DNA from: an uncultured Chloroflexia bacterium
GTDB taxonomy: Bacteria; Chloroflexota; Limnocylindria; Limnocylindrales; CSP1-4
Direction of reading: 5' to 3'
Assembly (NCBI GenBank): GCA_963720755.1
Contig: CAVRGP010000011.1
Location: 192,001-256,000 of the forward strand
DNA: 64,000 bases
In this document: positions 1 through 64,000 of the stretch, piece by piece
How the letters are laid out: each line of letters starts with the position of its first letter
How positions within the stretch are numbered: position 1 is the stretch's first letter
Notes under the pieces: model-generated
The model's input: the letters and a program-made list of their open reading frames with translations, nothing else
Told to the model about the DNA's origin: nothing
Database searches by the model: none
Position numbers and translations under genes: made by a program

Positions 1-1
1 G

Positions 2-1060
2 GCCGCGGCGACCGGATTCCCGATCGCGGGCGATCCGTTGTCCGGGGTCCGATGCGGGCCACACGATCGCCGCCTCGTCCTCGCCCATGCCGACCATCTC
101 GTTCGACCGGGGCGCTGGATCGATGCCCACCGACCGGAACTCATCCTCCGCTTCGGGGCGACCCCGACGTCGAAGCCGATGCTCACCCTGATCGGTCAGG
201 TGGCACCCACCCAGATCGTCATCGATCCCGACCGTGGCTGGAGCGAGCCGGCGATCATCGCGACGACATTCGTCCAGGCCGACGCGACGGCGACGGCAAT
301 GGCCCTGACCGAGGCAGTCACCTCGATCAGGGCCGCGTCCGACCGGGACCCGTCCGCCTCGACGTGGGCCAGCGACTGGGCCGACGCGGACGCCACTGCC
401 GGTCGGGCGCTGGGCGATTGGCTTGCCGGCGTGGAAGCTCGAGACGAAGCCTTCGAGGGCCTGCCGTTCGCCATCCTGGGCGGGCTGTTGCCGGACGGCG
501 CGCTGCTGTGGGCAGGGAACAGCATGCCCGTCCGCGATCTCGACGACTGGCTGCCTGGTGGCACATCGGCCATCCGCCCGCTGTCGAACCGTGGCGCCAA
601 CGGTATCGACGGGGTGGTGTCGACGGCCCTGGGCGCCTCGGCCGCGGGGGTCGGACCCGTGGCGCTCGTCGTCGGCGATCTGTCCTTCCTGCACGACCTG
701 AATGCGCTCGTCGCGGCTCGGCTGCTCGGACTCTCGGCCACGATCGTGGTCGTTGAAAACGATGGCGGCGGGATCTTCTCCTTCCTGCCGCAGGCGACCG
801 TCCAGGATCCGGGGGTCGGCCTGCCCGACCATTACGAGGAGTTGTTCGGGACACCGCACGGGATCGACATCGGACCGATCGTCACCGCCCTCGGCGGTAC
901 CTATCGCTCGGTCGGGGCGGGCGACTTGCGCGACGCCCTGTCCGGATCGATCGGTCGGACCGGCGTCCACGTCCTCGGCTATCGAACCGAGCGGGCGAGG
1001 AACGTCGTACTCCACCATGAGGCGGCGGCCACCGTGGCCGCGGCACTTGCCGGCGGATGA
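2..1060 (+). CDS. menD: SEPHCHC synthase MenD (5'-truncated by window edge)
   Basis: Frame open from position 2 (GFPIAGDPLSGVR). Contains GNSMPVRDLD, NRGANGIDGVVSTALG and the TPP-binding GDLSFLHDLN...NDGGGIF motif. First gene of the visible men operon. Confidence 0.95.
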   Translation, partial: AAATGFPIAGDPLSGVRCGPHDRRLVLAHADHLVRPGRWIDAHRPELILRFGATPTSKPMLTLIGQVAPTQIVIDPDRGWSEPAIIATTFVQADATATAMALTEAVTSIRAASDRDPSASTWASDWADADATAGRALGDWLAGVEARDEAFEGLPFAILGGLLPDGALLWAGNSMPVRDLDDWLPGGTSAIRPLSNRGANGIDGVVSTALGASAAGVGPVALVVGDLSFLHDLNALVAARLLGLSATIVVVENDGGGIFSFLPQATVQDPGVGLPDHYEELFGTPHGIDIGPIVTALGGTYRSVGAGDLRDALSGSIGRTGVHVLGYRTERARNVVLHHEAAATVAAALAGG

Positions 1061-1878
1061 GCGCCGTCTGGCTGGATGGTCTTCGCTGGGAGGTCCGGGT
1101 CCGCGGCGCCGGCGCCCCGGTCCTCCTCCTGCACGGATTCACCGGCCGCGGCTCGGGATGGGCGGACCACGCCACCGCGCTCGCCAGGTCGTTCCGGGTC
1201 ATCGTCGTGGACCTGCCAGGGCACGGTCGCTCCGGGATCCCGACCGGCCCGGGTCGCGCCAGCGTGGAACGCACCGCCGGCGATCTGGCTGCGATCCTGC
1301 AGCGGACGGGATCGGCTCCCGCCCATGTGGTCGGCTACTCGCTCGGTGCGCGGATCGCCCTGCGTCTCGCCATCGATGCCCCGGACACGATCCGACGGCT
1401 GGTCGTGGAGAGCCCATCCGCCGGCATCGCGTCCGAGATCGACCGGGCCGCTCGCCGAGCGGCGGACGAGAAACTGGCCGTCCGACTGGAAGCTGAAGGG
1501 ATCGTCCCGTTCGTCGACGCGTGGCAGCGACAACCGGTCTTCGCCAGCCACGCCAGATCGTCGGCGGCGCGCAGGCGTCGGCTCCGCTCCGAACGTCTCC
1601 GCAATCGTCCGGCCGGTCTTGCCGCGAGCCTCAGAGATGCCGGGCAGGGGAGCATGGAGCCCCTCCATCGCCGGCTCGGCGAGATCAGCGCACCGACGCT
1701 CGTCATCGCCGGCGCCCTCGACCCGACCGGGCTTGACCGCGCCAGGATCGTGGCCGGCACCATCGAAGGCGCCAGGCTGGAGGTCGTCGCCGAAGCCGGC
1801 CACACCCCGCATCTCGAGACGCCCGAGATCTTCCGTTCTCTCACCCTGGCCTTCCTGAAGGAGGAATCCGCCGCATGA
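1057..1878 (+). CDS. menH: SHCHC synthase MenH (alpha/beta hydrolase)
   Basis: [23 protein letters not shown] nucleophile elbow, [12 protein letters not shown] overlap with menD. Confidence 0.93.
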
Positions 1879-2702
1879 GCGCCGCCGTCCGCTGGACATC
1901 CGTCGTCGACTACGAGGACATCCGTTATGAGCACTCGGGGACAGGTATCGCCCGGGTCACCATCGATCGGCCGGAGGTCCACAACGCCTTTCGCCCGGAG
2001 ACCGTCCAGGAGCTCATCGACGCGTTTGCCCGGATCCGCGACGAACCGACGATCGGCTGCGTGCTCCTGACCGGCGCCGGCGACAAGGCGTTCTGCTCCG
2101 GGGGCGACCAGCGCTTCAAGGACCGGGGCGGGTACGTCGGTGGGGACGGGCTGGCCCGGCTCAACGTGCTCGACCTGCAGCGCCAGATCCGGTCCCTGCC
2201 GATCCCGGTCATCGCCCTCGTCAACGGGTACGCGATCGGTGGCGGCCAGGTCCTCCAGGTCGTGTGCGACCTCGCGATCGCCGGGGACAACGCCATCTTC
2301 GGACAGGTCGGCCCGCAGGTCGGCAGCTTCGATGCCGGGTTCGGGGTCGGCCTGCTCGCCCGACTGGTCGGCGATCGCAAGGCCAAGGAGATCTGGTTCC
2401 TGTGTCGCCGCTACGATGCGGCCGCGGCGCTCGAGATGGGGCTGGTCAACCATGTCGTGCCGTTGGCCCAGCTTGAGGCCGAGGGTATCGCCTGGGCCGA
2501 CGAGATCCTGGCCATGAGTCCGACCGCGATCCGGTTCCTGAAGTCGGCCTTCCTGGTCGCCACCGATGGGCTGGCGGGATTGCAGGAGTTCGCCGGGAAC
2601 GCCACCGGGCTCTACTACACGACCGACGAGGCCCATGAGGGCTCACGGGCGTTCCTCGAGAAGCGCCGGCCGGACTTCTCGGCCTTCCCGCGTCGCCCGT
2701 GA
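1875..2702 (+). CDS. menB: 1,4-dihydroxy-2-naphthoyl-CoA synthase
   Basis: Crotonase fold: [54 protein letters not shown]. Confidence 0.97.
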
Positions 2703-3607
2703 CGGGCGATCGTCCGTCCCACGTTCGGATCTGGCTCCTGGCGATCCGGCCGGCGACGCTGCCCGCGGCCGTCAGCGGCGTGGCCGTCGGACTTGGTGCC
2801 GCCCTCGCCATCGGAACGACCTTCCGGGCGGACGCGGCCGTCGGCTGCCTGTTCGTGGCGCTGCTCCTCCAGATCACGGCCAACCTGGCAAATGACCTGT
2901 CGGATTTCCGCAAGGGCGCGGATACGCCCGACCGGACGGGGCCTGTGCGAGTCGCCGCCGCCGGCCTCGTGACGGAGCGCCAGCTGGAGGTCGCGATCGG
3001 TCTGACCGTGGCGCTCGCGGGGCTCGTCGGCCTGGGCCTGACGCTGATCGGCGGGCCGATCCTCATCGTCGTCGGAGCGCTCGCGATCGTGTCCGCGATC
3101 GCTTATACCGGTGGCCCCTGGCCGTACGGCTATCGGGGGCTCGGTGACGTCTTCGTCTTCGTTTTCTTCGGCCTCGTCGCGGTCATCGGGACGGCCTACC
3201 TCCAGGCCGGTCGCGTGGAACCGCTGTTCGTCGCGGCCGCGATCCCGGTCGGCGCGTTGACGACGGCGATCCTGGTGGTCAACAACCTGCGGGACATCCC
3301 GACGGACCGTGCGGCCGGCAAGCGCACGCTCGCGGTCATCCTGGGCGTGCGAGGGACGCGCGCCGAGTACCTGCTGTTGCTGGCGGCGGCATTCATCACG
3401 CCGGTCGCCCTGGTCGCCGGTGGCCACGGGTTCACCGTCCTGCTCCCGCTCCTCGCCCTCCCGATCGCGTCACCGCTCCTGCGGACCGTGCGGACGTTCA
3501 GCGAACCACGGCAACTCAACCCGGCGCTCAAGGGGACGGCCCGGCTGGCCCTGGCCTACGGCGTGCTCTTCGCCATCGGGCTGGCCCTCGACGGCGTGAT
3601 CGCGTGA
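2699..3607 (+). CDS. menA: DHNA polyprenyltransferase
   Basis: UbiA family membrane protein with [19 protein letters not shown] and [18 protein letters not shown] motifs. GTGA overlap with menB. Confidence 0.95.
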
Positions 3608-4731
3608 CGGTGATCGAACGGGTCGCGGCAGATCATCTCCGGATCCCGTTCCGGCGTCCCTTCCCGACTGCGACCGGGATGTGGCTGGATCGCGATACCT
3701 GGATCCTTCGGGTGCGGGCCGCGGACGGTCGGATCGGCCTCGGCGAGGCCGTCCTGGAGACGGCGGAGGAGGGGACGGCCGACCTGATCCTGGCGTCGCT
3801 CGTCCGGGAGATGGTCGAGGGTGCTGCGGACGGCCCGCTGCCCGATCTGGCCGGCCTCGAGGTCCACGGCGCACCGGGGCGTGCGCTGCACGCGGCGATC
3901 GAGGCCGCGATGTTCGATCTCGAGCGGGAGTCGGTCCCCGCCTTCCTTCTGCCCGATGGCGACGGCGTCGGGGTCAACGCCACGATCCCGTCGCTCGGGC
4001 CTTCGGCGGCCGGACTGGCCGCGCAGCAATCCGTCGAATCGGGATTCCTGACGCTCAAGTTGAAGGCGGGCGCGGAGCGCGAGACCGATGCTCTCGTCGA
4101 CCGGGTGCGCACGATCCGCGCCGCCGTCGGGCCCGATGTCGCGCTCCGGCTCGACGTCAACGGCGCGTGGGATCTGGCGACCGCCGTCGAGCGGCTCGAG
4201 GCCATCGCCCGGTTCGATATCGAGTTCGTGGAGCAGCCCCTTGCCCCGCACGATATCGACGGGATGGCCGAGCTTCGCCGACGCATCCGCATCCCGGTCG
4301 CCGCCGACGAGGCGGTGACGTCCGTGCAGGGCGCGCGCGCCTTGATATCGGCCGATGCCGCGGACGTCCTGGTCGTCAAGCCGACCCGCGTTGGCGGCCT
4401 GGCTGCGAGTGCGGCGATCGCAGAGCTGGCAGCAGAGCGGGGCGTGCCCGTCGTCATCAGTACCCTGTTCGAGACCGGGATCGGGATGGCTGCCGCGCTG
4501 ACCGCCGCCGCCGCTCTCCCCGACGTCAGGTCGTCGCGGGTGGACACGCCGCTCGATCACGGGCTCGCCACGGCCGGCCTTCTCGAGCACGACCTGCTCG
4601 CCGGATCCCTGCCGGTCGTCGAGGGCCGCCTGTTCGCTCCAGGGGGACCGGGAGCCGGCGGACTCGGGATCGTGCTCGATGCGACCGCCCTCGGCCGGTA
4701 CCGGATCGAGGCCGTCGGGACCATTTCATGA
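3604..4731 (+). CDS. menC: o-succinylbenzoate synthase (enolase superfamily)
   Basis: KLK, RLDVNG, EQP, ADE and VKP enolase-superfamily catalytic motifs, located inside the men operon. Confidence 0.88.
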   Translation: MTVIERVAADHLRIPFRRPFPTATGMWLDRDTWILRVRAADGRIGLGEAVLETAEEGTADLILASLVREMVEGAADGPLPDLAGLEVHGAPGRALHAAIEAAMFDLERESVPAFLLPDGDGVGVNATIPSLGPSAAGLAAQQSVESGFLTLKLKAGAERETDALVDRVRTIRAAVGPDVALRLDVNGAWDLATAVERLEAIARFDIEFVEQPLAPHDIDGMAELRRRIRIPVAADEAVTSVQGARALISADAADVLVVKPTRVGGLAASAAIAELAAERGVPVVISTLFETGIGMAAALTAAAALPDVRSSRVDTPLDHGLATAGLLEHDLLAGSLPVVEGRLFAPGGPGAGGLGIVLDATALGRYRIEAVGTIS

Positions 4732-7067
4732 TCGGGATCGGCGGCAGCGTGGCATCGGCATCTGGCGGCGACGCGCTGGCGATCGTCGACGGCTCCCTCC
4801 GCTGGACGTGGCACGACCTCGACGTCCACGCTGGATCGGCCGCCCGGAACCTGGCGGGATCCGGGATCGGGCGGGGCGATCGGGTCGCGCTCCTGACCGC
4901 CCCGTCCGCCGCGATGGTCGCCGCGCTGCACGGCCTGGCCCGACTCGGTGCCGTCGCGGCGCCGCTGCCGATGACCGCGACCGCGCGCGAACTCGCCGTC
5001 GCCGTCGCCGCCATGGACCCGCGGTCGATCATCGTCGAGTCGGCCACCGAGGCCGCGGTGGCTGGACTCGAACGGTCGGCGATGCGTCTTGGGGAGCTTC
5101 TCGAACCGGCATACGGTCTGGACGATGGGCCAGAGGCGGCCCCAGGAACGGGTCTCGGGACACCAGGCGATCCATCCGCGCCCGCGGTCGCGGTCCTCAC
5201 CTCCGGGACGACCGGCCGCCCGAAAGTGACGCTCCTGTCCGCCGGGGCCCTCGCGGCCAGCGGTGCGGCCTGGTTGGCGGTCCTGCCCCCGGCGACCGGA
5301 TGGCTGCTCGCCCTCGGCCTGAGCCACGTCGCCGGGCTCGGGGTCGTGTGGCGCGCCGCGATGTCCCGAGTGCCGCTGGTCATCGTTCGCCGGACGGACC
5401 CCGCCACGATCCTGACCGCCCTGACGGCCGATCCGGCGCCCAGCCACCTGTCGGTCGTGCCGACGATGCTCACCCGGCTGCTCGACGAAGGTGGCGGCGG
5501 CCGCCCGCCGGCGACGATCCGCGCGGTCCTGCTCGGCGGCGGTCGGATCCCACCCGAGCTCGTCACCCGGGCGATCGACGCGGGCTGGCCGATCGTCCCG
5601 ACCTACGGCCTGTCCGAGATGGCCTCGGGCGTGACGGCTGCCACGACCGACGAGGCGGCCCGCGAACCCACCACTGCTGGACGCGCGCTGCCCGGGACCG
5701 AGATCAGGATCGTGGCTTCGGAGCGGGACGGCATCGGCGGGATCGAGGTCCGTGGCCCGTCGATCTTCAGTGGCTACCTGGGCGATCCGGACGGCACCGC
5801 CGCCGCCGTCAGCCCCGATGGCTGGCTCCGGACCGGCGATCTCGGTCGACTCGATGCCGCAGGGCGGCTGACCGTGTTCGACCGGCGGACCGACCGGATC
5901 GTCCGCGGCGGGGAAAACATCGCGCCGGCCGAGATCGAGCTGGTGTTGTCGGGCCATCCGGCCATCGCCGAGGTGGCCGTCGTCGCCCGACGGGACGCGC
6001 TCTTCGGCCAGGTGCCGATCGCGGCCATCGTCCTTCGGCCCGGCGCCACCGACCCCGCCGATGACGACCTGATCGCGTTGTGCCTCGAGCACCTGGCCCG
6101 GTTCAAGGTGCCCGCCGCCTTCATCCGTCTCGACGACCTTCCCAGGACCAGCGGCGGCAAGCTGCGGCGGGCGGAACTCCGGGCCAGGCTGGATCCCGGC
6201 GAAGCCCCGTCACGTGACGATCGCGTCGATCGACCGGGCGGGGTCCACGTCGCGTATCGAACCCATGGCACGGGGCCGGTCCACCTGCTCCTGCTCCACG
6301 GGACCCTGTCGACCGCCGCCCAGCTGGCGGCACTCGCGCGACACCTCGTCACCCCCGGCGATCTGACGGTGCATGCCGTCGACCGCCGCGGCAGCGGCCA
6401 GAGCCGGCTCGATCGGCCGTCGCCGATCGAGGTCGGTGTCCACGTTGACGACCTCCTGGCGATCCTCGACGCGGAGGGCTGTCCCGCCGCTGCCGTCGCC
6501 GGGGTGAGTTTCGGCGGGGTGGTCGGCCTCGAACTCGCGGCGCGCGCGCCCGGTCGGGTCCTCGCGCTCGTCGCCTACGAACCGCCGTATGGCCCGCTCG
6601 CCGATCCCGACACGCGCACGACCTTCCAGGCTGTGGCCGCCACCACCGATCGGGCGTTCCAGCGTGGCGGGACCGCCGCGGCCGCCGAAGCGTTCATGCG
6701 CGGCGTCGCCGGCTATGAAGCGTGGGAGCGGCTGCCCGAGCGCACGCGGCGATCCCTCGCCGACGAGGGCGGTGGCGCCTACGTCGATGCCGCCCTTCTC
6801 GGCCTCGACCCGACCGGTCTGGCCGGGATCACGGCACCGACCACGATCCTGACCGGTGACGCCAGCGAGCCGTTCTACCGGCCGATCGCCGAAGCGTTGA
6901 CGGCGCGGATCGATGGCGCCCGGCATGTCGGATCGCCGGGGATGAAGCATGCTTCGCCGATCACCGAGCCGGTACCCGTCGCCGCCGCGATCCGGACGGC
7001 ACTCGCCGAGGCCGGCCTGATCGGGCCGGATCCGCATCCGGTCGTCATCGAGGAGCCCACGACGTGA
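4728..7067 (+). CDS. menE: o-succinylbenzoate-CoA ligase fused to a C-terminal alpha/beta hydrolase (779 aa)
   Basis: ATG at 4728 overlaps the menC stop (ATGA). Adenylation motifs TSGTTGRPK, YGLSE, RTGDLG, GGENIAPAEIE, GKLRR. In the same frame follows a hydrolase domain with LLHG, DRRGSG, GVSFGG and GMKH. Confidence 0.9.
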   Translation: MIGIGGSVASASGGDALAIVDGSLRWTWHDLDVHAGSAARNLAGSGIGRGDRVALLTAPSAAMVAALHGLARLGAVAAPLPMTATARELAVAVAAMDPRSIIVESATEAAVAGLERSAMRLGELLEPAYGLDDGPEAAPGTGLGTPGDPSAPAVAVLTSGTTGRPKVTLLSAGALAASGAAWLAVLPPATGWLLALGLSHVAGLGVVWRAAMSRVPLVIVRRTDPATILTALTADPAPSHLSVVPTMLTRLLDEGGGGRPPATIRAVLLGGGRIPPELVTRAIDAGWPIVPTYGLSEMASGVTAATTDEAAREPTTAGRALPGTEIRIVASERDGIGGIEVRGPSIFSGYLGDPDGTAAAVSPDGWLRTGDLGRLDAAGRLTVFDRRTDRIVRGGENIAPAEIELVLSGHPAIAEVAVVARRDALFGQVPIAAIVLRPGATDPADDDLIALCLEHLARFKVPAAFIRLDDLPRTSGGKLRRAELRARLDPGEAPSRDDRVDRPGGVHVAYRTHGTGPVHLLLLHGTLSTAAQLAALARHLVTPGDLTVHAVDRRGSGQSRLDRPSPIEVGVHVDDLLAILDAEGCPAAAVAGVSFGGVVGLELAARAPGRVLALVAYEPPYGPLADPDTRTTFQAVAATTDRAFQRGGTAAAAEAFMRGVAGYEAWERLPERTRRSLADEGGGAYVDAALLGLDPTGLAGITAPTTILTGDASEPFYRPIAEALTARIDGARHVGSPGMKHASPITEPVPVAAAIRTALAEAGLIGPDPHPVVIEEPTT

Positions 7068-7807
7068 CCAAGCCAAAGGATGTGCCGGACGGACGCGCGA
7101 CCGACCGCGGCAACGCCGCCCCGACCTCCGAGGTCAGCGCGATGTTCGACTCGATCGCTCGCGTCTACGATCCGATGAACCTCGTCATCTCCGCGTTCCA
7201 GGAGCCTCGCTGGCGGAAGCGTGCGGTCAGCCTCTCCGGGGCCGGGCCAGGTGGCCGGATCCTCGATGTCGCGACCGGCACCGGAAAGGTCGCGGCCGAC
7301 CTGAATCGGCACGTGCAGCCGGGCGGGAGCGTCCTTGGCATCGATATCTCACCGGGCATGATCGGGGTCGCCCGGCGCCGCTTCCCCGACCGGCCGGGAC
7401 TCACGTTCATGGTCGGTGACGCCCTGGCCCTGCCGACCGACGACGCGTCGTTCGACGCGGCCACGATCGCCTTCGGCATGCGCAATCTGCCGGACTACGC
7501 CAAGGGCTTCGCGGAGATGGTCCGGTCAGTCCGGCCGGGTGGCCGCGTGGTCTGCCTCGAGATCGCCCGGCCCCGGAGCCGGCCGGCGCGAGTCCTGCAG
7601 CTGTGGTTCGACCGGGTCGTGCCCCTGGTCGGCAGGGTGGCTGGCCAGGGCGGCGCGTACGGCTACCTCGTCCGCAGCGTGCGTGGCTACCCCGATCCCG
7701 AGCGGATCGCCGAGATCATGCGCGACGTCGGCCTCGAATCGGTCAGCTGGCAACCGATGTCCGGCGGGATCGTCACCCTCCACGTGGGGACCGTGCCCGA
7801 ACGGTGA
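7064..7807 (+). CDS. menG: Demethylmenaquinone methyltransferase (UbiE/MenG)
   Basis: MFDSIARVYDPMN, LDVATGTG SAM motif, IAFGMRN, RPGG. Last gene of the men operon. Confidence 0.92.
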   Translation: MTKPKDVPDGRATDRGNAAPTSEVSAMFDSIARVYDPMNLVISAFQEPRWRKRAVSLSGAGPGGRILDVATGTGKVAADLNRHVQPGGSVLGIDISPGMIGVARRRFPDRPGLTFMVGDALALPTDDASFDAATIAFGMRNLPDYAKGFAEMVRSVRPGGRVVCLEIARPRSRPARVLQLWFDRVVPLVGRVAGQGGAYGYLVRSVRGYPDPERIAEIMRDVGLESVSWQPMSGGIVTLHVGTVPER

Positions 7808-7839
7808 ATCCGGCGAGCTTGCGGTAGCATTCCTCGCCC

Positions 7840-8778
7840 ATGACGGAGACGCCCACTCCCTCGCTCATCCATGCCCGCGGCCTGACCAAACGGTTCGGCG
7901 GGTTCACCGCGGTCGACGCGATCGACTTCGATGTCGCGCCCGGGGAATCGTTCGGATTCCTCGGACCGAACGGCGCCGGCAAGACGTCGACGATGCGGAT
8001 GATCGGGTGCGTCTCGCCGATCACGAATGGGCTCCTGACCGTGATGGGGATGGACCCGGCCACGGACGGCGCTCGGATCCGGGCGCGCCTCGGCGTCGTG
8101 CCCCAGACCGACACCCTCGATGTCGAACTGACCGTTCGCGAGAACCTGTCGATCTACGGCCGCTATTTCGGGCTCAGTCGGGCGGAAGTCAACCGACGGG
8201 CCGATGAGCTGCTCGAATTCGCCCAGCTGACCGAGCGCGCCAACGACCAGGTCGAGCCGTTGTCGGGCGGCATGAAGCGGCGCCTGACGATCGCCCGGTC
8301 CTTGATCAACGAGCCGACAGTGCTGCTCCTCGACGAACCCACGACCGGTCTCGACCCACAGGCCCGCCACCTGCTGTGGGATCGCCTGTACCGGCTCAAG
8401 CAGCGCGGCGTCACCCTTGTCCTGACGACCCACTACATGGACGAGGCGGAGCAGCTATGCGACCGGCTGGTGGTCATGGACAAGGCGAAGATCGTCGCGA
8501 TGGGTAGTCCGCGCTCATTGATCGAGCAGTATTCGACCCGCGAGGTCACCGAGTTGCGCTTCGCTCCCGGGATCGCCGAGACGCTCGACGGCGAACTCGA
8601 CGGCCTGGCCGAGCGGATCGAGCATCTGCCCGATCGCGTCCTCCTGTACGCGGATGACGGCGACGCTGCCGCGGCCGCGGTCCATGCCCGTGGGCTTCGA
8701 CCCGAGACGGTCCTCGTTCGACGCTCGTCGCTCGAGGACGTCTTCCTTCGCCTGACCGGCCGTTCATTGATCGACTGA
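7840..8778 (+). CDS. ABC-2 exporter ATP-binding protein (NodI-like)
   Basis: GPNGAGKT, LSGGMKRRLTIARSL, LLLDEPTTGLD, TTHYMDEAE. Confidence 0.9.
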   Translation: MTETPTPSLIHARGLTKRFGGFTAVDAIDFDVAPGESFGFLGPNGAGKTSTMRMIGCVSPITNGLLTVMGMDPATDGARIRARLGVVPQTDTLDVELTVRENLSIYGRYFGLSRAEVNRRADELLEFAQLTERANDQVEPLSGGMKRRLTIARSLINEPTVLLLDEPTTGLDPQARHLLWDRLYRLKQRGVTLVLTTHYMDEAEQLCDRLVVMDKAKIVAMGSPRSLIEQYSTREVTELRFAPGIAETLDGELDGLAERIEHLPDRVLLYADDGDAAAAAVHARGLRPETVLVRRSSLEDVFLRLTGRSLID

Positions 8779-8783
8779 GCCGG

Positions 8784-9578
8784 ATGACATCGCTGGCACG
8801 CCCCAGTTCCCCCGTCGGCCGGGTCTTCGAGCATCGGTTCCTGCTCTACCGGCGGACGTTCCGCGCATCGATCTTCTCGTCGTTCGTGTCGCCGGCCCTG
8901 TTCCTGACGGCGATGGGGATCGGTCTCGGCGGCTATGTGACCAACGACGCGGCGCTGGGCGGGGTGCCCTACCTCGCATTCCTGGCTCCTGGACTGCTGG
9001 CCGCGACCGCGATGCAATCGGCTTCGTTCGAGGCCACGTTCCCGATCATGGGCGGACTCGTCTGGAGCAAGATCTTCCACGCGATGTACGCGACGCCGAT
9101 CTCGCCGCGTGACATCGCCCTCGGTAATCTCGCCTGGATCGCCGCTCGACTGACGCTGATCGCGACGATCTTCACCCTCGTCATCGTCGCGTTCGGGGCC
9201 GCGGAGTCGCCGACCGTCGTGTTCTCGATCCCGGCCGCCGTGCTGACCGGACTCGCCTTTGCCGGGCCGATCGCCGCGTTCTCGGCCACCCAGAAGACAC
9301 CCAACAAGTTCGCGGCCATCTTCCGGTTCGGGATCACCCCGCTGTTCCTGTTCTCCGGGACGTTCTTCCCGATCAGCTCGTTGCCCGCGGTGCTCCAGGC
9401 CCTCGCCTGGTTGACACCCCTGTTCCACGGCGTGGCGCTCACCCGGGGGCTGTCGCTGGGTACGGTCAGCGAAGACCCGGTCGCCATGGCGATCCACCTG
9501 GCCTACCTCGTCGCGCTCGCCTCGGTCGGGGCGTACCTGACGATCCGGAACATCGAGCGCAGGCTGGTCCGCGGATGA
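8784..9578 (+). CDS. ABC-2 type permease (NodJ-like)
   Basis: About six hydrophobic segments with YLAFLAPG and LFLFSGTFFP. Follows the ATPase gene. Confidence 0.88.
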   Translation: MTSLARPSSPVGRVFEHRFLLYRRTFRASIFSSFVSPALFLTAMGIGLGGYVTNDAALGGVPYLAFLAPGLLAATAMQSASFEATFPIMGGLVWSKIFHAMYATPISPRDIALGNLAWIAARLTLIATIFTLVIVAFGAAESPTVVFSIPAAVLTGLAFAGPIAAFSATQKTPNKFAAIFRFGITPLFLFSGTFFPISSLPAVLQALAWLTPLFHGVALTRGLSLGTVSEDPVAMAIHLAYLVALASVGAYLTIRNIERRLVRG

Positions 9579-10375
9579 CGGCGATGCGGGTAGCGCCCGC
9601 CTTCACCATGGGTAGCCGGCGGTCGGCTCGACTGATCGAACGGAATCTGTACGTCTACAAGCACGGCTGGCTGGTGCTCCTGTCCGGCTTCTTCGAACCC
9701 CTCTTCTACCTCCTCGGTATCGGCTTCGGGCTCGGCGCGCTCATCGGCACGATCCCGGGTCCGGACGGCCAGCCGATCAGTTACCAGGCGTTCGTCGCCC
9801 CGGCCCTTCTGGCCAGCGCGGCGATGAACGGCGCGATCAACGAGAGCACGTTCAACTTCTTCTTCAAGCTCAACTACAACAAGACCTTCACATCCATCCT
9901 GGCCACGCCCCTGTCGCCCGGGGACATCGCCCTCGGTGAGCTCGGATGGGCGCTCATCCGTGGCGGGCTCTATTCGATCGGGTTCATGGGCGTGATGCTG
10001 GTCTTCGGGCTGTTCACCTCGCCCTGGGTCGTGCTGGCCGTGCCGGCGGCCCTCCTCGTGGGGTTCGCCTTCGGGGCCGTCGGGATGGCGGCAACGTCGT
10101 TCATGAAGTCGTGGCAGGACTTCGACCTGATCCAGCTGGTGGTCTTGCCGATGTTCCTGTTCTCGGGCACGTTCTACCCGATCGACGCGTACCCGGAAGC
10201 GCTCCAGCTGTTCGTCCGACTGACGCCGCTCTACCAGGGCGTCGACCTGATCCGGTCGCTCACTCTCGGCCTGATCTCGCCGATCCTGATCGTTCACGTC
10301 GCGTACCTGACGGTCATGGGCGTCGTCGGCCTGGCCGTCACCTCGAGGCGGCTGGACCAGCTGCTCCTGCGCTAG
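9575..10375 (+). CDS. ABC-2 type permease (second subunit)
   Basis: Paralog of the preceding gene (FVAPALLA, MFLFSGTFYP). ATGA overlap. Confidence 0.88.
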   Translation: MTAMRVAPAFTMGSRRSARLIERNLYVYKHGWLVLLSGFFEPLFYLLGIGFGLGALIGTIPGPDGQPISYQAFVAPALLASAAMNGAINESTFNFFFKLNYNKTFTSILATPLSPGDIALGELGWALIRGGLYSIGFMGVMLVFGLFTSPWVVLAVPAALLVGFAFGAVGMAATSFMKSWQDFDLIQLVVLPMFLFSGTFYPIDAYPEALQLFVRLTPLYQGVDLIRSLTLGLISPILIVHVAYLTVMGVVGLAVTSRRLDQLLLR

Positions 10376-10404
10376 ACCGGTCCGATCGTGGCTTCGGTGC
10401 ACCG

Positions 10405-11100
10405 ATGAAGGACCACCCGGGGCTCGTCGCCCTGACCTCGGAGATCGTCGACTGCCGGCGCTGCCCGCGACTCGTCGCATGGCGACAACAGGTCGCTCGG
10501 GACAAGGTCCGCCGGTTCCGGGACGAGCCGTACTGGGGTCGGCCGGTCCCCGGGTTCGGCGATCCGGACGGGCGGATCCTCATCGTCGGCCTTGCGCCCG
10601 CGGCGCACGGCGCGAACCGCACCGGGCGGGTCTTCACTGGTGACGCATCGGGCGATCTCCTGTGGGCGACCCTGCACGCCATCGGGCTGGCCGACCGCCC
10701 GACATCGCGCTCGGCCGACGATGGCCTGACTCTGACCGATAGCTACATCGCCGCAGCCGTCCGGTGTGCGCCACCGGCCAACAAGCCGACGGTCGAAGAG
10801 CGTGACGCATGCGCCCCGTTCCTGGTTCGCGAGATCGGGTTACTGGACGAACTGAAGGTCGTGGTCGCACTCGGCGCGTTCGGTTGGGACGCCGTCATCC
10901 GCGCGTTCGCGACGCTCGGCCATGAGGTCCACCCGAAGCCGCGTTTCGGGCATGGGGCCGAGGCGCAGATCGGACCGTTCCGCCTCATCGGTACCTATCA
11001 TCCCAGCCAGCAGAACACGTTCACCGGCCGTCTGACGCCATCGATGTTCGAGGCGGTCCTCGCTCGAGCGAAGGCGCTGGTCGCCGTCCTGCCTGCCTGA
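10405..11100 (+). CDS. udgB: Family 5 uracil-DNA glycosylase (Fe-S)
   Basis: CRRCPRL, GLAPAAHGANRTGRVFTGD, RCAPPANKP, YHPSQQNT. Start placed at ATG 10405, after the permease stop. Confidence 0.9.
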   Translation: MKDHPGLVALTSEIVDCRRCPRLVAWRQQVARDKVRRFRDEPYWGRPVPGFGDPDGRILIVGLAPAAHGANRTGRVFTGDASGDLLWATLHAIGLADRPTSRSADDGLTLTDSYIAAAVRCAPPANKPTVEERDACAPFLVREIGLLDELKVVVALGAFGWDAVIRAFATLGHEVHPKPRFGHGAEAQIGPFRLIGTYHPSQQNTFTGRLTPSMFEAVLARAKALVAVLPA

Positions 11101-11128
11101 CGCCACCTCCCGTATCCTTCTCATCCCG

Positions 11129-12250
11129 ATGGCCACGACCGAACGCGACCTGTACATGATCCTCGGCGTCGAGCGCAACGCGAGCGACGCCGAGATCAAG
11201 CGCGCCTTCCGCAAGCTCGCCCAGCAATGGCACCCCGACGTCAACGCGGACCCCGCGGCGCAGGAGCGGTTCAAGGAGGTCAACGAGGCCTACCAGATCC
11301 TGTCCGACCCGGACCGGCGGTCCCGCTACGATCAGTTCGGCCGGGCCGGCGTGGACGGTGGCCCCGGAGGCGCCGCCGGATTCGAAGGGTTCGGCGGCTT
11401 CTCGGACATCTTCGATGCCTTCTTCGGTGGCGGAGCCGGTGGCGCTGCCGCCCGACACGGGCGACCGCAGGCGGGCGCCGATCTTCGCTATGACCTGCGG
11501 ATCACCTTCGAAGAGGCGGTCGCCGGGACCGAGAAGGAGATCTCCTTCTCGGTCCTCCAGGCGTGTGAGACGTGCGGCGGCGATGGCGCCAAGCCGGGCA
11601 GCGAGCCGACGACCTGTCCGCGTTGCGGCGGACGCGGCGAGGTCCGTTCGGTCCGCCAGACGATGCTCGGACAGATGGTCAACGTCAGCGCCTGTCCACG
11701 CTGCCAGGGTGAGGGCAAGATCATCGAGACGCCGTGCGACACGTGCCACGGCGACGGGCGGACCGAGCGAAAGCGGACCCTTCGGGTCAGCATCCCCGCG
11801 GGGATCGATGAGGGCCATCAGATCCGACTGTCGAATGAAGGCGAGTCCGGGCCACGAAACGGCCAACCGGGAAGCCTGTACGTGGCCGTCCACGTCGAGT
11901 CCCATCCATCGCTGACTCGTGACGGCACGGAGCTGTACTACGAGGCGGTCGTCTCGATCGCCCAGGCGGCCCTCGGGACCCGGATCACCGTGCCGACGGT
12001 CGACGGCACCGAAGAGGTCGAGATCAAGCCCGGGACCCAGCCCAACACGGAGATCCGCTTGCGTGGCAAGGGCGTGCCCCACCTCCGCCGTTCCGGGCAG
12101 CGCGGCGACCTCCACGTGATGGTGGACGTGGTCGTGCCCACCAAGCTGTCCAAGAAGGCTCGCGAGCTCCTGGCCGCGTACGCCGACGAGGCCGGCGATC
12201 CGGTCGAGCATGGCGGTGGGGGCCTGCGCGAAAAGCTGGGGCTCGGTTGA
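11129..12250 (+). CDS. dnaJ: Chaperone DnaJ
   Basis: J-domain with HPD, G/F-rich region and four CxxCxGxG zinc repeats. Confidence 0.97.
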   Translation: MATTERDLYMILGVERNASDAEIKRAFRKLAQQWHPDVNADPAAQERFKEVNEAYQILSDPDRRSRYDQFGRAGVDGGPGGAAGFEGFGGFSDIFDAFFGGGAGGAAARHGRPQAGADLRYDLRITFEEAVAGTEKEISFSVLQACETCGGDGAKPGSEPTTCPRCGGRGEVRSVRQTMLGQMVNVSACPRCQGEGKIIETPCDTCHGDGRTERKRTLRVSIPAGIDEGHQIRLSNEGESGPRNGQPGSLYVAVHVESHPSLTRDGTELYYEAVVSIAQAALGTRITVPTVDGTEEVEIKPGTQPNTEIRLRGKGVPHLRRSGQRGDLHVMVDVVVPTKLSKKARELLAAYADEAGDPVEHGGGGLREKLGLG

Positions 12251-13194
12251 GCGATCCGGTCGGCGGCGGCGGTGCCTGGTTGGAGCTGTCGGTCACCGCG
12301 GACGTCGAGGCGGTCGAGGTCGTGAGCGAGATCTTCGGTCGAGTGGCGCCGGGCGGGATCACCATCGAGCCGGCCTTCGACCTTGTCGACGAGGGCCTGG
12401 GGGTGCGCGTCGATCCGACTCGGCCGGCGACGATCAGAGCGTACGTTCCGGCTCGGGACCGCGCGGCGGCCGAGCGCGCGGCCGCCGAGGTCGCGGACGC
12501 GCTCGGCCACCTGCAGGCATTCGGCCTGCGCCCGATCGGCGACCTGCAGACGCGGGTCGTCGACGAAGCGGATTGGGCCGATGCCTGGAAGGCGTACTTC
12601 CCGGTGATGCGGATCGGTCGCAGGCTCGTCATCCGGCCGACCTGGCGCCGCCATCGGCGTCAGCCGGACGACGTCGTCCTGGCCCTCGATCCCGGGATGG
12701 CGTTCGGGACGGGACTCCACCCGACGACGCGGTTATGCCTGGCCGGGATCGAGGCGCTCGCGGATCGCGGGCGGCTCGACGGCGCGCGCGTCCTCGATGT
12801 CGGCTGCGGCTCGGGGATCCTGGCGATCGCGGCGCTCAAGCTCGGGGCAGCGACGGCGCTCGCCCTCGACACCGACCCCATCGCCATCGAGGCGACCATG
12901 GCGAATGCGCGCCGGAACGCGCTTGTCCGCCGGGTGTCGACCGGGGTCGGCAGCCTGCCGAGTGACGCCCCGGCCTTCGATATCGTCCTGGCCAATCTCA
13001 TCGCCGGGATCCTGGTGCCGCTCGCGACCGCGCTGCGCGAGGAGCTCCGGGTCGGGGGCTTCCTGATCGCATCCGGGATCTTCGTGGACCGTGAAGACGA
13101 GGTCCGTCGCGCGTTCGACGCCGCCGGACTGACCGTGACCGGACGAGCGACGGAGGGTGAATGGGTCGCCCTCGAGGCTTCGCGCCAGGGCTGA
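12247..13194 (+). CDS. prmA: Ribosomal protein L11 methyltransferase
   Basis: DPGMAFGTGLHPTT, LDVGCGSGIL, ANL, SGI motifs. Directly follows dnaJ. Confidence 0.95.
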   Translation: MSDPVGGGGAWLELSVTADVEAVEVVSEIFGRVAPGGITIEPAFDLVDEGLGVRVDPTRPATIRAYVPARDRAAAERAAAEVADALGHLQAFGLRPIGDLQTRVVDEADWADAWKAYFPVMRIGRRLVIRPTWRRHRRQPDDVVLALDPGMAFGTGLHPTTRLCLAGIEALADRGRLDGARVLDVGCGSGILAIAALKLGAATALALDTDPIAIEATMANARRNALVRRVSTGVGSLPSDAPAFDIVLANLIAGILVPLATALREELRVGGFLIASGIFVDREDEVRRAFDAAGLTVTGRATEGEWVALEASRQG

Positions 13195-13242
13195 TCCCGC
13201 GCCGGCAGGCGGTCGGCCGCCTGGGGCCTACAATCGGCGGCG

Positions 13243-13701
13243 ATGCCCGCCTACTTCCCGGCCCTGCTCGTCGCCCACATCATCCTCGCCGTCAGCCTCG
13301 TGCTGCCGTCGATCCTCCTCCCGTTCGCGCTTCGGACGCGGCGGGCGACGATCGAGTCGGAGCATCGCGTGGTGCGCGGGCTGCTGTGGGCGCAGACTCA
13401 CGGGACGATCGCCATCGGGTTGGGCCTGGCGCTGACCGGTCTCGGCCTCATCGGCGCGCTCGGTTCGACGATGCTCGAGCAGCCATGGCTGATCCTTGCC
13501 CTGACGATCTACTTCATCAATCTCGGGATCGCCTTCTTCGTCCAGCGGCCCAACCTGCGGCGACTCATCGGCGTCCGGGCCGCAGCCGATGACCAGACGT
13601 GGCTCGATCGCGCCAGGCGGCAGCGCTACGTGTCGTACCTGATGGCCGGCCTGGTCGGCACGATCGGGTTCCTGATGAGTTCGAAGCCGGTCCTGTGGTG
13701 A
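13243..13701 (+). CDS. Four-TM membrane protein (DUF2269-like)
   Basis: Four hydrophobic helices, N-terminal HI motif and C-terminal LMSSKP resembling the DUF2269 signature. Confidence 0.65.
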   Translation: MPAYFPALLVAHIILAVSLVLPSILLPFALRTRRATIESEHRVVRGLLWAQTHGTIAIGLGLALTGLGLIGALGSTMLEQPWLILALTIYFINLGIAFFVQRPNLRRLIGVRAAADDQTWLDRARRQRYVSYLMAGLVGTIGFLMSSKPVLW

Positions 13702-13718
13702 CCGCGGAGGAGGTGCCG

Positions 13719-14066
13719 GTGGCCCCGGATTGTCTGTTCTGCAAGATCGCGGCCGGCACGATCCCGGCCGACAAGGTCCACGACGATGATCTTGTCGTCG
13801 CGTTCAGGGACATCGCCCCGAAGGCCCCGACGCATATCCTCTTGATCTCCCGCCGGCACATCCCGTCCGCGCGCGAGTTGACCGAGGCCGATGGCCCGAT
13901 GCTCGGCCGCCTGTTCGCGGTCGCTGCCGACCTTGCCCGATCGTCCGGGATCGCGAGCGATGGGTACCGGCTCGTCTCGAACGTCGGCCGCTGGGGCGGC
14001 CAGACCGTGGATCACCTGCACCTCCACCTGATGGGCGGGCGGTCGTTCGAGTGGCCGCCCGGATGA
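13719..14066 (+). CDS. Histidine triad (HIT) nucleotide-binding protein
   Basis: DCLFCKI, AFRDIAPKAPTHIL, GQTVDHLHLHLMGG. GTG 13719 follows SD GGAGGAGG; alternative start at 13698. Confidence 0.93.
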   Translation: MAPDCLFCKIAAGTIPADKVHDDDLVVAFRDIAPKAPTHILLISRRHIPSARELTEADGPMLGRLFAVAADLARSSGIASDGYRLVSNVGRWGGQTVDHLHLHLMGGRSFEWPPG

Positions 14067-14608
14067 CCCGGAAGCGCGCCTCGGCCGGATCGGCCGCCCT
14101 CGCGATCATGCTGCTCCTCGTCGCCGGGTGTGCGCCGGCCGAAGGTCCGGTGCAGAGCGTCCCGGTCGCGTCGGTCGGGCCCGACCGGACAGTGAGTCCC
14201 ACGGTGGCCCTGACCCGGGCTGCGCTCGTCAGCGCCCTCGGTGCGCACAACCTCGTCCTGACCGACAGTCAAGCGCCGGTCCGGCCTGCCGAGGCGGCAT
14301 CGCTCGCCGCCGCCCCACGGGCCGTCTACCAGGTCACGCTCCCGAAGGACCCGGACAAGGGATACATCGTCGTCTATGAATTCGCGGATCCCACCCTTGC
14401 CGCCGCTGCGGCCGCCGAACAGCAGGCGTACCTCGCGACGGGACCGGGCCGGGTCCAGACCCCACAGGGGACGGTCACGATCATCCGCCAGGTCGGCAAT
14501 ACGGTCGTTCTCTACGATTGGCTTCCCGGCGCGGCACAGGACGACGCCGCGCCAGGGATCCAGACCGCGCTCGAGACGCTCGGGATCGGTTTTCCCGTCC
14601 CGAACTGA
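14063..14608 (+). CDS. Hypothetical lipoprotein
   Basis: Basic N-terminus, hydrophobic stretch and lipobox LVAGC. ATGA overlap with the HIT gene. Confidence 0.7.
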   Translation: MTRKRASAGSAALAIMLLLVAGCAPAEGPVQSVPVASVGPDRTVSPTVALTRAALVSALGAHNLVLTDSQAPVRPAEAASLAAAPRAVYQVTLPKDPDKGYIVVYEFADPTLAAAAAAEQQAYLATGPGRVQTPQGTVTIIRQVGNTVVLYDWLPGAAQDDAAPGIQTALETLGIGFPVPN

Positions 14609-14620
14609 CGCAGGGGACGT

Positions 14621-14649
14621 TTGACCTGTCAGATGCCCTCGGCTATGCT
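14621..14649 (+). promoter_or_regulatory. Sigma70-type promoter upstream of rpsU
   Basis: TTGACC (14621-26), 17-bp spacer, TATGCT (14644-49). Confidence 0.75.
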
Positions 14650-14750
14650 CCGCCAGCCCTGAACGGCTTTCCGTCCAGGTGGCTCCCGGACCGGTCGGCC
14701 GCGTTTCGGAAGCGTCCTCACGACCCATGGCCTGGGGAGGTGAACCGGGA

Positions 14751-14936
14751 TTGGCAGAAGTCCGAGTGGGTGAGAACGAGACGTTCGAAAGCGCCCTGCG
14801 TCGCTTCAACAAAAAGATCCAGCAGAGCGGCATCCTCGCCGAAGCTCGCCGACGCGAGCACTACGAGAAGCCCTCTGTGAAGCGCAAGCGCAAGGAAGCC
14901 AAGCGCAAGAAGAACGCCCGAACGCAGGTCGGCTGA
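14751..14936 (+). CDS. rpsU: 30S ribosomal protein S21
   Basis: [10 protein letters not shown]...[24 protein letters not shown] start after SD GGAGGTGA. Confidence 0.96.
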
Positions 14937-14993
14937 GCGGGCCCCCAGCCCGACCCAAGCGCCTGTACCCCGCGGGCCTATCGACGGGTCGTC

Positions 14994-15512
14994 GTGATGA
15001 ACGAGGATCCGCCCGCCCGAGGTGCCAGACCGGTGTCCCTTCACGATCGCATCCAGACCGACATCGCCGCCGCCATGCGGGCGGGTGACGGCCTGCGTCG
15101 CGATGTCCTGCGAATGGTCGTGAGTGCCGCCTACACCATCGAAAAGAAGCAGGGCCGCGCCCTGACCGACGACGAGTACCTGTCGGTGCTGAGCCGCGAA
15201 GTCAAGACCCGTCGCGAGTCGGTCGAGGCGTTCCGGGCGGGCCACCGCGAGGACCTCGCGGCCAAGGAAGAAGCGGAGATCGCGATCATCGCCGGATACC
15301 TGCCCGCCGCCCTGTCGGACGCGGAGATCGAGCGGCTGGTCCGCGAGGGGATCGCCGCCACGGGTGCGTCGAGCGCACGCGACATGGGCAAGGTCATGGG
15401 CTGGCTGGCTCCGCGGACGCGGGGCCGGGCGGACGGGAAGCGGGTCAGCGAGCTCGTCGTCCAGACGCTCGCGGCGGCCGATCTCGCCGCGCACGATCAT
15501 GGCAGCGCTTGA
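14994..15512 (+). CDS. yqeY: GatB/YqeY domain protein
   Basis: REVKTRRESVEAF, GREDLA-like, YLP, DMGKVMG motifs. Canonical position after rpsU. Start could be GTG near 15033. Confidence 0.9.
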   Translation: MMNEDPPARGARPVSLHDRIQTDIAAAMRAGDGLRRDVLRMVVSAAYTIEKKQGRALTDDEYLSVLSREVKTRRESVEAFRAGHREDLAAKEEAEIAIIAGYLPAALSDAEIERLVREGIAATGASSARDMGKVMGWLAPRTRGRADGKRVSELVVQTLAAADLAAHDHGSA

Positions 15513-15533
15513 ACCCGGGCGGATGATGAGATC

Positions 15534-17672
15534 ATGCTGAACCAGCAGGCCGACAGCTCGACGCAGTTCACCCGCCACGATCTGCCGCGCCTGCTGATCG
15601 CCGCGGGCATCCTGATCGTGGCCCTGACGGTGGTCCTCGGAGCCGACATCGTCCCGCAGACGCCACTCGACGTGACCGCGGGCCAACTCGCGACCAAGGA
15701 CATCGTGGCCCCGCGTGCGATCGAATTCGACAGCACGGTCCAGACGGAGGAGGCGAAGACAGCGGCCCGCGCGGCGGTGCCGTTCCAGTACAGCTTCACG
15801 TCCGAGAACGCGATCGCGATCGCGGCGGCCCAGCAGATCGCCTTCGAGCAACGGGTTTCGCGCGTCGACACGATGTTCGCCGCCGACCTCAGTGACGAGG
15901 CCCGGGCGGCACTCCTGACCTCGGCGATCCCGGACCTCTCGGACGGCGCTCAAGCGACGCTGGTCGGGCTCGATGTGGCGGGTTGGGCGAACGTCCGCAC
16001 GGAGTCGGCGCGCGTCCTCGACGCGACCCTCCGGACCGAGCTCCGAGACACGGAGGTGGACGATACTCGCGCCCAGATCGCCGGGCGGATGGCCGGCGGC
16101 CTCGATGAGGCACAGCGGATGCTGGCGGCCGAGATCATCGCACCACTCATCGTCGCGAATTCCTCGTTCAGCGAGGAGTTGACGGCCCAGGCCCGCGACA
16201 AGGCCGCGGAGGCGGTCGCGCCGGTCCCGGTCACCATCCGCCAGGGCGAAGTGATCGTTCGCAACGGGTCGCCACTCACCGCCGCGGATGTCGAGAAGAT
16301 CGATGCCCTCGGGCTCAACGTGGCGCAACCGGACGTGGCCAGTTTCGGCGGCTGGCTGCTCCTGGCGATCCTCGTCGTCGGGATGCTGCTGGCCTGGATC
16401 TGGCGGTTCCGGCCGGGCCTCTGGCACCGCGACAACGTCCTGATCCTCATCGGCCTACTCGTCGTCGGCGCGACCGTCGCCCTCAAGGTCACCGCGGATC
16501 GACCGACCCTGCCGTTCTTCCTGCCGACGGCGGCTATCGCCATCCTCCTGGCCATCCTGCTCGATGCGACAGTCGCGACGATCGTCATCGCCCTGGTCGC
16601 GCTCATCGGCGGTGCGGTGAACGGCGGCTCGCTCGAGTTCGCCACGTACATCTTCCTTGGTGGTCTGGCCGGGGTCGTCGTCATCCGCAAGGGCGATCGA
16701 CTGCAGGCGTTCGTCCAGGCCGCCGTGGTCGTCTTCGTCACCAACGCGCTGGTCGTGACGGTGTTCTCGCTCCTGGGAGCTCGTGATGTTCGGGGGATCC
16801 TCGAACTCTGGTTCGCGTCGGCGACATCTGCGGCCGGCTCCGGGGTGGCCGCTGCCGGGACGTTCGCCGTTCTCGGTTCGGTGTTCGGGATCCTGACCGT
16901 GTTCCAGCTGCTCGAACTGGCGAACCCATCACAACCGCTGCTGCGCCGGCTGCTCGTCGAGACGCCGGGGACGTATCACCACTCGCTGATGGTCGGCAAT
17001 CTTGCCGAGCGGGCGGCGGAGGCGATCGGTGCCGATCCGCTGGTGACCCGCGTCGCCGCGTACTACCACGATGTCGGCAAGCTGGCGAACCCGCTCGCGT
17101 TCATCGAGAACCAGGCCGGCGGCGAGAACATCCACGACCAGCTCGACCCGGAGGTCAGCGCCCGGGTCCTCAAGCAGCACGTCGTCGACGGCATCGACCT
17201 CGCCTACAAGGCGCATCTGCCGAAGGCGCTCATCGCCTACATCCCACAGCATCACGGGACGGCGATCATGAGCTACTTCTTCGCTCGGGCGAAGGAACTG
17301 GCCGCGCCCGGCGAGATCGTCGACGAGCGGAAGTTCCGGCACGCCGGACCGAAACCGCAATCGCGTGAAGCGGCTCTGATCATGCTCGCCGATGGGGTCG
17401 AGGCCTCGGTCAGATCGCTGGCGGCCCGCGATGAGCCGGCGATCCGGGCCATGGTTTCGCGGATCATCGACGAGCGCGTCGGCGACGGCCAGTTCGACGA
17501 ATGCGACCTGACCCTGCGCGACCTCGATCGGATCCGCGAGGCATTCGTCGGCCAGCTCCTCGGGATGTATCACACCCGGATCGCGTATCCGCAAAGTACG
17601 GTCGTCGAACTCGAATCGAGACGCGCCGCGAGTGGCGGTGGGTCGAGTGGAGGGAGCGGCCCGGCTTCGTGA
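15534..17672 (+). CDS. 7TM-HD (HDIG) phosphohydrolase, PgpH-like cyclic dinucleotide phosphodiesterase
   Basis: N-terminal TM, extracellular domain, about seven TMs, then ELANPSQPLL, PGTYHHS, YYHDVGK, QHHGT, GPKPQSREAALIMLAD. Confidence 0.88.
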   Translation: MLNQQADSSTQFTRHDLPRLLIAAGILIVALTVVLGADIVPQTPLDVTAGQLATKDIVAPRAIEFDSTVQTEEAKTAARAAVPFQYSFTSENAIAIAAAQQIAFEQRVSRVDTMFAADLSDEARAALLTSAIPDLSDGAQATLVGLDVAGWANVRTESARVLDATLRTELRDTEVDDTRAQIAGRMAGGLDEAQRMLAAEIIAPLIVANSSFSEELTAQARDKAAEAVAPVPVTIRQGEVIVRNGSPLTAADVEKIDALGLNVAQPDVASFGGWLLLAILVVGMLLAWIWRFRPGLWHRDNVLILIGLLVVGATVALKVTADRPTLPFFLPTAAIAILLAILLDATVATIVIALVALIGGAVNGGSLEFATYIFLGGLAGVVVIRKGDRLQAFVQAAVVVFVTNALVVTVFSLLGARDVRGILELWFASATSAAGSGVAAAGTFAVLGSVFGILTVFQLLELANPSQPLLRRLLVETPGTYHHSLMVGNLAERAAEAIGADPLVTRVAAYYHDVGKLANPLAFIENQAGGENIHDQLDPEVSARVLKQHVVDGIDLAYKAHLPKALIAYIPQHHGTAIMSYFFARAKELAAPGEIVDERKFRHAGPKPQSREAALIMLADGVEASVRSLAARDEPAIRAMVSRIIDERVGDGQFDECDLTLRDLDRIREAFVGQLLGMYHTRIAYPQSTVVELESRRAASGGGSSGGSGPAS

Positions 17673-18208
17673 CCCGGGCGATCTATCTCGGTCCCTGGCG
17701 AGTCGACCTGACCATCCGCGATGGGGTATCCGTGCCGGTCCCGGCGATCATCCTTGCCCGCGCGGTCGTCGAGGCGCTCCAGGTGGCTGACGCCCCTCGG
17801 CCGGCGTCGATCGGGCTGATCCTGTCCGACGACGACGAACTTGCCGTCCTGGATGCCGAGCACCTCGGCAAGGCTGGCCCGACCGACGTCCTGTCGTTCC
17901 CACTCCTGTCGCCCCAGGCATACCCACCGCACCCCGGCACCCGCCACGTCGCCGGCAGCGTCCCAACGACATTCGTGCTGCCGCCTGGCCGCCGCCTGCA
18001 CCTCGGCGACATCGTCGTTTCGGTCGAGCGAGCGACCGACCAGGCCGAACGTGGCCAGGGTGGCCAGACTGGCGACGTCCGCTGGTCGCCGGCCGACGAA
18101 CTCCGGCTGCTCGTGACCCACGGCACCCTGCACATCTGTGGCTGGGATCACGCGGAGCCGGACGAAGAGACGGCGATGCGCGCCCTGGAACGGCGATTGC
18201 TCGGCTGA
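17669..18208 (+). CDS. ybeY: rRNA maturation endoribonuclease YbeY
   Basis: PTDVLSFP, LGDIVVS, HGTLHICGWDH. GTGA overlap with the HD gene. Confidence 0.92.
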   Translation: MTRAIYLGPWRVDLTIRDGVSVPVPAIILARAVVEALQVADAPRPASIGLILSDDDELAVLDAEHLGKAGPTDVLSFPLLSPQAYPPHPGTRHVAGSVPTTFVLPPGRRLHLGDIVVSVERATDQAERGQGGQTGDVRWSPADELRLLVTHGTLHICGWDHAEPDEETAMRALERRLLG

Positions 18209-18340
18209 CCCGTACGGCGACGCCGGGCGACGGGGCCGGCGGCCGGGCGGATCGCCGCCTGAAGGATCCGACTGCTACCATCGTTCCGGGCCCTCCCGGA
18301 GCGGGATCGGGCCCTGTCGTGCTGTCTCTCGGAGGTCGTC

Positions 18341-19030
18341 GTGAAGGTCGTGGTCGGTCTGGGCAATCCGGGATCCCAGTACGCCGGCACGCGGCACAAC
18401 ATCGGCTGGCTGGTGATGGACCGGTTGGCCCAGCGCGCTGGCTGGACCGGCAAGGGACGCCAGCGCGACGCCTCGAACGTCGCGATGGGTCGGTTTCGTG
18501 GGCTCGACCTGACCCTGGTCAAACCGCTCACGTACATGAACGACTCCGGACTGGCCGTCCGGAAGGTCCTCGCTCGGGAGCACGCTCCACTCATCGACGT
18601 GCTGGTCGTCGCCGACGATTTCGCGCTGCCGTTCGGCAAGCTGCGTTTCCGCGAGGGTGGTGGACCCGGCGGTCACAACGGCCTGCGTTCGATCATCGAC
18701 GAGCTCGGGACCGAGAAGTTCGGCCGATTACGGATCGGGATCGGTGAGCCCGACCGGAGTGCCGTCGATCATGTCCTGGCGCGGTTCGCCCCGGACGAGC
18801 AGCAGCGTCTCGACGAGCTGCTCGACGCGGCCGCGGACGCGGTGGAAGCCTGGGCGCGCGACGGGACCAACAAGGCGGCAAACCGGTTCAACATGTTCGA
18901 GCTGCGGCCCGCCGACACATCGCGCCGGGCCGCGGCGGGCGAGGTCGACGGCCCGCCGGATGCGGACGGGATCCGGCGCACACGGACGGGCTGGCGACGG
19001 ATCCGGCCGCCCAGACCGCCGGACGCCTAG
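18341..19030 (+). CDS. pth: Peptidyl-tRNA hydrolase with C-terminal extension
   Basis: VGLGNPG, TRHNIG, KPLTYMNDSG, GGHNGLRSI, RLRIGIG. Confidence 0.96.
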   Translation: MKVVVGLGNPGSQYAGTRHNIGWLVMDRLAQRAGWTGKGRQRDASNVAMGRFRGLDLTLVKPLTYMNDSGLAVRKVLAREHAPLIDVLVVADDFALPFGKLRFREGGGPGGHNGLRSIIDELGTEKFGRLRIGIGEPDRSAVDHVLARFAPDEQQRLDELLDAAADAVEAWARDGTNKAANRFNMFELRPADTSRRAAAGEVDGPPDADGIRRTRTGWRRIRPPRPPDA

Positions 19031-19032
19031 GC

Positions 19033-22000
19033 ATGCCCGATACCCCGTTGCGCGGTCGCCGTGGTCGTGATCGGCGGATCGCCGAACGGATCGCGACCGA
19101 CTTCGTCGCACGGCACCCCGCCGGGTCTCCCACCGACATGGTCGACTTCGACCTGGCCGCGGTCGACGCGGAGGTCGAGGACGCTCGACGCGCCGCAGCG
19201 TCGCCCCGCCCCGTCACGGAGCGAGCGCCTGCCAGCAGGGCCGGCGACAGGTCCGCAGCGACCGGTTCCGGCAGCGGTCACCGCCTGCCGGACCTCTCCG
19301 CGCTGCCGCCACTGCTCGCCACGACCGGTACGTTCCGTTCGCTCCGCGACCGACTTGCTCCGTCCGGCGACGACGCGCGACGACCCGGCCGTCACACGGG
19401 CCTGGTCTCGGTCCCCCATGGCGCGAAGAGCTATCTCGCCGCGGCCCTCGCGATGGCGCCTGCAGGCGAGCGGCTCGTCTGGATCGCCCGGGATGCAGAG
19501 ATCGGAGACCGCGTCGCCGAGGAATTGGGAGCGTGGCTCGGTGACCCGGAGGCGGTCGTCGTGCTGGAACCACGGACCTCGCTGGCGTACGAGCGGAGTG
19601 AACTCATCGCGGACGAGACGGCGGCCCGTGTCGCAGCCCTCGCCGCCTGGCGAAGCGGGCGCGCCCGGGTCCTCGTCGCCGGCGTCCAGGCATTGCTCCA
19701 GCACACCATCTCGCCCGCCGACCTGCCGCTCGCGCCGCGCGAGATCCGGGTCGGTGCGCGCCTGCATCAGGACGCCCTTCTGCGCGAGCTCTTCGATCTC
19801 GGTTACGTCCCCGTCACCGAGGTCGCGGGCCGTGGCGAATCCGCTCGTCGGGGCGGGATCGTCGACGTCTTCCCGCCGTCGTTGAGCCTGCCCATCCGGA
19901 TCGAGTTCTTCGGCGACGAGATCGACTCGCTTCGCGCCTTCGACCCGACCGACCAGCGCACCGTCGGATCCCTCGAGGCGGCGCTGCTCCTGCCCGCGTC
20001 GGAGTTCCTGCTGCCCCAGGGTGGCGTGGCGGTGATCCAGGATCGCCTGGGCCGATCGGCCAGCAGACTGCCGGAGCGCCTGGCCGCCGATCTGGCCCGA
20101 TTCGAGACGGACCCGATCTCGACGGCGGCCCGGTCGCAGTCGACCGCCGGTGCGTCGCGGGCGCTCGCCGTCGGCGATGCGGCTGAGGTCTGGGCCGCCC
20201 ACCTCGCACCGGCGACCGGCTGGGACCACGTCGAACCTGGGACCCTGCTGGTCCTTGACGAGCCCGGCGACATCGCCGAGGCGGCCGCCTTCCTGTGGCG
20301 TCAAGCGGATGAACGGCGCGCGGAACTGGTCGAGGCCGCCGAACTGCCGAAAGACTGGCCGTCGACCTACCTGCCGCCGCGCGAATGGAAGGGCCGCCTG
20401 GTCGCATCGCGGACGCTCGAGCTCACCTGGGAGTCGGTCCCACCCGAGGATGCCGCGATGGCTCGTGGTGCACTGTCGTCCGGCGATCCGTTCGGCTGGC
20501 GTGAACCGGTCCTGCCGCCGGGGCGAGCCGGACGGCTGGCCGAGGCGGTCGCCGGCTGGCAGGGCGACGGCGATCGGATCGTCCTGGCGTCGGACCAGGC
20601 GCCGAGACTTGCCGAGATCCTCGGCGAGGCCGGGCACCCCGTGGCTTCCGTCGACCGGCTGCAGGAGGCGCCGCCACCGGGCGCCATCGCCCTCATCGAG
20701 CGGACCCTCAATGGCGGCTTCATCGGCGGGCCAGACGGCGTGGCCTTCGTCACCGACCGGGAGCTGTTCGGGTCTGTCCGGGTGCGCCGTCCCCGGGCGC
20801 TCCGGCGGGTCGTCCCGCGCGACATTCTCGAGCGCCTCACCCCGGGCGACCTGGTCGTCCACATCGACCATGGCGTGGCCCGGTACGAGCAGATGCTCCG
20901 GCGCGGCGGAGCTGGCGAGGATCGCGACTACCTCGAGCTGTCGTTCGCCGGCGGTGACCGGATCTTCGTGCCGGTCGAGCAGATCGCCCGGGTCAGCCGC
21001 TACGCCGGCGGCGAGCGACCGTCGCTGTCGAAGCTGGGCGGGACCGAATGGCTGCGCGCCAAACAGCGGGTCCGCAAGGCCGTCGACGACCTGGCCGAGG
21101 ACCTTCTCGCGCTCTATGCATCGCGGGCCGATGCGCGCGGTCACGCCTTCGCCCCGGACACGCCATGGCAGGCCGAGATGGAAGCATCCTTCCCGTACGA
21201 GGAGACGATCGACCAGGCGCGCGCGGCCGCCGAGGTCAAGGCGGATATGGGGCTGGTGCGGCCGATGGATCGACTCGTGGTTGGCGACGTCGGCTATGGC
21301 AAGACTGAAGTCGCCCTGCGGGCCGCCTTCAAGGCGACCCAGGACGGCAAACAGGTCGCCGTCCTGGTCCCGACGACCGTCCTCGCCGCGCAGCACGAGG
21401 CGACGTTCTCGCAGCGGTTCGCTGCGTTCCCGCTCGAGGTCCGGTTGCTGTCCCGGTTCGTCGCGCCGACGACCCAGGCGGTGACCGTCGCAGGGCTTGC
21501 CGATGGGACCGTCGACGTCGTCATCGGGACGCATCGTCTGCTCAGCAAGGACATCCGGTTCCGCGACCTCGGTCTGGTCGTCGTGGACGAGGAGCAGCGG
21601 TTCGGCGTGGCGGCCAAGGAGCGCCTCAAGCAGTTGCGTCGGGAAGTCGATGTGCTGACCCTGTCGGCGACGCCCATCCCACGAACGCTCAACCTGGCCC
21701 TGGCCGGCATCCGCGACCTCAGCGTCATCGAGACCCCGCCGGAGGACCGGCTGCCGATCCAGACCCGCGTCGCCGAAGCGTCGGCGGGCCTCGTTCGCGA
21801 TGCGGTCCTGCGCGAGCTGGATCGAGGCGGTCAGGTCTTCTACGTCCACAACCGGGTCGAGACGATCGAGGCCCAGGCCGATCAGCTCCGACGGATGCTG
21901 CCGGGCGTGCGCTTCGTCGTCGGACACGGCCAGATGGCGGAGGGTGCCCTCGAGAAGGTCATGATCGCGTTTGCCGACGGCTCCGCCGACGTTCTCGTGT

Positions 22001-22851
22001 GCACCACGATCATCGAGTCCGGGCTCGATATCCCGAACGCCAATACGATCATCATCGACCGTGCCGACACGCTCGGGCTGGCCCAGCTCTATCAGCTTCG
22101 CGGACGGGTCGGACGATCGTCACGAAGGGCTTACGCCTACCTCCTGTATCGCCGCCGCGAGCGGCTGTCCGACGAGGCTCGCAAGCGGCTGCAGGCGATC
22201 TTCAACGCATCCGAGCTCGGGGCCGGTTTTCAGATCGCCCTGTCCGACCTCGAGATCCGTGGTGCCGGCAACATCCTCGGGGGGGAGCAGTCCGGCCACA
22301 TGGCGGCGGTCGGCTTCGATCTGTACTCCCGGCTGCTGGCGGAGGCGGTCGAGACGCGCAAGGCATCGATGGAGGGCCGCGCACCGATCATCGAGTCGCC
22401 TCAGACCGTCGTCGACCTGCCGGTCGAGGCCCACCTGCCGACCGAGTACGTTCCGGACGAGGCGCAGAAGCTCGAGCTGTACCGACGGCTCGCCCGAGCC
22501 AGGACGGCGGGCGACCTGGCGGCGTTCCGCCAGGAAGTGCTCGATCGCTATGGGCCGATGCCCGACCCGGTCACCCGGTTGATCGAGGTCGCGAGTCTGC
22601 GCCTGACCGCCGAAGCTGCCGGGATCGCCTCCATCTCGCGCGAAGAGGGCTGGCTGGTCGTCCGGTTCGGGGCCGGCCTCAGTCGGGCGACGGCGATAGG
22701 TCTGTTGGCCGGGCCGCCGTTGCCCGGGATCCGGCCATCGGACGTCACGTTCGCCAGCAACCAGGTCCGCCTTCGCCTGCCGGCCGATCCGCGCAAGGGC
22801 TGGACCCTGACCCAGGCCATCGTCGCCAGGCTGTCGGCGTCGTCCGGTTAG
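19033..22851 (+). CDS. mfd: Transcription-repair coupling factor
   Basis: RGGIVDVF, GDLVVHIDHG (RID domain), GDVGYGKTEVA, DEEQRFG, SATPIPRTL, QLRGRVGR, DLEIRGAGNILG. Confidence 0.97.
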   Translation: MPDTPLRGRRGRDRRIAERIATDFVARHPAGSPTDMVDFDLAAVDAEVEDARRAAASPRPVTERAPASRAGDRSAATGSGSGHRLPDLSALPPLLATTGTFRSLRDRLAPSGDDARRPGRHTGLVSVPHGAKSYLAAALAMAPAGERLVWIARDAEIGDRVAEELGAWLGDPEAVVVLEPRTSLAYERSELIADETAARVAALAAWRSGRARVLVAGVQALLQHTISPADLPLAPREIRVGARLHQDALLRELFDLGYVPVTEVAGRGESARRGGIVDVFPPSLSLPIRIEFFGDEIDSLRAFDPTDQRTVGSLEAALLLPASEFLLPQGGVAVIQDRLGRSASRLPERLAADLARFETDPISTAARSQSTAGASRALAVGDAAEVWAAHLAPATGWDHVEPGTLLVLDEPGDIAEAAAFLWRQADERRAELVEAAELPKDWPSTYLPPREWKGRLVASRTLELTWESVPPEDAAMARGALSSGDPFGWREPVLPPGRAGRLAEAVAGWQGDGDRIVLASDQAPRLAEILGEAGHPVASVDRLQEAPPPGAIALIERTLNGGFIGGPDGVAFVTDRELFGSVRVRRPRALRRVVPRDILERLTPGDLVVHIDHGVARYEQMLRRGGAGEDRDYLELSFAGGDRIFVPVEQIARVSRYAGGERPSLSKLGGTEWLRAKQRVRKAVDDLAEDLLALYASRADARGHAFAPDTPWQAEMEASFPYEETIDQARAAAEVKADMGLVRPMDRLVVGDVGYGKTEVALRAAFKATQDGKQVAVLVPTTVLAAQHEATFSQRFAAFPLEVRLLSRFVAPTTQAVTVAGLADGTVDVVIGTHRLLSKDIRFRDLGLVVVDEEQRFGVAAKERLKQLRREVDVLTLSATPIPRTLNLALAGIRDLSVIETPPEDRLPIQTRVAEASAGLVRDAVLRELDRGGQVFYVHNRVETIEAQADQLRRMLPGVRFVVGHGQMAEGALEKVMIAFADGSADVLVCTTIIESGLDIPNANTIIIDRADTLGLAQLYQLRGRVGRSSRRAYAYLLYRRRERLSDEARKRLQAIFNASELGAGFQIALSDLEIRGAGNILGGEQSGHMAAVGFDLYSRLLAEAVETRKASMEGRAPIIESPQTVVDLPVEAHLPTEYVPDEAQKLELYRRLARARTAGDLAAFRQEVLDRYGPMPDPVTRLIEVASLRLTAEAAGIASISREEGWLVVRFGAGLSRATAIGLLAGPPLPGIRPSDVTFASNQVRLRLPADPRKGWTLTQAIVARLSASSG

Positions 22852-22880
22852 GGTCGCGCCGGCAGGCATAGCATATGGCG

Positions 22881-23657
22881 ATGGACACCAACGACCGGCG
22901 CCCGGCCCTGACGGAGCACGCGACCCGCAACCGGGCCATGTGGGATGCCTACAGCGACGAGTACCAGGCCACCCACGGCGCACAACTCGCCGAGAGCGGC
23001 GGCATGGCCTGGGGGACCGCCCAGATCCCCGAGACCGAGCTGCACGTCCTCGGCGACATCGCCGGCAAGGACATCCTCGAATTCGGATGCGGGGCCGCCC
23101 AATGGTCGATCGCCCTGGCCACGCATGGCGCCCGACCGGTCGGGATCGATCTGTCCCAGCGTCAGCTCGAATACGCGAGTCGCCTCATGGCCGAGGCCGG
23201 TGTCTCGTTCCCGCTCATCCACACCAGCGCGGAAGCCGTGCCGCTCCCGGACGCCTCGTTCGACATCGTCTTCTGCGACCACGGAGCGATGACCTTCGCG
23301 GATCCATACCTGACCGTGCCGGAAGTGGCCCGACTCCTGCGTCCCGGTGGCCTGTTCGCGTTCAACCATCACTCGCCGATCGAGACGATCTGCTGGCCGC
23401 TCGACGCAGAGCGGGTCGGAGAGCGGTTGGCCCTCGACTACTTCGGGATGTACCGGATCGACGACGGCGAGGAGATCTCGTTCCAGCTGCCGTACGGTGA
23501 GTGGGTCCGGCTGTTCCGAGCCAACGGCTTCACGATCGAAGATCTGATCGAACCGCGTCCGACCGCCGAGGCCACGAGTTCCTACCGGGACGCCGAACAG
23601 CTGGCGTGGGCACGACGCTGGCCGTCGGAGTCGATCTGGCGACTGCGGCGAGCCTGA
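22881..23657 (+). CDS. Class I SAM-dependent methyltransferase
   Basis: ILEFGCGAAQW, GIDLS, SFDIVF, RLLRPGG. Start at ATG 22881 or 22875. Confidence 0.85.
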   Translation: MDTNDRRPALTEHATRNRAMWDAYSDEYQATHGAQLAESGGMAWGTAQIPETELHVLGDIAGKDILEFGCGAAQWSIALATHGARPVGIDLSQRQLEYASRLMAEAGVSFPLIHTSAEAVPLPDASFDIVFCDHGAMTFADPYLTVPEVARLLRPGGLFAFNHHSPIETICWPLDAERVGERLALDYFGMYRIDDGEEISFQLPYGEWVRLFRANGFTIEDLIEPRPTAEATSSYRDAEQLAWARRWPSESIWRLRRA

Positions 23658-23661
23658 CCGG

Positions 23662-23994
23662 TCAGGCTTCGGAGTCGTCCAGGCCGTGCAGGGCGCCCGA
23701 TCCATGCAGTTCGACGAGCGTTTCCCGCCGGCCCCCCGCGCCGACCTGTCGATCGGCGACGACGCAATGGCCTGACAGCGAGCGTCCATCGGCGGTGCGA
23801 CCGGTCAGCTCGCCCTCATCGAGTTCGGGGCCGACCCTTGTCACGATCCGGGCGCTCCAGCGCGACTGCCCTGCGTCGTCGTCCCAGCAGTCCACGGTCG
23901 CCCCGGGCAGCCCGACGCCACCGAACGTGACATCGTGGATGGCGAAGCGAAGATGCCGGGTGGTCACCCACACACGGTACCAGTCCGGCGCCAT
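23662..23994 (-). CDS. Small hypothetical protein
   Basis: Fills the gap between two + strand genes with a normal amino-acid composition (predicted beta-rich). Start uncertain. Confidence 0.5.
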   Translation of the reverse strand: MAPDWYRVWVTTRHLRFAIHDVTFGGVGLPGATVDCWDDDAGQSRWSARIVTRVGPELDEGELTGRTADGRSLSGHCVVADRQVGAGGRRETLVELHGSGALHGLDDSEA

Positions 23995-24077
23995 GTGGCT
24001 CGGTCGCCGGTGCCGGCGTACCATTTCACGGCTGCGGGACCGGGCAGGGAACCGCGGGCAGGAGGGTGGGACCGGAG

Positions 24078-24539
24078 ATGGCGGAATTGACCAATGAGGA
24101 GGTCATCCACGCGTATCTGCGTGCACTGACCGATAACGCTGGGGACGCGCTGGGACGATTGCGCGATCCCGACTACGTCCTTGACTACCCGCAGTCGGGC
24201 GAGCGCATCCGCGGCCACGCGATGGAACGGATGATCGCGGACCACTATCCGGGCGGCGTCCCGGACGTTCTCGAAGGCTCGGCCCGGGTGGTCGGCAGCG
24301 AGGACAAGTGGGTCGTCACCCCGAGTTTCACCTTCGAGCGGATCGCGGGAAGCGGCGAGACGTGGTGGTTCGAGGGGAAGGCGCGCTACGCGGACGGCTC
24401 CGTCTGGCACCTCGTCTCGATGTGTCGCCTGCGCGATGGTCGCGTGTTCCGCGAGGTGAACTACTGGGCGGAACCGTTCGATCCACCCGCCTGGCGGGCC
24501 GCCTGGGTCGAGCCCATCGAGCACGGCCCAGCGTCCTAG
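24078..24539 (+). CDS. SnoaL/NTF2-like protein
   Basis: DYVLDYPQSGERIRG, YADGS, RDGRVFREVNYW pattern typical of the SnoaL-like fold. Confidence 0.8.
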   Translation: MAELTNEEVIHAYLRALTDNAGDALGRLRDPDYVLDYPQSGERIRGHAMERMIADHYPGGVPDVLEGSARVVGSEDKWVVTPSFTFERIAGSGETWWFEGKARYADGSVWHLVSMCRLRDGRVFREVNYWAEPFDPPAWRAAWVEPIEHGPAS

Positions 24540-24542
24540 CGC

Positions 24543-25979
24543 GTGAGCCATCCGAGCCCCGACGCCGCCGACGGTCTGTGGCGGTCCGATCGCCGAGCCC
24601 TGACGACCGGTCTCATCCTGACCATCACCCTGGTCGCCTTCGAGGCCCTCGCGGTCTCGACCGTGATGCCCATCGCGGCCCAGCAGCTGGGCGGCCTGGA
24701 GCTGTACGGCTGGGTCTTTTCGGCGTTCTTCCTCGGCGCGCTGATCGGCATCGTCGTCGTCGGCGGCGTGATCGACCGGGGAGGACTGGCGATCCCGTTC
24801 GCGGTCGGGCTCAGCCTGTTCGCGCTGGGGCTGCTCGGCGGAGGCCTGGCTCCATCGATGGGGGTCCTCGTGGCCGCCCGCTTCCTCCAGGGCCTCGGCG
24901 CCGGCGCCCTCCAGCCGATCGCCTACGTCGCGATCGGGCGAACGCTCCCTGAGCGTCTTCGGCCCCGGATGTTCGCCACCTTGTCGACGGCCTGGGTTCT
25001 GCCCGGCGTGGTCGGTCCCGCGATCGCCGGGGCCATCGGCGAGTCATTCGGCTGGCGCGCCGTGTTCCTCGGGCTGCTCCCGCTCATCGCGATCGCCGGG
25101 TTGCTGACCCTTGGGGCGCTCCGCAACGTGGCGGCACCGCCGCCTCTCGACGACGAGGGGATCGTCGCTGCCCGGTCGGCTCGCCGTGGGCGATTGCCAT
25201 TGGCGATCGCCGTCGCCCTCGGGGCGGGCCTGTTCACCCTCGGCCTGACCACCGGTGAGGTGCTGCCGACGATCATCCTCGTCGTCATCGGCACGGCGAT
25301 CGGCCTGTTCGCGATCCAGCGGCTGACCCCGGCGGGGACGCTGAAGGCGCGACCGATCCTGCCCGCGGCGGTATTGCTCCGAGGCATCCAGACGTGCGCC
25401 TTCTTCGGGGTCGATGCGTTCGTCGCCCTCACTCTCGTCGAATGGCGAGGCGTGTCGGCGACCGCTGCCGGCGTGGCCCTGACCGCCGCGACGATCGCCT
25501 GGACGGCCGGCGCCTGGATCCAGGCACGTGGCGCGTCACGCTGGCCGACCTACCGGTTCGTCCAGGTCGGCTGGGTGCTCATCCTGGTCGGTCTGGCTGG
25601 GATGCTGCTCGTCCTCGTCCCGGAGATCTCCTGGCTGATCGTCCTGCCGACGTTCGGGCTGGCCGGCCTCGGGATGGGGCTGTCGTATGCACCGATCACG
25701 CTCATCGTCCTGCGCGAGGCATCGATCACCACCCAGGGCGCCGCGACCAGCGCGCTGTCGCTGACCGATTCCCTCGGCGCCACGCTCGGAACCGGGATCT
25801 CCGGTGCGATCATCGCCGCCGGGATCCGCTCGACCGGTGCGCCCGCGGCCGGCCTCGCCGTCTCGTTCATCGTGGCCATCGCGATCGGTGCGGTCGGCCT
25901 GCTCCTGACCGGGCGCCTGCGGCCCGGACCGGCCCCGATCCCGGCCCTGGTGATGGCAGCGAGCCCGCCGCCATCGTGA
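24543..25979 (+). CDS. MFS transporter (DHA2-like)
   Basis: Many TM helices, AFEALAVSTVMP, DRGG, ARFLQGLGAG, GPAIAG...GWRAVF. Confidence 0.88.
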   Translation: MSHPSPDAADGLWRSDRRALTTGLILTITLVAFEALAVSTVMPIAAQQLGGLELYGWVFSAFFLGALIGIVVVGGVIDRGGLAIPFAVGLSLFALGLLGGGLAPSMGVLVAARFLQGLGAGALQPIAYVAIGRTLPERLRPRMFATLSTAWVLPGVVGPAIAGAIGESFGWRAVFLGLLPLIAIAGLLTLGALRNVAAPPPLDDEGIVAARSARRGRLPLAIAVALGAGLFTLGLTTGEVLPTIILVVIGTAIGLFAIQRLTPAGTLKARPILPAAVLLRGIQTCAFFGVDAFVALTLVEWRGVSATAAGVALTAATIAWTAGAWIQARGASRWPTYRFVQVGWVLILVGLAGMLLVLVPEISWLIVLPTFGLAGLGMGLSYAPITLIVLREASITTQGAATSALSLTDSLGATLGTGISGAIIAAGIRSTGAPAAGLAVSFIVAIAIGAVGLLLTGRLRPGPAPIPALVMAASPPPS

Positions 25980-26074
25980 CCGGGCCCGGTCCCCGGTGCC
26001 TGCGGTAGACTTCGTGCCCTCAGGCGGTCCGCTCACCCGCGCCGCACCCGTTGTGCATTGGAGGCCCCGATATC

Positions 26075-26596
26075 GTGTCTGCAGACGAGCTGCGCGCGAA
26101 GATCCGCGAGGTCCCCGACTTCCCGAAGCCCGGGATCCTGTTCTACGACATCACGACCTTGCTCAAGGACCCCGTCGCCTACAAGCAGGCCATCGACGAG
26201 ATGCTCGCGCCGTACACCGGCGAGCAGATCGACATCGTCGTCGGCATGGAGTCACGCGGCTTCATCTTCAGCGCGCCGATGGCCTACCAGCTCGGTGCCG
26301 GTCTCGTCCCGGTTCGCAAGCTCGGGAAGTTGCCGGCCGAGACGATCACGGTGGAGTACGCCCTGGAGTACGGATCGAACACGCTGGAGATCCACCGCGA
26401 TGCGATCGTCCCGGGCCAGCGGGTCCTCGTCGTCGACGACCTGCTCGCGACCGGCGGCACGGTCCATGGCACGATCGACCTCGTCGAGCGCCTGAAGGGA
26501 GAGGTCGTCGGACTCGCCTTCCTCGTGGAACTGGAGTTCCTCAACGGCCGCGATCGCCTGGACGGACGCCGGGTGACGAGCGTCATCAAGTATTGA
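26075..26596 (+). CDS. apt: Adenine phosphoribosyltransferase
   Basis: [48 protein letters not shown] start after GGAGG. Confidence 0.97.
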
Positions 26597-26623
26597 CGGT
26601 CGCTCCGCAGCGAGGCGCGAAGA

Positions 26624-27997
26624 TTGACCGAACCCACTGACGACGACAGCGCGACGCCGAAGTCGCCCACGACGCCCGGGGTCGATGTCGCCCGGCGCGG
26701 CTTCTTCCGGGTGTTCGCGGCCGAGGTGATCCAGACGGCCGCGACCGTTGCCGGTGCAGCTCAGGCCCTCCAGCAGGCGTCCGCCGAGGCTGCCAGCGTG
26801 CTGATCGGAGCCGGGACGACGGAGGCTGCGCCGTCGCCGGTGGCGATCGACCTCGCCCCGGCGGGTGCCCCGGTCGGGTTCCGGACCCCGTTCCGGGAGG
26901 ATGGCGGCACGCTCTATCTGATCGATCAGCGGCGCCTTCCTGACGCGCTTGTCGAGTATCCCTGCAAGTCGGCCGGCGAGGTCGGCTATGCGATCCGCGA
27001 GATGGTCGTCCGCGGCGCGCCGGCGATCGGCCAGGCGGCTGCCATCGGGCTGGCGCTGAGTGCCGAGGTGATGCGCGACAGTCGACCGTTCGCCCGACGA
27101 GCGACGCTCCGTGGCGCCGCCAATGTCCTGATCGGCACCCGGCCGACGGCCGTCAACCTCCGCTGGGCGGTGGACCGGGTGATGGCCCGCTACACGGACA
27201 TCGGCGAGCTGTCCGAGGACGGCGGCGCGATCGCCGACGCGATGCGTGCCGAGGCCGACGCGATCGTCTTCGAGGCGACGACCGATCACGGTCGCCTGGC
27301 GAGCTTCGGGCTCGACGTCCTGCCGACTCCGCCCGACCGGCCGGTCCGGATCCTGACCCACTGCAACACGGGGCCGCTCGCATGCGGTCAGTACGGCACG
27401 GCCCTCGGCATCGTCCAGGTCGCCCACCATGCGGACCGACCGGTCCATGTCTGGGTCGACGAGACTCGACCGTATCTTCAGGGGGCTCGACTGACGGCCT
27501 GGGAACTGGCCCAGGCGGGCGTGCCGCACACGCTCCTCCCCGACGTGGCAGCGGGGCACCTCATGGCGTCCGGTGAAGTCGACATCGTCCTTGTCGGCGC
27601 CGATCGGGTGGCGGCGAACGGCGATACGGCCAACAAGGTCGGGACGTATCCACTGGCCGTCCTGGCGGCTCGCCACGGCATCCCGTTCTATGTCTGCGCG
27701 CCGACCAGTTCGATCGATCTCGGGACGACCGATGGCGCCGCGATCACGATCGAGGAGCGCAGACCCGAGGAGGTCCTCGAGTTCCGCGGCGTCCGGATCG
27801 CGCCACCCGGGACCGAGGTCCGGAACCCGGCCTTCGACGTGACCCCGGCCGACCTGATCACCGGGATCGTCACGGAGGAGGGTGTCATCCGGTCACCCTT
27901 CGAGCCGGGTCTCATCGGGGCGGTCGAGGGCGCCGATGTCCGCTGGGGAAGGCCGTCGCGGCCCGAACCGGCCGACGCCCCACCGGCGACGGACTGA
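26624..27997 (+). CDS. mtnA: 5-methylthioribose-1-phosphate isomerase with ~90-aa N-terminal extension
   Basis: DQRRLP, MVVRGAPAIG, RPTAVNL, LTHCNTGPLA, DETRPYLQGARLTAWEL, GADRVAANGDTANKVGTY, NPAFDVTP. Confidence 0.94.
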   Translation: MTEPTDDDSATPKSPTTPGVDVARRGFFRVFAAEVIQTAATVAGAAQALQQASAEAASVLIGAGTTEAAPSPVAIDLAPAGAPVGFRTPFREDGGTLYLIDQRRLPDALVEYPCKSAGEVGYAIREMVVRGAPAIGQAAAIGLALSAEVMRDSRPFARRATLRGAANVLIGTRPTAVNLRWAVDRVMARYTDIGELSEDGGAIADAMRAEADAIVFEATTDHGRLASFGLDVLPTPPDRPVRILTHCNTGPLACGQYGTALGIVQVAHHADRPVHVWVDETRPYLQGARLTAWELAQAGVPHTLLPDVAAGHLMASGEVDIVLVGADRVAANGDTANKVGTYPLAVLAARHGIPFYVCAPTSSIDLGTTDGAAITIEERRPEEVLEFRGVRIAPPGTEVRNPAFDVTPADLITGIVTEEGVIRSPFEPGLIGAVEGADVRWGRPSRPEPADAPPATD

Positions 27998-28863
27998 TGG
28001 CGACGGTCGCCGTCGGGCGCGGCGGGTCGGTCACGGCCCGGGCCACGACCGACAAGGGCGCGCTTCGCTCGTTCCTGGAGCAGGACCGCCTGTATGCCGC
28101 CTATGCCCTGTGCGACCTGGAGGAGCGTGAGTTCGTTCGGACCCGGTGGGGGATGGCCTGGGAGGCGGACCGACCCATCGCCGTGGTCCTTGAATACAAC
28201 GGCCCCACGCCCCAGCCGATGTTCGTCATGGGCCGCGAGGACGGCGTCGCGGTCATCCTCCGGAACCTCATCCGGCCGCGGATCGCCTACGTCGCTGCGC
28301 CCGCGTCCGTCCTGCCGGCCATCGAGACCGCCTACCGGGTGGACCCGGGTCCGGCGATGGTGCGGATGTGGGTCGACCGGTCGACATTCCGACCGTATCC
28401 GGCGGGCGTCCAGCGCCTGCTGCCGGTCGAGATCGGCGACCTGAATCGGCTCTACCAACTGGGCTTCGCGTCGTGGTTGCCGGCGACCGCGATCGGCGAC
28501 GGCGTCTACTACGGTCTGCGGGTCAACGGCCAACTGGTCGCTGCGGCCGGGACGCACGTCGTGAGCCCCGGCGCTCGCCTGGGCGTCGTCGGCAACGTCC
28601 TGACCCACGTCGACTATCGTGGACGTGGCTTTGCGACCGCGGTGACCGGCGCTGTGACCGCGGAATTGCTGCGGACGTGCGATCAGGTCGTTCTCAACGT
28701 ACGATCGGACAACCCACCCGCACTCAACGCGTATCGCCGACTTGGCTATGCGGAGCACCTTCGATTCGAGGAGCGCCTCGTCCATCGCCTTGGCTCGCCG
28801 TGGCCGGATCTGTCGGCCTCGCTCCGCCGTTTCTTCACGCGCAAGGAGACCGACACCCGATGA
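27997..28863 (+). CDS. GNAT-family acetyltransferase (C-terminal FR47-like domain)
   Basis: VLTHVDYRGRGFAT acetyl-CoA motif A and NPPALNAYRRLGY. Confidence 0.85.
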   Translation: MATVAVGRGGSVTARATTDKGALRSFLEQDRLYAAYALCDLEEREFVRTRWGMAWEADRPIAVVLEYNGPTPQPMFVMGREDGVAVILRNLIRPRIAYVAAPASVLPAIETAYRVDPGPAMVRMWVDRSTFRPYPAGVQRLLPVEIGDLNRLYQLGFASWLPATAIGDGVYYGLRVNGQLVAAAGTHVVSPGARLGVVGNVLTHVDYRGRGFATAVTGAVTAELLRTCDQVVLNVRSDNPPALNAYRRLGYAEHLRFEERLVHRLGSPWPDLSASLRRFFTRKETDTR

Positions 28864-30137
28864 CGACCGCCAGCACCCCGCCGATCCACGATGTGACGGA
28901 CCTCAGCCTCGCCGCCGAGGGCGTCCGCCGGATCGAGTGGGCCGAGCGCGAGATGCCCGTCCTTCGCCTCATCCGTGAGCAATTCGAACGTGAGCGACCC
29001 CTCGAGGGGCTGCGCATCGGGGCATGTCTTCACGTGACCACGGAGACGGCCAACCTGATGCGGACCTTGAAGGCCGGCGGGGCGTCGGTCGTGCTGGCCG
29101 CGAGCAACCCGCTCTCGACCAAGGACGATGTCGCGGCCGCCCTGGTCTCGGAGTACGGGATCGCCGTCCTCGCTCGGCGCGGTGAGGATCGCGACACCTA
29201 CTACGCCCACCTCGAGGCGGTCGCCGACACGCATCCGCAGGTCACCATGGACGATGGCTGCGACCTCGTCTCGCTGCTCCACAGCAGCCGGCCGGCCCAG
29301 GTCGCCGAGGTCCTGGCCGGGACCGAGGAGACCACGACCGGGGTGATCCGGCTGCGAGCGATGGCGGCCGACAACGCCCTCGGGTTCCCGGTCATCGCGG
29401 TCAACGAGGCGCAGACGAAGCACCTGTTCGACAACCGCTACGGGACGGGCCAGAGCACGCTCGACGGGATCCTGCGAGCGACCAACATCCTCATCGCCGG
29501 CCGCCGAGTGGTCGTGGCGGGGTATGGCTGGGTCGGGAAGGGCATCGCCTCGCGGATGTCCGGACATGGCGCCCACGTCGCGGTGGTGGAGGTCGATCCG
29601 GTCCGGGCGCTGGAGGCCCTCATGGACGGATTCTCGGCGATGACCGCGATCGAGGCGGCCGCCTGGGGTGACCTGTTCATCACCGCGACCGGGAACATCA
29701 ACGTGTTCCGGCGCGAGCACTTCGAGGCGATGCGTGACGGCGCGATCATGGCCAACTCGGGTCATTTCGATGCCGAGCTGGATCTCGCTGCACTGCGCGA
29801 ACTCGCCGAGGGACACGTCCGGGAGGTCCGCGAAAACGTCCAGGAATTCGACCTCGGCGGCAAGCGGATCAACCTCATCGCAGAAGGCCGACTGGTCAAC
29901 CTCGGCGCTGCCGAAGGTCATCCGGCGGCCGTGATGGACATGAGCTTCGCCAACCAGGCGCTGTCGGCCGAGTATGTCGCCGGACACCACGCCGAGCTCG
30001 AGGCCCGGGTCTACGTCGTTCCCGAGGCGATCGACGCGGAAGTCGCCAGGCTCAAGCTGGCGGCCCGGGGCATCGTGCTCGAGCCGATGACGGCGGAGCA
30101 GACCGAATACATGGCCTCCTGGCAGCATGGGACCTGA
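28860..30137 (+). CDS. ahcY: S-adenosylhomocysteine hydrolase
   Basis: EMPVL, CLHVTTETA, SNPLST, DDGCDL, EETTTG, KHLFDNRYGTGQS, GYGWVGKG, GRLVNL, GHPAAVMDMSFANQ. ATG 28860 overlaps the GNAT stop. Confidence 0.97.
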   Translation: MTTASTPPIHDVTDLSLAAEGVRRIEWAEREMPVLRLIREQFERERPLEGLRIGACLHVTTETANLMRTLKAGGASVVLAASNPLSTKDDVAAALVSEYGIAVLARRGEDRDTYYAHLEAVADTHPQVTMDDGCDLVSLLHSSRPAQVAEVLAGTEETTTGVIRLRAMAADNALGFPVIAVNEAQTKHLFDNRYGTGQSTLDGILRATNILIAGRRVVVAGYGWVGKGIASRMSGHGAHVAVVEVDPVRALEALMDGFSAMTAIEAAAWGDLFITATGNINVFRREHFEAMRDGAIMANSGHFDAELDLAALRELAEGHVREVRENVQEFDLGGKRINLIAEGRLVNLGAAEGHPAAVMDMSFANQALSAEYVAGHHAELEARVYVVPEAIDAEVARLKLAARGIVLEPMTAEQTEYMASWQHGT

Positions 30138-32088
30138 TCCAGCGACCGATCCGACGATCGCCCCGTATGGGTCCTGGTCATCGCCGATCCGGATCGACGA
30201 TGCGGTGACCGATGACATCACCCTTGGCGAGCCATGGATCGACGGCGACGACGTCTACTGGATCGAGGGTCGACCGGCCGAGCGCGGGCGACGGGTCCTC
30301 GTCCGCGCCGGCGCGGACGGTTCGACGATCGACCTGACCCCGGAGCCGATCAATGTCCGAACAGGCGTTCACGAATATGGCGGCGGATCCTACGTGGTCG
30401 CCGGTGGGATCGTGGTCTATTCGGACGCGCGGGACGGCCGCCTGTACCGGCTGGACCCGGGTGACAGCTCGCCCGTCGCGATCACCCCACCAGGGCCGTG
30501 GCGCTACGCCGACCTGCGACCCGACCTGGCACGCCGCCGTTTCTATGCGGTCCGAGAGGACCATGGCGCCGGAAGCGAGCCGGCAAATACGATCGTCGCG
30601 GTCCCGCTCGATGGCGGTGACGCCCGGGTCCTCGTCCATGGACCGGACTTCGTGGCAGCCCCACGACTCTCGCCCGATGGGACTCGCCTGGCCTGGCTGG
30701 AGTGGGACCACCCGGACATGCCCTGGGACGCCACCCGGCTGCGGGTGGCCACGATCGAACCGGACGGCACCCTCGGTCCTGCGACCCTCGCGGCCGGGGG
30801 GCCCGACGAGTCGATCGTCCAGCCGGAATGGGGCCCCGATGGGACGCTCCATCTGATCAGCGACCGAACGGGCTGGTGGAACCTCTACCGCCTGCTCGAC
30901 GGGCCGCGCCTCGAGCCCCTCGCCGCGATGGAAGCCGAGTTCGCCGATCCGTCTTGGATCTTCGACCGAAGTTCGTATGCATTCCTGCCGGATGGCGGGA
31001 TCGTGGCCGTCGCCCGCGCGTCGGGCCGTGACCACCTGTACCGGATCGACCCTGAGCTCGGGCTTGCTGAGATCCCGGTTCCGTTCACGGAACTCGACGG
31101 TCTGCGGACCGGCGACTCGACCGTGGTCGCCCTGGCCGGGCGACCCAGCGAGCCGATGATCGTGGCGCGGTTCGATGCGCGCACGCTGGCTCCGGCCGGT
31201 GTCCTCCGTCGTGCGGCTTCGATCGCCATCGAACCCGGGATGACGTCGATGCCGGAAACCATCGAATTCCCGACGACCCACGGGCGGACGGCATTCGCCC
31301 TGTTCTATCCACCCACCAATCCGGCATATGCGGCCCCGGACGGGGAGAAGCCACCCCTGGTCGTCCGGGTCCACGGTGGCCCGACAGCGAATGCATCGTC
31401 ATCGATGGACCTCGGCAAACAGATCCTGACCAGCCGAGGGATCGCCATCGTCGACGTGGACTACGGCGGGAGCACCGGATACGGACGGGCCTACCGCCGT
31501 CGCCTGAACGGCGAGTGGGGTGTGGTCGACATCGACGATTGCGTCGCGGCGGCTCGCTTCCTGGTCGAGCGCGGCGACGTGGATCCCGACCGGCTGGCGA
31601 TCGAGGGGGGCAGCGCCGGGGGGTACACGACGCTGGCCGCGCTGACCTTCCGGAAGGTCTTCAGCGCAGGCATCAGCTTGTTCGGCGTGGCCGATGTCAC
31701 CCTGCTGATGACCGACACCCACAAGTTCGAATCACGCTATCTCGACCGCCTGATCGGTCCGTATCCGGACGCCGCGGACCGATACCACGACCGTTCGCCG
31801 ATCCATTTCGTCGACCAGATCGACGTTCCCGTGCTCATCCTGCAGGGACTCGACGACAAGGTCGTCATCCCGGCCCAGGCCGAGCGGATCGTGGCCGCCC
31901 TGGCCGACCGGCACATCCCCCACGCGTACCTCGCGTTCGAGGGCGAGGGACACGGGTTCCGTGGCGCGTTTGCGATCCGGCGGACGCTCGAGGCCAGGCT
32001 GTCGTTCCTCGGCCAGGTCTTCGGGTTCCGGCCAGCCGACGATCTTGAGCCGCTGGTCCTCGTCGATCTCGAGGGCTCCGCGACCTAG
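30127..32088 (+). CDS. S9 family peptidase (acylaminoacyl/dipeptidyl-peptidase-like)
   Basis: APYGSWSSPI, beta-propeller region, HGGPT, GGSAGG nucleophile, QGLDDKVV, EGHGF. Confidence 0.92.
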   Translation: MGPDPATDPTIAPYGSWSSPIRIDDAVTDDITLGEPWIDGDDVYWIEGRPAERGRRVLVRAGADGSTIDLTPEPINVRTGVHEYGGGSYVVAGGIVVYSDARDGRLYRLDPGDSSPVAITPPGPWRYADLRPDLARRRFYAVREDHGAGSEPANTIVAVPLDGGDARVLVHGPDFVAAPRLSPDGTRLAWLEWDHPDMPWDATRLRVATIEPDGTLGPATLAAGGPDESIVQPEWGPDGTLHLISDRTGWWNLYRLLDGPRLEPLAAMEAEFADPSWIFDRSSYAFLPDGGIVAVARASGRDHLYRIDPELGLAEIPVPFTELDGLRTGDSTVVALAGRPSEPMIVARFDARTLAPAGVLRRAASIAIEPGMTSMPETIEFPTTHGRTAFALFYPPTNPAYAAPDGEKPPLVVRVHGGPTANASSSMDLGKQILTSRGIAIVDVDYGGSTGYGRAYRRRLNGEWGVVDIDDCVAAARFLVERGDVDPDRLAIEGGSAGGYTTLAALTFRKVFSAGISLFGVADVTLLMTDTHKFESRYLDRLIGPYPDAADRYHDRSPIHFVDQIDVPVLILQGLDDKVVIPAQAERIVAALADRHIPHAYLAFEGEGHGFRGAFAIRRTLEARLSFLGQVFGFRPADDLEPLVLVDLEGSAT

Positions 32089-32091
32089 CCG

Positions 32092-33666
32092 ATGGACGTC
32101 AGCCCGATCGAGCTGGTCCTCGGACTGTTCGTAGTCGCGGTCGGACTCGCCTACCTGGCTCGCTGGATCGGCGTTGCCTATCCGATCCTCCTCGTCATCG
32201 GTGGCCTGGTTCTCGCGTTCGTGCCCGGCGTACCGTCGATCGAGCTCGACCCGGACCTGGTCTTCCTGCTCCTCCTGCCGCCGATCCTGTTCGGGGCGGG
32301 CTTCTCGACCCCGATCCGCGATCTCAGGGCCAACCTGCGCCCGATCATCCTGCTGGCGGTCGGCCTGGTCCTGTTCACCACCCTGGTCGTGGGTCTCGTC
32401 GCCCAGATGCTCATCCCGGGGATCAACGTCGGGGCTGCGTTCGCGCTCGGGGCCATCGTCGCCCCGCCGGACGCCGTTGCGGCGACCTCGATCTTCCGCC
32501 GCCTCGGGGCGCCGGCCAGGGTCGTCACGATCCTCGAAGGCGAAAGCCTGATCAACGATGCCTCGGCGTTGATCGCATATCGCTTCGCCGTGGTCGCCGC
32601 GCTCACCGGGTTCTTCTCGTTGCAGGAGGCCGCCGTCGCCTTCTTCGTGGTCGGACTCGGCGGTATCGCGGTCGGCATCGTCGTCGGGTTCGTCCTGACC
32701 GAGGGCTGGCGGCGGACCTCGGATCCGACTCTCGAGATCATGGTCTCGCTCCTCGCCCCCTTCGCCGCCTACCTGCCGGCCGAGGCGCTCGGCGTGAGCG
32801 GCGTCCTCGCCGCCGTGGTCGCCGGTCTGATCGCCGGGCGACGTGCGGCTCGGGTCGTTTCCCCGGATGCGCGTGTTCTTGGTCGAGGCACGTGGGACAT
32901 CGTGATCTTCATCATCAACACGCTTGCGTTCATGTTGATCGGCCTTCAGCTACCGACGATCCTGGCCGGTCTGTCCGCCTGGTCCGGTGGGGAGTTGCTG
33001 GCCTGGGGCGTGGCCATCAGTTTGACCGTGATCGTCGCACGGTTCGTGTGGGTCTTCCCCGCGACCTACCTGCCCCGATGGCTGAGTCCCAACCTCCGGG
33101 CGAGGGACCCGTCACCGTCGAGGCGTGCGGTCTTCGTCATCTCGTGGGCCGGTATGCGCGGGTCCGTGTCGCTCGCGGCGGCCCTCGCCCTGCCCCTGAC
33201 GCCAAAGGTCTTCCCGGAACGTGATCTGGTGATCTTCCTGACCTTCTGCGTCATCATCACGACACTTGTCGGCCAGGGCCTGACGCTGCCATGGTTCATG
33301 CGGCGCCTCGGCGTGACTGCCGCAACCGCGCCGGACACGGAGGAAGCGCACGCTCGTCTGGCGGCCGTCGAGGCAGCTCTGGACCGCCTCCGTGAGCTCG
33401 AAGTCGAGTATCCGGGCCACACCGAGCTGGTCGTCCAGCTCCGGGCGCGATACGAGCACGAAGCGAGTCACGTCTGGCCGCACCCGGACGGCCCGGTTGA
33501 CGAGGCCGAGCAGGAATTGCTCGACCATCTCGAGATCCGGACGGCCGTCCTCGACGCCGAGCGGGAGGCAGTCATCCGGCTCCGCGACGACGGGATCATC
33601 GGCGATGCGGTCCTCCATCGGATCGAGCGGGATCTCGACCTCGAAGCCCTTCGTTCCGGCGTCTGA
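32092..33666 (+). CDS. CPA1 Na+/H+ antiporter (YjcE/NhaP-like)
   Basis: LLPPILF, PPDAVA, LEGESLINDASAL, SGVLAAV, WAGMRG, ERDLDLE. Confidence 0.92.
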   Translation: MDVSPIELVLGLFVVAVGLAYLARWIGVAYPILLVIGGLVLAFVPGVPSIELDPDLVFLLLLPPILFGAGFSTPIRDLRANLRPIILLAVGLVLFTTLVVGLVAQMLIPGINVGAAFALGAIVAPPDAVAATSIFRRLGAPARVVTILEGESLINDASALIAYRFAVVAALTGFFSLQEAAVAFFVVGLGGIAVGIVVGFVLTEGWRRTSDPTLEIMVSLLAPFAAYLPAEALGVSGVLAAVVAGLIAGRRAARVVSPDARVLGRGTWDIVIFIINTLAFMLIGLQLPTILAGLSAWSGGELLAWGVAISLTVIVARFVWVFPATYLPRWLSPNLRARDPSPSRRAVFVISWAGMRGSVSLAAALALPLTPKVFPERDLVIFLTFCVIITTLVGQGLTLPWFMRRLGVTAATAPDTEEAHARLAAVEAALDRLRELEVEYPGHTELVVQLRARYEHEASHVWPHPDGPVDEAEQELLDHLEIRTAVLDAEREAVIRLRDDGIIGDAVLHRIERDLDLEALRSGV

Positions 33667-33696
33667 GTTCCTCGTGGCGTGCTAGCCTTGCGACCC

Positions 33697-34926
33697 ATGA
33701 GCATCGTCGACGCGGCCGAATACCTGTTCACCTCCGAATCGGTCACGGAGGGTCATCCCGACAAGATGTGCGACCAGATCTCGGACGCCATCCTCGACTC
33801 GATCATCCGCGATGATCCGAACGCCCGGGTCGCCTGCGAGGCGGCCACCACGACCGGCCTGGTGATGGTCCTCGGCGAGATCTCGACGACGACCTATATC
33901 GACCTCCAGGCGGTCGTCCGCGATACCGTTCGCGACATCGGCTACACCCGGGCGGATTACGGGTTCGACTACCTCACCTGCGGCACGCTCGTCTCGGTCA
34001 AGGAGCAGTCGCCGGATATCGCCCAGGGAGTCGATTCTGCGCTTGAGGTCAGGGACGACGCCGCGTCCGCCTTCGAGCTGGGCGCCGGCGACCAGGGGAT
34101 GATGTTCGGGTTCGCGTGTCGGGAGACGCCCGAGCTGATGCCGCTGCCGATCGCGCTCGCCCATCGGATGGCCCGCCGCCTCGCCGAAGTCCGCAAGTCC
34201 GGACAGCTGCCGTACCTCCGGCCGGACGGCAAGACCCAGGTCACCGTCGAGTACGCGTTCGGCGTCCCGAAGCGGGTGCGGACGGTGGTCGTGTCGGCCC
34301 AGCACGACCCCGACGTTCGGGCGGAGCAACTCCGCAAGGAGATCGTCGAGACGGTCATCCTGCCGACCATCCCCCAAGACCTGCGCGAGACGGACCCGAT
34401 CATGCATGTCAACCCGACCGGCCGCTTCGTGACCGGCGGGCCGATGGGCGACGCCGGCCTGACCGGGCGCAAGATCATCGTCGACAGCTATGGCGGGATG
34501 GCCCGTCACGGTGGTGGGGCGTTCTCGGGGAAGGACCCGACCAAGGTCGATCGATCGGCGGCGTATGCCGCCCGCTGGGTGGCCAAGAATGTGGTCGCGG
34601 CAGGGCTTGCCGATCGTTTCGAGGTCGAAGTCGCCTACGGGATCGGGATCGCCCGACCGATCAGCTTCACGGTCGATTCGTTCGGGACCGGACGGATCGA
34701 CGATGGCGCGATCCGAAAGATCATCGATCGCCACTTCGACCTGCGACCAGCATCGATCATCGCCGCGCTCGACCTGCGCCGGCCCATCTATCGCCAGACG
34801 GCCGCGTATGGCCACTTCGGGCGTCCCGACCTGGACTTGCCCTGGGAGCGAACCGACAAGGCGGCCCAGATGGCCGCTGAGGCCGGGCTCCCCGCGCCGA
34901 CCGTCGTGCACGCCTCCGCCGGCTAG
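33697..34926 (+). CDS. metK: S-adenosylmethionine synthetase
   Basis: [58 protein letters not shown]. Confidence 0.98.
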
Positions 34927-34992
34927 GCGGACGGAGCCGGGCCGGCCGATCGACGTTTTCTGCGAGCCGTCGGCCCGTAGACTAGATATCGC

Positions 34993-36057
34993 ATGTACGC
35001 CGTGATCATGGCCGGGGGCGGCGGGACCCGGTTGCATCCGCTCAGCCGTCCCGAGCGCCCCAAGCCCTTCCTGCCCCTGCTCGGCGACCGGTCGCTCCTG
35101 CAGGACACGGTCGCCCGCGTCCTCGACCTGACGGACGACGTGACGGTCGTCACCGACCGGCGCTATGAGCAGCTCGTTCGGGATCAGGTCCCGGTCGCCG
35201 GTGTCGTGCTCGAACCGCAAGGACGGAACACGGCCGCCGCGATCACCCTGGCGACCCTGGCCATCGACCGGCCCGAGGATGACGTGATGGTCGTCCTTCC
35301 GGCCGATCAGACGATCGAGCGGGCGGATGTCTATCGAGCCATCATCCGCAGCGCCGCCGATCACCTGGCGACGGGGGCGTTCGGCATCGAGGCGCCCCTC
35401 GTGACCCTTGGCATCACCGTGGATCGCGCGGCCACGGAATACGGCTATCTGGTCCCGGACCTCGCCCGCGGCGCGGATATCGATGGGTGCCGTGCGTATC
35501 CGCTGACCCGCTTCGAGGAGAAGCCCAAGCCGTCTCGCGCGGATGCGCTGGCCGGCCAGGAGGGTGTGGCCTGGAATGCCGGGATCTTCCTGTGGCGCCG
35601 GTCGACGATCCGGGCCGCTCTGGGCCGGTACACCGGGCTGCTCCAGTCGCTCGGACCGATGATCGGGTCGCCGACATCGTTGCAGCACGCGTATGAGGCC
35701 ATCCAGCGGCCCGTGTCGATCGACTACGCGGTGATGGAGGGCGCCGCCCAGAGCGGGCAGGTCGTGATGGCCGCGATGGATGTCGGATGGTCGGATCTTG
35801 GCTCCTGGTCGTCCCTCATGGCTGCCCTGGGGGTATCGGGGACGGGGTCTGTGGTCCAGCCCGGTGAGACCGTTTCGGTCGACGATGACGATCTGATCGT
35901 GCGCCGCGTCGGGGGCCGGCTCGGCGTGATCGCGCCGATCGAGCCCGGTAGCATGACCGCGACCCAGCCACTCGCCCATCTCCGTGGTGCGGGGCCCGAC
36001 CGCCAGATCATCGAACGACTCCTGGAGCGTTGCAGCGCAGCGGAGGGAACGACGTGA
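34993..36057 (+). CDS. manC: Mannose-1-phosphate guanylyltransferase
   Basis: IMAGGGGTRLHPLSR..PKPF, EPQGRNTA, PAD, FEEKP, WNAGIF, SIDYAVME, WSDLGSW. Confidence 0.9.
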   Translation: MYAVIMAGGGGTRLHPLSRPERPKPFLPLLGDRSLLQDTVARVLDLTDDVTVVTDRRYEQLVRDQVPVAGVVLEPQGRNTAAAITLATLAIDRPEDDVMVVLPADQTIERADVYRAIIRSAADHLATGAFGIEAPLVTLGITVDRAATEYGYLVPDLARGADIDGCRAYPLTRFEEKPKPSRADALAGQEGVAWNAGIFLWRRSTIRAALGRYTGLLQSLGPMIGSPTSLQHAYEAIQRPVSIDYAVMEGAAQSGQVVMAAMDVGWSDLGSWSSLMAALGVSGTGSVVQPGETVSVDDDDLIVRRVGGRLGVIAPIEPGSMTATQPLAHLRGAGPDRQIIERLLERCSAAEGTT

Positions 36058-37532
36058 CGCTCACCGGCCGACCGCCCACCCCGACGACGATCACGTTCGG
36101 GACGGACGGCTGGCGCGCCCGGATCGCCGACGAATTCACCTACGAGAATGTTCGGCGCTGCGCCGAAGGGGTTGCGGCCTACGTGGTCGGGCGCGGAGAG
36201 ATGGCCAAGGGGGTCGTCATCGCGTACGACCGACGTTTCTCGTCCGAGTATTTCGCGATGGCAGCGGCCGAGGTCCTGCTCGCCCACGACATCCCGGTCG
36301 CCTTCGGGATCCATGCTGTCCCGACCCAGATGTGCTCGTACGAGGTCGTCCAGCGTGGGGCCGCCGCCGGGATCGTCATCACCGCCAGCCACAACCCCTG
36401 GGTCGACAACGGGTTCAAGGTCAAGGCCCCGACCGGAGCCGCCGCCGGCGCGGACATCCTGGGAGCCATCGAAACCCGGCTGGCGGTCAATGGGGGCATC
36501 GGGATCGACCGCCGGCCGTTCGCGGACGCTGAAGCGGCCGGCCTGGTCGAACGCTTCGACCCGTTCGAAGGCTACGAGCGGTTCGTTCGCCGGACACTCG
36601 ACGTGGATGCGCTCAGGGCGGCCGACGTTTCGATCCTGGTCGATCCGATGTGGGGAGCCGGAGCCGGTTGGATCTCGCGCCTCCTGGCCGGTGGCCGGAT
36701 CCGGGTCGACGAGATCCACCAGGAGCGCAACCCGTACTTCGGCGGGGTCAACCCGGAACCGATCCGACCGAACATCGACGAAGCGCTCGGCCGGCTGGCG
36801 GGTGGGGGATACGACCTCGGTCTGTTCCTCGACGGCGACGCCGACCGGGCCGGCGCCGGCGACGAACGCGGGACGTTCATCCACCAGCTCCAGGTGACCG
36901 GTCTGCTGATGTACTACCTCGCCGAACATCGGGGCTTGCGGGACCCGGTCGTGATCAGCGTCAACAACACGTCGATGGCCGCCCGTCTCGGCGAGCGATA
37001 TGGGATCACCACCCACGAGACCCCGGTCGGATTCAAGTTCATCGGCCCGAAGATGATCGAGACCGAGGCGATGATGGGGGCCGAGGAGTCGGGCGGGTTC
37101 GGGTTCGGGATGCATCTCCCGGAGCGCGATGGCGTCTATGCCGACCTGATGCTGCTCGATCTCTTCCTGCGTGAGCGGGCCGCCGGGCGGTGGCCGGTGT
37201 CCAGCGCCATCGAGGCGTTCCACGCGATCGCCGGCCCGTCGTTCTACCTTCGGATCGACGTGCATGTCGAGCGCGCCGAGTACGCGGAGACCAAGCGGCG
37301 ATTGCTGGTCGATCTGGCGGCCGAGTCACCGGTCGATCTGGCCGGCGATGCCGTCGTCCGGACGGTGGCCCTCGAAACGGGCGATGGGTTCAAGTTCTTC
37401 CTGGCTGATGGATCGTGGCTGCTCATCCGCGCATCCGGGACCGAACCGCTCGTTCGCGTCTACACCGAAGCGACGTCGGCTGGACTCCGGGACGCGTTGC
37501 TCGCGGCCGGCGAACGTCTGGTGCGCGGCTGA
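36054..37532 (+). CDS. Phosphomannomutase/phosphoglucomutase
   Basis: FGTDGWR, TASHNP phosphoserine loop, DGDADR, GFKFI, EESGG, RASGTEP. GTGA overlap. Confidence 0.93.
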   Translation: MTLTGRPPTPTTITFGTDGWRARIADEFTYENVRRCAEGVAAYVVGRGEMAKGVVIAYDRRFSSEYFAMAAAEVLLAHDIPVAFGIHAVPTQMCSYEVVQRGAAAGIVITASHNPWVDNGFKVKAPTGAAAGADILGAIETRLAVNGGIGIDRRPFADAEAAGLVERFDPFEGYERFVRRTLDVDALRAADVSILVDPMWGAGAGWISRLLAGGRIRVDEIHQERNPYFGGVNPEPIRPNIDEALGRLAGGGYDLGLFLDGDADRAGAGDERGTFIHQLQVTGLLMYYLAEHRGLRDPVVISVNNTSMAARLGERYGITTHETPVGFKFIGPKMIETEAMMGAEESGGFGFGMHLPERDGVYADLMLLDLFLRERAAGRWPVSSAIEAFHAIAGPSFYLRIDVHVERAEYAETKRRLLVDLAAESPVDLAGDAVVRTVALETGDGFKFFLADGSWLLIRASGTEPLVRVYTEATSAGLRDALLAAGERLVRG

Positions 37533-37909
37533 TGGGTGATCCGCTGCACGGATCCCGGCGGGTCGACAAGCCCTGGGGCCACGAGCTCATCTGGGCCCAC
37601 ACGGATCGCTACGTCGGCAAGATCCTGGTCATCGAGGCCGGACGTCGCCTGTCGCTCCAGCGCCATGTGGTCAAGGACGAGTCGATCCTCGTCAACGCGG
37701 GACGCCTGCGGCTGTACCTCGAGGACGAGTTCGGCGCGATCCAGGTCGAGGAGCTCGGCGTCGGTGAGCACCGTCACGTGCCGACCGGTCGGATCCACCG
37801 ATATGAGGCGATCGAACGGACCGAGCTGATCGAAGTATCGACGCCGGAACTCGACGACGTGGTCCGACTCGAGGACGACTTCGGACGCGAAGGTACCAGC
37901 GCTCCATGA
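37532..37909 (+). CDS. Cupin protein (type II mannose-6-phosphate isomerase-like)
   Basis: DKPWG, LSLQRH..KDE, IHRY, EVSTPELDDVVRLEDDFGR. Resembles the C-terminal cupin of bifunctional ManC. Confidence 0.8.
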   Translation: MGDPLHGSRRVDKPWGHELIWAHTDRYVGKILVIEAGRRLSLQRHVVKDESILVNAGRLRLYLEDEFGAIQVEELGVGEHRHVPTGRIHRYEAIERTELIEVSTPELDDVVRLEDDFGREGTSAP

Positions 37910-38052
37910 CCGCCCGATAGGCCGATTTCGCCCGGTCCGAGTCGTACCGGCGGGTGTACCCTTGGGAGGACGCGACCGTCCTCACCGGTCGAGGTGCTGA
38001 CCGGACGGCGGCCCCGCGAGCGCCCGATACGGGCGATGGAGGTAGCGCTGCG

Positions 38053-38328
38053 ATGCACAGCTCTCTGATCGGCAAGGTCGAGAAGGCGAATCGCTACGCC
38101 CGCGAGCTCGATCGGATCACGATCGACCGAGTCTCACTCACGTTCCGTGGCGACAACGACACCCATCACATCGGGCTCGACGCCGGTCAGTGGCGATGCA
38201 CCTGCCACTACTTCGAGAGCTGGGGATCGTGCGTCCACCTCCTGACCCTCCAGAAGGTCTTCGGGGTGATGCTGCCCGAGGATGCCCAGGTGTCGATCTT
38301 CGCGGCTGCGGAGCCGATCGCGACCTAG
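38053..38328 (+). CDS. Small SWIM zinc-finger protein
   Basis: CTCHYFESWGSCVH matches CxC-x8-CxH. ATG preceded by SD GGAGG. Confidence 0.75.
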   Translation: MHSSLIGKVEKANRYARELDRITIDRVSLTFRGDNDTHHIGLDAGQWRCTCHYFESWGSCVHLLTLQKVFGVMLPEDAQVSIFAAAEPIAT

Positions 38329-38335
38329 ATCCGGC

Positions 38336-39322
38336 TTATCGGCCGCGACGCCACGCGACCACCGCCCCGCGGGCGGGGCCGATCTCGGGTGTCGCGATGC
38401 GGCGCCACCCGGACGCCGCGTCGTGGACCGCCAGCGAGACTGACCCGTCCGTGGACGACCAGGCGATGGCGACTCGCTGGCCGTCGTCGTCGAGCGCGAG
38501 CGCGATCGCGGTCGAGCCCTTGTCCGGTGGGTCGATCGAGGCGAGCGACGAACCGTCGCTATCGAGCCAGCCGGTCGTGTCGTGGATGACGACCGGGGCT
38601 CCGCGACCGGCCATCGTCGCGACACGCTGACCGTTCGCCGATGCCGCCAGCAGACGTGACCCGTCGGGGCCGTCCGTCAGCCCACCGCCGGTGGTGGCCA
38701 GGATCACCGACGAGGGAGCCGAGCTATCGCCCGTCACGACGACGATGCGCTCGCTTCCGATCCAGGTCGGCGGCGCCGCCAGCACCGACCGGTCGATGGC
38801 GATCTCCAACGCCGTCCGCGAAGTCGGGTCGGTCACGGTGACGTGAACCCCGTTGCCGCTCGCCAGGTCGCCATCGAGCGTCGCGTACCGGCCCCCACCC
38901 GGGTCCCAGGTCGCGAAGTAGGCCGTCGTCGGGACGGGCACCCCGTCCGGGCCGACCGCCTGGACCGTTCGCCAGTCGAGGGTCGCACCGAGGCGTACGG
39001 GGTCGCTGGTCGCGACAGACCCATCGGCCAGCGTCGCGGCGAGGACATCCGCCCGCCCCGTCGCGATCCACGTCGTGTCGCCGTCGGGCAGGGCGATCGG
39101 GGTCGGACTGCCGGGATCGGTCGCCCAGCCGAGAAGGTGGACCCCGTCAGGCCCCGCGACCAGGGCGACCAGCCCGTTCGGCGTGGCCGCGGCGGCCGGC
39201 CCCGATCCAGCGCAGGCCGCGAGCAGCCCCACCAGCCCGATGAACGCGGCCAGCCGGGCGGCGGTCGGCGGGACGCCTCGCATTCGAGTCGCGGAACGGT
39301 GTCGCTCGGCAGGGCGTGGCAT
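38336..39322 (-). CDS. Hypothetical lipoprotein (beta-propeller-like)
   Basis: Lipobox LLAAC and repeated WDP/W-ending beta-strand units. Start at 39322 or 39283. Confidence 0.65.
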   Translation of the reverse strand: MPRPAERHRSATRMRGVPPTAARLAAFIGLVGLLAACAGSGPAAAATPNGLVALVAGPDGVHLLGWATDPGSPTPIALPDGDTTWIATGRADVLAATLADGSVATSDPVRLGATLDWRTVQAVGPDGVPVPTTAYFATWDPGGGRYATLDGDLASGNGVHVTVTDPTSRTALEIAIDRSVLAAPPTWIGSERIVVVTGDSSAPSSVILATTGGGLTDGPDGSRLLAASANGQRVATMAGRGAPVVIHDTTGWLDSDGSSLASIDPPDKGSTAIALALDDDGQRVAIAWSSTDGSVSLAVHDAASGWRRIATPEIGPARGAVVAWRRGR

Positions 39323-39356
39323 CGGCGAGCCAAGTGTGCCATGCGAAACCGCGTCG

Positions 39357-39896
39357 TCACGGGACGGTGAGCCCCCAGTAGTAGGCGGCCGAGCCGAGGT
39401 CGTCGGTGAATCGGACGGCCACCTGGACGGACCAGGAGCCGGACTCGGGGGCCGGGAACGAGACGACGTCCGTGCCGCTCCCGAGTCCGATGGCCCCGGT
39501 TCCATCCGAGGTTCCCGCCACGACTCGGCTGACCGTCCACGTGTCGACCGTCACACCCGCGCCGATGGTCACGGTCATCGGTTCGCCGACCGCCGCCTTG
39601 ATCGGGGTCCCGGGCAGCCAGGGGCTGTCCGAGCCGCCGCCCTGCCAGGTGTACGAGCCCAGCTGGCCGACCACCGGATCACCACCCTCGACCGCCAGCG
39701 ACGCTTCGGGCGGGACGCCAGGGACCGAGACCGACGGCGGGGGAGCCGTCGGCCGGCCGGTCGATGTCGGGGAAGCCGCCAGGTTCACGGCAGGCGTCGC
39801 CGCCGCCGGCGTTGCCGGCTGCCCGGCACAGGCACCCCCCGACAGGGCAAGCACGAGGATCGCCGGCCACGCGCGACGAACGAACGGGATGTGCAC
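39357..39896 (-). CDS. Hypothetical lipoprotein (Pro/Ala linker plus beta-sandwich-like domain)
   Basis: Signal with SGGAC, P/T/A-rich linker, GSYTW...DSPW, WSVQV, YYWGL. SD GAGGAG before GTG. Confidence 0.65.
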   Translation of the reverse strand: MHIPFVRRAWPAILVLALSGGACAGQPATPAAATPAVNLAASPTSTGRPTAPPPSVSVPGVPPEASLAVEGGDPVVGQLGSYTWQGGGSDSPWLPGTPIKAAVGEPMTVTIGAGVTVDTWTVSRVVAGTSDGTGAIGLGSGTDVVSFPAPESGSWSVQVAVRFTDDLGSAAYYWGLTVP

Positions 39897-39913
39897 GGGT
39901 AGGACTCCTCAGC

Positions 39914-40984
39914 TCAGATGCAGACGACATCGATGCCGCCAGTCGGGGCAAGCGCCCGACAGGCGTTCACGGAGACCCGGATCACGGGTGACGTGGATCC
40001 GGTCAGGCCCTCGCTGGCGGGCGTCTTGAACGTGACCCGATATTCCATGTCCGAGTTCAGCTTCTGGGTCGCGGTGTACGTCCCCGCGGCCGTCCCGGCG
40101 ACCATCGCGCCGACCGTCGTCCACGCCCCGGTCCCCGGGGTCCGGCGCTGCAGGATGACGGTTCGCCCGCTGACCGGGTTACCTCCCAGGCGACCGTAGC
40201 CATCGAGGTCCACGACCCGGAGGGTCCCGGTGATGGTCGCCGATCCGCCCATCAGAACGACGGTCGGTGACGCGGCGACGGACAGGACGGTCGACAGCGC
40301 CTGGCACGTCGAGTAGGCGGCCGTCCAGCTCACCATGTCGTATTGCCGCTGCAGCGTCGCCACGTCGCAGGCACCGAATCGATGGGCGTTCCAGCCGGCG
40401 GACGGCTTCGTCCGGGAGAAGGTCTGCACCACCGCATCCTCGTAGTCCGAGCCAGAGGCGAAGTTGACGTGGTGGTCGAGGCCCTCCACGTGTCCGAATT
40501 CATCGAGCGCGATCGTCTCGACGTCGTAGCAGCCGTTCGGCGCGGTCGCAGACGCCTGGCACCAGCGAAGCGTCCCCCAATCGAAGACGTGACCCTGTTC
40601 GCGCAGCCACATGGTGAACCCGCCGGGGGCGCTTCGCGTGAAACAGGCGAGACCGTTGACCCCGCAAGTCGCGCCGGCCCCGTACCCGATCGGATTGGAT
40701 CCCGCTGAGTCGTAGGTGAAGGTCGCGGCCCTGGAGCCTCGCGTGGCGTTGACGTCGGCCGCCGCGGCCTTGATCGCCGTCTTGATCGCGCCGGTCGGTT
40801 CCGAACCGCTCCGCCAGGAGAACCGGAGATCCTGGTACTGACCGAACGACGCACCGCCGAGGTTCGGGTCGGGTCCGTGGGCGCTCGCCGAGCCTGTCAT
40901 GAGCGCGACGATCATGGCTATCGTCGCGATGCGGATGGACGACCGGGCGCGATGACCGGGCCGTCCGGATCGGGCGGTTCTCAT
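39914..40984 (-). CDS. Secreted zincin-like protein with DEFGHVEGLDH motif and C-terminal Ig-like domain
   Basis: Signal peptide (ASA/H), metzincin-like motif with Asp in place of the first His, eight Cys, C-terminal beta-rich domain. Confidence 0.7.
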   Translation of the reverse strand: MRTARSGRPGHRARSSIRIATIAMIVALMTGSASAHGPDPNLGGASFGQYQDLRFSWRSGSEPTGAIKTAIKAAAADVNATRGSRAATFTYDSAGSNPIGYGAGATCGVNGLACFTRSAPGGFTMWLREQGHVFDWGTLRWCQASATAPNGCYDVETIALDEFGHVEGLDHHVNFASGSDYEDAVVQTFSRTKPSAGWNAHRFGACDVATLQRQYDMVSWTAAYSTCQALSTVLSVAASPTVVLMGGSATITGTLRVVDLDGYGRLGGNPVSGRTVILQRRTPGTGAWTTVGAMVAGTAAGTYTATQKLNSDMEYRVTFKTPASEGLTGSTSPVIRVSVNACRALAPTGGIDVVCI

Positions 40985-42018
40985 CGCTGCACCTCTTCGA
41001 GTGGAGCCCCGATACCGGGACCTTCGGGCAGCGGGCCGAGATCGTGCGTCTGGCCGCCGGACAGGTCGACCGAGCGGAGCCTGCGCCCGGCGGCCGACTC
41101 CAGCGCGTAAACGAGATGTCGGTCATCGGCCGGGCCGCTCAGGATCGCGCTGCCGGCCGCGGTGGCCAGGATCGCTCGACCACCCGACCGGATGTCCGTG
41201 GCGATGATCGGACAGGGCAGGCCGCGACAAGCGGCATACGTCACGATCCGCTCCCGATCGAGTCCGACGAGGGGGCCGAGATCGGGCCGGTCGACCATCG
41301 CGACGGTCCCGTTCCCCGGGGACAGGATCCGAGTGCGGCAGGCGGATTCACCGCACGACTGGATGGCGAGGCGATCACCCGAGGCGTCCCACATGAATTC
41401 TGTCGACCATGTCCGGCCGAAGCGTTCATCCGGTTCCACCGGGTCGAGGATGCGCCGTGCCGGACCGGACCGGCCGATCGGACGGAACCAGATCCCGAGG
41501 TCCTCCCGCGACGCGCGATCCACCAGCATCTCGATGACCCCGGACCGGGACCGATCGAGCGTGGCGCGTCGGACGACCGCCGTCGAGCCGTCGATGGACC
41601 AGCGGCAGGCCATGTCGACGTCCACGAGGTCGATCGTCGAGGTGGAGCCGTCGTCCGTGCCGATGAGGACGGTCGAGCCGAACGGACCCGCGGCGAACAA
41701 TTCGGCCGGCAGCTCGATGGTCTGGATCGTCGACGAGGTGACGGATCGAAGGTCGAGGCGCTGACCGCGGAGCGAGCCGCCCTCGTCGAGGACCGGCTCG
41801 AGTCGGAACCACGGGCCGATGCCAGGCGGGGCGGGGCGAGGATCTGTCGCTTCTGCCGCGATCTCGGATACGGGCGGGGTCCCGGCGCACGGCGCGGCCG
41901 CCCACGTTCGTGTGGCCGCGGCGCCGGCGGTCGTCGCAGCGACAATTCCGAAGCCGCCGAGGGCGATCAGGCCAGGCCCGATCCATCGCAACCATCGAAT
42001 CTCCACCATCTGGGACAA
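40981..42018 (-). CDS. Secreted or membrane-anchored hypothetical protein
   Basis: N-terminal hydrophobic segment, SCGESAC and ACRGLPC cysteine pairs. SD GGAGGAGG. Stop overlaps the zincin ATG. Confidence 0.65.
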   Translation of the reverse strand: MSQMVEIRWLRWIGPGLIALGGFGIVAATTAGAAATRTWAAAPCAGTPPVSEIAAEATDPRPAPPGIGPWFRLEPVLDEGGSLRGQRLDLRSVTSSTIQTIELPAELFAAGPFGSTVLIGTDDGSTSTIDLVDVDMACRWSIDGSTAVVRRATLDRSRSGVIEMLVDRASREDLGIWFRPIGRSGPARRILDPVEPDERFGRTWSTEFMWDASGDRLAIQSCGESACRTRILSPGNGTVAMVDRPDLGPLVGLDRERIVTYAACRGLPCPIIATDIRSGGRAILATAAGSAILSGPADDRHLVYALESAAGRRLRSVDLSGGQTHDLGPLPEGPGIGAPLEEVQR

Positions 42019-42144
42019 CCTCCTCCGACGGGTGGGACTGGTGGCGGGAGGAGGGCGAGAACGTCATCTTGTCCGGCGCCACGTATCGCCCGCTTATCTG
42101 GCCGGTCCAGCTGGTCGAAGGCGGCGCTGTGCTAGGCTCGTCAT

Positions 42145-42300
42145 CGACAGTCTTGTCACGCCGCGTGGTCGCGAAGCCGGTGAGATCCCGGCACAGTCCC
42201 GCTACGGTGAGCGCTCCTTCCGGGAGAGCGCGAGTCCGGTCGCCGACCCCACGGTGCATGCTCGAACCTTCGAGAGAAAGGTAGGCAGGGACCGTGCACC
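42145..42300 (+). ncRNA. Cobalamin riboswitch
   Basis: GAAGCCGGTGAGATCCCGGCACAGTCCCGCTACGGTGA...GAGTCCGG resembles the B12-element core. -10 TAGGCT at 42133-38. Lies directly upstream of btuFCD-like genes. Confidence 0.85.
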
Positions 42301-42339
42301 GCACCGGTTAGACCTTCGTTCGGATCTGATCCGAGCCCG

Positions 42340-42369
42340 GGGTCGAGGAGTTCGTACCTCGACCCTTCT
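42340..42369 (+). terminator. Hairpin in the riboswitch expression platform
   Basis: GGGTCGAGG (42340-48) pairs with CCTCGACCC (42357-65), a 9-bp stem followed by TTCT (weak U tract). Confidence 0.5.
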
Positions 42370-42396
42370 GAGCCATCGTCCGTCGGAGGTCCGTCC

Positions 42397-43422
42397 GTGT
42401 CCCGTTCCAGGCCCGCGGCCGTCCTGGCCGCACTCGTCTTCGCCGTTGCCGCGTGTTCCGCGGCGGTGAGTCCATCGCCTCTCCCCAGCGCGCCGATCGC
42501 TGCGGCGAGCCCAACGGCGGTCGCGCCTCCCTCCGCGAGCCCAACCGCCATCGCCACGCCCGCGTTCCCGGCTGCCCTGACCGATGACGAGGGCACGGCT
42601 GTCGCGATCCCGTCCGAGCCGCAGCGGATCGTGTCGCTGACGCCCGCCTCCACGGAGATCCTGTTCGCGCTCGGAGCTGGCCCGCGGGTCGTCGCGACGA
42701 CCGACTTCGACGACTACCCCCCGGCTGCCCTGGGCCTCCCGCATGTCGCCAGCTACACGGCCGTCGACGTCGAGGCCATCGTTGGCCTCCAGGCGGACCT
42801 GGTGATCGCCGGCGGCAACTTCTTCAACCCGCCCGACGATGTCGCCCGGCTGCGGGACCTCGGCATCCCGGTCGTCGTCGTCTATGCCCCGGACGTGGCA
42901 GGCGTGCTGGCCGACATCCAGCTCATCGGCGCGGCCGTCGGTCTTTCTGGTGCCGCGACCGAGATGACGACGACGATGCAGGCCGGGTTCGATTCGGTCA
43001 CGGCAGCGACGGCCGGTCTTGACCGGCCACGGACGTTCTACGAGCTCGACACATCGACCGGGACCATCTACACGGTCGCCGACGATTCGTTCAGTGCGGA
43101 GATGGTCAGCCTGGCCGGCGGCGAGCCGATCACGACGGGCAGCGCGACCGATTACGCCATCCCGCTCGAAAACCTGATCGCGGCCGATCCACAGCTGATC
43201 CTGCTCGGTGACGCGGCGTACGGGGTGACCGTCGATCAGGTGGGGCAGCGCGCCGGGTGGGGCGTCATGACCGCGGTCAAGACCGGGGCGATCCGGCCCG
43301 TCGACGACCTCATCATCACGCGACCTGGACCTCGCCTGGTCGAGGGTCTGCGGTCGCTGGCCCTGGCCATCCATCCGGACATCGATCTGCCGCCGGCAAA
43401 GCCCATCCCGGCGACCCCATGA
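42397..43422 (+). CDS. btuF: Cobalamin ABC transporter substrate-binding lipoprotein
   Basis: Lipobox VAAC, PQRIVSLTPASTEILFALG, DYP, RPGPRLVEG. Downstream of the B12 riboswitch. Confidence 0.85.
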   Translation: MSRSRPAAVLAALVFAVAACSAAVSPSPLPSAPIAAASPTAVAPPSASPTAIATPAFPAALTDDEGTAVAIPSEPQRIVSLTPASTEILFALGAGPRVVATTDFDDYPPAALGLPHVASYTAVDVEAIVGLQADLVIAGGNFFNPPDDVARLRDLGIPVVVVYAPDVAGVLADIQLIGAAVGLSGAATEMTTTMQAGFDSVTAATAGLDRPRTFYELDTSTGTIYTVADDSFSAEMVSLAGGEPITTGSATDYAIPLENLIAADPQLILLGDAAYGVTVDQVGQRAGWGVMTAVKTGAIRPVDDLIITRPGPRLVEGLRSLALAIHPDIDLPPAKPIPATP

Positions 43423-43431
43423 CATGACGAC

Positions 43432-44514
43432 GTGACGACGCGCGATGAGACCATCGCCATGACCGTGAGCCGGACCCATCGAGTGAGCGGGTTGCGGGAT
43501 CGTCCGCTTCTCCTGCTCGGGCTTGGGCTTCTGGCGCTCGTCGTCGCCCTGATCCTGGGCGTCGGCGTCGGCACGGTCGGCATCGCGCCCGGCGACACGG
43601 TCGCGATCCTGGCCCATCGATTCCTCGGCCTGGACCTGTCGCGGACATGGTCGGATGCGAGCGAGACGATCGTGATCGAGCTCCGCCTGCCCCGGATCCT
43701 GACCGCGATGCTCGTCGGCAGCGGGCTGGCGGTCGCCGGGGCGACGTTCCAGGGGCTCCTGCGCAACCCCTTGGCCGACCCGTATGTCCTCGGGACCGCT
43801 TCGGGCGCAGCTCTCGGTGCGGCCATCGCCGTCCTCATCCCGGTGCGCTTCGTGTTCCTCGAGTTCGGCCTCATCCAGGGCTTCGCGTTCATCGGCGCGC
43901 TCGCGGCGATCTACGCCGTGTACAAGCTGTCGAGGATCGGCGGCCTCTCCCCGATGACCAGCCTGCTGTTGACCGGCTATGCCGTCGGATCGCTCCTGGC
44001 AGCCGGGCTGGCGATGGCGATGTACCTATCGGGGGCGGCGCTTCGCCAGATCTTCACCTATCTGCTCGGCAGTTTCGATGCAGCGACATGGCCCCGCTTC
44101 CTCGCCACGCTGCCGATCATCGTCGTCGCCAGCATCGCGATCATGCTCCGCGCGCGATCGCTGAATGCGCTGCTCCTTGGCGAGCAGACCGCCGCGCACC
44201 TCGGGATCGACGTGCCGCGCGAGCGGCGGATTCTGCTCGCCCTCGCCTCGCTGATCACGGCCGCGGCGGTCGCGATCAGCGGTCTCATCGGCTTCGTCGG
44301 GCTCGTGGTCCCGCACGTCGTGCGGCTGCTCGTCGGGCCGTCGGCCCGGCTCGTCCTGCCGCTGTCGGCGGTCGGTGGCGCGGCCCTGCTGGCCTACGCG
44401 GACATCGTGGCCAGGCTCGCCGGGGGGATCCCGGTGGGCGTCGTCACCGCGATCATCGGCGCCCCCTTCTTCCTGCTCATCCTCCGCCGAGCCCGAACCG
44501 GGTACGAGGTATGA
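43432..44514 (+). CDS. btuC: FecCD/BtuC-family permease
   Basis: LRLPRI, QGLLRNPLADPYVLG, LGEQTAAHLG, GLIGFVGLVVPH, PVGVVTAIIGAPFF. Start could be ATG 43459. Confidence 0.88.
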   Translation: MTTRDETIAMTVSRTHRVSGLRDRPLLLLGLGLLALVVALILGVGVGTVGIAPGDTVAILAHRFLGLDLSRTWSDASETIVIELRLPRILTAMLVGSGLAVAGATFQGLLRNPLADPYVLGTASGAALGAAIAVLIPVRFVFLEFGLIQGFAFIGALAAIYAVYKLSRIGGLSPMTSLLLTGYAVGSLLAAGLAMAMYLSGAALRQIFTYLLGSFDAATWPRFLATLPIIVVASIAIMLRARSLNALLLGEQTAAHLGIDVPRERRILLALASLITAAAVAISGLIGFVGLVVPHVVRLLVGPSARLVLPLSAVGGAALLAYADIVARLAGGIPVGVVTAIIGAPFFLLILRRARTGYEV

Positions 44515-45281
44515 GCGTCGTCGCCCTCGAACTGGACGCGGTGACCATCGCCTATCGGGAGCGTAGGGCGCTCATCGACGTCTCGGTGGCCATCCGGGCC
44601 GGCGAGCGGGTCGCCCTCATCGGCCCGAATGGTGCCGGCAAGTCCACCTTCCTTGCGGCGGCAACCGGCCTCCTCCGACCGATGGCCGGAGAGGTCCGGC
44701 TCGGTGGCGATCGCGTGGGTGACCTCGACCGGCTGGAGATCGCGCGGCGGCTGGCGGTCGTGCCGGGAGCCGCGAACCTGCCCTTCGCCACCCGCGTCGA
44801 GGATGTCGTGGCACTCGGCCGCCTGCCTCATGAGGACCCCTTCCGTGGACCCCGTCCGGCCGACCGCGTGGCGATCGCGGCCGCCATCGAACGGGTCGGG
44901 GTCGGCCACCTGCTGGGCCGTGACGCCCGCGAGTTGTCGCTCGGCGAGCGGCAGCTCGTGCTCCTGGCCCTGGCCGTGGCCCAGGCGGCGCCCGTGCTCA
45001 TCCTCGATGAACCGACGGTTCACCTGGACCTGCATCACCAGGTCGGGGCGATGGAACTGCTGGTGGATCTCAACGAGCGTGACGGGACGACCGTCGTCGC
45101 CGTGCTGCACGACCTTGCGCTGGCCGCCCACTTCTTTCCGCGGCTCATCCTGCTCGATGCCGGCCGCGTCGTCGCGGACGGGGCGCCTGCCGACGTGCTG
45201 GGGCCGGAACGCGTGCGCGACGTCTTTCGGGTGGATCCGTCCTTCGTTCGATTGCCCGTCGCGGCCGTCCCAGGACGGTGA
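44511..45281 (+). CDS. btuD: ABC transporter ATP-binding protein (BtuD/FecE-like)
   Basis: GPNGAGKST, LSLGERQ, LDEPTVHLD, VLHDL. ATGA overlap with the permease. Confidence 0.87.
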   Translation: MSVVALELDAVTIAYRERRALIDVSVAIRAGERVALIGPNGAGKSTFLAAATGLLRPMAGEVRLGGDRVGDLDRLEIARRLAVVPGAANLPFATRVEDVVALGRLPHEDPFRGPRPADRVAIAAAIERVGVGHLLGRDARELSLGERQLVLLALAVAQAAPVLILDEPTVHLDLHHQVGAMELLVDLNERDGTTVVAVLHDLALAAHFFPRLILLDAGRVVADGAPADVLGPERVRDVFRVDPSFVRLPVAAVPGR

Positions 45282-45348
45282 CCGGGCTCGGGGCGCGAAC
45301 GCGCCAGGTCGGGGAGCGCCCGGGCCGATCCCGAGCCGGGATACTCCG

Positions 45349-46158
45349 CTAGGCGGCGGGATCGTGGCGGCCCAGGTAGGGCAGGGGGCGAGTGGCGATG
45401 TCGGCGACATCCCCTTGGCCGATCGGCACGATACCGGCCCACTTGTGGGTCTCGCTTGCCAGCGTTTCGACGAAGAAGCCGTCCGTGCCGTCAAGAAGGT
45501 GCTGATAGTGGTTCGCCTGCCACCCGTCGGCCCGTCGGGTGACGGCGCGGGTATGCGCCTGGTCGGGGTTGCGGTAGTTGTACTGCTTCACCGCCAGCTC
45601 GGTGTGCCAAACGCGCATGCCGACCGGGATCACCCGCGAATGGCGAGGGATCTCGTAGTCGTATCGGCCGGTGTCGAAGAACAGCCGGTGTTCGGGGATG
45701 CCAGGCAGCATGTAGTGGCTGGCGCAGGCCTCGATCGAGGTCACGAACGGCACGTAGTCCCAGGTCGTGCGTTCCGAGACGTGCGGGAAGAAGTGATAGA
45801 GCAGCACCGAACAGGCGTCCGCATCGTCCGGGCGATCCAGCACGGTGACGCGCGGGTCGGCACTCCAGATCTCGTCGCCATGCAGCACGGCATACCAGCG
45901 GCCGATGCCGTGGGCACGTCGCGCCTCGTGGAGCAGGAAGCCGCGCGCGCCATCCCTGAGCGGGCGGGGAATGCGGGTTTCGGCATCGCGCCAATAGCCC
46001 GCCACCCGCGCGAACGAGCGGCAGATCGCCTCGGATCGGGGCTGCATCGGACCCTCGGTGCCATCCAGCACATAGATCTCGTCACAGAAGATGCTGTGGT
46101 TGCGCAGGGCCTCCTCCAGCATGTCGGTCTCGTCCTTGATCATCATCAAACCGATCAT
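45349..46158 (-). CDS. Glycosyltransferase family 2-like protein
   Basis: N-terminal MMIKDETDML..ALRNH..FCDEIYVLD and WYAVLHGDE (a DxD-like motif variant). Confidence 0.65.
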   Translation of the reverse strand: MIGLMMIKDETDMLEEALRNHSIFCDEIYVLDGTEGPMQPRSEAICRSFARVAGYWRDAETRIPRPLRDGARGFLLHEARRAHGIGRWYAVLHGDEIWSADPRVTVLDRPDDADACSVLLYHFFPHVSERTTWDYVPFVTSIEACASHYMLPGIPEHRLFFDTGRYDYEIPRHSRVIPVGMRVWHTELAVKQYNYRNPDQAHTRAVTRRADGWQANHYQHLLDGTDGFFVETLASETHKWAGIVPIGQGDVADIATRPLPYLGRHDPAA

Positions 46159-46308
46159 GGGTCACCGTTGGAGGCGTTGTCGGCGATGGTGAGCTGGCCA
46201 GCGCGCAACCGATAGCGTACGCCCTGGCAGGCCGGGCCCCGCGTTCGACCGCCTCGTCGTCGTCGCTGTCCCCGGACCGTGACCCGCCCGGTGGCGCATC
46301 ATGGGCGG

Positions 46309-47433
46309 ATGCGGATCGCCGACTTCGCCCTCGAACGCTATTTCGCTCGCTGGGAGTTCGCAGCCCGGCATCTCCTGTGCGCGTCCGATGTGGAAGGCTA
46401 TCCGATGGCCGAGTTGCTCGACCTGGCCGACGACGAGATGCGGGGTGCGTGGGATGGGTTGCGCCTCGGCTACACCGAATCGTCCGGCCACCCGTTGCTC
46501 CGCCAGGAGATCGCCGGGCTGTACGAACGCCTCGAACCCGATGACATCCTGACCTTCGCCGGTGCCGAGGAGGCCATCTTCTGCCTCCTGAACGTCCTGG
46601 TCGGGGAGGGCGACCACGTCGTCGTGACCTGGCCCGGGTACCAGAGCCTGTACGAAATCGCCAGGGCTGCCGGTGCCGAGGTGACCCTGCACGAATTGCA
46701 GGAGCAGGATGGTTGGGCCATCGACCTCGACCGGCTGCGCGACGAGGTGGGGCCGACGACCCGGTTGATCGTCGTGAATGCGCCGCACAACCCGACCGGC
46801 ATGCTGCCCGATCGCGCCACCTTCGATGGTCTCGTGGGGATCGCCGCCGAGGCCGGCGCCCATCTCCTGGTCGACGAGGTCTACCGTGGCCTCGAGTTCG
46901 ACGAAGGCGATCGATTGCCCACCGGGGCCGACGCCCTCGAAGCGGGTATCTCGTTGGGCGTGATGTCCAAGGCCTATGCGATGGCCGGGGTACGGATCGG
47001 CTGGCTGGCAACGCGTGATCGGGACCTGCTGGCAAAGGTCGCTGCGTTCAAGGACTACACGACGATCTGCTCATCGGCCCCATCCGAGATCCTGTCGATC
47101 ATCGCGTTGCGAGCGAGCGACCGGGTGCTGGATCGCTCACGCGGGATCATCGCTGCGAACCTCGATCGGCTCGACGGCTTCTTCGACGACTGGGCCGACC
47201 GCTTCCAGTGGGTCCGTCCGCATGCCGGCTCAGTGGGGTTCCCGCGCCTGACCGTGCCGGGCGTCCGGATCGATGACTGGGCCGCCGGCCTGGTCGAGGC
47301 CGAAGGCGTCCTGCTTCTTCCCGGATCGCAGTTCGACTTCCCCGGGAACCACTTTCGGATCGGGTTCGGCCGAACGGACCTGCCGGAGGCACTGGCCCGT
47401 CTCGACGCCTACGCGCGGGCGACCCTGCGCTGA
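46309..47433 (+). CDS. PLP-dependent aminotransferase class I/II
   Basis: LGYTESSG, NAPHNPTG, VDEVY, MSKAYAMAGVRIGW, FRIGFG. Confidence 0.9.
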   Translation: MRIADFALERYFARWEFAARHLLCASDVEGYPMAELLDLADDEMRGAWDGLRLGYTESSGHPLLRQEIAGLYERLEPDDILTFAGAEEAIFCLLNVLVGEGDHVVVTWPGYQSLYEIARAAGAEVTLHELQEQDGWAIDLDRLRDEVGPTTRLIVVNAPHNPTGMLPDRATFDGLVGIAAEAGAHLLVDEVYRGLEFDEGDRLPTGADALEAGISLGVMSKAYAMAGVRIGWLATRDRDLLAKVAAFKDYTTICSSAPSEILSIIALRASDRVLDRSRGIIAANLDRLDGFFDDWADRFQWVRPHAGSVGFPRLTVPGVRIDDWAAGLVEAEGVLLLPGSQFDFPGNHFRIGFGRTDLPEALARLDAYARATLR

Positions 47434-47463
47434 TCGATCGCGGAGTGGCGATCGGGCCTGCGC

Positions 47464-48654
47464 TCAGGCTCGCTTGCGGGGGAGGTCCAGGAAGGGCAGG
47501 CCGACCACGGTCGCCTCGACCCGGCCCCGGCGCCCTTCGACAGTCCACTCGACCGCCAGCTTCGTCCCGATCGGTTCGTACTGTGGCGGCACCGAGGCGA
47601 GCGCGATCGCCTGCTTGAGGATGGGGCTCCATCCGTGGCTCGTCGCTCGACCGACCTGCCGGCCACCACCGAAGACCGGGACCGGTTCGCGGTCGACGAC
47701 CGGGCTGATCGCCGGCGGCAGACCCTGGCTGTCGTAGAGCGCCTCGATGTCGTACCAATCCAGCTGCAGGCCCACCAGTCGGCGGGCCGGACCACCGGCC
47801 TTTGCTTCGCGCTCGAGCGCGAGGCGACCGACGAAATCGCCCTTGTCGAAACTGACCAGCCGTCCCAGGCCGATCTCCGCCGGCGAATAGTGCTGCTCCG
47901 GGTTCATCGCGTGTCGGGCAGAGGTGTAGTCGACCTCCAGGAGGATGAGCCCGGCCTCAAGGCGGACGACGTCGAGCGCGAGCATGCCGGCCGGTCGGAT
48001 GGCATATGCCGTCCCGGCGGCCATCAGCGCATCCCACACGGCCACCGCGTGTTCGGTCGGGATCCAGATCTCGTATCCGAGGTCCCCGGTGTAGCCGGTC
48101 CTCGACACATCGACGGCGACGCCGGCGATGATCGACGGCCGCCGGTGGAAATAGCGCAGGTCGGCGAACGACTCGCCGCTGGCGTCCTCCAGGACAGCGC
48201 GTGACAGAGGTCCCTGGAGCGCGAGCGCGGCGGTCGCCTCGGTCTCCTCGGCGATCGCAACGTCGAGGCCGGCGCTGTTCTGGCGCAACCAGCGCAGTTG
48301 GGGGTCTGCCGCGGTCCAGCGGAACCGGTGCTCGTCGAGGCGGTGGACCGTGCCGTCGTCGACGACCTTGCCGTGCTCGTCGCACCAGGGGGTGTACATG
48401 ACGCCGCCGACGGCCAGCTTCGTCGCATCCCGGGTGATCACCCGATCGACGAGCCGGAGGGCGTCCGGCCCTGACACGATGTACTTGTAGAGCGGAGAAA
48501 CGTCGATCAGCGCCGCCGCCTCACGGATGGCGTTGTATTCGATGTCGTGGGCGTCGGCGTACACGCTTGAGGCGAAATAGCCGGACCACTCGCGCCATTG
48601 CATCTTGCGGTTGAGGGGCGAGGTGCGCGAGTGGAATGGCGTGCCGACGCTCAC
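47464..48654 (-). CDS. GcvT-family (folate-binding) aminomethyltransferase-like protein
   Basis: EYNAIREAAALIDVS, DDGTV, LQGP, SRTGYTGDLGYEIW, RLEAGL, C-terminal PF. GTG 48654 after SD AGGAG. Confidence 0.9.
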   Translation of the reverse strand: MSVGTPFHSRTSPLNRKMQWREWSGYFASSVYADAHDIEYNAIREAAALIDVSPLYKYIVSGPDALRLVDRVITRDATKLAVGGVMYTPWCDEHGKVVDDGTVHRLDEHRFRWTAADPQLRWLRQNSAGLDVAIAEETEATAALALQGPLSRAVLEDASGESFADLRYFHRRPSIIAGVAVDVSRTGYTGDLGYEIWIPTEHAVAVWDALMAAGTAYAIRPAGMLALDVVRLEAGLILLEVDYTSARHAMNPEQHYSPAEIGLGRLVSFDKGDFVGRLALEREAKAGGPARRLVGLQLDWYDIEALYDSQGLPPAISPVVDREPVPVFGGGRQVGRATSHGWSPILKQAIALASVPPQYEPIGTKLAVEWTVEGRRGRVEATVVGLPFLDLPRKRA

Positions 48655-48685
48655 GGGTTGGAGCTCCTGCTGCGGTCGCCTCACA

Positions 48686-48718
48686 GTATGCAGGAATTGT
48701 ATGCAGACTGGATGGTGG
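48686..48718. promoter_or_regulatory. Putative operator copy 1 in the gcvT-like/ABC divergent intergenic region
   Basis: GTATGCAG occurs at 48686 and 48699. GTATGCAGACTGGATGGTGG (48699-718) matches 56703-722 at 18/20. Overlaps minus-strand -10 TACAAT (48696-701). Plus-strand -10 TATACT at 48731-36. Confidence 0.6.
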
Positions 48719-48760
48719 GCGATGGGCCGGTATACTCCTCGCCCCTGAGGAGATCCCACG

Positions 48761-51700
48761 TTGGTTTCTGCGTTCGGCGCCTTGTCGGGCATCAGCCTCA
48801 GGCGCTCCCGGGCGGACTGGCCGATCGTCGCGTCGGCCGGACTCATCTGCCTCCTGGCCGCAACGCTCCTGGCGGCCGGGTCGATCTACGGCTCGGCTGT
48901 CGCCCAGGCCGGCCTGCAGCGGGCGCTGACCGACGCGTCAGTCGAGGATGGCGGCGTCACGGTCGTCACGCGAACCCAGCCCGGCCGGTCGGACGAGCTC
49001 GATGCGACCATCGCATCTGCGATCACGGAGGTCCTCGGGCCGGGTGCCGGCGCAGTCTGGCGGTTCGGGGAGTCGGAGACGTTCGCCTTGCCCGACCAGC
49101 CGACCGACGCCGTCCGCGATCTGGCCGTGCTCGGGTCCGCGGAAGCCCTCGCCGACCATGCGACGTTGCTCGGCGGGACGTGGTCAGACACTCCAGTGGG
49201 CGTCGCGACCCCGATCCAGGTCGCCGTCACCGACGTGGTGGCCGGCGAGCTGGGCCTGTCGGTCGGAGATCGCCTCGACATCGAGAGTCGCCTCGACCCG
49301 GGCACGGTCGTGCCCATCGAGATCGGCGGCATCTTCCGGATCGACGACTCGACGGACCCCTACTGGTGGGGTGATCCTCAGGTCCTCGACGGGCGGGTGA
49401 CCAGCCAGCGGTTCGACACCTATGGTCCGTTCTTCACGACGGACGCCGGTCTCGCCGCGGCCGCCGGTGGGAGATCCGTTCGAACGACGTGGCGAGCCGT
49501 CCCGGACGCGGCCGCGATCGACGCCGGCGATGTCGGCGCGATCCGGACCGGGCTGACCGAGCTTCCGGCGCGATTGGCGGCGGCCACCCCCAACGCGATC
49601 GATGTCCAGACGGGCCTGCCGAGCCTGTTGACCCGGACCGAACGGTCACTCCTGGTCAGCCGGACCGGTGTCCTGCTGCTGTCCCTGCAACTCGTGGTGC
49701 TGGCGGCCTACGCGGTCCTGCTGAGCGCTTCGTTGCTCGTCGAGCACCGGCGGATCGACAGCGCGACCCTCCGCTCCCGTGGCGCGGGGACGACGAACAT
49801 CGCGGTCCTGGCCGCGATCGAAGGACTCATGCTGGTGGTGCCAGCCGTGGCGATCGCCCCGATCCTGGCCGCGGCGCTGCTCCAGCTGTTCAACCTGATC
49901 GGGCCGCTTGCGGATATCGGCCTGACGCTTGAGCCGGCGATCACCCCCGACGCCTATGTCGCCGCTGCTGTGGCCGGGATCATCTGCCTTGCGGCGCTCC
50001 TCGTCCCGGCGGTGCGGGGCGCGCGCGCCGCAGCGTCCATCCACGGCGTCTTCGCCCGCGGCGAGACGCGGGGGATCGCCCAGCGCCTCGGGCTGGATAT
50101 CGCCCTGCTGGCCGTGGCGGCCATCGGACTCTGGCAACTCCGACACTACGGTGCTCCACTGACCCGGTCCGTCCACGGCGCGCTCGGGATCGATCCGCTC
50201 CTCGTCGCGGTGCCGGCACTCGGGCTCCTCGCGGGCGCCATTCTCGCCATCCGGCTCGTACCGCTCCTGGCGGTCGTCATCGAGCGGGCCTCGATCCGTC
50301 GCCGCAGTCTCGTCCCGTCTCTTGGCGCACGCCAGGTGGCCCGTCGGCCGCTGCGCTATTCGCGGGCCGCGCTCCTGCTGATGCTGGCCATGGCGATCGG
50401 CGTGTTCGCCGTTTCGTACGGCGCGACGTGGGTCGCGTCGCAGCGCGACCAGGCTGCCTTCCAGGTCGGCTCGGCGCTGCGGGTCCAACCCGGGATCGCC
50501 AGTGGTTCGATCCCTCGCTGGGCGCTGGATCGGGCCTATGCGGCGATCCCGGGTGTGGTGGCCAGCCTTCCGGTCGACCGTGAGACGATCCCGAGCGGTG
50601 GGACGCGCCAGACACAGCGACTCGTCGCGCTCGACGCGTCGACGGCTCCCTCGGTCGTCGAGCTCCGGCCCGACCTCGCGGACGCTTCCCTGGCGGATCT
50701 CATGGCGCCACTCGTGGCCGGTCGCCCGACGGTCGAGGCCGTCCGCCTCCCCGGCGAACCGCGAAGACTCCGCCTCACGATCGACTCGGATGTCCGCGCT
50801 CTCGAGGGCCCCGTGGTCGACGAGGCGACCAGGACGACTGAGATCGGACCGGTCGGACTCGACACGATCAAGGACTCGCCGGTCATCGGTCTCGCGGTGG
50901 TCGTCCGCGACGCGCGCGGCCTGCTCCACCGGTTCAGTGGTGGCTCGGCGCCGCTCGACGGCGACCCCCACGAGACGACCGTCCTCCTTGGGGACCCGGT
51001 CGATGCCGGACCGGCATCCTTCACGTACCCACTCGACCTCCTTGCCATCGAACTCTCGGTCAGCCTGCCGCCCGGGTATGAGGCACCCGACGCCTCGATC
51101 GACGTCGGCACACTGACGACGGCCGGGACCGACGGGACCTGGACATCGACGTCGCTCGAGCTGCCGAGCGGATGGCGGAGTACCGCAGCTCTTAACGGCG
51201 CTCCGCACGACCCGGTCGAGTCCGGGCTGCGCGGCCCGAGCCTGGATGTGACGACCGGCGGTCCCGGACTGCCGGTCCTTCCCGGAGCCACGGGCGAGGG
51301 TCCAGCCGTCGTCCTGACCTTTGCCCCGTCGGCGCTCGACGATCTCCGCCGCCCGGGGGCGGTCACCCCGGTCGTGGTCAGCGATCGGTTCCTCGAGGCG
51401 AACGGCCTCAAGGAAGGCGACCGACTCGGTCTGATCATCGCCGGCGAGCGGTATCCGGTCGTGGTCACCGCCGCGATCCGGGCCTTCCCGGGCACCGAAC
51501 CGACCGAGCCGGTGGTCCTGATCGACCTCGCCAGCTTGTCGTTGCTGCGCTTTGAGCGCAGCGGGATCGTCGCCCCGGCTGAAGAGTGGTGGCTCTCGAT
51601 CGGTGACGGCAGCACGGCGGCGGTGAGCGAGGCGCTCGCGGCCCCGCCCATCGCCAGTCGCAGCGTGGTCAGCGAGGCGGACCTGGGGAAGGCACTGTCG

Positions 51701-52144
51701 AGCGATCCGGTCGCGCTCGGGATCATCGGTGCGCTGGCGATCGGCTTCGTCGCGGCGGCGCTGTTCGCCCTCGTCGGGTTCATCGTCAGCGCGGCCGTCT
51801 CCGCCCGTGAGCGGGTGACCGAGTTCGCGCTGCTGCGGGCCCTCGGCCTGTCGTCCGGACAACTGTCGTTGTGGCTGTCGCTCGAGAACGCGGTCCTCGC
51901 CTCGGCCAGCCTGCTGGCCGGGACCGCCCTCGGGATCGCCATCGCCTGGGTCGTCCTGCCGTTCATCACGGTCACCCAGGGGGCCGCCACGCCATATCCG
52001 GCTGTGGAGATCGTCGTGCCCTGGAACGTGGTCGCGGTGCTCCTTGGCGCCGGGGCTGTCGGTCTGGCCGTGGCCATCGCCGGCCTGGCCTGGATGCTGC
52101 CGCGGATCGGTCTGGGCTCGGTCATGCGGATGAGCGAGGACTGA
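48761..52144 (+). CDS. Large FtsX/MacB-type ABC permease (1127 aa)
   Basis: Two TM clusters with LRSRGA and ERVTEFALLRALG FtsX-type motifs and large extracytoplasmic loops. TTG start after GAGGAG. Confidence 0.85.
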   Translation: MVSAFGALSGISLRRSRADWPIVASAGLICLLAATLLAAGSIYGSAVAQAGLQRALTDASVEDGGVTVVTRTQPGRSDELDATIASAITEVLGPGAGAVWRFGESETFALPDQPTDAVRDLAVLGSAEALADHATLLGGTWSDTPVGVATPIQVAVTDVVAGELGLSVGDRLDIESRLDPGTVVPIEIGGIFRIDDSTDPYWWGDPQVLDGRVTSQRFDTYGPFFTTDAGLAAAAGGRSVRTTWRAVPDAAAIDAGDVGAIRTGLTELPARLAAATPNAIDVQTGLPSLLTRTERSLLVSRTGVLLLSLQLVVLAAYAVLLSASLLVEHRRIDSATLRSRGAGTTNIAVLAAIEGLMLVVPAVAIAPILAAALLQLFNLIGPLADIGLTLEPAITPDAYVAAAVAGIICLAALLVPAVRGARAAASIHGVFARGETRGIAQRLGLDIALLAVAAIGLWQLRHYGAPLTRSVHGALGIDPLLVAVPALGLLAGAILAIRLVPLLAVVIERASIRRRSLVPSLGARQVARRPLRYSRAALLLMLAMAIGVFAVSYGATWVASQRDQAAFQVGSALRVQPGIASGSIPRWALDRAYAAIPGVVASLPVDRETIPSGGTRQTQRLVALDASTAPSVVELRPDLADASLADLMAPLVAGRPTVEAVRLPGEPRRLRLTIDSDVRALEGPVVDEATRTTEIGPVGLDTIKDSPVIGLAVVVRDARGLLHRFSGGSAPLDGDPHETTVLLGDPVDAGPASFTYPLDLLAIELSVSLPPGYEAPDASIDVGTLTTAGTDGTWTSTSLELPSGWRSTAALNGAPHDPVESGLRGPSLDVTTGGPGLPVLPGATGEGPAVVLTFAPSALDDLRRPGAVTPVVVSDRFLEANGLKEGDRLGLIIAGERYPVVVTAAIRAFPGTEPTEPVVLIDLASLSLLRFERSGIVAPAEEWWLSIGDGSTAAVSEALAAPPIASRSVVSEADLGKALSSDPVALGIIGALAIGFVAAALFALVGFIVSAAVSARERVTEFALLRALGLSSGQLSLWLSLENAVLASASLLAGTALGIAIAWVVLPFITVTQGAATPYPAVEIVVPWNVVAVLLGAGAVGLAVAIAGLAWMLPRIGLGSVMRMSED

Positions 52145-52147
52145 GCG

Positions 52148-54934
52148 GTGCGCCTCGTTGCTGCAGTCGCGGCGCTCCTGCGCCGGCTCCGAGCGGAGCG
52201 CGGGGTGATCTTCTTCGTCTTCGTCGTCGTCGCGCTCACATCCTTCGTCGTCGCTGCCGCTCCGCGACTCTACTCGCGGGTCGCCGACGACGGGCTGCGC
52301 TACGAGGTCGGTCGAGGCACGGCCATCCAGCGGAACCTGCAGTTCACGACGGTCGGGCATATCCGGGCGCAGACGGACGACCCACTGGGGGGCGTCGCCG
52401 CCCGCGGCGAGGCATTCCGCGCGGACCTGCCGGCATCGGTCGAGCGACTCGTCGGTGGAGAGAGCTTCGTCATCGAGACGAGCCGACTCGGTCTGGCCGA
52501 CCCGCCACGGTACACGACGTTCGTGACGCTCCGCCAGCAGTCGGGCCTCGACGGCCTGCTCGACCTCGCCAGCGGGCATTGGCCGGAGCGTGCCGTTCCG
52601 GCCCCCGGGGATCCCGCCGATGCGCCGCGGGTGCTCGAGGTCGCCATGTCGGCGGCGTCGGCCGCCGAGATCGGAGTCGTCCCGGGCGACCGCCTGGCGG
52701 CGAGCGTGGACCGGACCGACCCAGTCGGCAGACTGTCCGTTGTTCGAGACTCCACGCCGACGATCGAGATCGTGATCAGCGGGCTCTTCACGGTCCGCGA
52801 CCCGACCGACCCACAGTGGTTCGACGACCACAGCCTGTTCGAGGCCGCGATCGGCGGTTCAGCGGAATCCCCGATCGCGTATACGACGGCCATCTTCGCT
52901 CCGGCCGCATACGCCGACGTCCTGGGCCTCGGTCCCGCCACGCGCCTCACCTGGGATCTGTCGCTCGACGCCGATCGCCTCGATGCCCGCGACCTCGACG
53001 GGCTGACGCGCGACCTTCGACAGCTCAGCTCATCGTATGCCACGACCGGCTCGTCCCGCCCTGATGCCATCTTGCTGCATACGGGCCTTGGCGACGCGAT
53101 CGGGCGGTTTGAGGCGCAGCGAACGACCGTGGAGACGGCGCTTGCGTTGGCCGTCCTCGGTCCGGCGGCCGTGGCCGCGGGCGCGGTCGCCCTGCTCGGG
53201 ATCCTGGTCGTCCGCCGCCGCCGGCACATGCTGGCCCTGGCCCGCGGGCGTGGAGCATCGAGCGGGCAGCTGCTCGCCGCGCAGCTGGGGGAAGGACTGC
53301 TCGTGACCGTTCCCGCCGCCCTCACCGGGTTGGCGGTCGCCATCGTCCTCGTGCCCGCACCCGATACCGCCCTGTCCTCCACGGGCTCGATCCTGGTGGC
53401 GCTCGGCGCGACCGCCTTGTTGCTCCTGGCGACGTGGCCGGCGGCCAGGCGTGCCCGACGCGATCTCGAGCGCGACGACCCTCCGGTCTTCCGACTGTCC
53501 CCGCGGCGGCTGGTCTTCGAGACCCTCATCGTGGGGCTGTCGTTGAGTGCCGTCTGGCTGCTCCGCGAGCGTGGTCTGACCACGAGCGGCACCACCGGTC
53601 ACCCGCTCGGGTTCGATCCGTTCGTGGCGGCCGCGCCGCTGCTCGTCGGGTTGGCCGTCGGACTCGTCGTCATCCGATTGCTGCCCATCCCGGTGCGAGC
53701 CCTCGGCTGGGTGGCCGCGCGGCGGCGAAATCTCGTCCCGGTGCTCGGGCTTCGCAGCCTCGGCCGCCACTCGAGCGCCGGCTATCTGCCACTCCTGATC
53801 CTGAGTCTGACCGTTGCCATCGGGACGGTGTCGGTGGTGATGGCGGCGACCCTCGTGCGCGGGATGGTCCTCGTTTCGTGGCAGGACGTCGGCGCCGATC
53901 TGCGGCTCGAGGCGCCGCCCGGTCGGTCGTTCGATCCGGCCATCGACGTGCGAGCCGTGGATGGCGTCGAGGCGGCGGCCCCGGCCCTCCAGATCCCCGA
54001 CGCCGGGTTGTCGACCGGGCCGACGCAGCGATCGTCCGCGCTCCTCGTCGCCGTCGACCCGGCGGCACTCGACGACGTGGTCGCAGGCTCGCCCATGCCG
54101 CTGGCCACGGCCGCCGTGCTCGCGTGGGCACCGACCGGACCCGAGGCGGGGACGGTCGACCAGCCCATCCCTTCCATCGTGTCCGATCGGCCCGGACCCA
54201 CCGGGGCCGTGCTCGACATCGGGGATCGGTTCACCCTGATGTTCCGCGGCCAGACGATGGCGTTCACCGTCGTCGACCGTCGGTCGTCGTTCCCGGGGAT
54301 CGCCCTCGGCACCTCGTTCGTCGTGGCTCCCATGCGATCGGTCGTCGACGGCTGGAACGGGACGTCGCCGGGACCGTCGACGTGGTTCGTCCGGGGGCCC
54401 GCGGATGTCGCCGATGCGCTCCAGCAAGCGGCCGCCGGGACATCGCAGGCGACCGTCGTCTCACGCTACGAGCGACTCGCCGCCATGCGTGACGCCCCCC
54501 TCGTTGCCGCCGTCGTCGGTGGCTTTGCGCTCGCGGTCGGGATCGCCGTCCTCTACGCCTCGCTGGCGGTCGTCACGGTACTGGCGCTCGAGGCGCAGCG
54601 GCGATCCCGGGAGATGGCGTTCCTGCGGACGCTCGGTCTGACCGACCTGCAGCTCGGGCAGCTCACGATCGTCGAACAGGGTGTTCCGCTCATGTTCGCG
54701 CTGCTGATCGGGATCGCCGTCGGCCTGGGCGTGGCCTGGCTGATCGCGCCGGGGATCGACCTGACCGTCTTCAGCCACGCACAGGCCGCCATCGGCATCC
54801 AGATCGATTGGCCGACGATCGGCGAGGTGACGTTGTCGATCGTCGCGGTGGTGGTGGTGGCTGTGGCCGCCACGTCGTGGGTCGCTCGTCGGTCGGACGT
54901 CAGCCACGCACTGCGGATGGGAGAGGACGCATGA
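52148..54934 (+). CDS. Large FtsX/MacB-type ABC permease (928 aa)
   Basis: LARGRGASSGQL and RSREMAFLRTLGL motifs. Same architecture as the preceding gene. Confidence 0.85.
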   Translation: MRLVAAVAALLRRLRAERGVIFFVFVVVALTSFVVAAAPRLYSRVADDGLRYEVGRGTAIQRNLQFTTVGHIRAQTDDPLGGVAARGEAFRADLPASVERLVGGESFVIETSRLGLADPPRYTTFVTLRQQSGLDGLLDLASGHWPERAVPAPGDPADAPRVLEVAMSAASAAEIGVVPGDRLAASVDRTDPVGRLSVVRDSTPTIEIVISGLFTVRDPTDPQWFDDHSLFEAAIGGSAESPIAYTTAIFAPAAYADVLGLGPATRLTWDLSLDADRLDARDLDGLTRDLRQLSSSYATTGSSRPDAILLHTGLGDAIGRFEAQRTTVETALALAVLGPAAVAAGAVALLGILVVRRRRHMLALARGRGASSGQLLAAQLGEGLLVTVPAALTGLAVAIVLVPAPDTALSSTGSILVALGATALLLLATWPAARRARRDLERDDPPVFRLSPRRLVFETLIVGLSLSAVWLLRERGLTTSGTTGHPLGFDPFVAAAPLLVGLAVGLVVIRLLPIPVRALGWVAARRRNLVPVLGLRSLGRHSSAGYLPLLILSLTVAIGTVSVVMAATLVRGMVLVSWQDVGADLRLEAPPGRSFDPAIDVRAVDGVEAAAPALQIPDAGLSTGPTQRSSALLVAVDPAALDDVVAGSPMPLATAAVLAWAPTGPEAGTVDQPIPSIVSDRPGPTGAVLDIGDRFTLMFRGQTMAFTVVDRRSSFPGIALGTSFVVAPMRSVVDGWNGTSPGPSTWFVRGPADVADALQQAAAGTSQATVVSRYERLAAMRDAPLVAAVVGGFALAVGIAVLYASLAVVTVLALEAQRRSREMAFLRTLGLTDLQLGQLTIVEQGVPLMFALLIGIAVGLGVAWLIAPGIDLTVFSHAQAAIGIQIDWPTIGEVTLSIVAVVVVAVAATSWVARRSDVSHALRMGEDA

Positions 54935-54956
54935 TGTCGTCGAACATGAGGTCCCG

Positions 54957-55916
54957 ATGAACGAGCCGCTTCCCGAGATCATCGACCTCCCGACCGCCGA
55001 ACGTCGGGCCAGGACGCCTCGCCCACGATTCGGCGGGCGCGCCATCATCGTGTGCGACAACCTGGTCAAGATCTACAAGGTCGCCGATCTCGAGGTGGTC
55101 GCCCTCCAGGGTCTCGACCTCCTCGTCGAACCGGGTGAATTCATCGCCCTCAACGGTGCGTCCGGTTCGGGTAAGAGCACGCTCCTGAACATCCTCGGGG
55201 GTCTCGATGTGCCGACCGCCGGCCGCGCCGTGGTGGCCGGCCATGAGCTCACCGACATCGGCTCGCGCGAACAGACGCGCTACCTCCGACACGTCATCGG
55301 GTTCGTGTGGCAGCAGACGTCACGAAACCTCATGCCCTACCTGACGGCGCTCGAGAACGTCGCACTGCCGATGGTCCTCGATGGGGTCTCGTCGCGCGAC
55401 CGGGCCGCCTTCGCCCGTGAGCTGCTCGAGCGAGTCGGTCTCGCGGATCGCGCGGATCACCGACCTGACGCGATGTCGGGCGGCCAACAACAGCGTGTTT
55501 CGATCGCGGTCGCCCTCGCCAATCGCCCCGAGGTGCTCCTTGCCGACGAGCCGACCGGCGAGCTGGATACGACGACGGCGCACGAGATCTTCGACCTGTT
55601 CCGGAGTCTGAACCGAGAGCTCGGGATCACGATCGTCGTGGCGACCCACGATGCGCTCATCAGTGACCAGGTGAACCGCACCGTCGCCATCCGCGATGGT
55701 CGGGTCTCGAGTGAGGTGCTGCGGGAGCAGCGCATCTCGGATATCGGCGACCACCACCTGGTGTCGACCGAATATGCCGTCCTCGACCGGGCCGGCCGGC
55801 TCCAGCTGCCCAGGAGCCAGGTCGACGCTCTCCGGCTCGAACAGCGAGTCCGGCTCGAACTGCTCGACGACCACATCGAGATCTGGCCCGACCGCGACGA
55901 TCGGGGCGACCGATGA
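54957..55916 (+). CDS. LolD/MacB-type ABC ATPase with AbrB/MraZ-like C-terminal tail
   Basis: GASGSGKS, MSGGQQQRV, LADEPTGELD, ATHD. Tail LDRAGRLQLP...IEIWP. Confidence 0.9.
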   Translation: MNEPLPEIIDLPTAERRARTPRPRFGGRAIIVCDNLVKIYKVADLEVVALQGLDLLVEPGEFIALNGASGSGKSTLLNILGGLDVPTAGRAVVAGHELTDIGSREQTRYLRHVIGFVWQQTSRNLMPYLTALENVALPMVLDGVSSRDRAAFARELLERVGLADRADHRPDAMSGGQQQRVSIAVALANRPEVLLADEPTGELDTTTAHEIFDLFRSLNRELGITIVVATHDALISDQVNRTVAIRDGRVSSEVLREQRISDIGDHHLVSTEYAVLDRAGRLQLPRSQVDALRLEQRVRLELLDDHIEIWPDRDDRGDR

Positions 55917-56647
55917 GCGGGACCTCTCGCCTGGCTCTCGGGCGGACGGATCCGTCGGCTCCGACCGGCCCGATCATCGAGACGCGCGGGTTGACCCGCG
56001 ACTTCCAGGTGGGTTCGAGCGTCGTCCACGCCCTGGTCGACGTCGATCTGCGTGCCGAGCGCGGGGAGCTCCTCGCCGTGCGCGGGCGGTCGGGATCGGG
56101 CAAGACGACCCTCCTGTCGGTCCTGGGCGGCCTGGACCGGCCGACGGCGGGGCAGGTGCTGGTCGACGGACGCTCGGTCGGGGAGATGGGTCAGGGGGAG
56201 CTGGTCGAATTGCGACGGCGCAAGATCGGCTTCATCTTCCAGGCGTTCGGCCTGCTCTCGATCCTGTCGGCCGCCGAGAACGTCGAAGTGCCCCTCCGAC
56301 TCGTCGCGGCGGATCCGGGCGAGCGCGACGAGCGCGTCGTGGTCCTCCTCGGCCTCGTCGGGTTGAGCGACCGCGCCAGGCACCGGCCCCATGAGCTTTC
56401 GGGCGGGGAGCAACAGCGGGTCGCGATCGCTCGCGCTCTGGCCAATCGGCCGGACCTCCTGCTCGCCGACGAGCCGACGGGCCAACTCGATTCGGCCACC
56501 GGCCGGTCGATCATGAGCCTGCTCCGAGCCGTCGTTCGGAGCGAGGGGTTGACCGCGATCATCGCCACGCACGATCCCCTGCTCATTGACCTCGCCGACA
56601 GGGTGATCGAACTGCGTGATGGGCGGCTGGTCGGTGACACCGCCTGA
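55913..56647 (+). CDS. LolD/MacB-type ABC ATPase
   Basis: GRSGSGKT, LSGGEQQRVAIARAL, ADEPTGQLD, ATHD. Confidence 0.92.
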   Translation: MSGTSRLALGRTDPSAPTGPIIETRGLTRDFQVGSSVVHALVDVDLRAERGELLAVRGRSGSGKTTLLSVLGGLDRPTAGQVLVDGRSVGEMGQGELVELRRRKIGFIFQAFGLLSILSAAENVEVPLRLVAADPGERDERVVVLLGLVGLSDRARHRPHELSGGEQQRVAIARALANRPDLLLADEPTGQLDSATGRSIMSLLRAVVRSEGLTAIIATHDPLLIDLADRVIELRDGRLVGDTA

Positions 56648-56686
56648 CCCGGGCATTCGTGCCCATCTGTGTCGGGGTACGTCGAG

Positions 56687-56722
56687 TAGACTTGCATCAA
56701 ACGTATGCAGTCTGGATAGTGG
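56687..56722 (+). promoter_or_regulatory. -10 element and putative operator copy 2 upstream of the flavoprotein pair
   Basis: TAGACT (56687-92), then inverted repeat TGCAT-N7-ATGCA (56693-709) and GTATGCAGTCTGGATAGTGG (56703-722). Confidence 0.6.
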
Positions 56723-56737
56723 CGGAGGACGCTCGCC

Positions 56738-58360
56738 TTGGCCCAGTCGTACGACGCGATCATCATCGGCGGAGGCCACAACGGCCTGATCAGTGCCGCC
56801 TATCTCGCACGGGGCGGGATGAAGACGCTCGTGCTGGAGCAGCGCCACGTCCTCGGCGGGGCGGCGGTCACCGAGGAGATCTTCCCGGGCTTCAGGTTCT
56901 CCGTCTTCAGCTACGTCGTCAGCCTGCTGCGCCCGGAGATCATCCGGGACCTCGAGCTCCCGAAGCATGGCCTGGACATCCTGCCGCTGGATGGGACGTT
57001 CACGCCGCTCCGCCCGGGCGAGGGGCCGGCCGCGGGTGGGGGCGACTACCTGTGGCGGGTCAACGACCATGGCCGGACGATCCGGGAGCTTCGACGTTGG
57101 TCGGCGGCTGACGCCGAGGCGTACGAGGAATATGGCCAGCTCATGGTCGAGATGGCTCGCTTCATCAAGCCGATCCTGGCGATCACCCCGCCGGACCTGA
57201 ACAGCCTCGACCTTCGCCCGATGATGCCGCTCGCCGGTCTCGCCCGCCGCTTCCAGCAGCTGCCGGAACGCCAGCGGGCCGTGTTCATCCAACTGATGAC
57301 GATGAGCGCGTCCGACTTCCTCGACCAATGGTTCGAGACCGACCCGCTCAAGGCGACGATGGCCGCGTCGGGGATCATCGGGACCTACCAGGGCGTCAAG
57401 AGCCCGGGGACGGCCTACGTCCTGCTCCATCACTACATGGGCGAGATCGATGGGGCCTTCCGCGCCTGGGGCATCCCGAAAGGCGGGACCGGCGGGGTGA
57501 GCGCGGCGATCGCCAACGCGGCCCGTGCGCTCGGGGCAGAGATCCGGATGGAGTCGCCGGTCGTCGAGATCATGGTCAAGGGCGGTCGGGCGATCGGGGT
57601 CGTTCTCGACTCGGGCGAGGAGATCTACGCGAGTTCCGTTCTGTCATCGCTCGATCCGAACCGGACCTTCCTCGGGTTGCTCCAACCGGGGGTTCTCGAA
57701 CCATCGTTCGAGGACGATGTTCGCCGGTTCAAGTTCCGCGGCTCGTCCGGCAAGGTCAACCTCGCCGTCGACCGGCTGCCCGATTTCACGAGTCTGCCCG
57801 GCGTCGGTGAGCACCTCCGTGGAGCGATCAGCTTCAGCCCGTCGATCGATGACATGGAGACGGCCTACGACGACGCCAAGTACGGGCGGTTCAGTCGCAA
57901 GCCGTACATCGACATGATCATCCCGACCCTTGTCGATCCGACGATGGCGCCGCCGGGCAAGCACGTGATCAGCTGCTTCGTCCAATACGCGCCGTACAAG
58001 CTGGCACCCGAACTCGGGACATGGGACGACCAGCGTGAGGCGTTCGGCGACGCGGTCATCGACCGGATCGCCGAATTCGCGCCGAATATCCGCGAGATCA
58101 TCCTGCACCGCAACGTCCAGACACCGCTCGACATCGAGCGGACGACCGGCCTGACCGAGGGCAACATCTTCCAGGGGGAGCTGTCATTGGAGCAGCTCTT
58201 CTTCAATCGACCCGTCCCCGGGTACGCGCGCTTCCGAACGCCGATCCGCGACCTGTGGCTGTGCGGTTCGGCGACCCATCCTGGCGGCGGGATCATGGGC
58301 GCCAACGGCCGGATCGCCGCGCTGGAGGTCCTCCGGGCCCGCGGTCGCAAGGTGGCCTGA
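56738..58360 (+). CDS. FAD-dependent oxidoreductase, phytoene-desaturase/PYROXD2-like (subunit A)
   Basis: IIIGGGHNGL Rossmann motif, LGGAAVTEE, PKGGTG, DPTMAPPGKH, GSATHPGGGIMGANG. TTG start after GGAGG. Confidence 0.9.
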   Translation: MAQSYDAIIIGGGHNGLISAAYLARGGMKTLVLEQRHVLGGAAVTEEIFPGFRFSVFSYVVSLLRPEIIRDLELPKHGLDILPLDGTFTPLRPGEGPAAGGGDYLWRVNDHGRTIRELRRWSAADAEAYEEYGQLMVEMARFIKPILAITPPDLNSLDLRPMMPLAGLARRFQQLPERQRAVFIQLMTMSASDFLDQWFETDPLKATMAASGIIGTYQGVKSPGTAYVLLHHYMGEIDGAFRAWGIPKGGTGGVSAAIANAARALGAEIRMESPVVEIMVKGGRAIGVVLDSGEEIYASSVLSSLDPNRTFLGLLQPGVLEPSFEDDVRRFKFRGSSGKVNLAVDRLPDFTSLPGVGEHLRGAISFSPSIDDMETAYDDAKYGRFSRKPYIDMIIPTLVDPTMAPPGKHVISCFVQYAPYKLAPELGTWDDQREAFGDAVIDRIAEFAPNIREIILHRNVQTPLDIERTTGLTEGNIFQGELSLEQLFFNRPVPGYARFRTPIRDLWLCGSATHPGGGIMGANGRIAALEVLRARGRKVA

Positions 58361-58362
58361 CG

Positions 58363-59970
58363 ATGACGACCAGCGACTACGACGCCATCGTCATCGGTGG
58401 CGGCCACAACGGCCTTGTCACCGCCGCCTATCTCGGCCGAGCCGGCCTGCGCACGGTCGTCCTCGAGCGTCGCCCGACCGTCGGAGGCGCGGCGGCGACA
58501 TCCGAACTGGCGCCGGGCGCCTTCGTCCCGACCCTCGCGCACACCGTGGGTCGGCTCCGCCCGTCGGTCGTGCGCGACCTCGATCTCAAGCGCCATGGCC
58601 TGTCGCTCATCGGGCCGGACGTCCGGGCCTTCGCCCCGGACCTCGACGGGGGAGCGGTCGTCCTGTGGGGCGATGCGGGACGCACGGCGGAGGGGCTTCG
58701 ACCCAGATCGGCCGCTGACGCCGACGCGTACGAAGGGTACGACCGCCTCGTTCGTACCCTCGCCGGGTTCCTTGGCGGGCTTGCCGGCCGTACGCCGCCG
58801 GATATCGACAAGCCGGGCATGGGTGACGCGATCGCGGGCCTCCAGCTCGGCCGGACGTATCGGGGTCTCGGGCGAGATGCCGGCCGGACGATCACCCGCG
58901 TCCTGCCGATGGCGATCGCCGATTTCCTCGCCGAATCGTTCGAGTCGGACGCGGTCCAGGCCGCGCTCGCGTGGCGCGCCGTGCAGTACACGGCCATGGG
59001 TCCATGGTCGGCCGGCACGACCGCGGTCCTGCTTATCGACGCCGCCGGGAATGACGGCGGCGCGGCCGGCCAGACGGTCTACGCGCGGGGCGGTCCCGGA
59101 GCCTTGAGCCTGGCCCTGGCGGCATCCGCGACGGCGGCCGGTGTCGAGATCCGGACAGGCGCGGACGTCATCGCCATCAGCTCGCGCGACGGCAGGGCCA
59201 CGGGTGTCGTGCTGGCCGGCGGCGAGGAGCTGACCGCCCGGGCCGTCGTGGCCGGGATCGATCCGAAGACGACCCTGACTCGCCTTGCCGATCCCGTCGC
59301 CATCGGGCCGACCCTGCTCTGGCGGGCCGGCAACCTCCGGATGCCGGGCACCGTCGCGAAGGTCAACCTCGTCCTGTCCGAGACGCCGCGGTTCACCGCG
59401 GCCGGCGATGATCCGAGCCTGATCCGTGGCCGGATCCTGATCGCTCCCGGGATCGATGCCCTCGAGCGGGCGCACGACGACGCCAAGTTCGGCCGTCCGT
59501 CCGCGGCCCCGGTGATGGAGGCGACGATCCCGTCGCTTGCCGACCCCACCCTCGTCGAAGGCGCGGAACCCGGGACGCAGGTCATGAGCGTCATCGTCCA
59601 GTACGCGCCGTACGCCCTCCGCGACGGGACCTGGGACGAACGGCGTGCGGCCTTCGGTGATCAGGTCGTGGCCGCGCTCGACGTGTATGCGCCCGGACTG
59701 GCTGGCCTCGTGACCGCTCGGCAGGTCGTGACGCCGCTCGATCTGGAACGGGATCACGGGCTTTCGGGTGGCCATCCGATGCACGGAGAACACGGCCTGG
59801 ACCAGTTCTTCCTGTGGCGCCCGCTGCTCGGGCATGCCCGCTACCGGCTGGCCATCGACGGGCTGTACCTTTCGGGCGCGGGATCGCATCCGGGTGGCGG
59901 GATCACCGGCCAGAACGGCCAGAACGCGGCCAGGGAGATCGTGTCCGACCTCAAGAAGCGTCGCCGCTGA
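58363..59970 (+). CDS. FAD-dependent oxidoreductase, phytoene-desaturase/PYROXD2-like (subunit B)
   Basis: IVIGGGHNGL, TPLDLERDHGL, GAGSHPGGGITGQNG. Divergent paralog of the upstream gene. Confidence 0.9.
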   Translation: MTTSDYDAIVIGGGHNGLVTAAYLGRAGLRTVVLERRPTVGGAAATSELAPGAFVPTLAHTVGRLRPSVVRDLDLKRHGLSLIGPDVRAFAPDLDGGAVVLWGDAGRTAEGLRPRSAADADAYEGYDRLVRTLAGFLGGLAGRTPPDIDKPGMGDAIAGLQLGRTYRGLGRDAGRTITRVLPMAIADFLAESFESDAVQAALAWRAVQYTAMGPWSAGTTAVLLIDAAGNDGGAAGQTVYARGGPGALSLALAASATAAGVEIRTGADVIAISSRDGRATGVVLAGGEELTARAVVAGIDPKTTLTRLADPVAIGPTLLWRAGNLRMPGTVAKVNLVLSETPRFTAAGDDPSLIRGRILIAPGIDALERAHDDAKFGRPSAAPVMEATIPSLADPTLVEGAEPGTQVMSVIVQYAPYALRDGTWDERRAAFGDQVVAALDVYAPGLAGLVTARQVVTPLDLERDHGLSGGHPMHGEHGLDQFFLWRPLLGHARYRLAIDGLYLSGAGSHPGGGITGQNGQNAAREIVSDLKKRRR

Positions 59971-60045
59971 TCAGCCGCCTTCGAGGTGTCGTGGTGGACC
60001 GCAGGCGTCCCATTCGGGTCCCCGTCTCGCTACCATCGTAGGGTC

Positions 60046-60768
60046 ATGACCTCGTCGCCGACGTCGCCCTCATCGGGATCCCAGGTGGCCCGCGCGGCCG
60101 CCGATCCCGTCTCGGACGAGCACCGGGTATTCACGTTCACCCTGGAACGGATCGTCTTCTTCTCGGACGCCGTGTTCGCGATCGCGATCACCCTGCTGTC
60201 CATCGACCTGCGCCTGCCCGACCTCCCGCCGGGTCAGTCCGACGCCTCGTTCCTCGCCGCTCTCGGCGGTCTTGTGCCGTCCTTCGGCGCGTTCATCCTG
60301 AGTTTCATCGTCATCGCCGCCTATTGGATCGGCCACTATCGGACGATGCGCTACGTGACCGATCCGGACGGCCGCTTCGTCGCCATCAACTTCGCCTTCC
60401 TGTTCTGCATCGTGCTCATGCCGTTCGCGACATCGATCATCGCCACCGAGGGCGACCTCGCGAGTGGTGCGATCGTGTACGCAAGCCTTGGCGTGGCGAC
60501 CGGGCTGACGTCGACCCTGCTGTGGGTCTACCCGGCCCGGATCGCCCACCTCGTTGTCCCGGCGGTCACCCCGTCGATCGCCCGGTACGTCACCGATCGG
60601 TTGGCGGTGGTCCCGATCGTGTTCGCGCTGTCGATCCCGGCTGCATTGATCAACCCGCGCCTCGCCTGGCTCCTGTGGTTCGCCGCCGCCCCGATCCAGG
60701 CGATCGTGACTCGACGCCATCGGACGGGCGGCCGGCTCGGGCTCGGTCGTCTGCGGCCGAGCCCATGA
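60046..60768 (+). CDS. TMEM175-family (DUF1211) potassium channel
   Basis: ERIVFFSDAVFAIAITLL signature, YWIGH, LMPFAT. Confidence 0.85.
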   Translation: MTSSPTSPSSGSQVARAAADPVSDEHRVFTFTLERIVFFSDAVFAIAITLLSIDLRLPDLPPGQSDASFLAALGGLVPSFGAFILSFIVIAAYWIGHYRTMRYVTDPDGRFVAINFAFLFCIVLMPFATSIIATEGDLASGAIVYASLGVATGLTSTLLWVYPARIAHLVVPAVTPSIARYVTDRLAVVPIVFALSIPAALINPRLAWLLWFAAAPIQAIVTRRHRTGGRLGLGRLRPSP

Positions 60769-60807
60769 GCTGGGAACCCCGCGCTGCGGGTCGCTCGCGC
60801 GGCCGGG

Positions 60808-61776
60808 TCAGTCGTCCGGTGGCACGTCGGGGAGACGGAACTCCCAGGTGCGGAGCCGCTTGAGCAGGCTCCGGCCGGTCAGGTCAAGGTGGATCGGCGT
60901 GATCGCGATGCGTCGATTGATGACCGCGTGGAAATCCGTCCCGGGGACGGCCAGACCTGACGGTGGCGGTCCGCCGATCCAGAAGTAGGGGATGCCCCGC
61001 GGGTCCTGGCGTTCGATGAGTTGGTCCTGATAGACGCGTTTGCCGAGTCTCGTCACCTCGAACGCCGCGTCCGTCCCCGGTTCGACCGCCGGAACGTTGA
61101 CGTTGATGAGTTCGCCCGGCGACAGTCCGTGCTCCAGGATGTTGAGCGCGACCGCCGCGGCGGCCCGGCCGGCCAGCGAGAAGTCGGGATGCTCGTAGTA
61201 CTCCTGCGAGATCGCGAAGGCCGGGCAGCTGTTGATGACGGCCTCCATGGCCGCGCTGACCGTCCCCGAATAGGTGATGTCGTCGCCGAGGTTCGCCCCG
61301 TAGTTGATCCCGGATGCGACGAGGTCGAAGCCGTGGTCGAAGTAGCCAAGGAAGGCGAGGCTGACCGCGTCCGTGGGCGAACCATCCACGGAGTAGGCGA
61401 GCGATCCATCACCGAGCGTCCGTTCGCGGACCCGCAGCGGTCGCATGAGTGTCTTCTGGTGGCCGACCGCGCTCTGGTTGGTGTCCGGGGCGACGACCGT
61501 CACCTCGCCCAGCGGCTCGAGCGCCTGCTTGAGTGCGAGCAGGCCGCGCGACTCGACGCCGTCGTCGTTGGTGATCAGGATCCTGGGCCGGCTCGTCCAC
61601 TCCCCGAGGGGTCGAGCATGCGCTCGCAGGGCGCGTGGGCCACCGCGCGCCGCACCTCCCGCGACCGGTTCCCCACGCTCCTTGTCGACGTCGCGGCGTT
61701 CCGATCGCGCGCGTTCGCGAGTCATGTCCGGCACCTCAGCCGAACGCTCCTTGTCCGTTGCCTCGTCTTCGGTCAC
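60808..61776 (-). CDS. surE: 5'/3'-nucleotidase SurE (N-terminally extended)
   Basis: ILITNDDG, VVAPDTNQSAVG, DGSPTDAV, SGINYGANLGDDITYSGTVSAAME. GTG 61776 overlaps the AI-2E stop. Confidence 0.93.
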   Translation of the reverse strand: MTEDEATDKERSAEVPDMTRERARSERRDVDKERGEPVAGGAARGGPRALRAHARPLGEWTSRPRILITNDDGVESRGLLALKQALEPLGEVTVVAPDTNQSAVGHQKTLMRPLRVRERTLGDGSLAYSVDGSPTDAVSLAFLGYFDHGFDLVASGINYGANLGDDITYSGTVSAAMEAVINSCPAFAISQEYYEHPDFSLAGRAAAAVALNILEHGLSPGELINVNVPAVEPGTDAAFEVTRLGKRVYQDQLIERQDPRGIPYFWIGGPPPSGLAVPGTDFHAVINRRIAITPIHLDLTGRSLLKRLRTWEFRLPDVPPDD

Positions 61777-62996
61777 GACGATGGAGCGGGCGGATCGGTC
61801 TCGTCGGTCGGATCCACATCGACATCGGCCGCACTGCCCGGTGCCGGCTCTCGCGGGACGCGCACCGGGCGCCCGTCGCGTTCCTCCAGTCGACGGGCCG
61901 CCCGGCCGGCGACCGTCCGGTCGGCGGAGGTCCGCTCCAGGAACTCCATGGCGAACGCGGAAACGACGGCCGCGAACGGGATCCCGAAGATCGCGCCGGG
62001 GATGCCGGCGATCCGGCCGCCGATGAGGACCGAACCGAGCACGACGATCGGGTGGATGCCGACGGCCCCCTGCATGATCCGCGGCTGGAGGACGTTCATC
62101 ACGACGACCCAGCCCGCCCCCATCAGCAGGATCGTCGGGAGGACCAGGTCGGGTCGGAGCACGAGCGCGACGATCACCGGCGGGGTCCACGAGACGAACG
62201 GACCGAAGAACGGGATCATCTGGAGGAAGCCTGCCGAAACGGACGTCAGGGCGGCGAGCGGGAGGCCGAGCAGCAGGTTGGTGGCGAGGGCGATCAGGAA
62301 GTAGACGACGCCCATCAGGGCCTGTCCGCGGAGGAACCCGCCAAACGACCGCGAGACCGAGATCTCGAGGAGCCGCGACTCCACCGAGTACGACGGCGGC
62401 ACGATCCGGAACAGGAAGGCCAGGACGGCGTCCCGGTCGAGGACCATGTAGATCGACAGGAAGAAGACGATGAGCATCGTCCCGACGGCGCTCAGGCTGG
62501 CGACCGCGATCGCCTGGAGTGGCTGGACGAGACTGGCCGCGAGCACGTCGAGGTTGGCCAGGGCCGCCTCCGCCTGCGCGACCAGGTCGATCTGACCGAG
62601 GCCGATCGAGTCAAGGCGTTCCTGCCATGGGGCGACGATCGACGGCAGGTTCGCCCGGATGTCAGGGATCGAAGCCGCGAACTGGGAGATCGACGTGGCC
62701 AGCGCGCCGGCCGCGATCACCACCAGGACCACCAGGACCGCGACCACGGCGGTGTAGACGAGGATCGTCGCGGCTGCTCTCGGGAGATGGGGGATGGCAT
62801 TGACCATCCGGGTGACGACCGGGCTGATGATGAAGGCCAGCAGCCAGGCCAGGAAGAACGTCAGCAGGATGTCGCCGAAGTAGAAGAACAGGTCGGTCAG
62901 CAGGCTGACGATGTAGAAGACGAGGGCGACGACCCCGAGGATGAGCAGCGCGCTCAGGAGGCGTCGATCCCGCGGACCCGGCTGGACGTTCAGCAT
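61773..62996 (-). CDS. AI-2E family transporter
   Basis: FFLAWLLAFIISP, GFLRGQ, IPFFGPF, LQPRIM..AVGIHP, GAIFGIP. Confidence 0.9.
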   Translation of the reverse strand: MLNVQPGPRDRRLLSALLILGVVALVFYIVSLLTDLFFYFGDILLTFFLAWLLAFIISPVVTRMVNAIPHLPRAAATILVYTAVVAVLVVLVVIAAGALATSISQFAASIPDIRANLPSIVAPWQERLDSIGLGQIDLVAQAEAALANLDVLAASLVQPLQAIAVASLSAVGTMLIVFFLSIYMVLDRDAVLAFLFRIVPPSYSVESRLLEISVSRSFGGFLRGQALMGVVYFLIALATNLLLGLPLAALTSVSAGFLQMIPFFGPFVSWTPPVIVALVLRPDLVLPTILLMGAGWVVVMNVLQPRIMQGAVGIHPIVVLGSVLIGGRIAGIPGAIFGIPFAAVVSAFAMEFLERTSADRTVAGRAARRLEERDGRPVRVPREPAPGSAADVDVDPTDETDPPAPSS

Positions 62997-63000
62997 GGCA

Positions 63001-63999
63001 TCAGCGCAAGCCCATCTTCTCCCGCACCTCGTCCATCGTCGCCTCCGCGATCGGGCGGATGCGTTCGGCTCCAGCCGCCAGGATCTCGTCGACCCGACGC
63101 GGGTCGGCCATCAACTCGGTGAACCGGTCACGAGCCTCAGCGTAGCGCGAGATGATCCGCTCGGCGAGGATCCGCTTCATGTCGACGCAGCCGGTTCGTG
63201 CCGTCCGTTCGCCATCCCACAGCGATTCGTAGTCGTCGCCGAAGGCCCGCTGCAACTGGCACACGTTGCAGACTTCCGGCCGGCCCGGGTCGGTCCGCAG
63301 GATCCGCTGGGTATCGGTGACCATGGACATGATCTGCTTGCGGATGACCTCCGGCGGGCCGAGCACGTCGATCGTGTTGCCGACCGACTTGGACATCTTG
63401 CGCACGCCGTCGGTGCCGAGCACGGTCGGTGCGTCCGTGTAGACGGCCTTCGGCTCGGGGAAGGTCTCCCCGTAGCGGGCATTGAAGGCTCGCACGATCT
63501 CGCGCGACAGCTCCAGGTGGGCGGCCTGGTCCTTGCCCACCGGCACGAGGGAGGCCTTGTAGATGATGATGTCGGCGGCCTGCAGCACCGGGTAGGCGAG
63601 CAGGCCGTGGTTGACGTCCTCGGGCTGGTGCTCGCGCTTCTCCTTGTAGGTCGGGGTGCGTTCCAGCCAGCTGACCGGGGTGACGGTCGACAGCAGCCAG
63701 GCCAGCTCCGTGACCTCGGGCCGATGACTCTGGACGAACAACGTGCAGCGGTCGGGGTCGAGCCCGAGGGCCAGCAGCGAGGCCGCCATCTCCCGGGTCC
63801 GACTACGGAGGACGTGCGCATCGTGGGTGCTCGTCAGGGCGTGGTAGTCGACGATGCAGTAGATCGCCTCGTACTCGTCCTGGAGTCGCACATAATTCCG
63901 GACCGCGCCGAGATCGTTGCCCAGATGGACGATCCCGGACGGCTGGATGCCTGAGAAGATCCGAGGTGCCTTGTCGGGCGACGCGAGTGGAGCGGGGGC
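63001..63999 (-). CDS. trpS: Tryptophanyl-tRNA synthetase (start beyond window edge)
   Basis: Frame open to the window end: RIFSGIQPSG..HLGN, YPVLQAADI, VPVGKDQ, KMSKS. Confidence 0.96.
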   Translation of the reverse strand, partial: APAPLASPDKAPRIFSGIQPSGIVHLGNDLGAVRNYVRLQDEYEAIYCIVDYHALTSTHDAHVLRSRTREMAASLLALGLDPDRCTLFVQSHRPEVTELAWLLSTVTPVSWLERTPTYKEKREHQPEDVNHGLLAYPVLQAADIIIYKASLVPVGKDQAAHLELSREIVRAFNARYGETFPEPKAVYTDAPTVLGTDGVRKMSKSVGNTIDVLGPPEVIRKQIMSMVTDTQRILRTDPGRPEVCNVCQLQRAFGDDYESLWDGERTARTGCVDMKRILAERIISRYAEARDRFTELMADPRRVDEILAAGAERIRPIAEATMDEVREKMGLR

Positions 64000-64000
64000 G

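Follow-up and report, generated by a model that had tools for sequence, protein, structure and literature searches.

A GcvT-like folate-binding protein (GcvTL) and two paralogous flavoproteins (FlavA and FlavB), encoded in a 64,000-nucleotide stretch of DNA from an uncultured Chloroflexia bacterium (the window), are proposed to work as a single conserved unit, namely a split N-demethylase that depends on flavin and is coupled to folate, a proposal to which we assign a probability of about 0.6. The most likely function of the trio is the removal of methyl groups from nitrogen compounds, namely methylated amines or amino acids; we infer the chemistry, substrate class, regulon, and stoichiometry of the system. 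A demethylase had been suggested in a preliminary description of this DNA and is supported here by gene linkage, by a structural model of FlavA with GcvTL, and by the improbability of a carotenoid or hopanoid role. No published description of the trio was found in the literature.

The open reading frame of GcvTL, on the reverse strand, encodes 460 amino acids with the GCV_T domain beginning at residue 80, and a GTG codon at 48654, preceded by GGAG, gives a 396-residue protein that aligns with its relatives from residue 1. The start is therefore most likely 48654, for which a start at 48846 was dropped, and the gene occupies 47464..48654 (−). GcvTL matched PF01571 (202 bits) and PF08669 (51.5 bits), both passing the cut-off, and its motifs DDG and SRTGYTGdlGYE lined up with their equivalents in the TMAO demethylase 9q59 and the T-protein 1woo; DDG and RTGYTGE/D-G-F/Y-E are the folate-site motifs of the superfamily. 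Residues D99, D100, G101, and R185-E195 were invariant in 59 sequences. With both domains and the motifs present, GcvTL is a member of the GcvT/aminomethyltransferase superfamily. It is not the glycine cleavage T-protein proper, as it scored below the gcvT equivalog cut-offs (TIGR00528, 160 versus 235.85; PRK00389, 216 versus 300) and the canonical gcvT-gcvH-gcvP operon of the same genome lies elsewhere (G000:C11:700125-704100), confirming the stand-alone gene previously claimed. The closest solved chains were the C-terminal tetrahydrofolate (THF) domain of 9q59 (1e-52 in an alignment spanning the full length, 9e-77 by profile) and 1woo, and the folate domains of DAO-GcvT-type enzymes (1pj5, 4pab, and 5l46) matched at E values of 1e-22 to 1e-30.

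FlavA (56738..58360, +) is a 540-residue CrtI/PYROXD2-like FAD protein with matches to PF01593, PF13450, and PF01266. The PF01266 match covers just the first ~40 residues, the start of the Rossmann fold; over its whole length FlavA matches PF01593 and the CrtI fold, and the DAO-family catalytic FAD domain of DMGDH, SARDH, DMGO, and TSOX was not found. FlavB (535 residues; 58363..59970, +) starts at an ATG two bases past the FlavA stop, which replaces 58255 as its start, and is 41% identical to FlavA across 534 residues; the two tandem paralogs of the preliminary description are thus real. Both proteins have the FAD motifs GxGxxG (N-terminal) and HPGGG (C-terminal) in invariant form, whereas the putative active-site motifs differed, HHYMGE and TEGNIFQGE of FlavA being changed to xxAAxDG and LTGGHxxHGE in FlavB. 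In the ESM Atlas, the nearest clusters to FlavA carry the automatic name PYROXD2, a likeness to the human protein by cluster name only; the top two of these clusters (score 0.99) have a domain set that is found in 17 of the 30 feature matches.

Next, linkage of the three genes was examined across bacteria, as had been proposed earlier. GcvTL, FlavA, and FlavB were neighbors in 12 of 12 sister loci (the twelfth after its region was widened), and in relatives the GcvT-like gene stands back to back with the flavoprotein pair, separated by a spacer of 88-99 bp in eight sister loci. The 80 best FlavA loci comprised 29 from Chloroflexota, 10 from Actinomycetota, 39 from Acidobacteriota, 1 from Chlamydiota, and 1 unlabeled. 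FlavB adjoined FlavA in all 80, and GcvTL lay at most 7 kb upstream of FlavA in 70 (68 divergent and 2 co-directional), counts that come from related genomes and so do not represent independent samples. Among the 10 loci without a nearby GcvTL, five have less than 2.2 kb of upstream DNA and one carries an ABC insertion; GcvTL was absent from three (L070, L074, and L078) despite a full 7 kb of upstream DNA. FlavA was the most conserved member of the trio, with orthologs 67-90% identical over three phyla. Furthermore, the sister genomes carry a third FlavA paralog, preceded in 4 of 4 loci by a GcvT-like gene of its own, and all five genomes of 1.0-1.4 Mb from a sister genus retain the GcvT paralog of the trio and carry no DAO-GcvT fusion. 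No robust fusion of GcvTL to a CrtI-type domain was found among the best 120 of 182 longer GcvTL-matching proteins (E up to 1e-20), which were DUF1989, DAO, SoxA, and SHMT fusions. One candidate, P0124 (778 amino acids, combining a Rieske C terminus, GCV_T, and an FAD N terminus), was rejected, since it looks like a read-through of three adjacent genes.

GcvTL and the flavoprotein are thus unfused, and their contact is predicted by a model and is not a measurement. The FlavA+GcvTL pair passed its controls, reaching an ipSAE of 0.68 (median of three runs) versus 0.00 for the best of three controls, with a pLDDT of at least 93 for the partners and at least 88% of contacts agreeing between runs. 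A score this high was seen in calibration for 58 of 80 complexes of solved structure and for 2 of 110 mismatched pairs, counts that are only roughly valid here because custom alignments were used for the model. The modeled FlavA interface includes residues invariant in 59 sequences (P66, R70, P83, D110, D400, P401, P406, and G407).

In the proposed mechanism, the PYROXD2/CrtI-type FAD subunit would act on the N-CH3 bond of a methylated amine, secondary or tertiary, and oxidize it to an iminium, and the GcvT-type protein docked on FlavA would move the one-carbon unit onto THF, giving 5,10-methylene-THF. FlavB could complete a heteromer as its second subunit or act as a sister enzyme on the next methylation state. 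Likely substrates would be amino acids or omega-amino acids carrying N-methyl groups, with methyl-lysine, methyl-aminobutyrate or -valerate, and glycine-derived compounds as the leading guesses. The same genome encodes dimethylglycine/sarcosine dehydrogenase-type enzymes in the form of three DAO-GcvT fusions, and the trio is therefore not needed for dimethylglycine or sarcosine here. Some GcvT-family enzymes, such as DmdA and LigM, demethylate sulfur or oxygen without a flavoprotein, and thus the heteroatom of the substrate is not fixed.

Neighbor clustering took in 92 related loci. PurU (414 bits, cut-off 223) adjoined the trio in 12 of them, and the neighbors also included a GbcA-like Rieske oxygenase (10 loci) and an APC amino-acid permease (18 loci); PurU, the GbcA-like oxygenase, and an amino-acid permease are among the acidobacterial neighbors. 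Known methylamine and betaine catabolic clusters likewise have PurU beside their genes. A further conserved acidobacterial neighbor of 499 amino acids gave no lead in Pfam, NCBIfam, or the ESM Atlas, and no electron-acceptor gene (ETF or cytochrome) was conserved beside the trio. The class I/II PLP aminotransferase said to converge on GcvTL was recovered at 46279..47433 (+; PF00155, 146 bits); its best NCBIfam rows (PRK07324, GntC, and VioD) were each under cut-off, and it occurred in 10 of the 92 loci, exclusively in Limnocylindrales. This gene and a FecCD/ABC importer were rejected as members of the unit because they are syntenic solely within Limnocylindrales. Similarly lineage-specific is a TMEM175-family potassium channel gene (59986..60768, +; PF06736) 15 nt past FlavB, which follows FlavB only in L018, L020, L038, and L045 of the 92 loci. 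Among the sequencing runs listed for window positions 47464-57400 were four soil-metagenome DNA runs of one study and no RNA run.

The trio is associated with a shared control element, the core of which reads TGCA-N7-TATGCAG-N-CTGGAT. The left copy (48686..48722, +; core 48689-48713) is located where GcvTL and the first FtsX gene described below diverge, and 16-21 nt separate the end of the right copy (56689..56722, +; core 56693-56717) from the FlavA start downstream of it. An 18/20 identity between the two promoter regions, noticed earlier, was located at 48699-48718 and 56703-56722, on the forward strand in both cases, and the similarity reaches about 35-45 nt. When about 1500 pairs of size-matched segments were drawn at random from the window, one attained such an identity. 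The core, with its 17 specified bases, had three exact matches in the 3.0-Mb genome versus one for a reversed-pattern control (up to 2 mismatches). The element keeps its orientation and its position, about 45 nt before FlavA, in related Limnocylindrales loci, and it adjoins the GcvTL start in L018, L020, L025, L027, L028, L034, L035, L039, L044, and L113. The third exact genomic copy precedes an omega-aminotransferase/CoA-transferase operon, which suggests a small amine-catabolic regulon under the element. No regulator gene was recognized beside the motif copies, the small ORFs beside the third copy had no Pfam match, and no Rfam family, riboswitches included, matched positions 46000-61000 at E up to 0.1. 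In 47300-61000, strict scans for sigma-70 promoters and for intrinsic terminators each returned 0, so that hexamer readings of the motif are by eye only.

The 8 kb separating the two motif copies are occupied by a four-gene FtsX/ABC exporter operon on the strand of the flavoproteins, which the preliminary description did not mention. It encodes two FtsX-family permeases with PF02687 domains (1127 amino acids, 48761..52144, +; 928 amino acids, 52148..54934, +) and two MacB/LolD-type ABC ATPases with PF00005 domains (54957..55916, +, for which LolD and MacB were the best NCBIfam rows, below cut-offs; and 55913..56647, +). Among related loci, the operon occupied the equivalent slot only in one other genome, G010 (L019 and L113), and in L026; three loci (L028, L031, and L038) have a PLP decarboxylase gene in the slot between GcvTL and FlavA, and two others (L034 and L041) a class-III aminotransferase gene. 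The shared motif is a lineage-specific candidate promoter or operator with a duplicate on either side of a variable cargo slot. The most plausible origin of the pair 8 kb apart is a single ancestral control region, bidirectional in action, that became duplicated around the inserted ABC operon. The operon was probably inserted into an ancestral 100-bp divergent control region, with a promoter/operator copy kept on each side. A duplicated operator around a variable slot would be a natural example of the recruitment of new genes into an existing regulon.

Three other readings of the trio were weighed. FlavA and FlavB might be separate enzymes that remove successive methyl groups (tertiary to secondary, then secondary to primary amine), each using the shared GcvTL as folate-dependent acceptor. 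The retention of the FAD motifs in both paralogs together with their different putative active-site motifs would fit such a division of labor, and the module of a GcvT-like gene followed by one FlavA paralog in the sister genomes indicates that one flavoprotein can suffice. However, FlavB was never separated from FlavA in the 80 loci and here starts almost directly behind it, and near-abutting adjacent genes are typical of subunits made in a fixed ratio; we therefore consider separate enzymes unlikely, though a serious contender. Less probable still is that GcvTL is a DmdA- or LigM-like S- or O-demethylase that passes the methyl group to THF, with the flavoproteins oxidizing the demethylated product or another intermediate. 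The preliminary description had allowed for an S-methylated substrate, and the DmdA, LigM, and DesA models matched GcvTL at E values of 8e-38 to 1e-24, every one below its cut-off. Nevertheless, the THF domain of TMAO demethylase, the T-protein, and the DMGO and SoxA domains, all acceptors of carbon at the formaldehyde level, are far nearer relatives of GcvTL; FlavA is modeled as touching GcvTL directly; and the neighbors (the APC permease, the GbcA-like oxygenase, the class-III aminotransferase, and the PLP decarboxylase) belong to amine and amino-acid metabolism.

That the flavoproteins are isoprenoid desaturases or ketolases of carotenoid or hopanoid type, with GcvTL nearby by chance or through shared regulation, appears very improbable, and this outcome had been named beforehand as one that would overturn the demethylase reading. 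Their fold does point that way: in a Foldseek search with the AF2 model of FlavA (mean pLDDT 81), CrtD 4rep and CrtI 4dgk came out on top (TM 0.72-0.78 to 4rep), with amine oxidases just after, and the best NCBIfam row was the CrtO ketolase NF045689. The family scores, however, were far below the cut-offs for both FlavA (NF045689, 293.5 versus 1000; CrtI family TIGR02734, 100.5 versus 238.1) and FlavB (219.7 and 90.7, respectively), and the 93.6%-complete genome had no match to the phytoene/squalene synthase family PF00494. Linkage to GcvTL across three phyla and to PurU in 12 loci, and retention of the GcvT paralog of the trio in genomes of 1.0-1.4 Mb, likewise speak against an isoprenoid role.

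The N-demethylase reading can be extended, tentatively and with rather more doubt than confidence, to PYROXD2-type flavoproteins of bacteria and, by extension, of human mitochondria, which might be catalytic subunits of an unrecognized class of N-methyl-amine demethylases. The prokaryotic form would be a heteromeric machine of FlavA, FlavB, and a docked stand-alone GcvT protein channeling the methyl carbon to folate; its substrates would be N-methylated lysine, pipecolate, or omega-amino acids and not dimethylglycine or sarcosine; and the bidirectional operator of Limnocylindrales would serve as a plug-in slot that puts lineage-specific cargo (exporter, decarboxylase, or transaminase) under the same signal. 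If the N-demethylase reading is true, a reaction would be assigned to a large "phytoene desaturase-like" family that is routinely misannotated in soil and freshwater bacteria, including the genome-streamlined Limnocylindria, which keep very few such genes, and a concrete, testable reaction would be available for human PYROXD2.

Human PYROXD2 is an orphan mitochondrial flavoprotein whose name the clusters nearest to FlavA bear automatically. It is a single gene, unlike the bacterial pair, and is not known to have a dedicated GcvT partner. Its biochemical function is described as little known (PMC8777681), a PYROXD2 missense SNP accounts for about 50% of the plasma variance of N6-methyllysine and 48% of that of N6,N6-dimethyllysine (PMC8109053), and the locus is associated with trimethylamine and dimethylamine (PMC3169529) and with N-methylpipecolate (PMC5780481). 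The metabolite links of the human protein coincide with the substrate class indicated by the bacterial gene context.

CrtI, CrtD, and CrtO (4dgk and 4rep) share the fold and FAD motifs of FlavA, but the trio differs from them in its unmet family cut-offs, in the lack of an isoprenoid synthase match in the genome, and in its amine and one-carbon gene context. Tdm (9q59) contains the closest solved relative of GcvTL, a C-terminal THF domain that captures formaldehyde on THF; its catalytic half, however, is a DUF1989 metal domain fused in cis, with no flavin. Dimethylglycine oxidase and dehydrogenase, sarcosine dehydrogenase, and 4-methylaminobutanoate oxidase (1pj5, 4pab, and 5l46) combine, as the trio is proposed to do, an FAD amine-oxidizing module with a THF site of GcvT fold as acceptor of the carbon derived from the methyl group. 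Whereas DMGO/DMGDH/SARDH-type enzymes fuse a DAO-type FAD domain to the GcvT-type folate domain, the trio has a CrtI/PYROXD2 (PF01593) flavoprotein in two paralogs and a separate, divergently transcribed folate protein. SoxABDG (1vrq and 2gag) is a multisubunit folate-coupled flavin demethylase with the folate site and the catalytic flavin on different chains, as proposed for the trio, but SoxA joins GcvT to a nucleotide-binding domain, SoxB is of DAO type, and no SoxD or SoxG counterparts were seen with the trio. If the proposed reading is true, the cooperation of a stand-alone folate protein with two CrtI-type flavoproteins would be a third architecture of folate-coupled demethylation.

Gene order was determined by Pfam and NCBIfam scans of the window, which lies in a 3.0-Mb metagenome-assembled genome (MAG; G000) that is 93.6% complete and is assigned by its protein names to Limnocylindrales (Chloroflexota); the G+C content of the region is approximately 70%. 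A PLP aminotransferase (46279-47433, + strand) faces a GcvT-family gene, GcvTL (−), followed on the + strand by two FtsX-family permeases (48761-52144, 1127 aa; 52148-54934, 928 aa), two MacB/LolD-type ABC ATPases (54957-55916 and 55913-56647), the CrtI-like FAD proteins FlavA (56738-58360) and FlavB (58363-59970), and a TMEM175-type channel gene (59986-60768). The GcvTL reading frame is open from 48846, yet its domain does not start until residue 80. Residue 1 of all relatives coincides instead with a GTG at 48654 that has GGAG nine bases upstream; the gene was therefore taken as 47464-48654 (396 aa). Two very large permeases and two ATPases make up an exporter operon at 48761-56647. A 269-aa ORF with coding-like GC3 but no Pfam match lies at 45349-46158 (−), between FecCD importer genes and the aminotransferase.

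The preliminary description had pointed to a GcvT-family gene standing apart from gcvH and gcvP, two tandem CrtI-like paralogues unaccompanied by crtB or crtE, and a promoter sequence shared at 18 of 20 positions some 8 kb apart, and all three observations held. The canonical gcvT-gcvH-gcvP operon is located on the same contig, about 445 kb from the trio. FlavA and FlavB are 41% identical, and the ATG of FlavB (58363) lies two bases past the FlavA stop. No phytoene or squalene synthase match was found in the 93.6%-complete MAG. The shared sequence occupies + strand positions 48699-48718 and 56703-56722, and the 8 kb separating the copies is the ABC exporter operon, a feature absent from that description.

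To examine co-occurrence of the three genes across bacteria, FlavA was searched against 41 related genomes, and 12 loci were taken with long flanks. A GcvT-like gene and the FlavA-FlavB pair occurred together in 11 of these, and likewise in the twelfth (genome G010) once the region was extended. In 8 of the 12, the GcvTL and FlavA start codons were back to back, 88-99 bp apart; five 1.0- to 1.4-Mb genomes of one sister genus were among the carriers. A scan with one genome per species was then restricted to the best 80 FlavA loci (67-90% identity). Going by record titles, 29 of these are from Chloroflexota, 39 from Acidobacteriota, 10 from Actinomycetota, and 1 from Chlamydiota, with 1 unlabelled. 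FlavB directly followed FlavA in all 80, and a GcvT-like gene was present within 7 kb upstream in 70, being divergent in 68 and co-directional in 2. Among the ten remaining loci, the upstream DNA was shorter than 2.2 kb in five and 4.3 kb in one, L026 carried an ABC insertion as in the window, and a complete GcvT-like copy was absent from the full 7 kb upstream in L070, L074, and L078. Both searches drew on related genomes, and their counts cannot be treated as independent observations; the linkage nevertheless reaches across three phyla.

A third FlavA paralogue (~50% identity) was found directly after its own GcvT-like gene (38-42% identical to GcvTL) in 4 of 4 loci (L109 8401-11284, L110, L111, and L112, from sister genomes G016, G024, G010, and G017), indicating that the GcvT-flavoprotein partnership is a family-level habit. 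L112 has an additional GcvT-like gene beside this one-flavoprotein module, and a search of G000 for the paralogue or the module found neither. Separately, two Gaiellaceae loci (L051 4567-6772 and L055 4546-6763) have, upstream of FlavA and FlavB, two tandem GcvT-like genes whose identities to GcvTL are ~64% and ~33%.

Among solved structures, GcvTL was closest to the TMAO demethylase THF domain (9q59; 1e-52, or 9e-77 with a 59-sequence profile), with T-proteins and the DMGO, DMGDH, and SoxA folate domains next; the DDG and SRTGYTGdlGYE motifs were conserved. Five GCV_T genes were detected in G000: the canonical one, GcvTL, and three DAO-GcvT fusions (812-858 aa). These three fusions, of the dimethylglycine/sarcosine dehydrogenase type, lie at G000:C15:284000-297000 (L105) and G000:C6:177000-185000 (L106), the one in L106 adjoining an ETF beta-like gene. 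G000 is rich in methylamine-type demethylases. Among the five small sister genomes, the GcvTL-type gene was found in all and a second gcvT-like match in three, and a DAO-GcvT fusion in none.

The FAD motifs GxGxxG and, at the C terminus, HPGGG are retained in FlavA and FlavB alike, whereas HHYMGE, RGSSGKVN, and TEGNIFQGE, invariant in FlavA, are replaced in FlavB. Scores against the CrtI, CrtO, and CrtD family models all fell far under the cut-offs. The AF2 model of FlavA (mean pLDDT 81) most resembled CrtD (4rep) and CrtI (4dgk), with nicotine oxidoreductase, monoamine oxidases, and putrescine oxidase ranking next. Given these desaturase and amine-oxidase matches, the FlavA fold is compatible with isoprenoid and amine substrates alike, and it is the gene context that decides between them.

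To assess complex formation, FlavA and GcvTL were modelled together as two chains, with a 59-row alignment per chain in identical genome order. The pair gave an ipSAE of 0.68 (median of three runs) versus 0.00 for the best of three controls, with partner pLDDT of at least 93 and contact agreement between runs of at least 88%. In calibration, 58 of 80 solved complexes reached the mark, as did 2 of 110 mismatched pairs; these counts are only a rough guide here since custom alignments were used. Several FlavA residues at the modelled GcvTL contact were invariant in the alignment. No solved complex of a CrtI-type protein with a GcvT protein is known to us, which makes a pass by memorised structure seem unlikely. 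These predictions support, but do not show, binding of FlavA to GcvTL.

The similarity between the two upstream sequences extends to 35-45 nt, and in a control 18/20 was reached by one of about 1500 random window-segment pairs of matched sizes. The left copy falls within the 106-bp divergent region between GcvTL and the first FtsX gene, and the right copy stops just short of the FlavA ribosome-binding site. The core, TGCA-N7-TATGCAG-N-CTGGAT, was always oriented toward FlavA in Limnocylindrales loci, and was absent from the sister-genus and other-phylum loci examined. Loci with a compact spacer had a single copy (L021, L023, and L033). Those with a widened spacer had two, one beside GcvTL and one ~45 nt before FlavA (L018, L020, L025, L027, L035, and L039; L034 and L044 with one mismatch in the second copy), an arrangement also seen in the window and G010 (L019 plus L113). 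The DNA between the copies varied by genome: the FtsX/ABC operon in the window, G010, and L026 only, a PLP decarboxylase in L028, L031, and L038, a class-III aminotransferase in L034 and L041, an M20 hydrolase in L040, and in some nothing recognisable. In L020 the copies were only ~130 bp apart, without cargo. The simplest reading is that one ancestral bidirectional promoter/operator was duplicated, the space between copies serving as a slot for accessory genes. Rfam families and strict sigma-70 and terminator consensus sequences gave no match in the trio region.

A third exact motif copy was found in G000 at C13:134869-134893 (positions 8870-8894 of L108, C13:126000-142000); a reversed-pattern control gave one match at ≤2 mismatches. 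Only 19 nt separate the end of this copy from the start codon of a class-III omega-aminotransferase gene (L108 8913-10277), which is followed by two CoA-transferase subunits, and an aldehyde dehydrogenase (6817-8397) lies just upstream. The small ORFs (155-163 aa) between the aldehyde dehydrogenase and the aminotransferase had no family match. The aminotransferase, CoA-transferase, and aldehyde dehydrogenase together would be the set expected to dispose of a primary omega-amine after its demethylation.

Genes neighbouring the trio in 92 loci, called by a crude ORF finder, were clustered, and cluster representatives were family-scanned. In Acidobacteriota, PurU (formyl-THF deformylase) directly followed FlavB in 12 loci (414 bits versus a cut-off of 223), and an APC amino-acid permease was near the trio in 18. 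A Rieske oxygenase occurred in 10 acidobacterial loci; its best match, glycine-betaine monooxygenase GbcA, scored 127 bits, far under the cut-off, and it is therefore named only GbcA-like. A 499-aa protein after PurU (L071 11722-13221 and 11 more acidobacterial loci) yielded no lead in Pfam, in NCBIfam, or in the ESM Atlas. One 778-aa database protein (P0124) joins a Rieske oxygenase C terminus, GCV_T, and the start of an FAD Rossmann fold; it probably reflects read-through across three co-directional genes, not a true fusion, and still displays a Rieske-GcvT-flavoprotein gene order.

Taken together, the linkage and the FlavA-GcvTL model, the two computational checks named with the earlier proposal, support reading the trio as a putative folate-coupled flavin demethylase. 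FlavA, alone or with FlavB, would use FAD to oxidise an N-methyl C-N bond, and FlavA-bound GcvTL would pass the carbon to THF. PurU, where present, would recycle the folate pool. A quaternary amine is not oxidisable by flavin, and the Rieske oxygenase, where present, would first strip one methyl from it. As the substrate, methylated lysine or a methylated amino-butyrate/valerate-type compound is suggested on three grounds: the neighbouring aminotransferase, decarboxylase, and permease genes, the existence of separate DMGDH/SARDH-type enzymes in G000, and human PYROXD2 metabolite data. Betaine-derived glycine compounds would likewise be consistent with the GbcA-like oxygenase and with the small genomes.

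The ESM Atlas clusters nearest FlavA bear the automatic name PYROXD2. A PYROXD2 missense SNP is reported to account for ~50% of plasma N6-methyllysine variance and 48% of that of N6,N6-dimethyllysine (PMC8109053), and N-methylpipecolate (PMC5780481) and trimethylamine and dimethylamine (PMC3169529) are also reported as PYROXD2-linked in humans. Titles and abstract openings returned by full-text literature searches, whose coverage leaves out subscription journals, gave no biochemical function for PYROXD2 or the bacterial trio. On this reading of the trio, the function of this orphan human enzyme family becomes directly testable.
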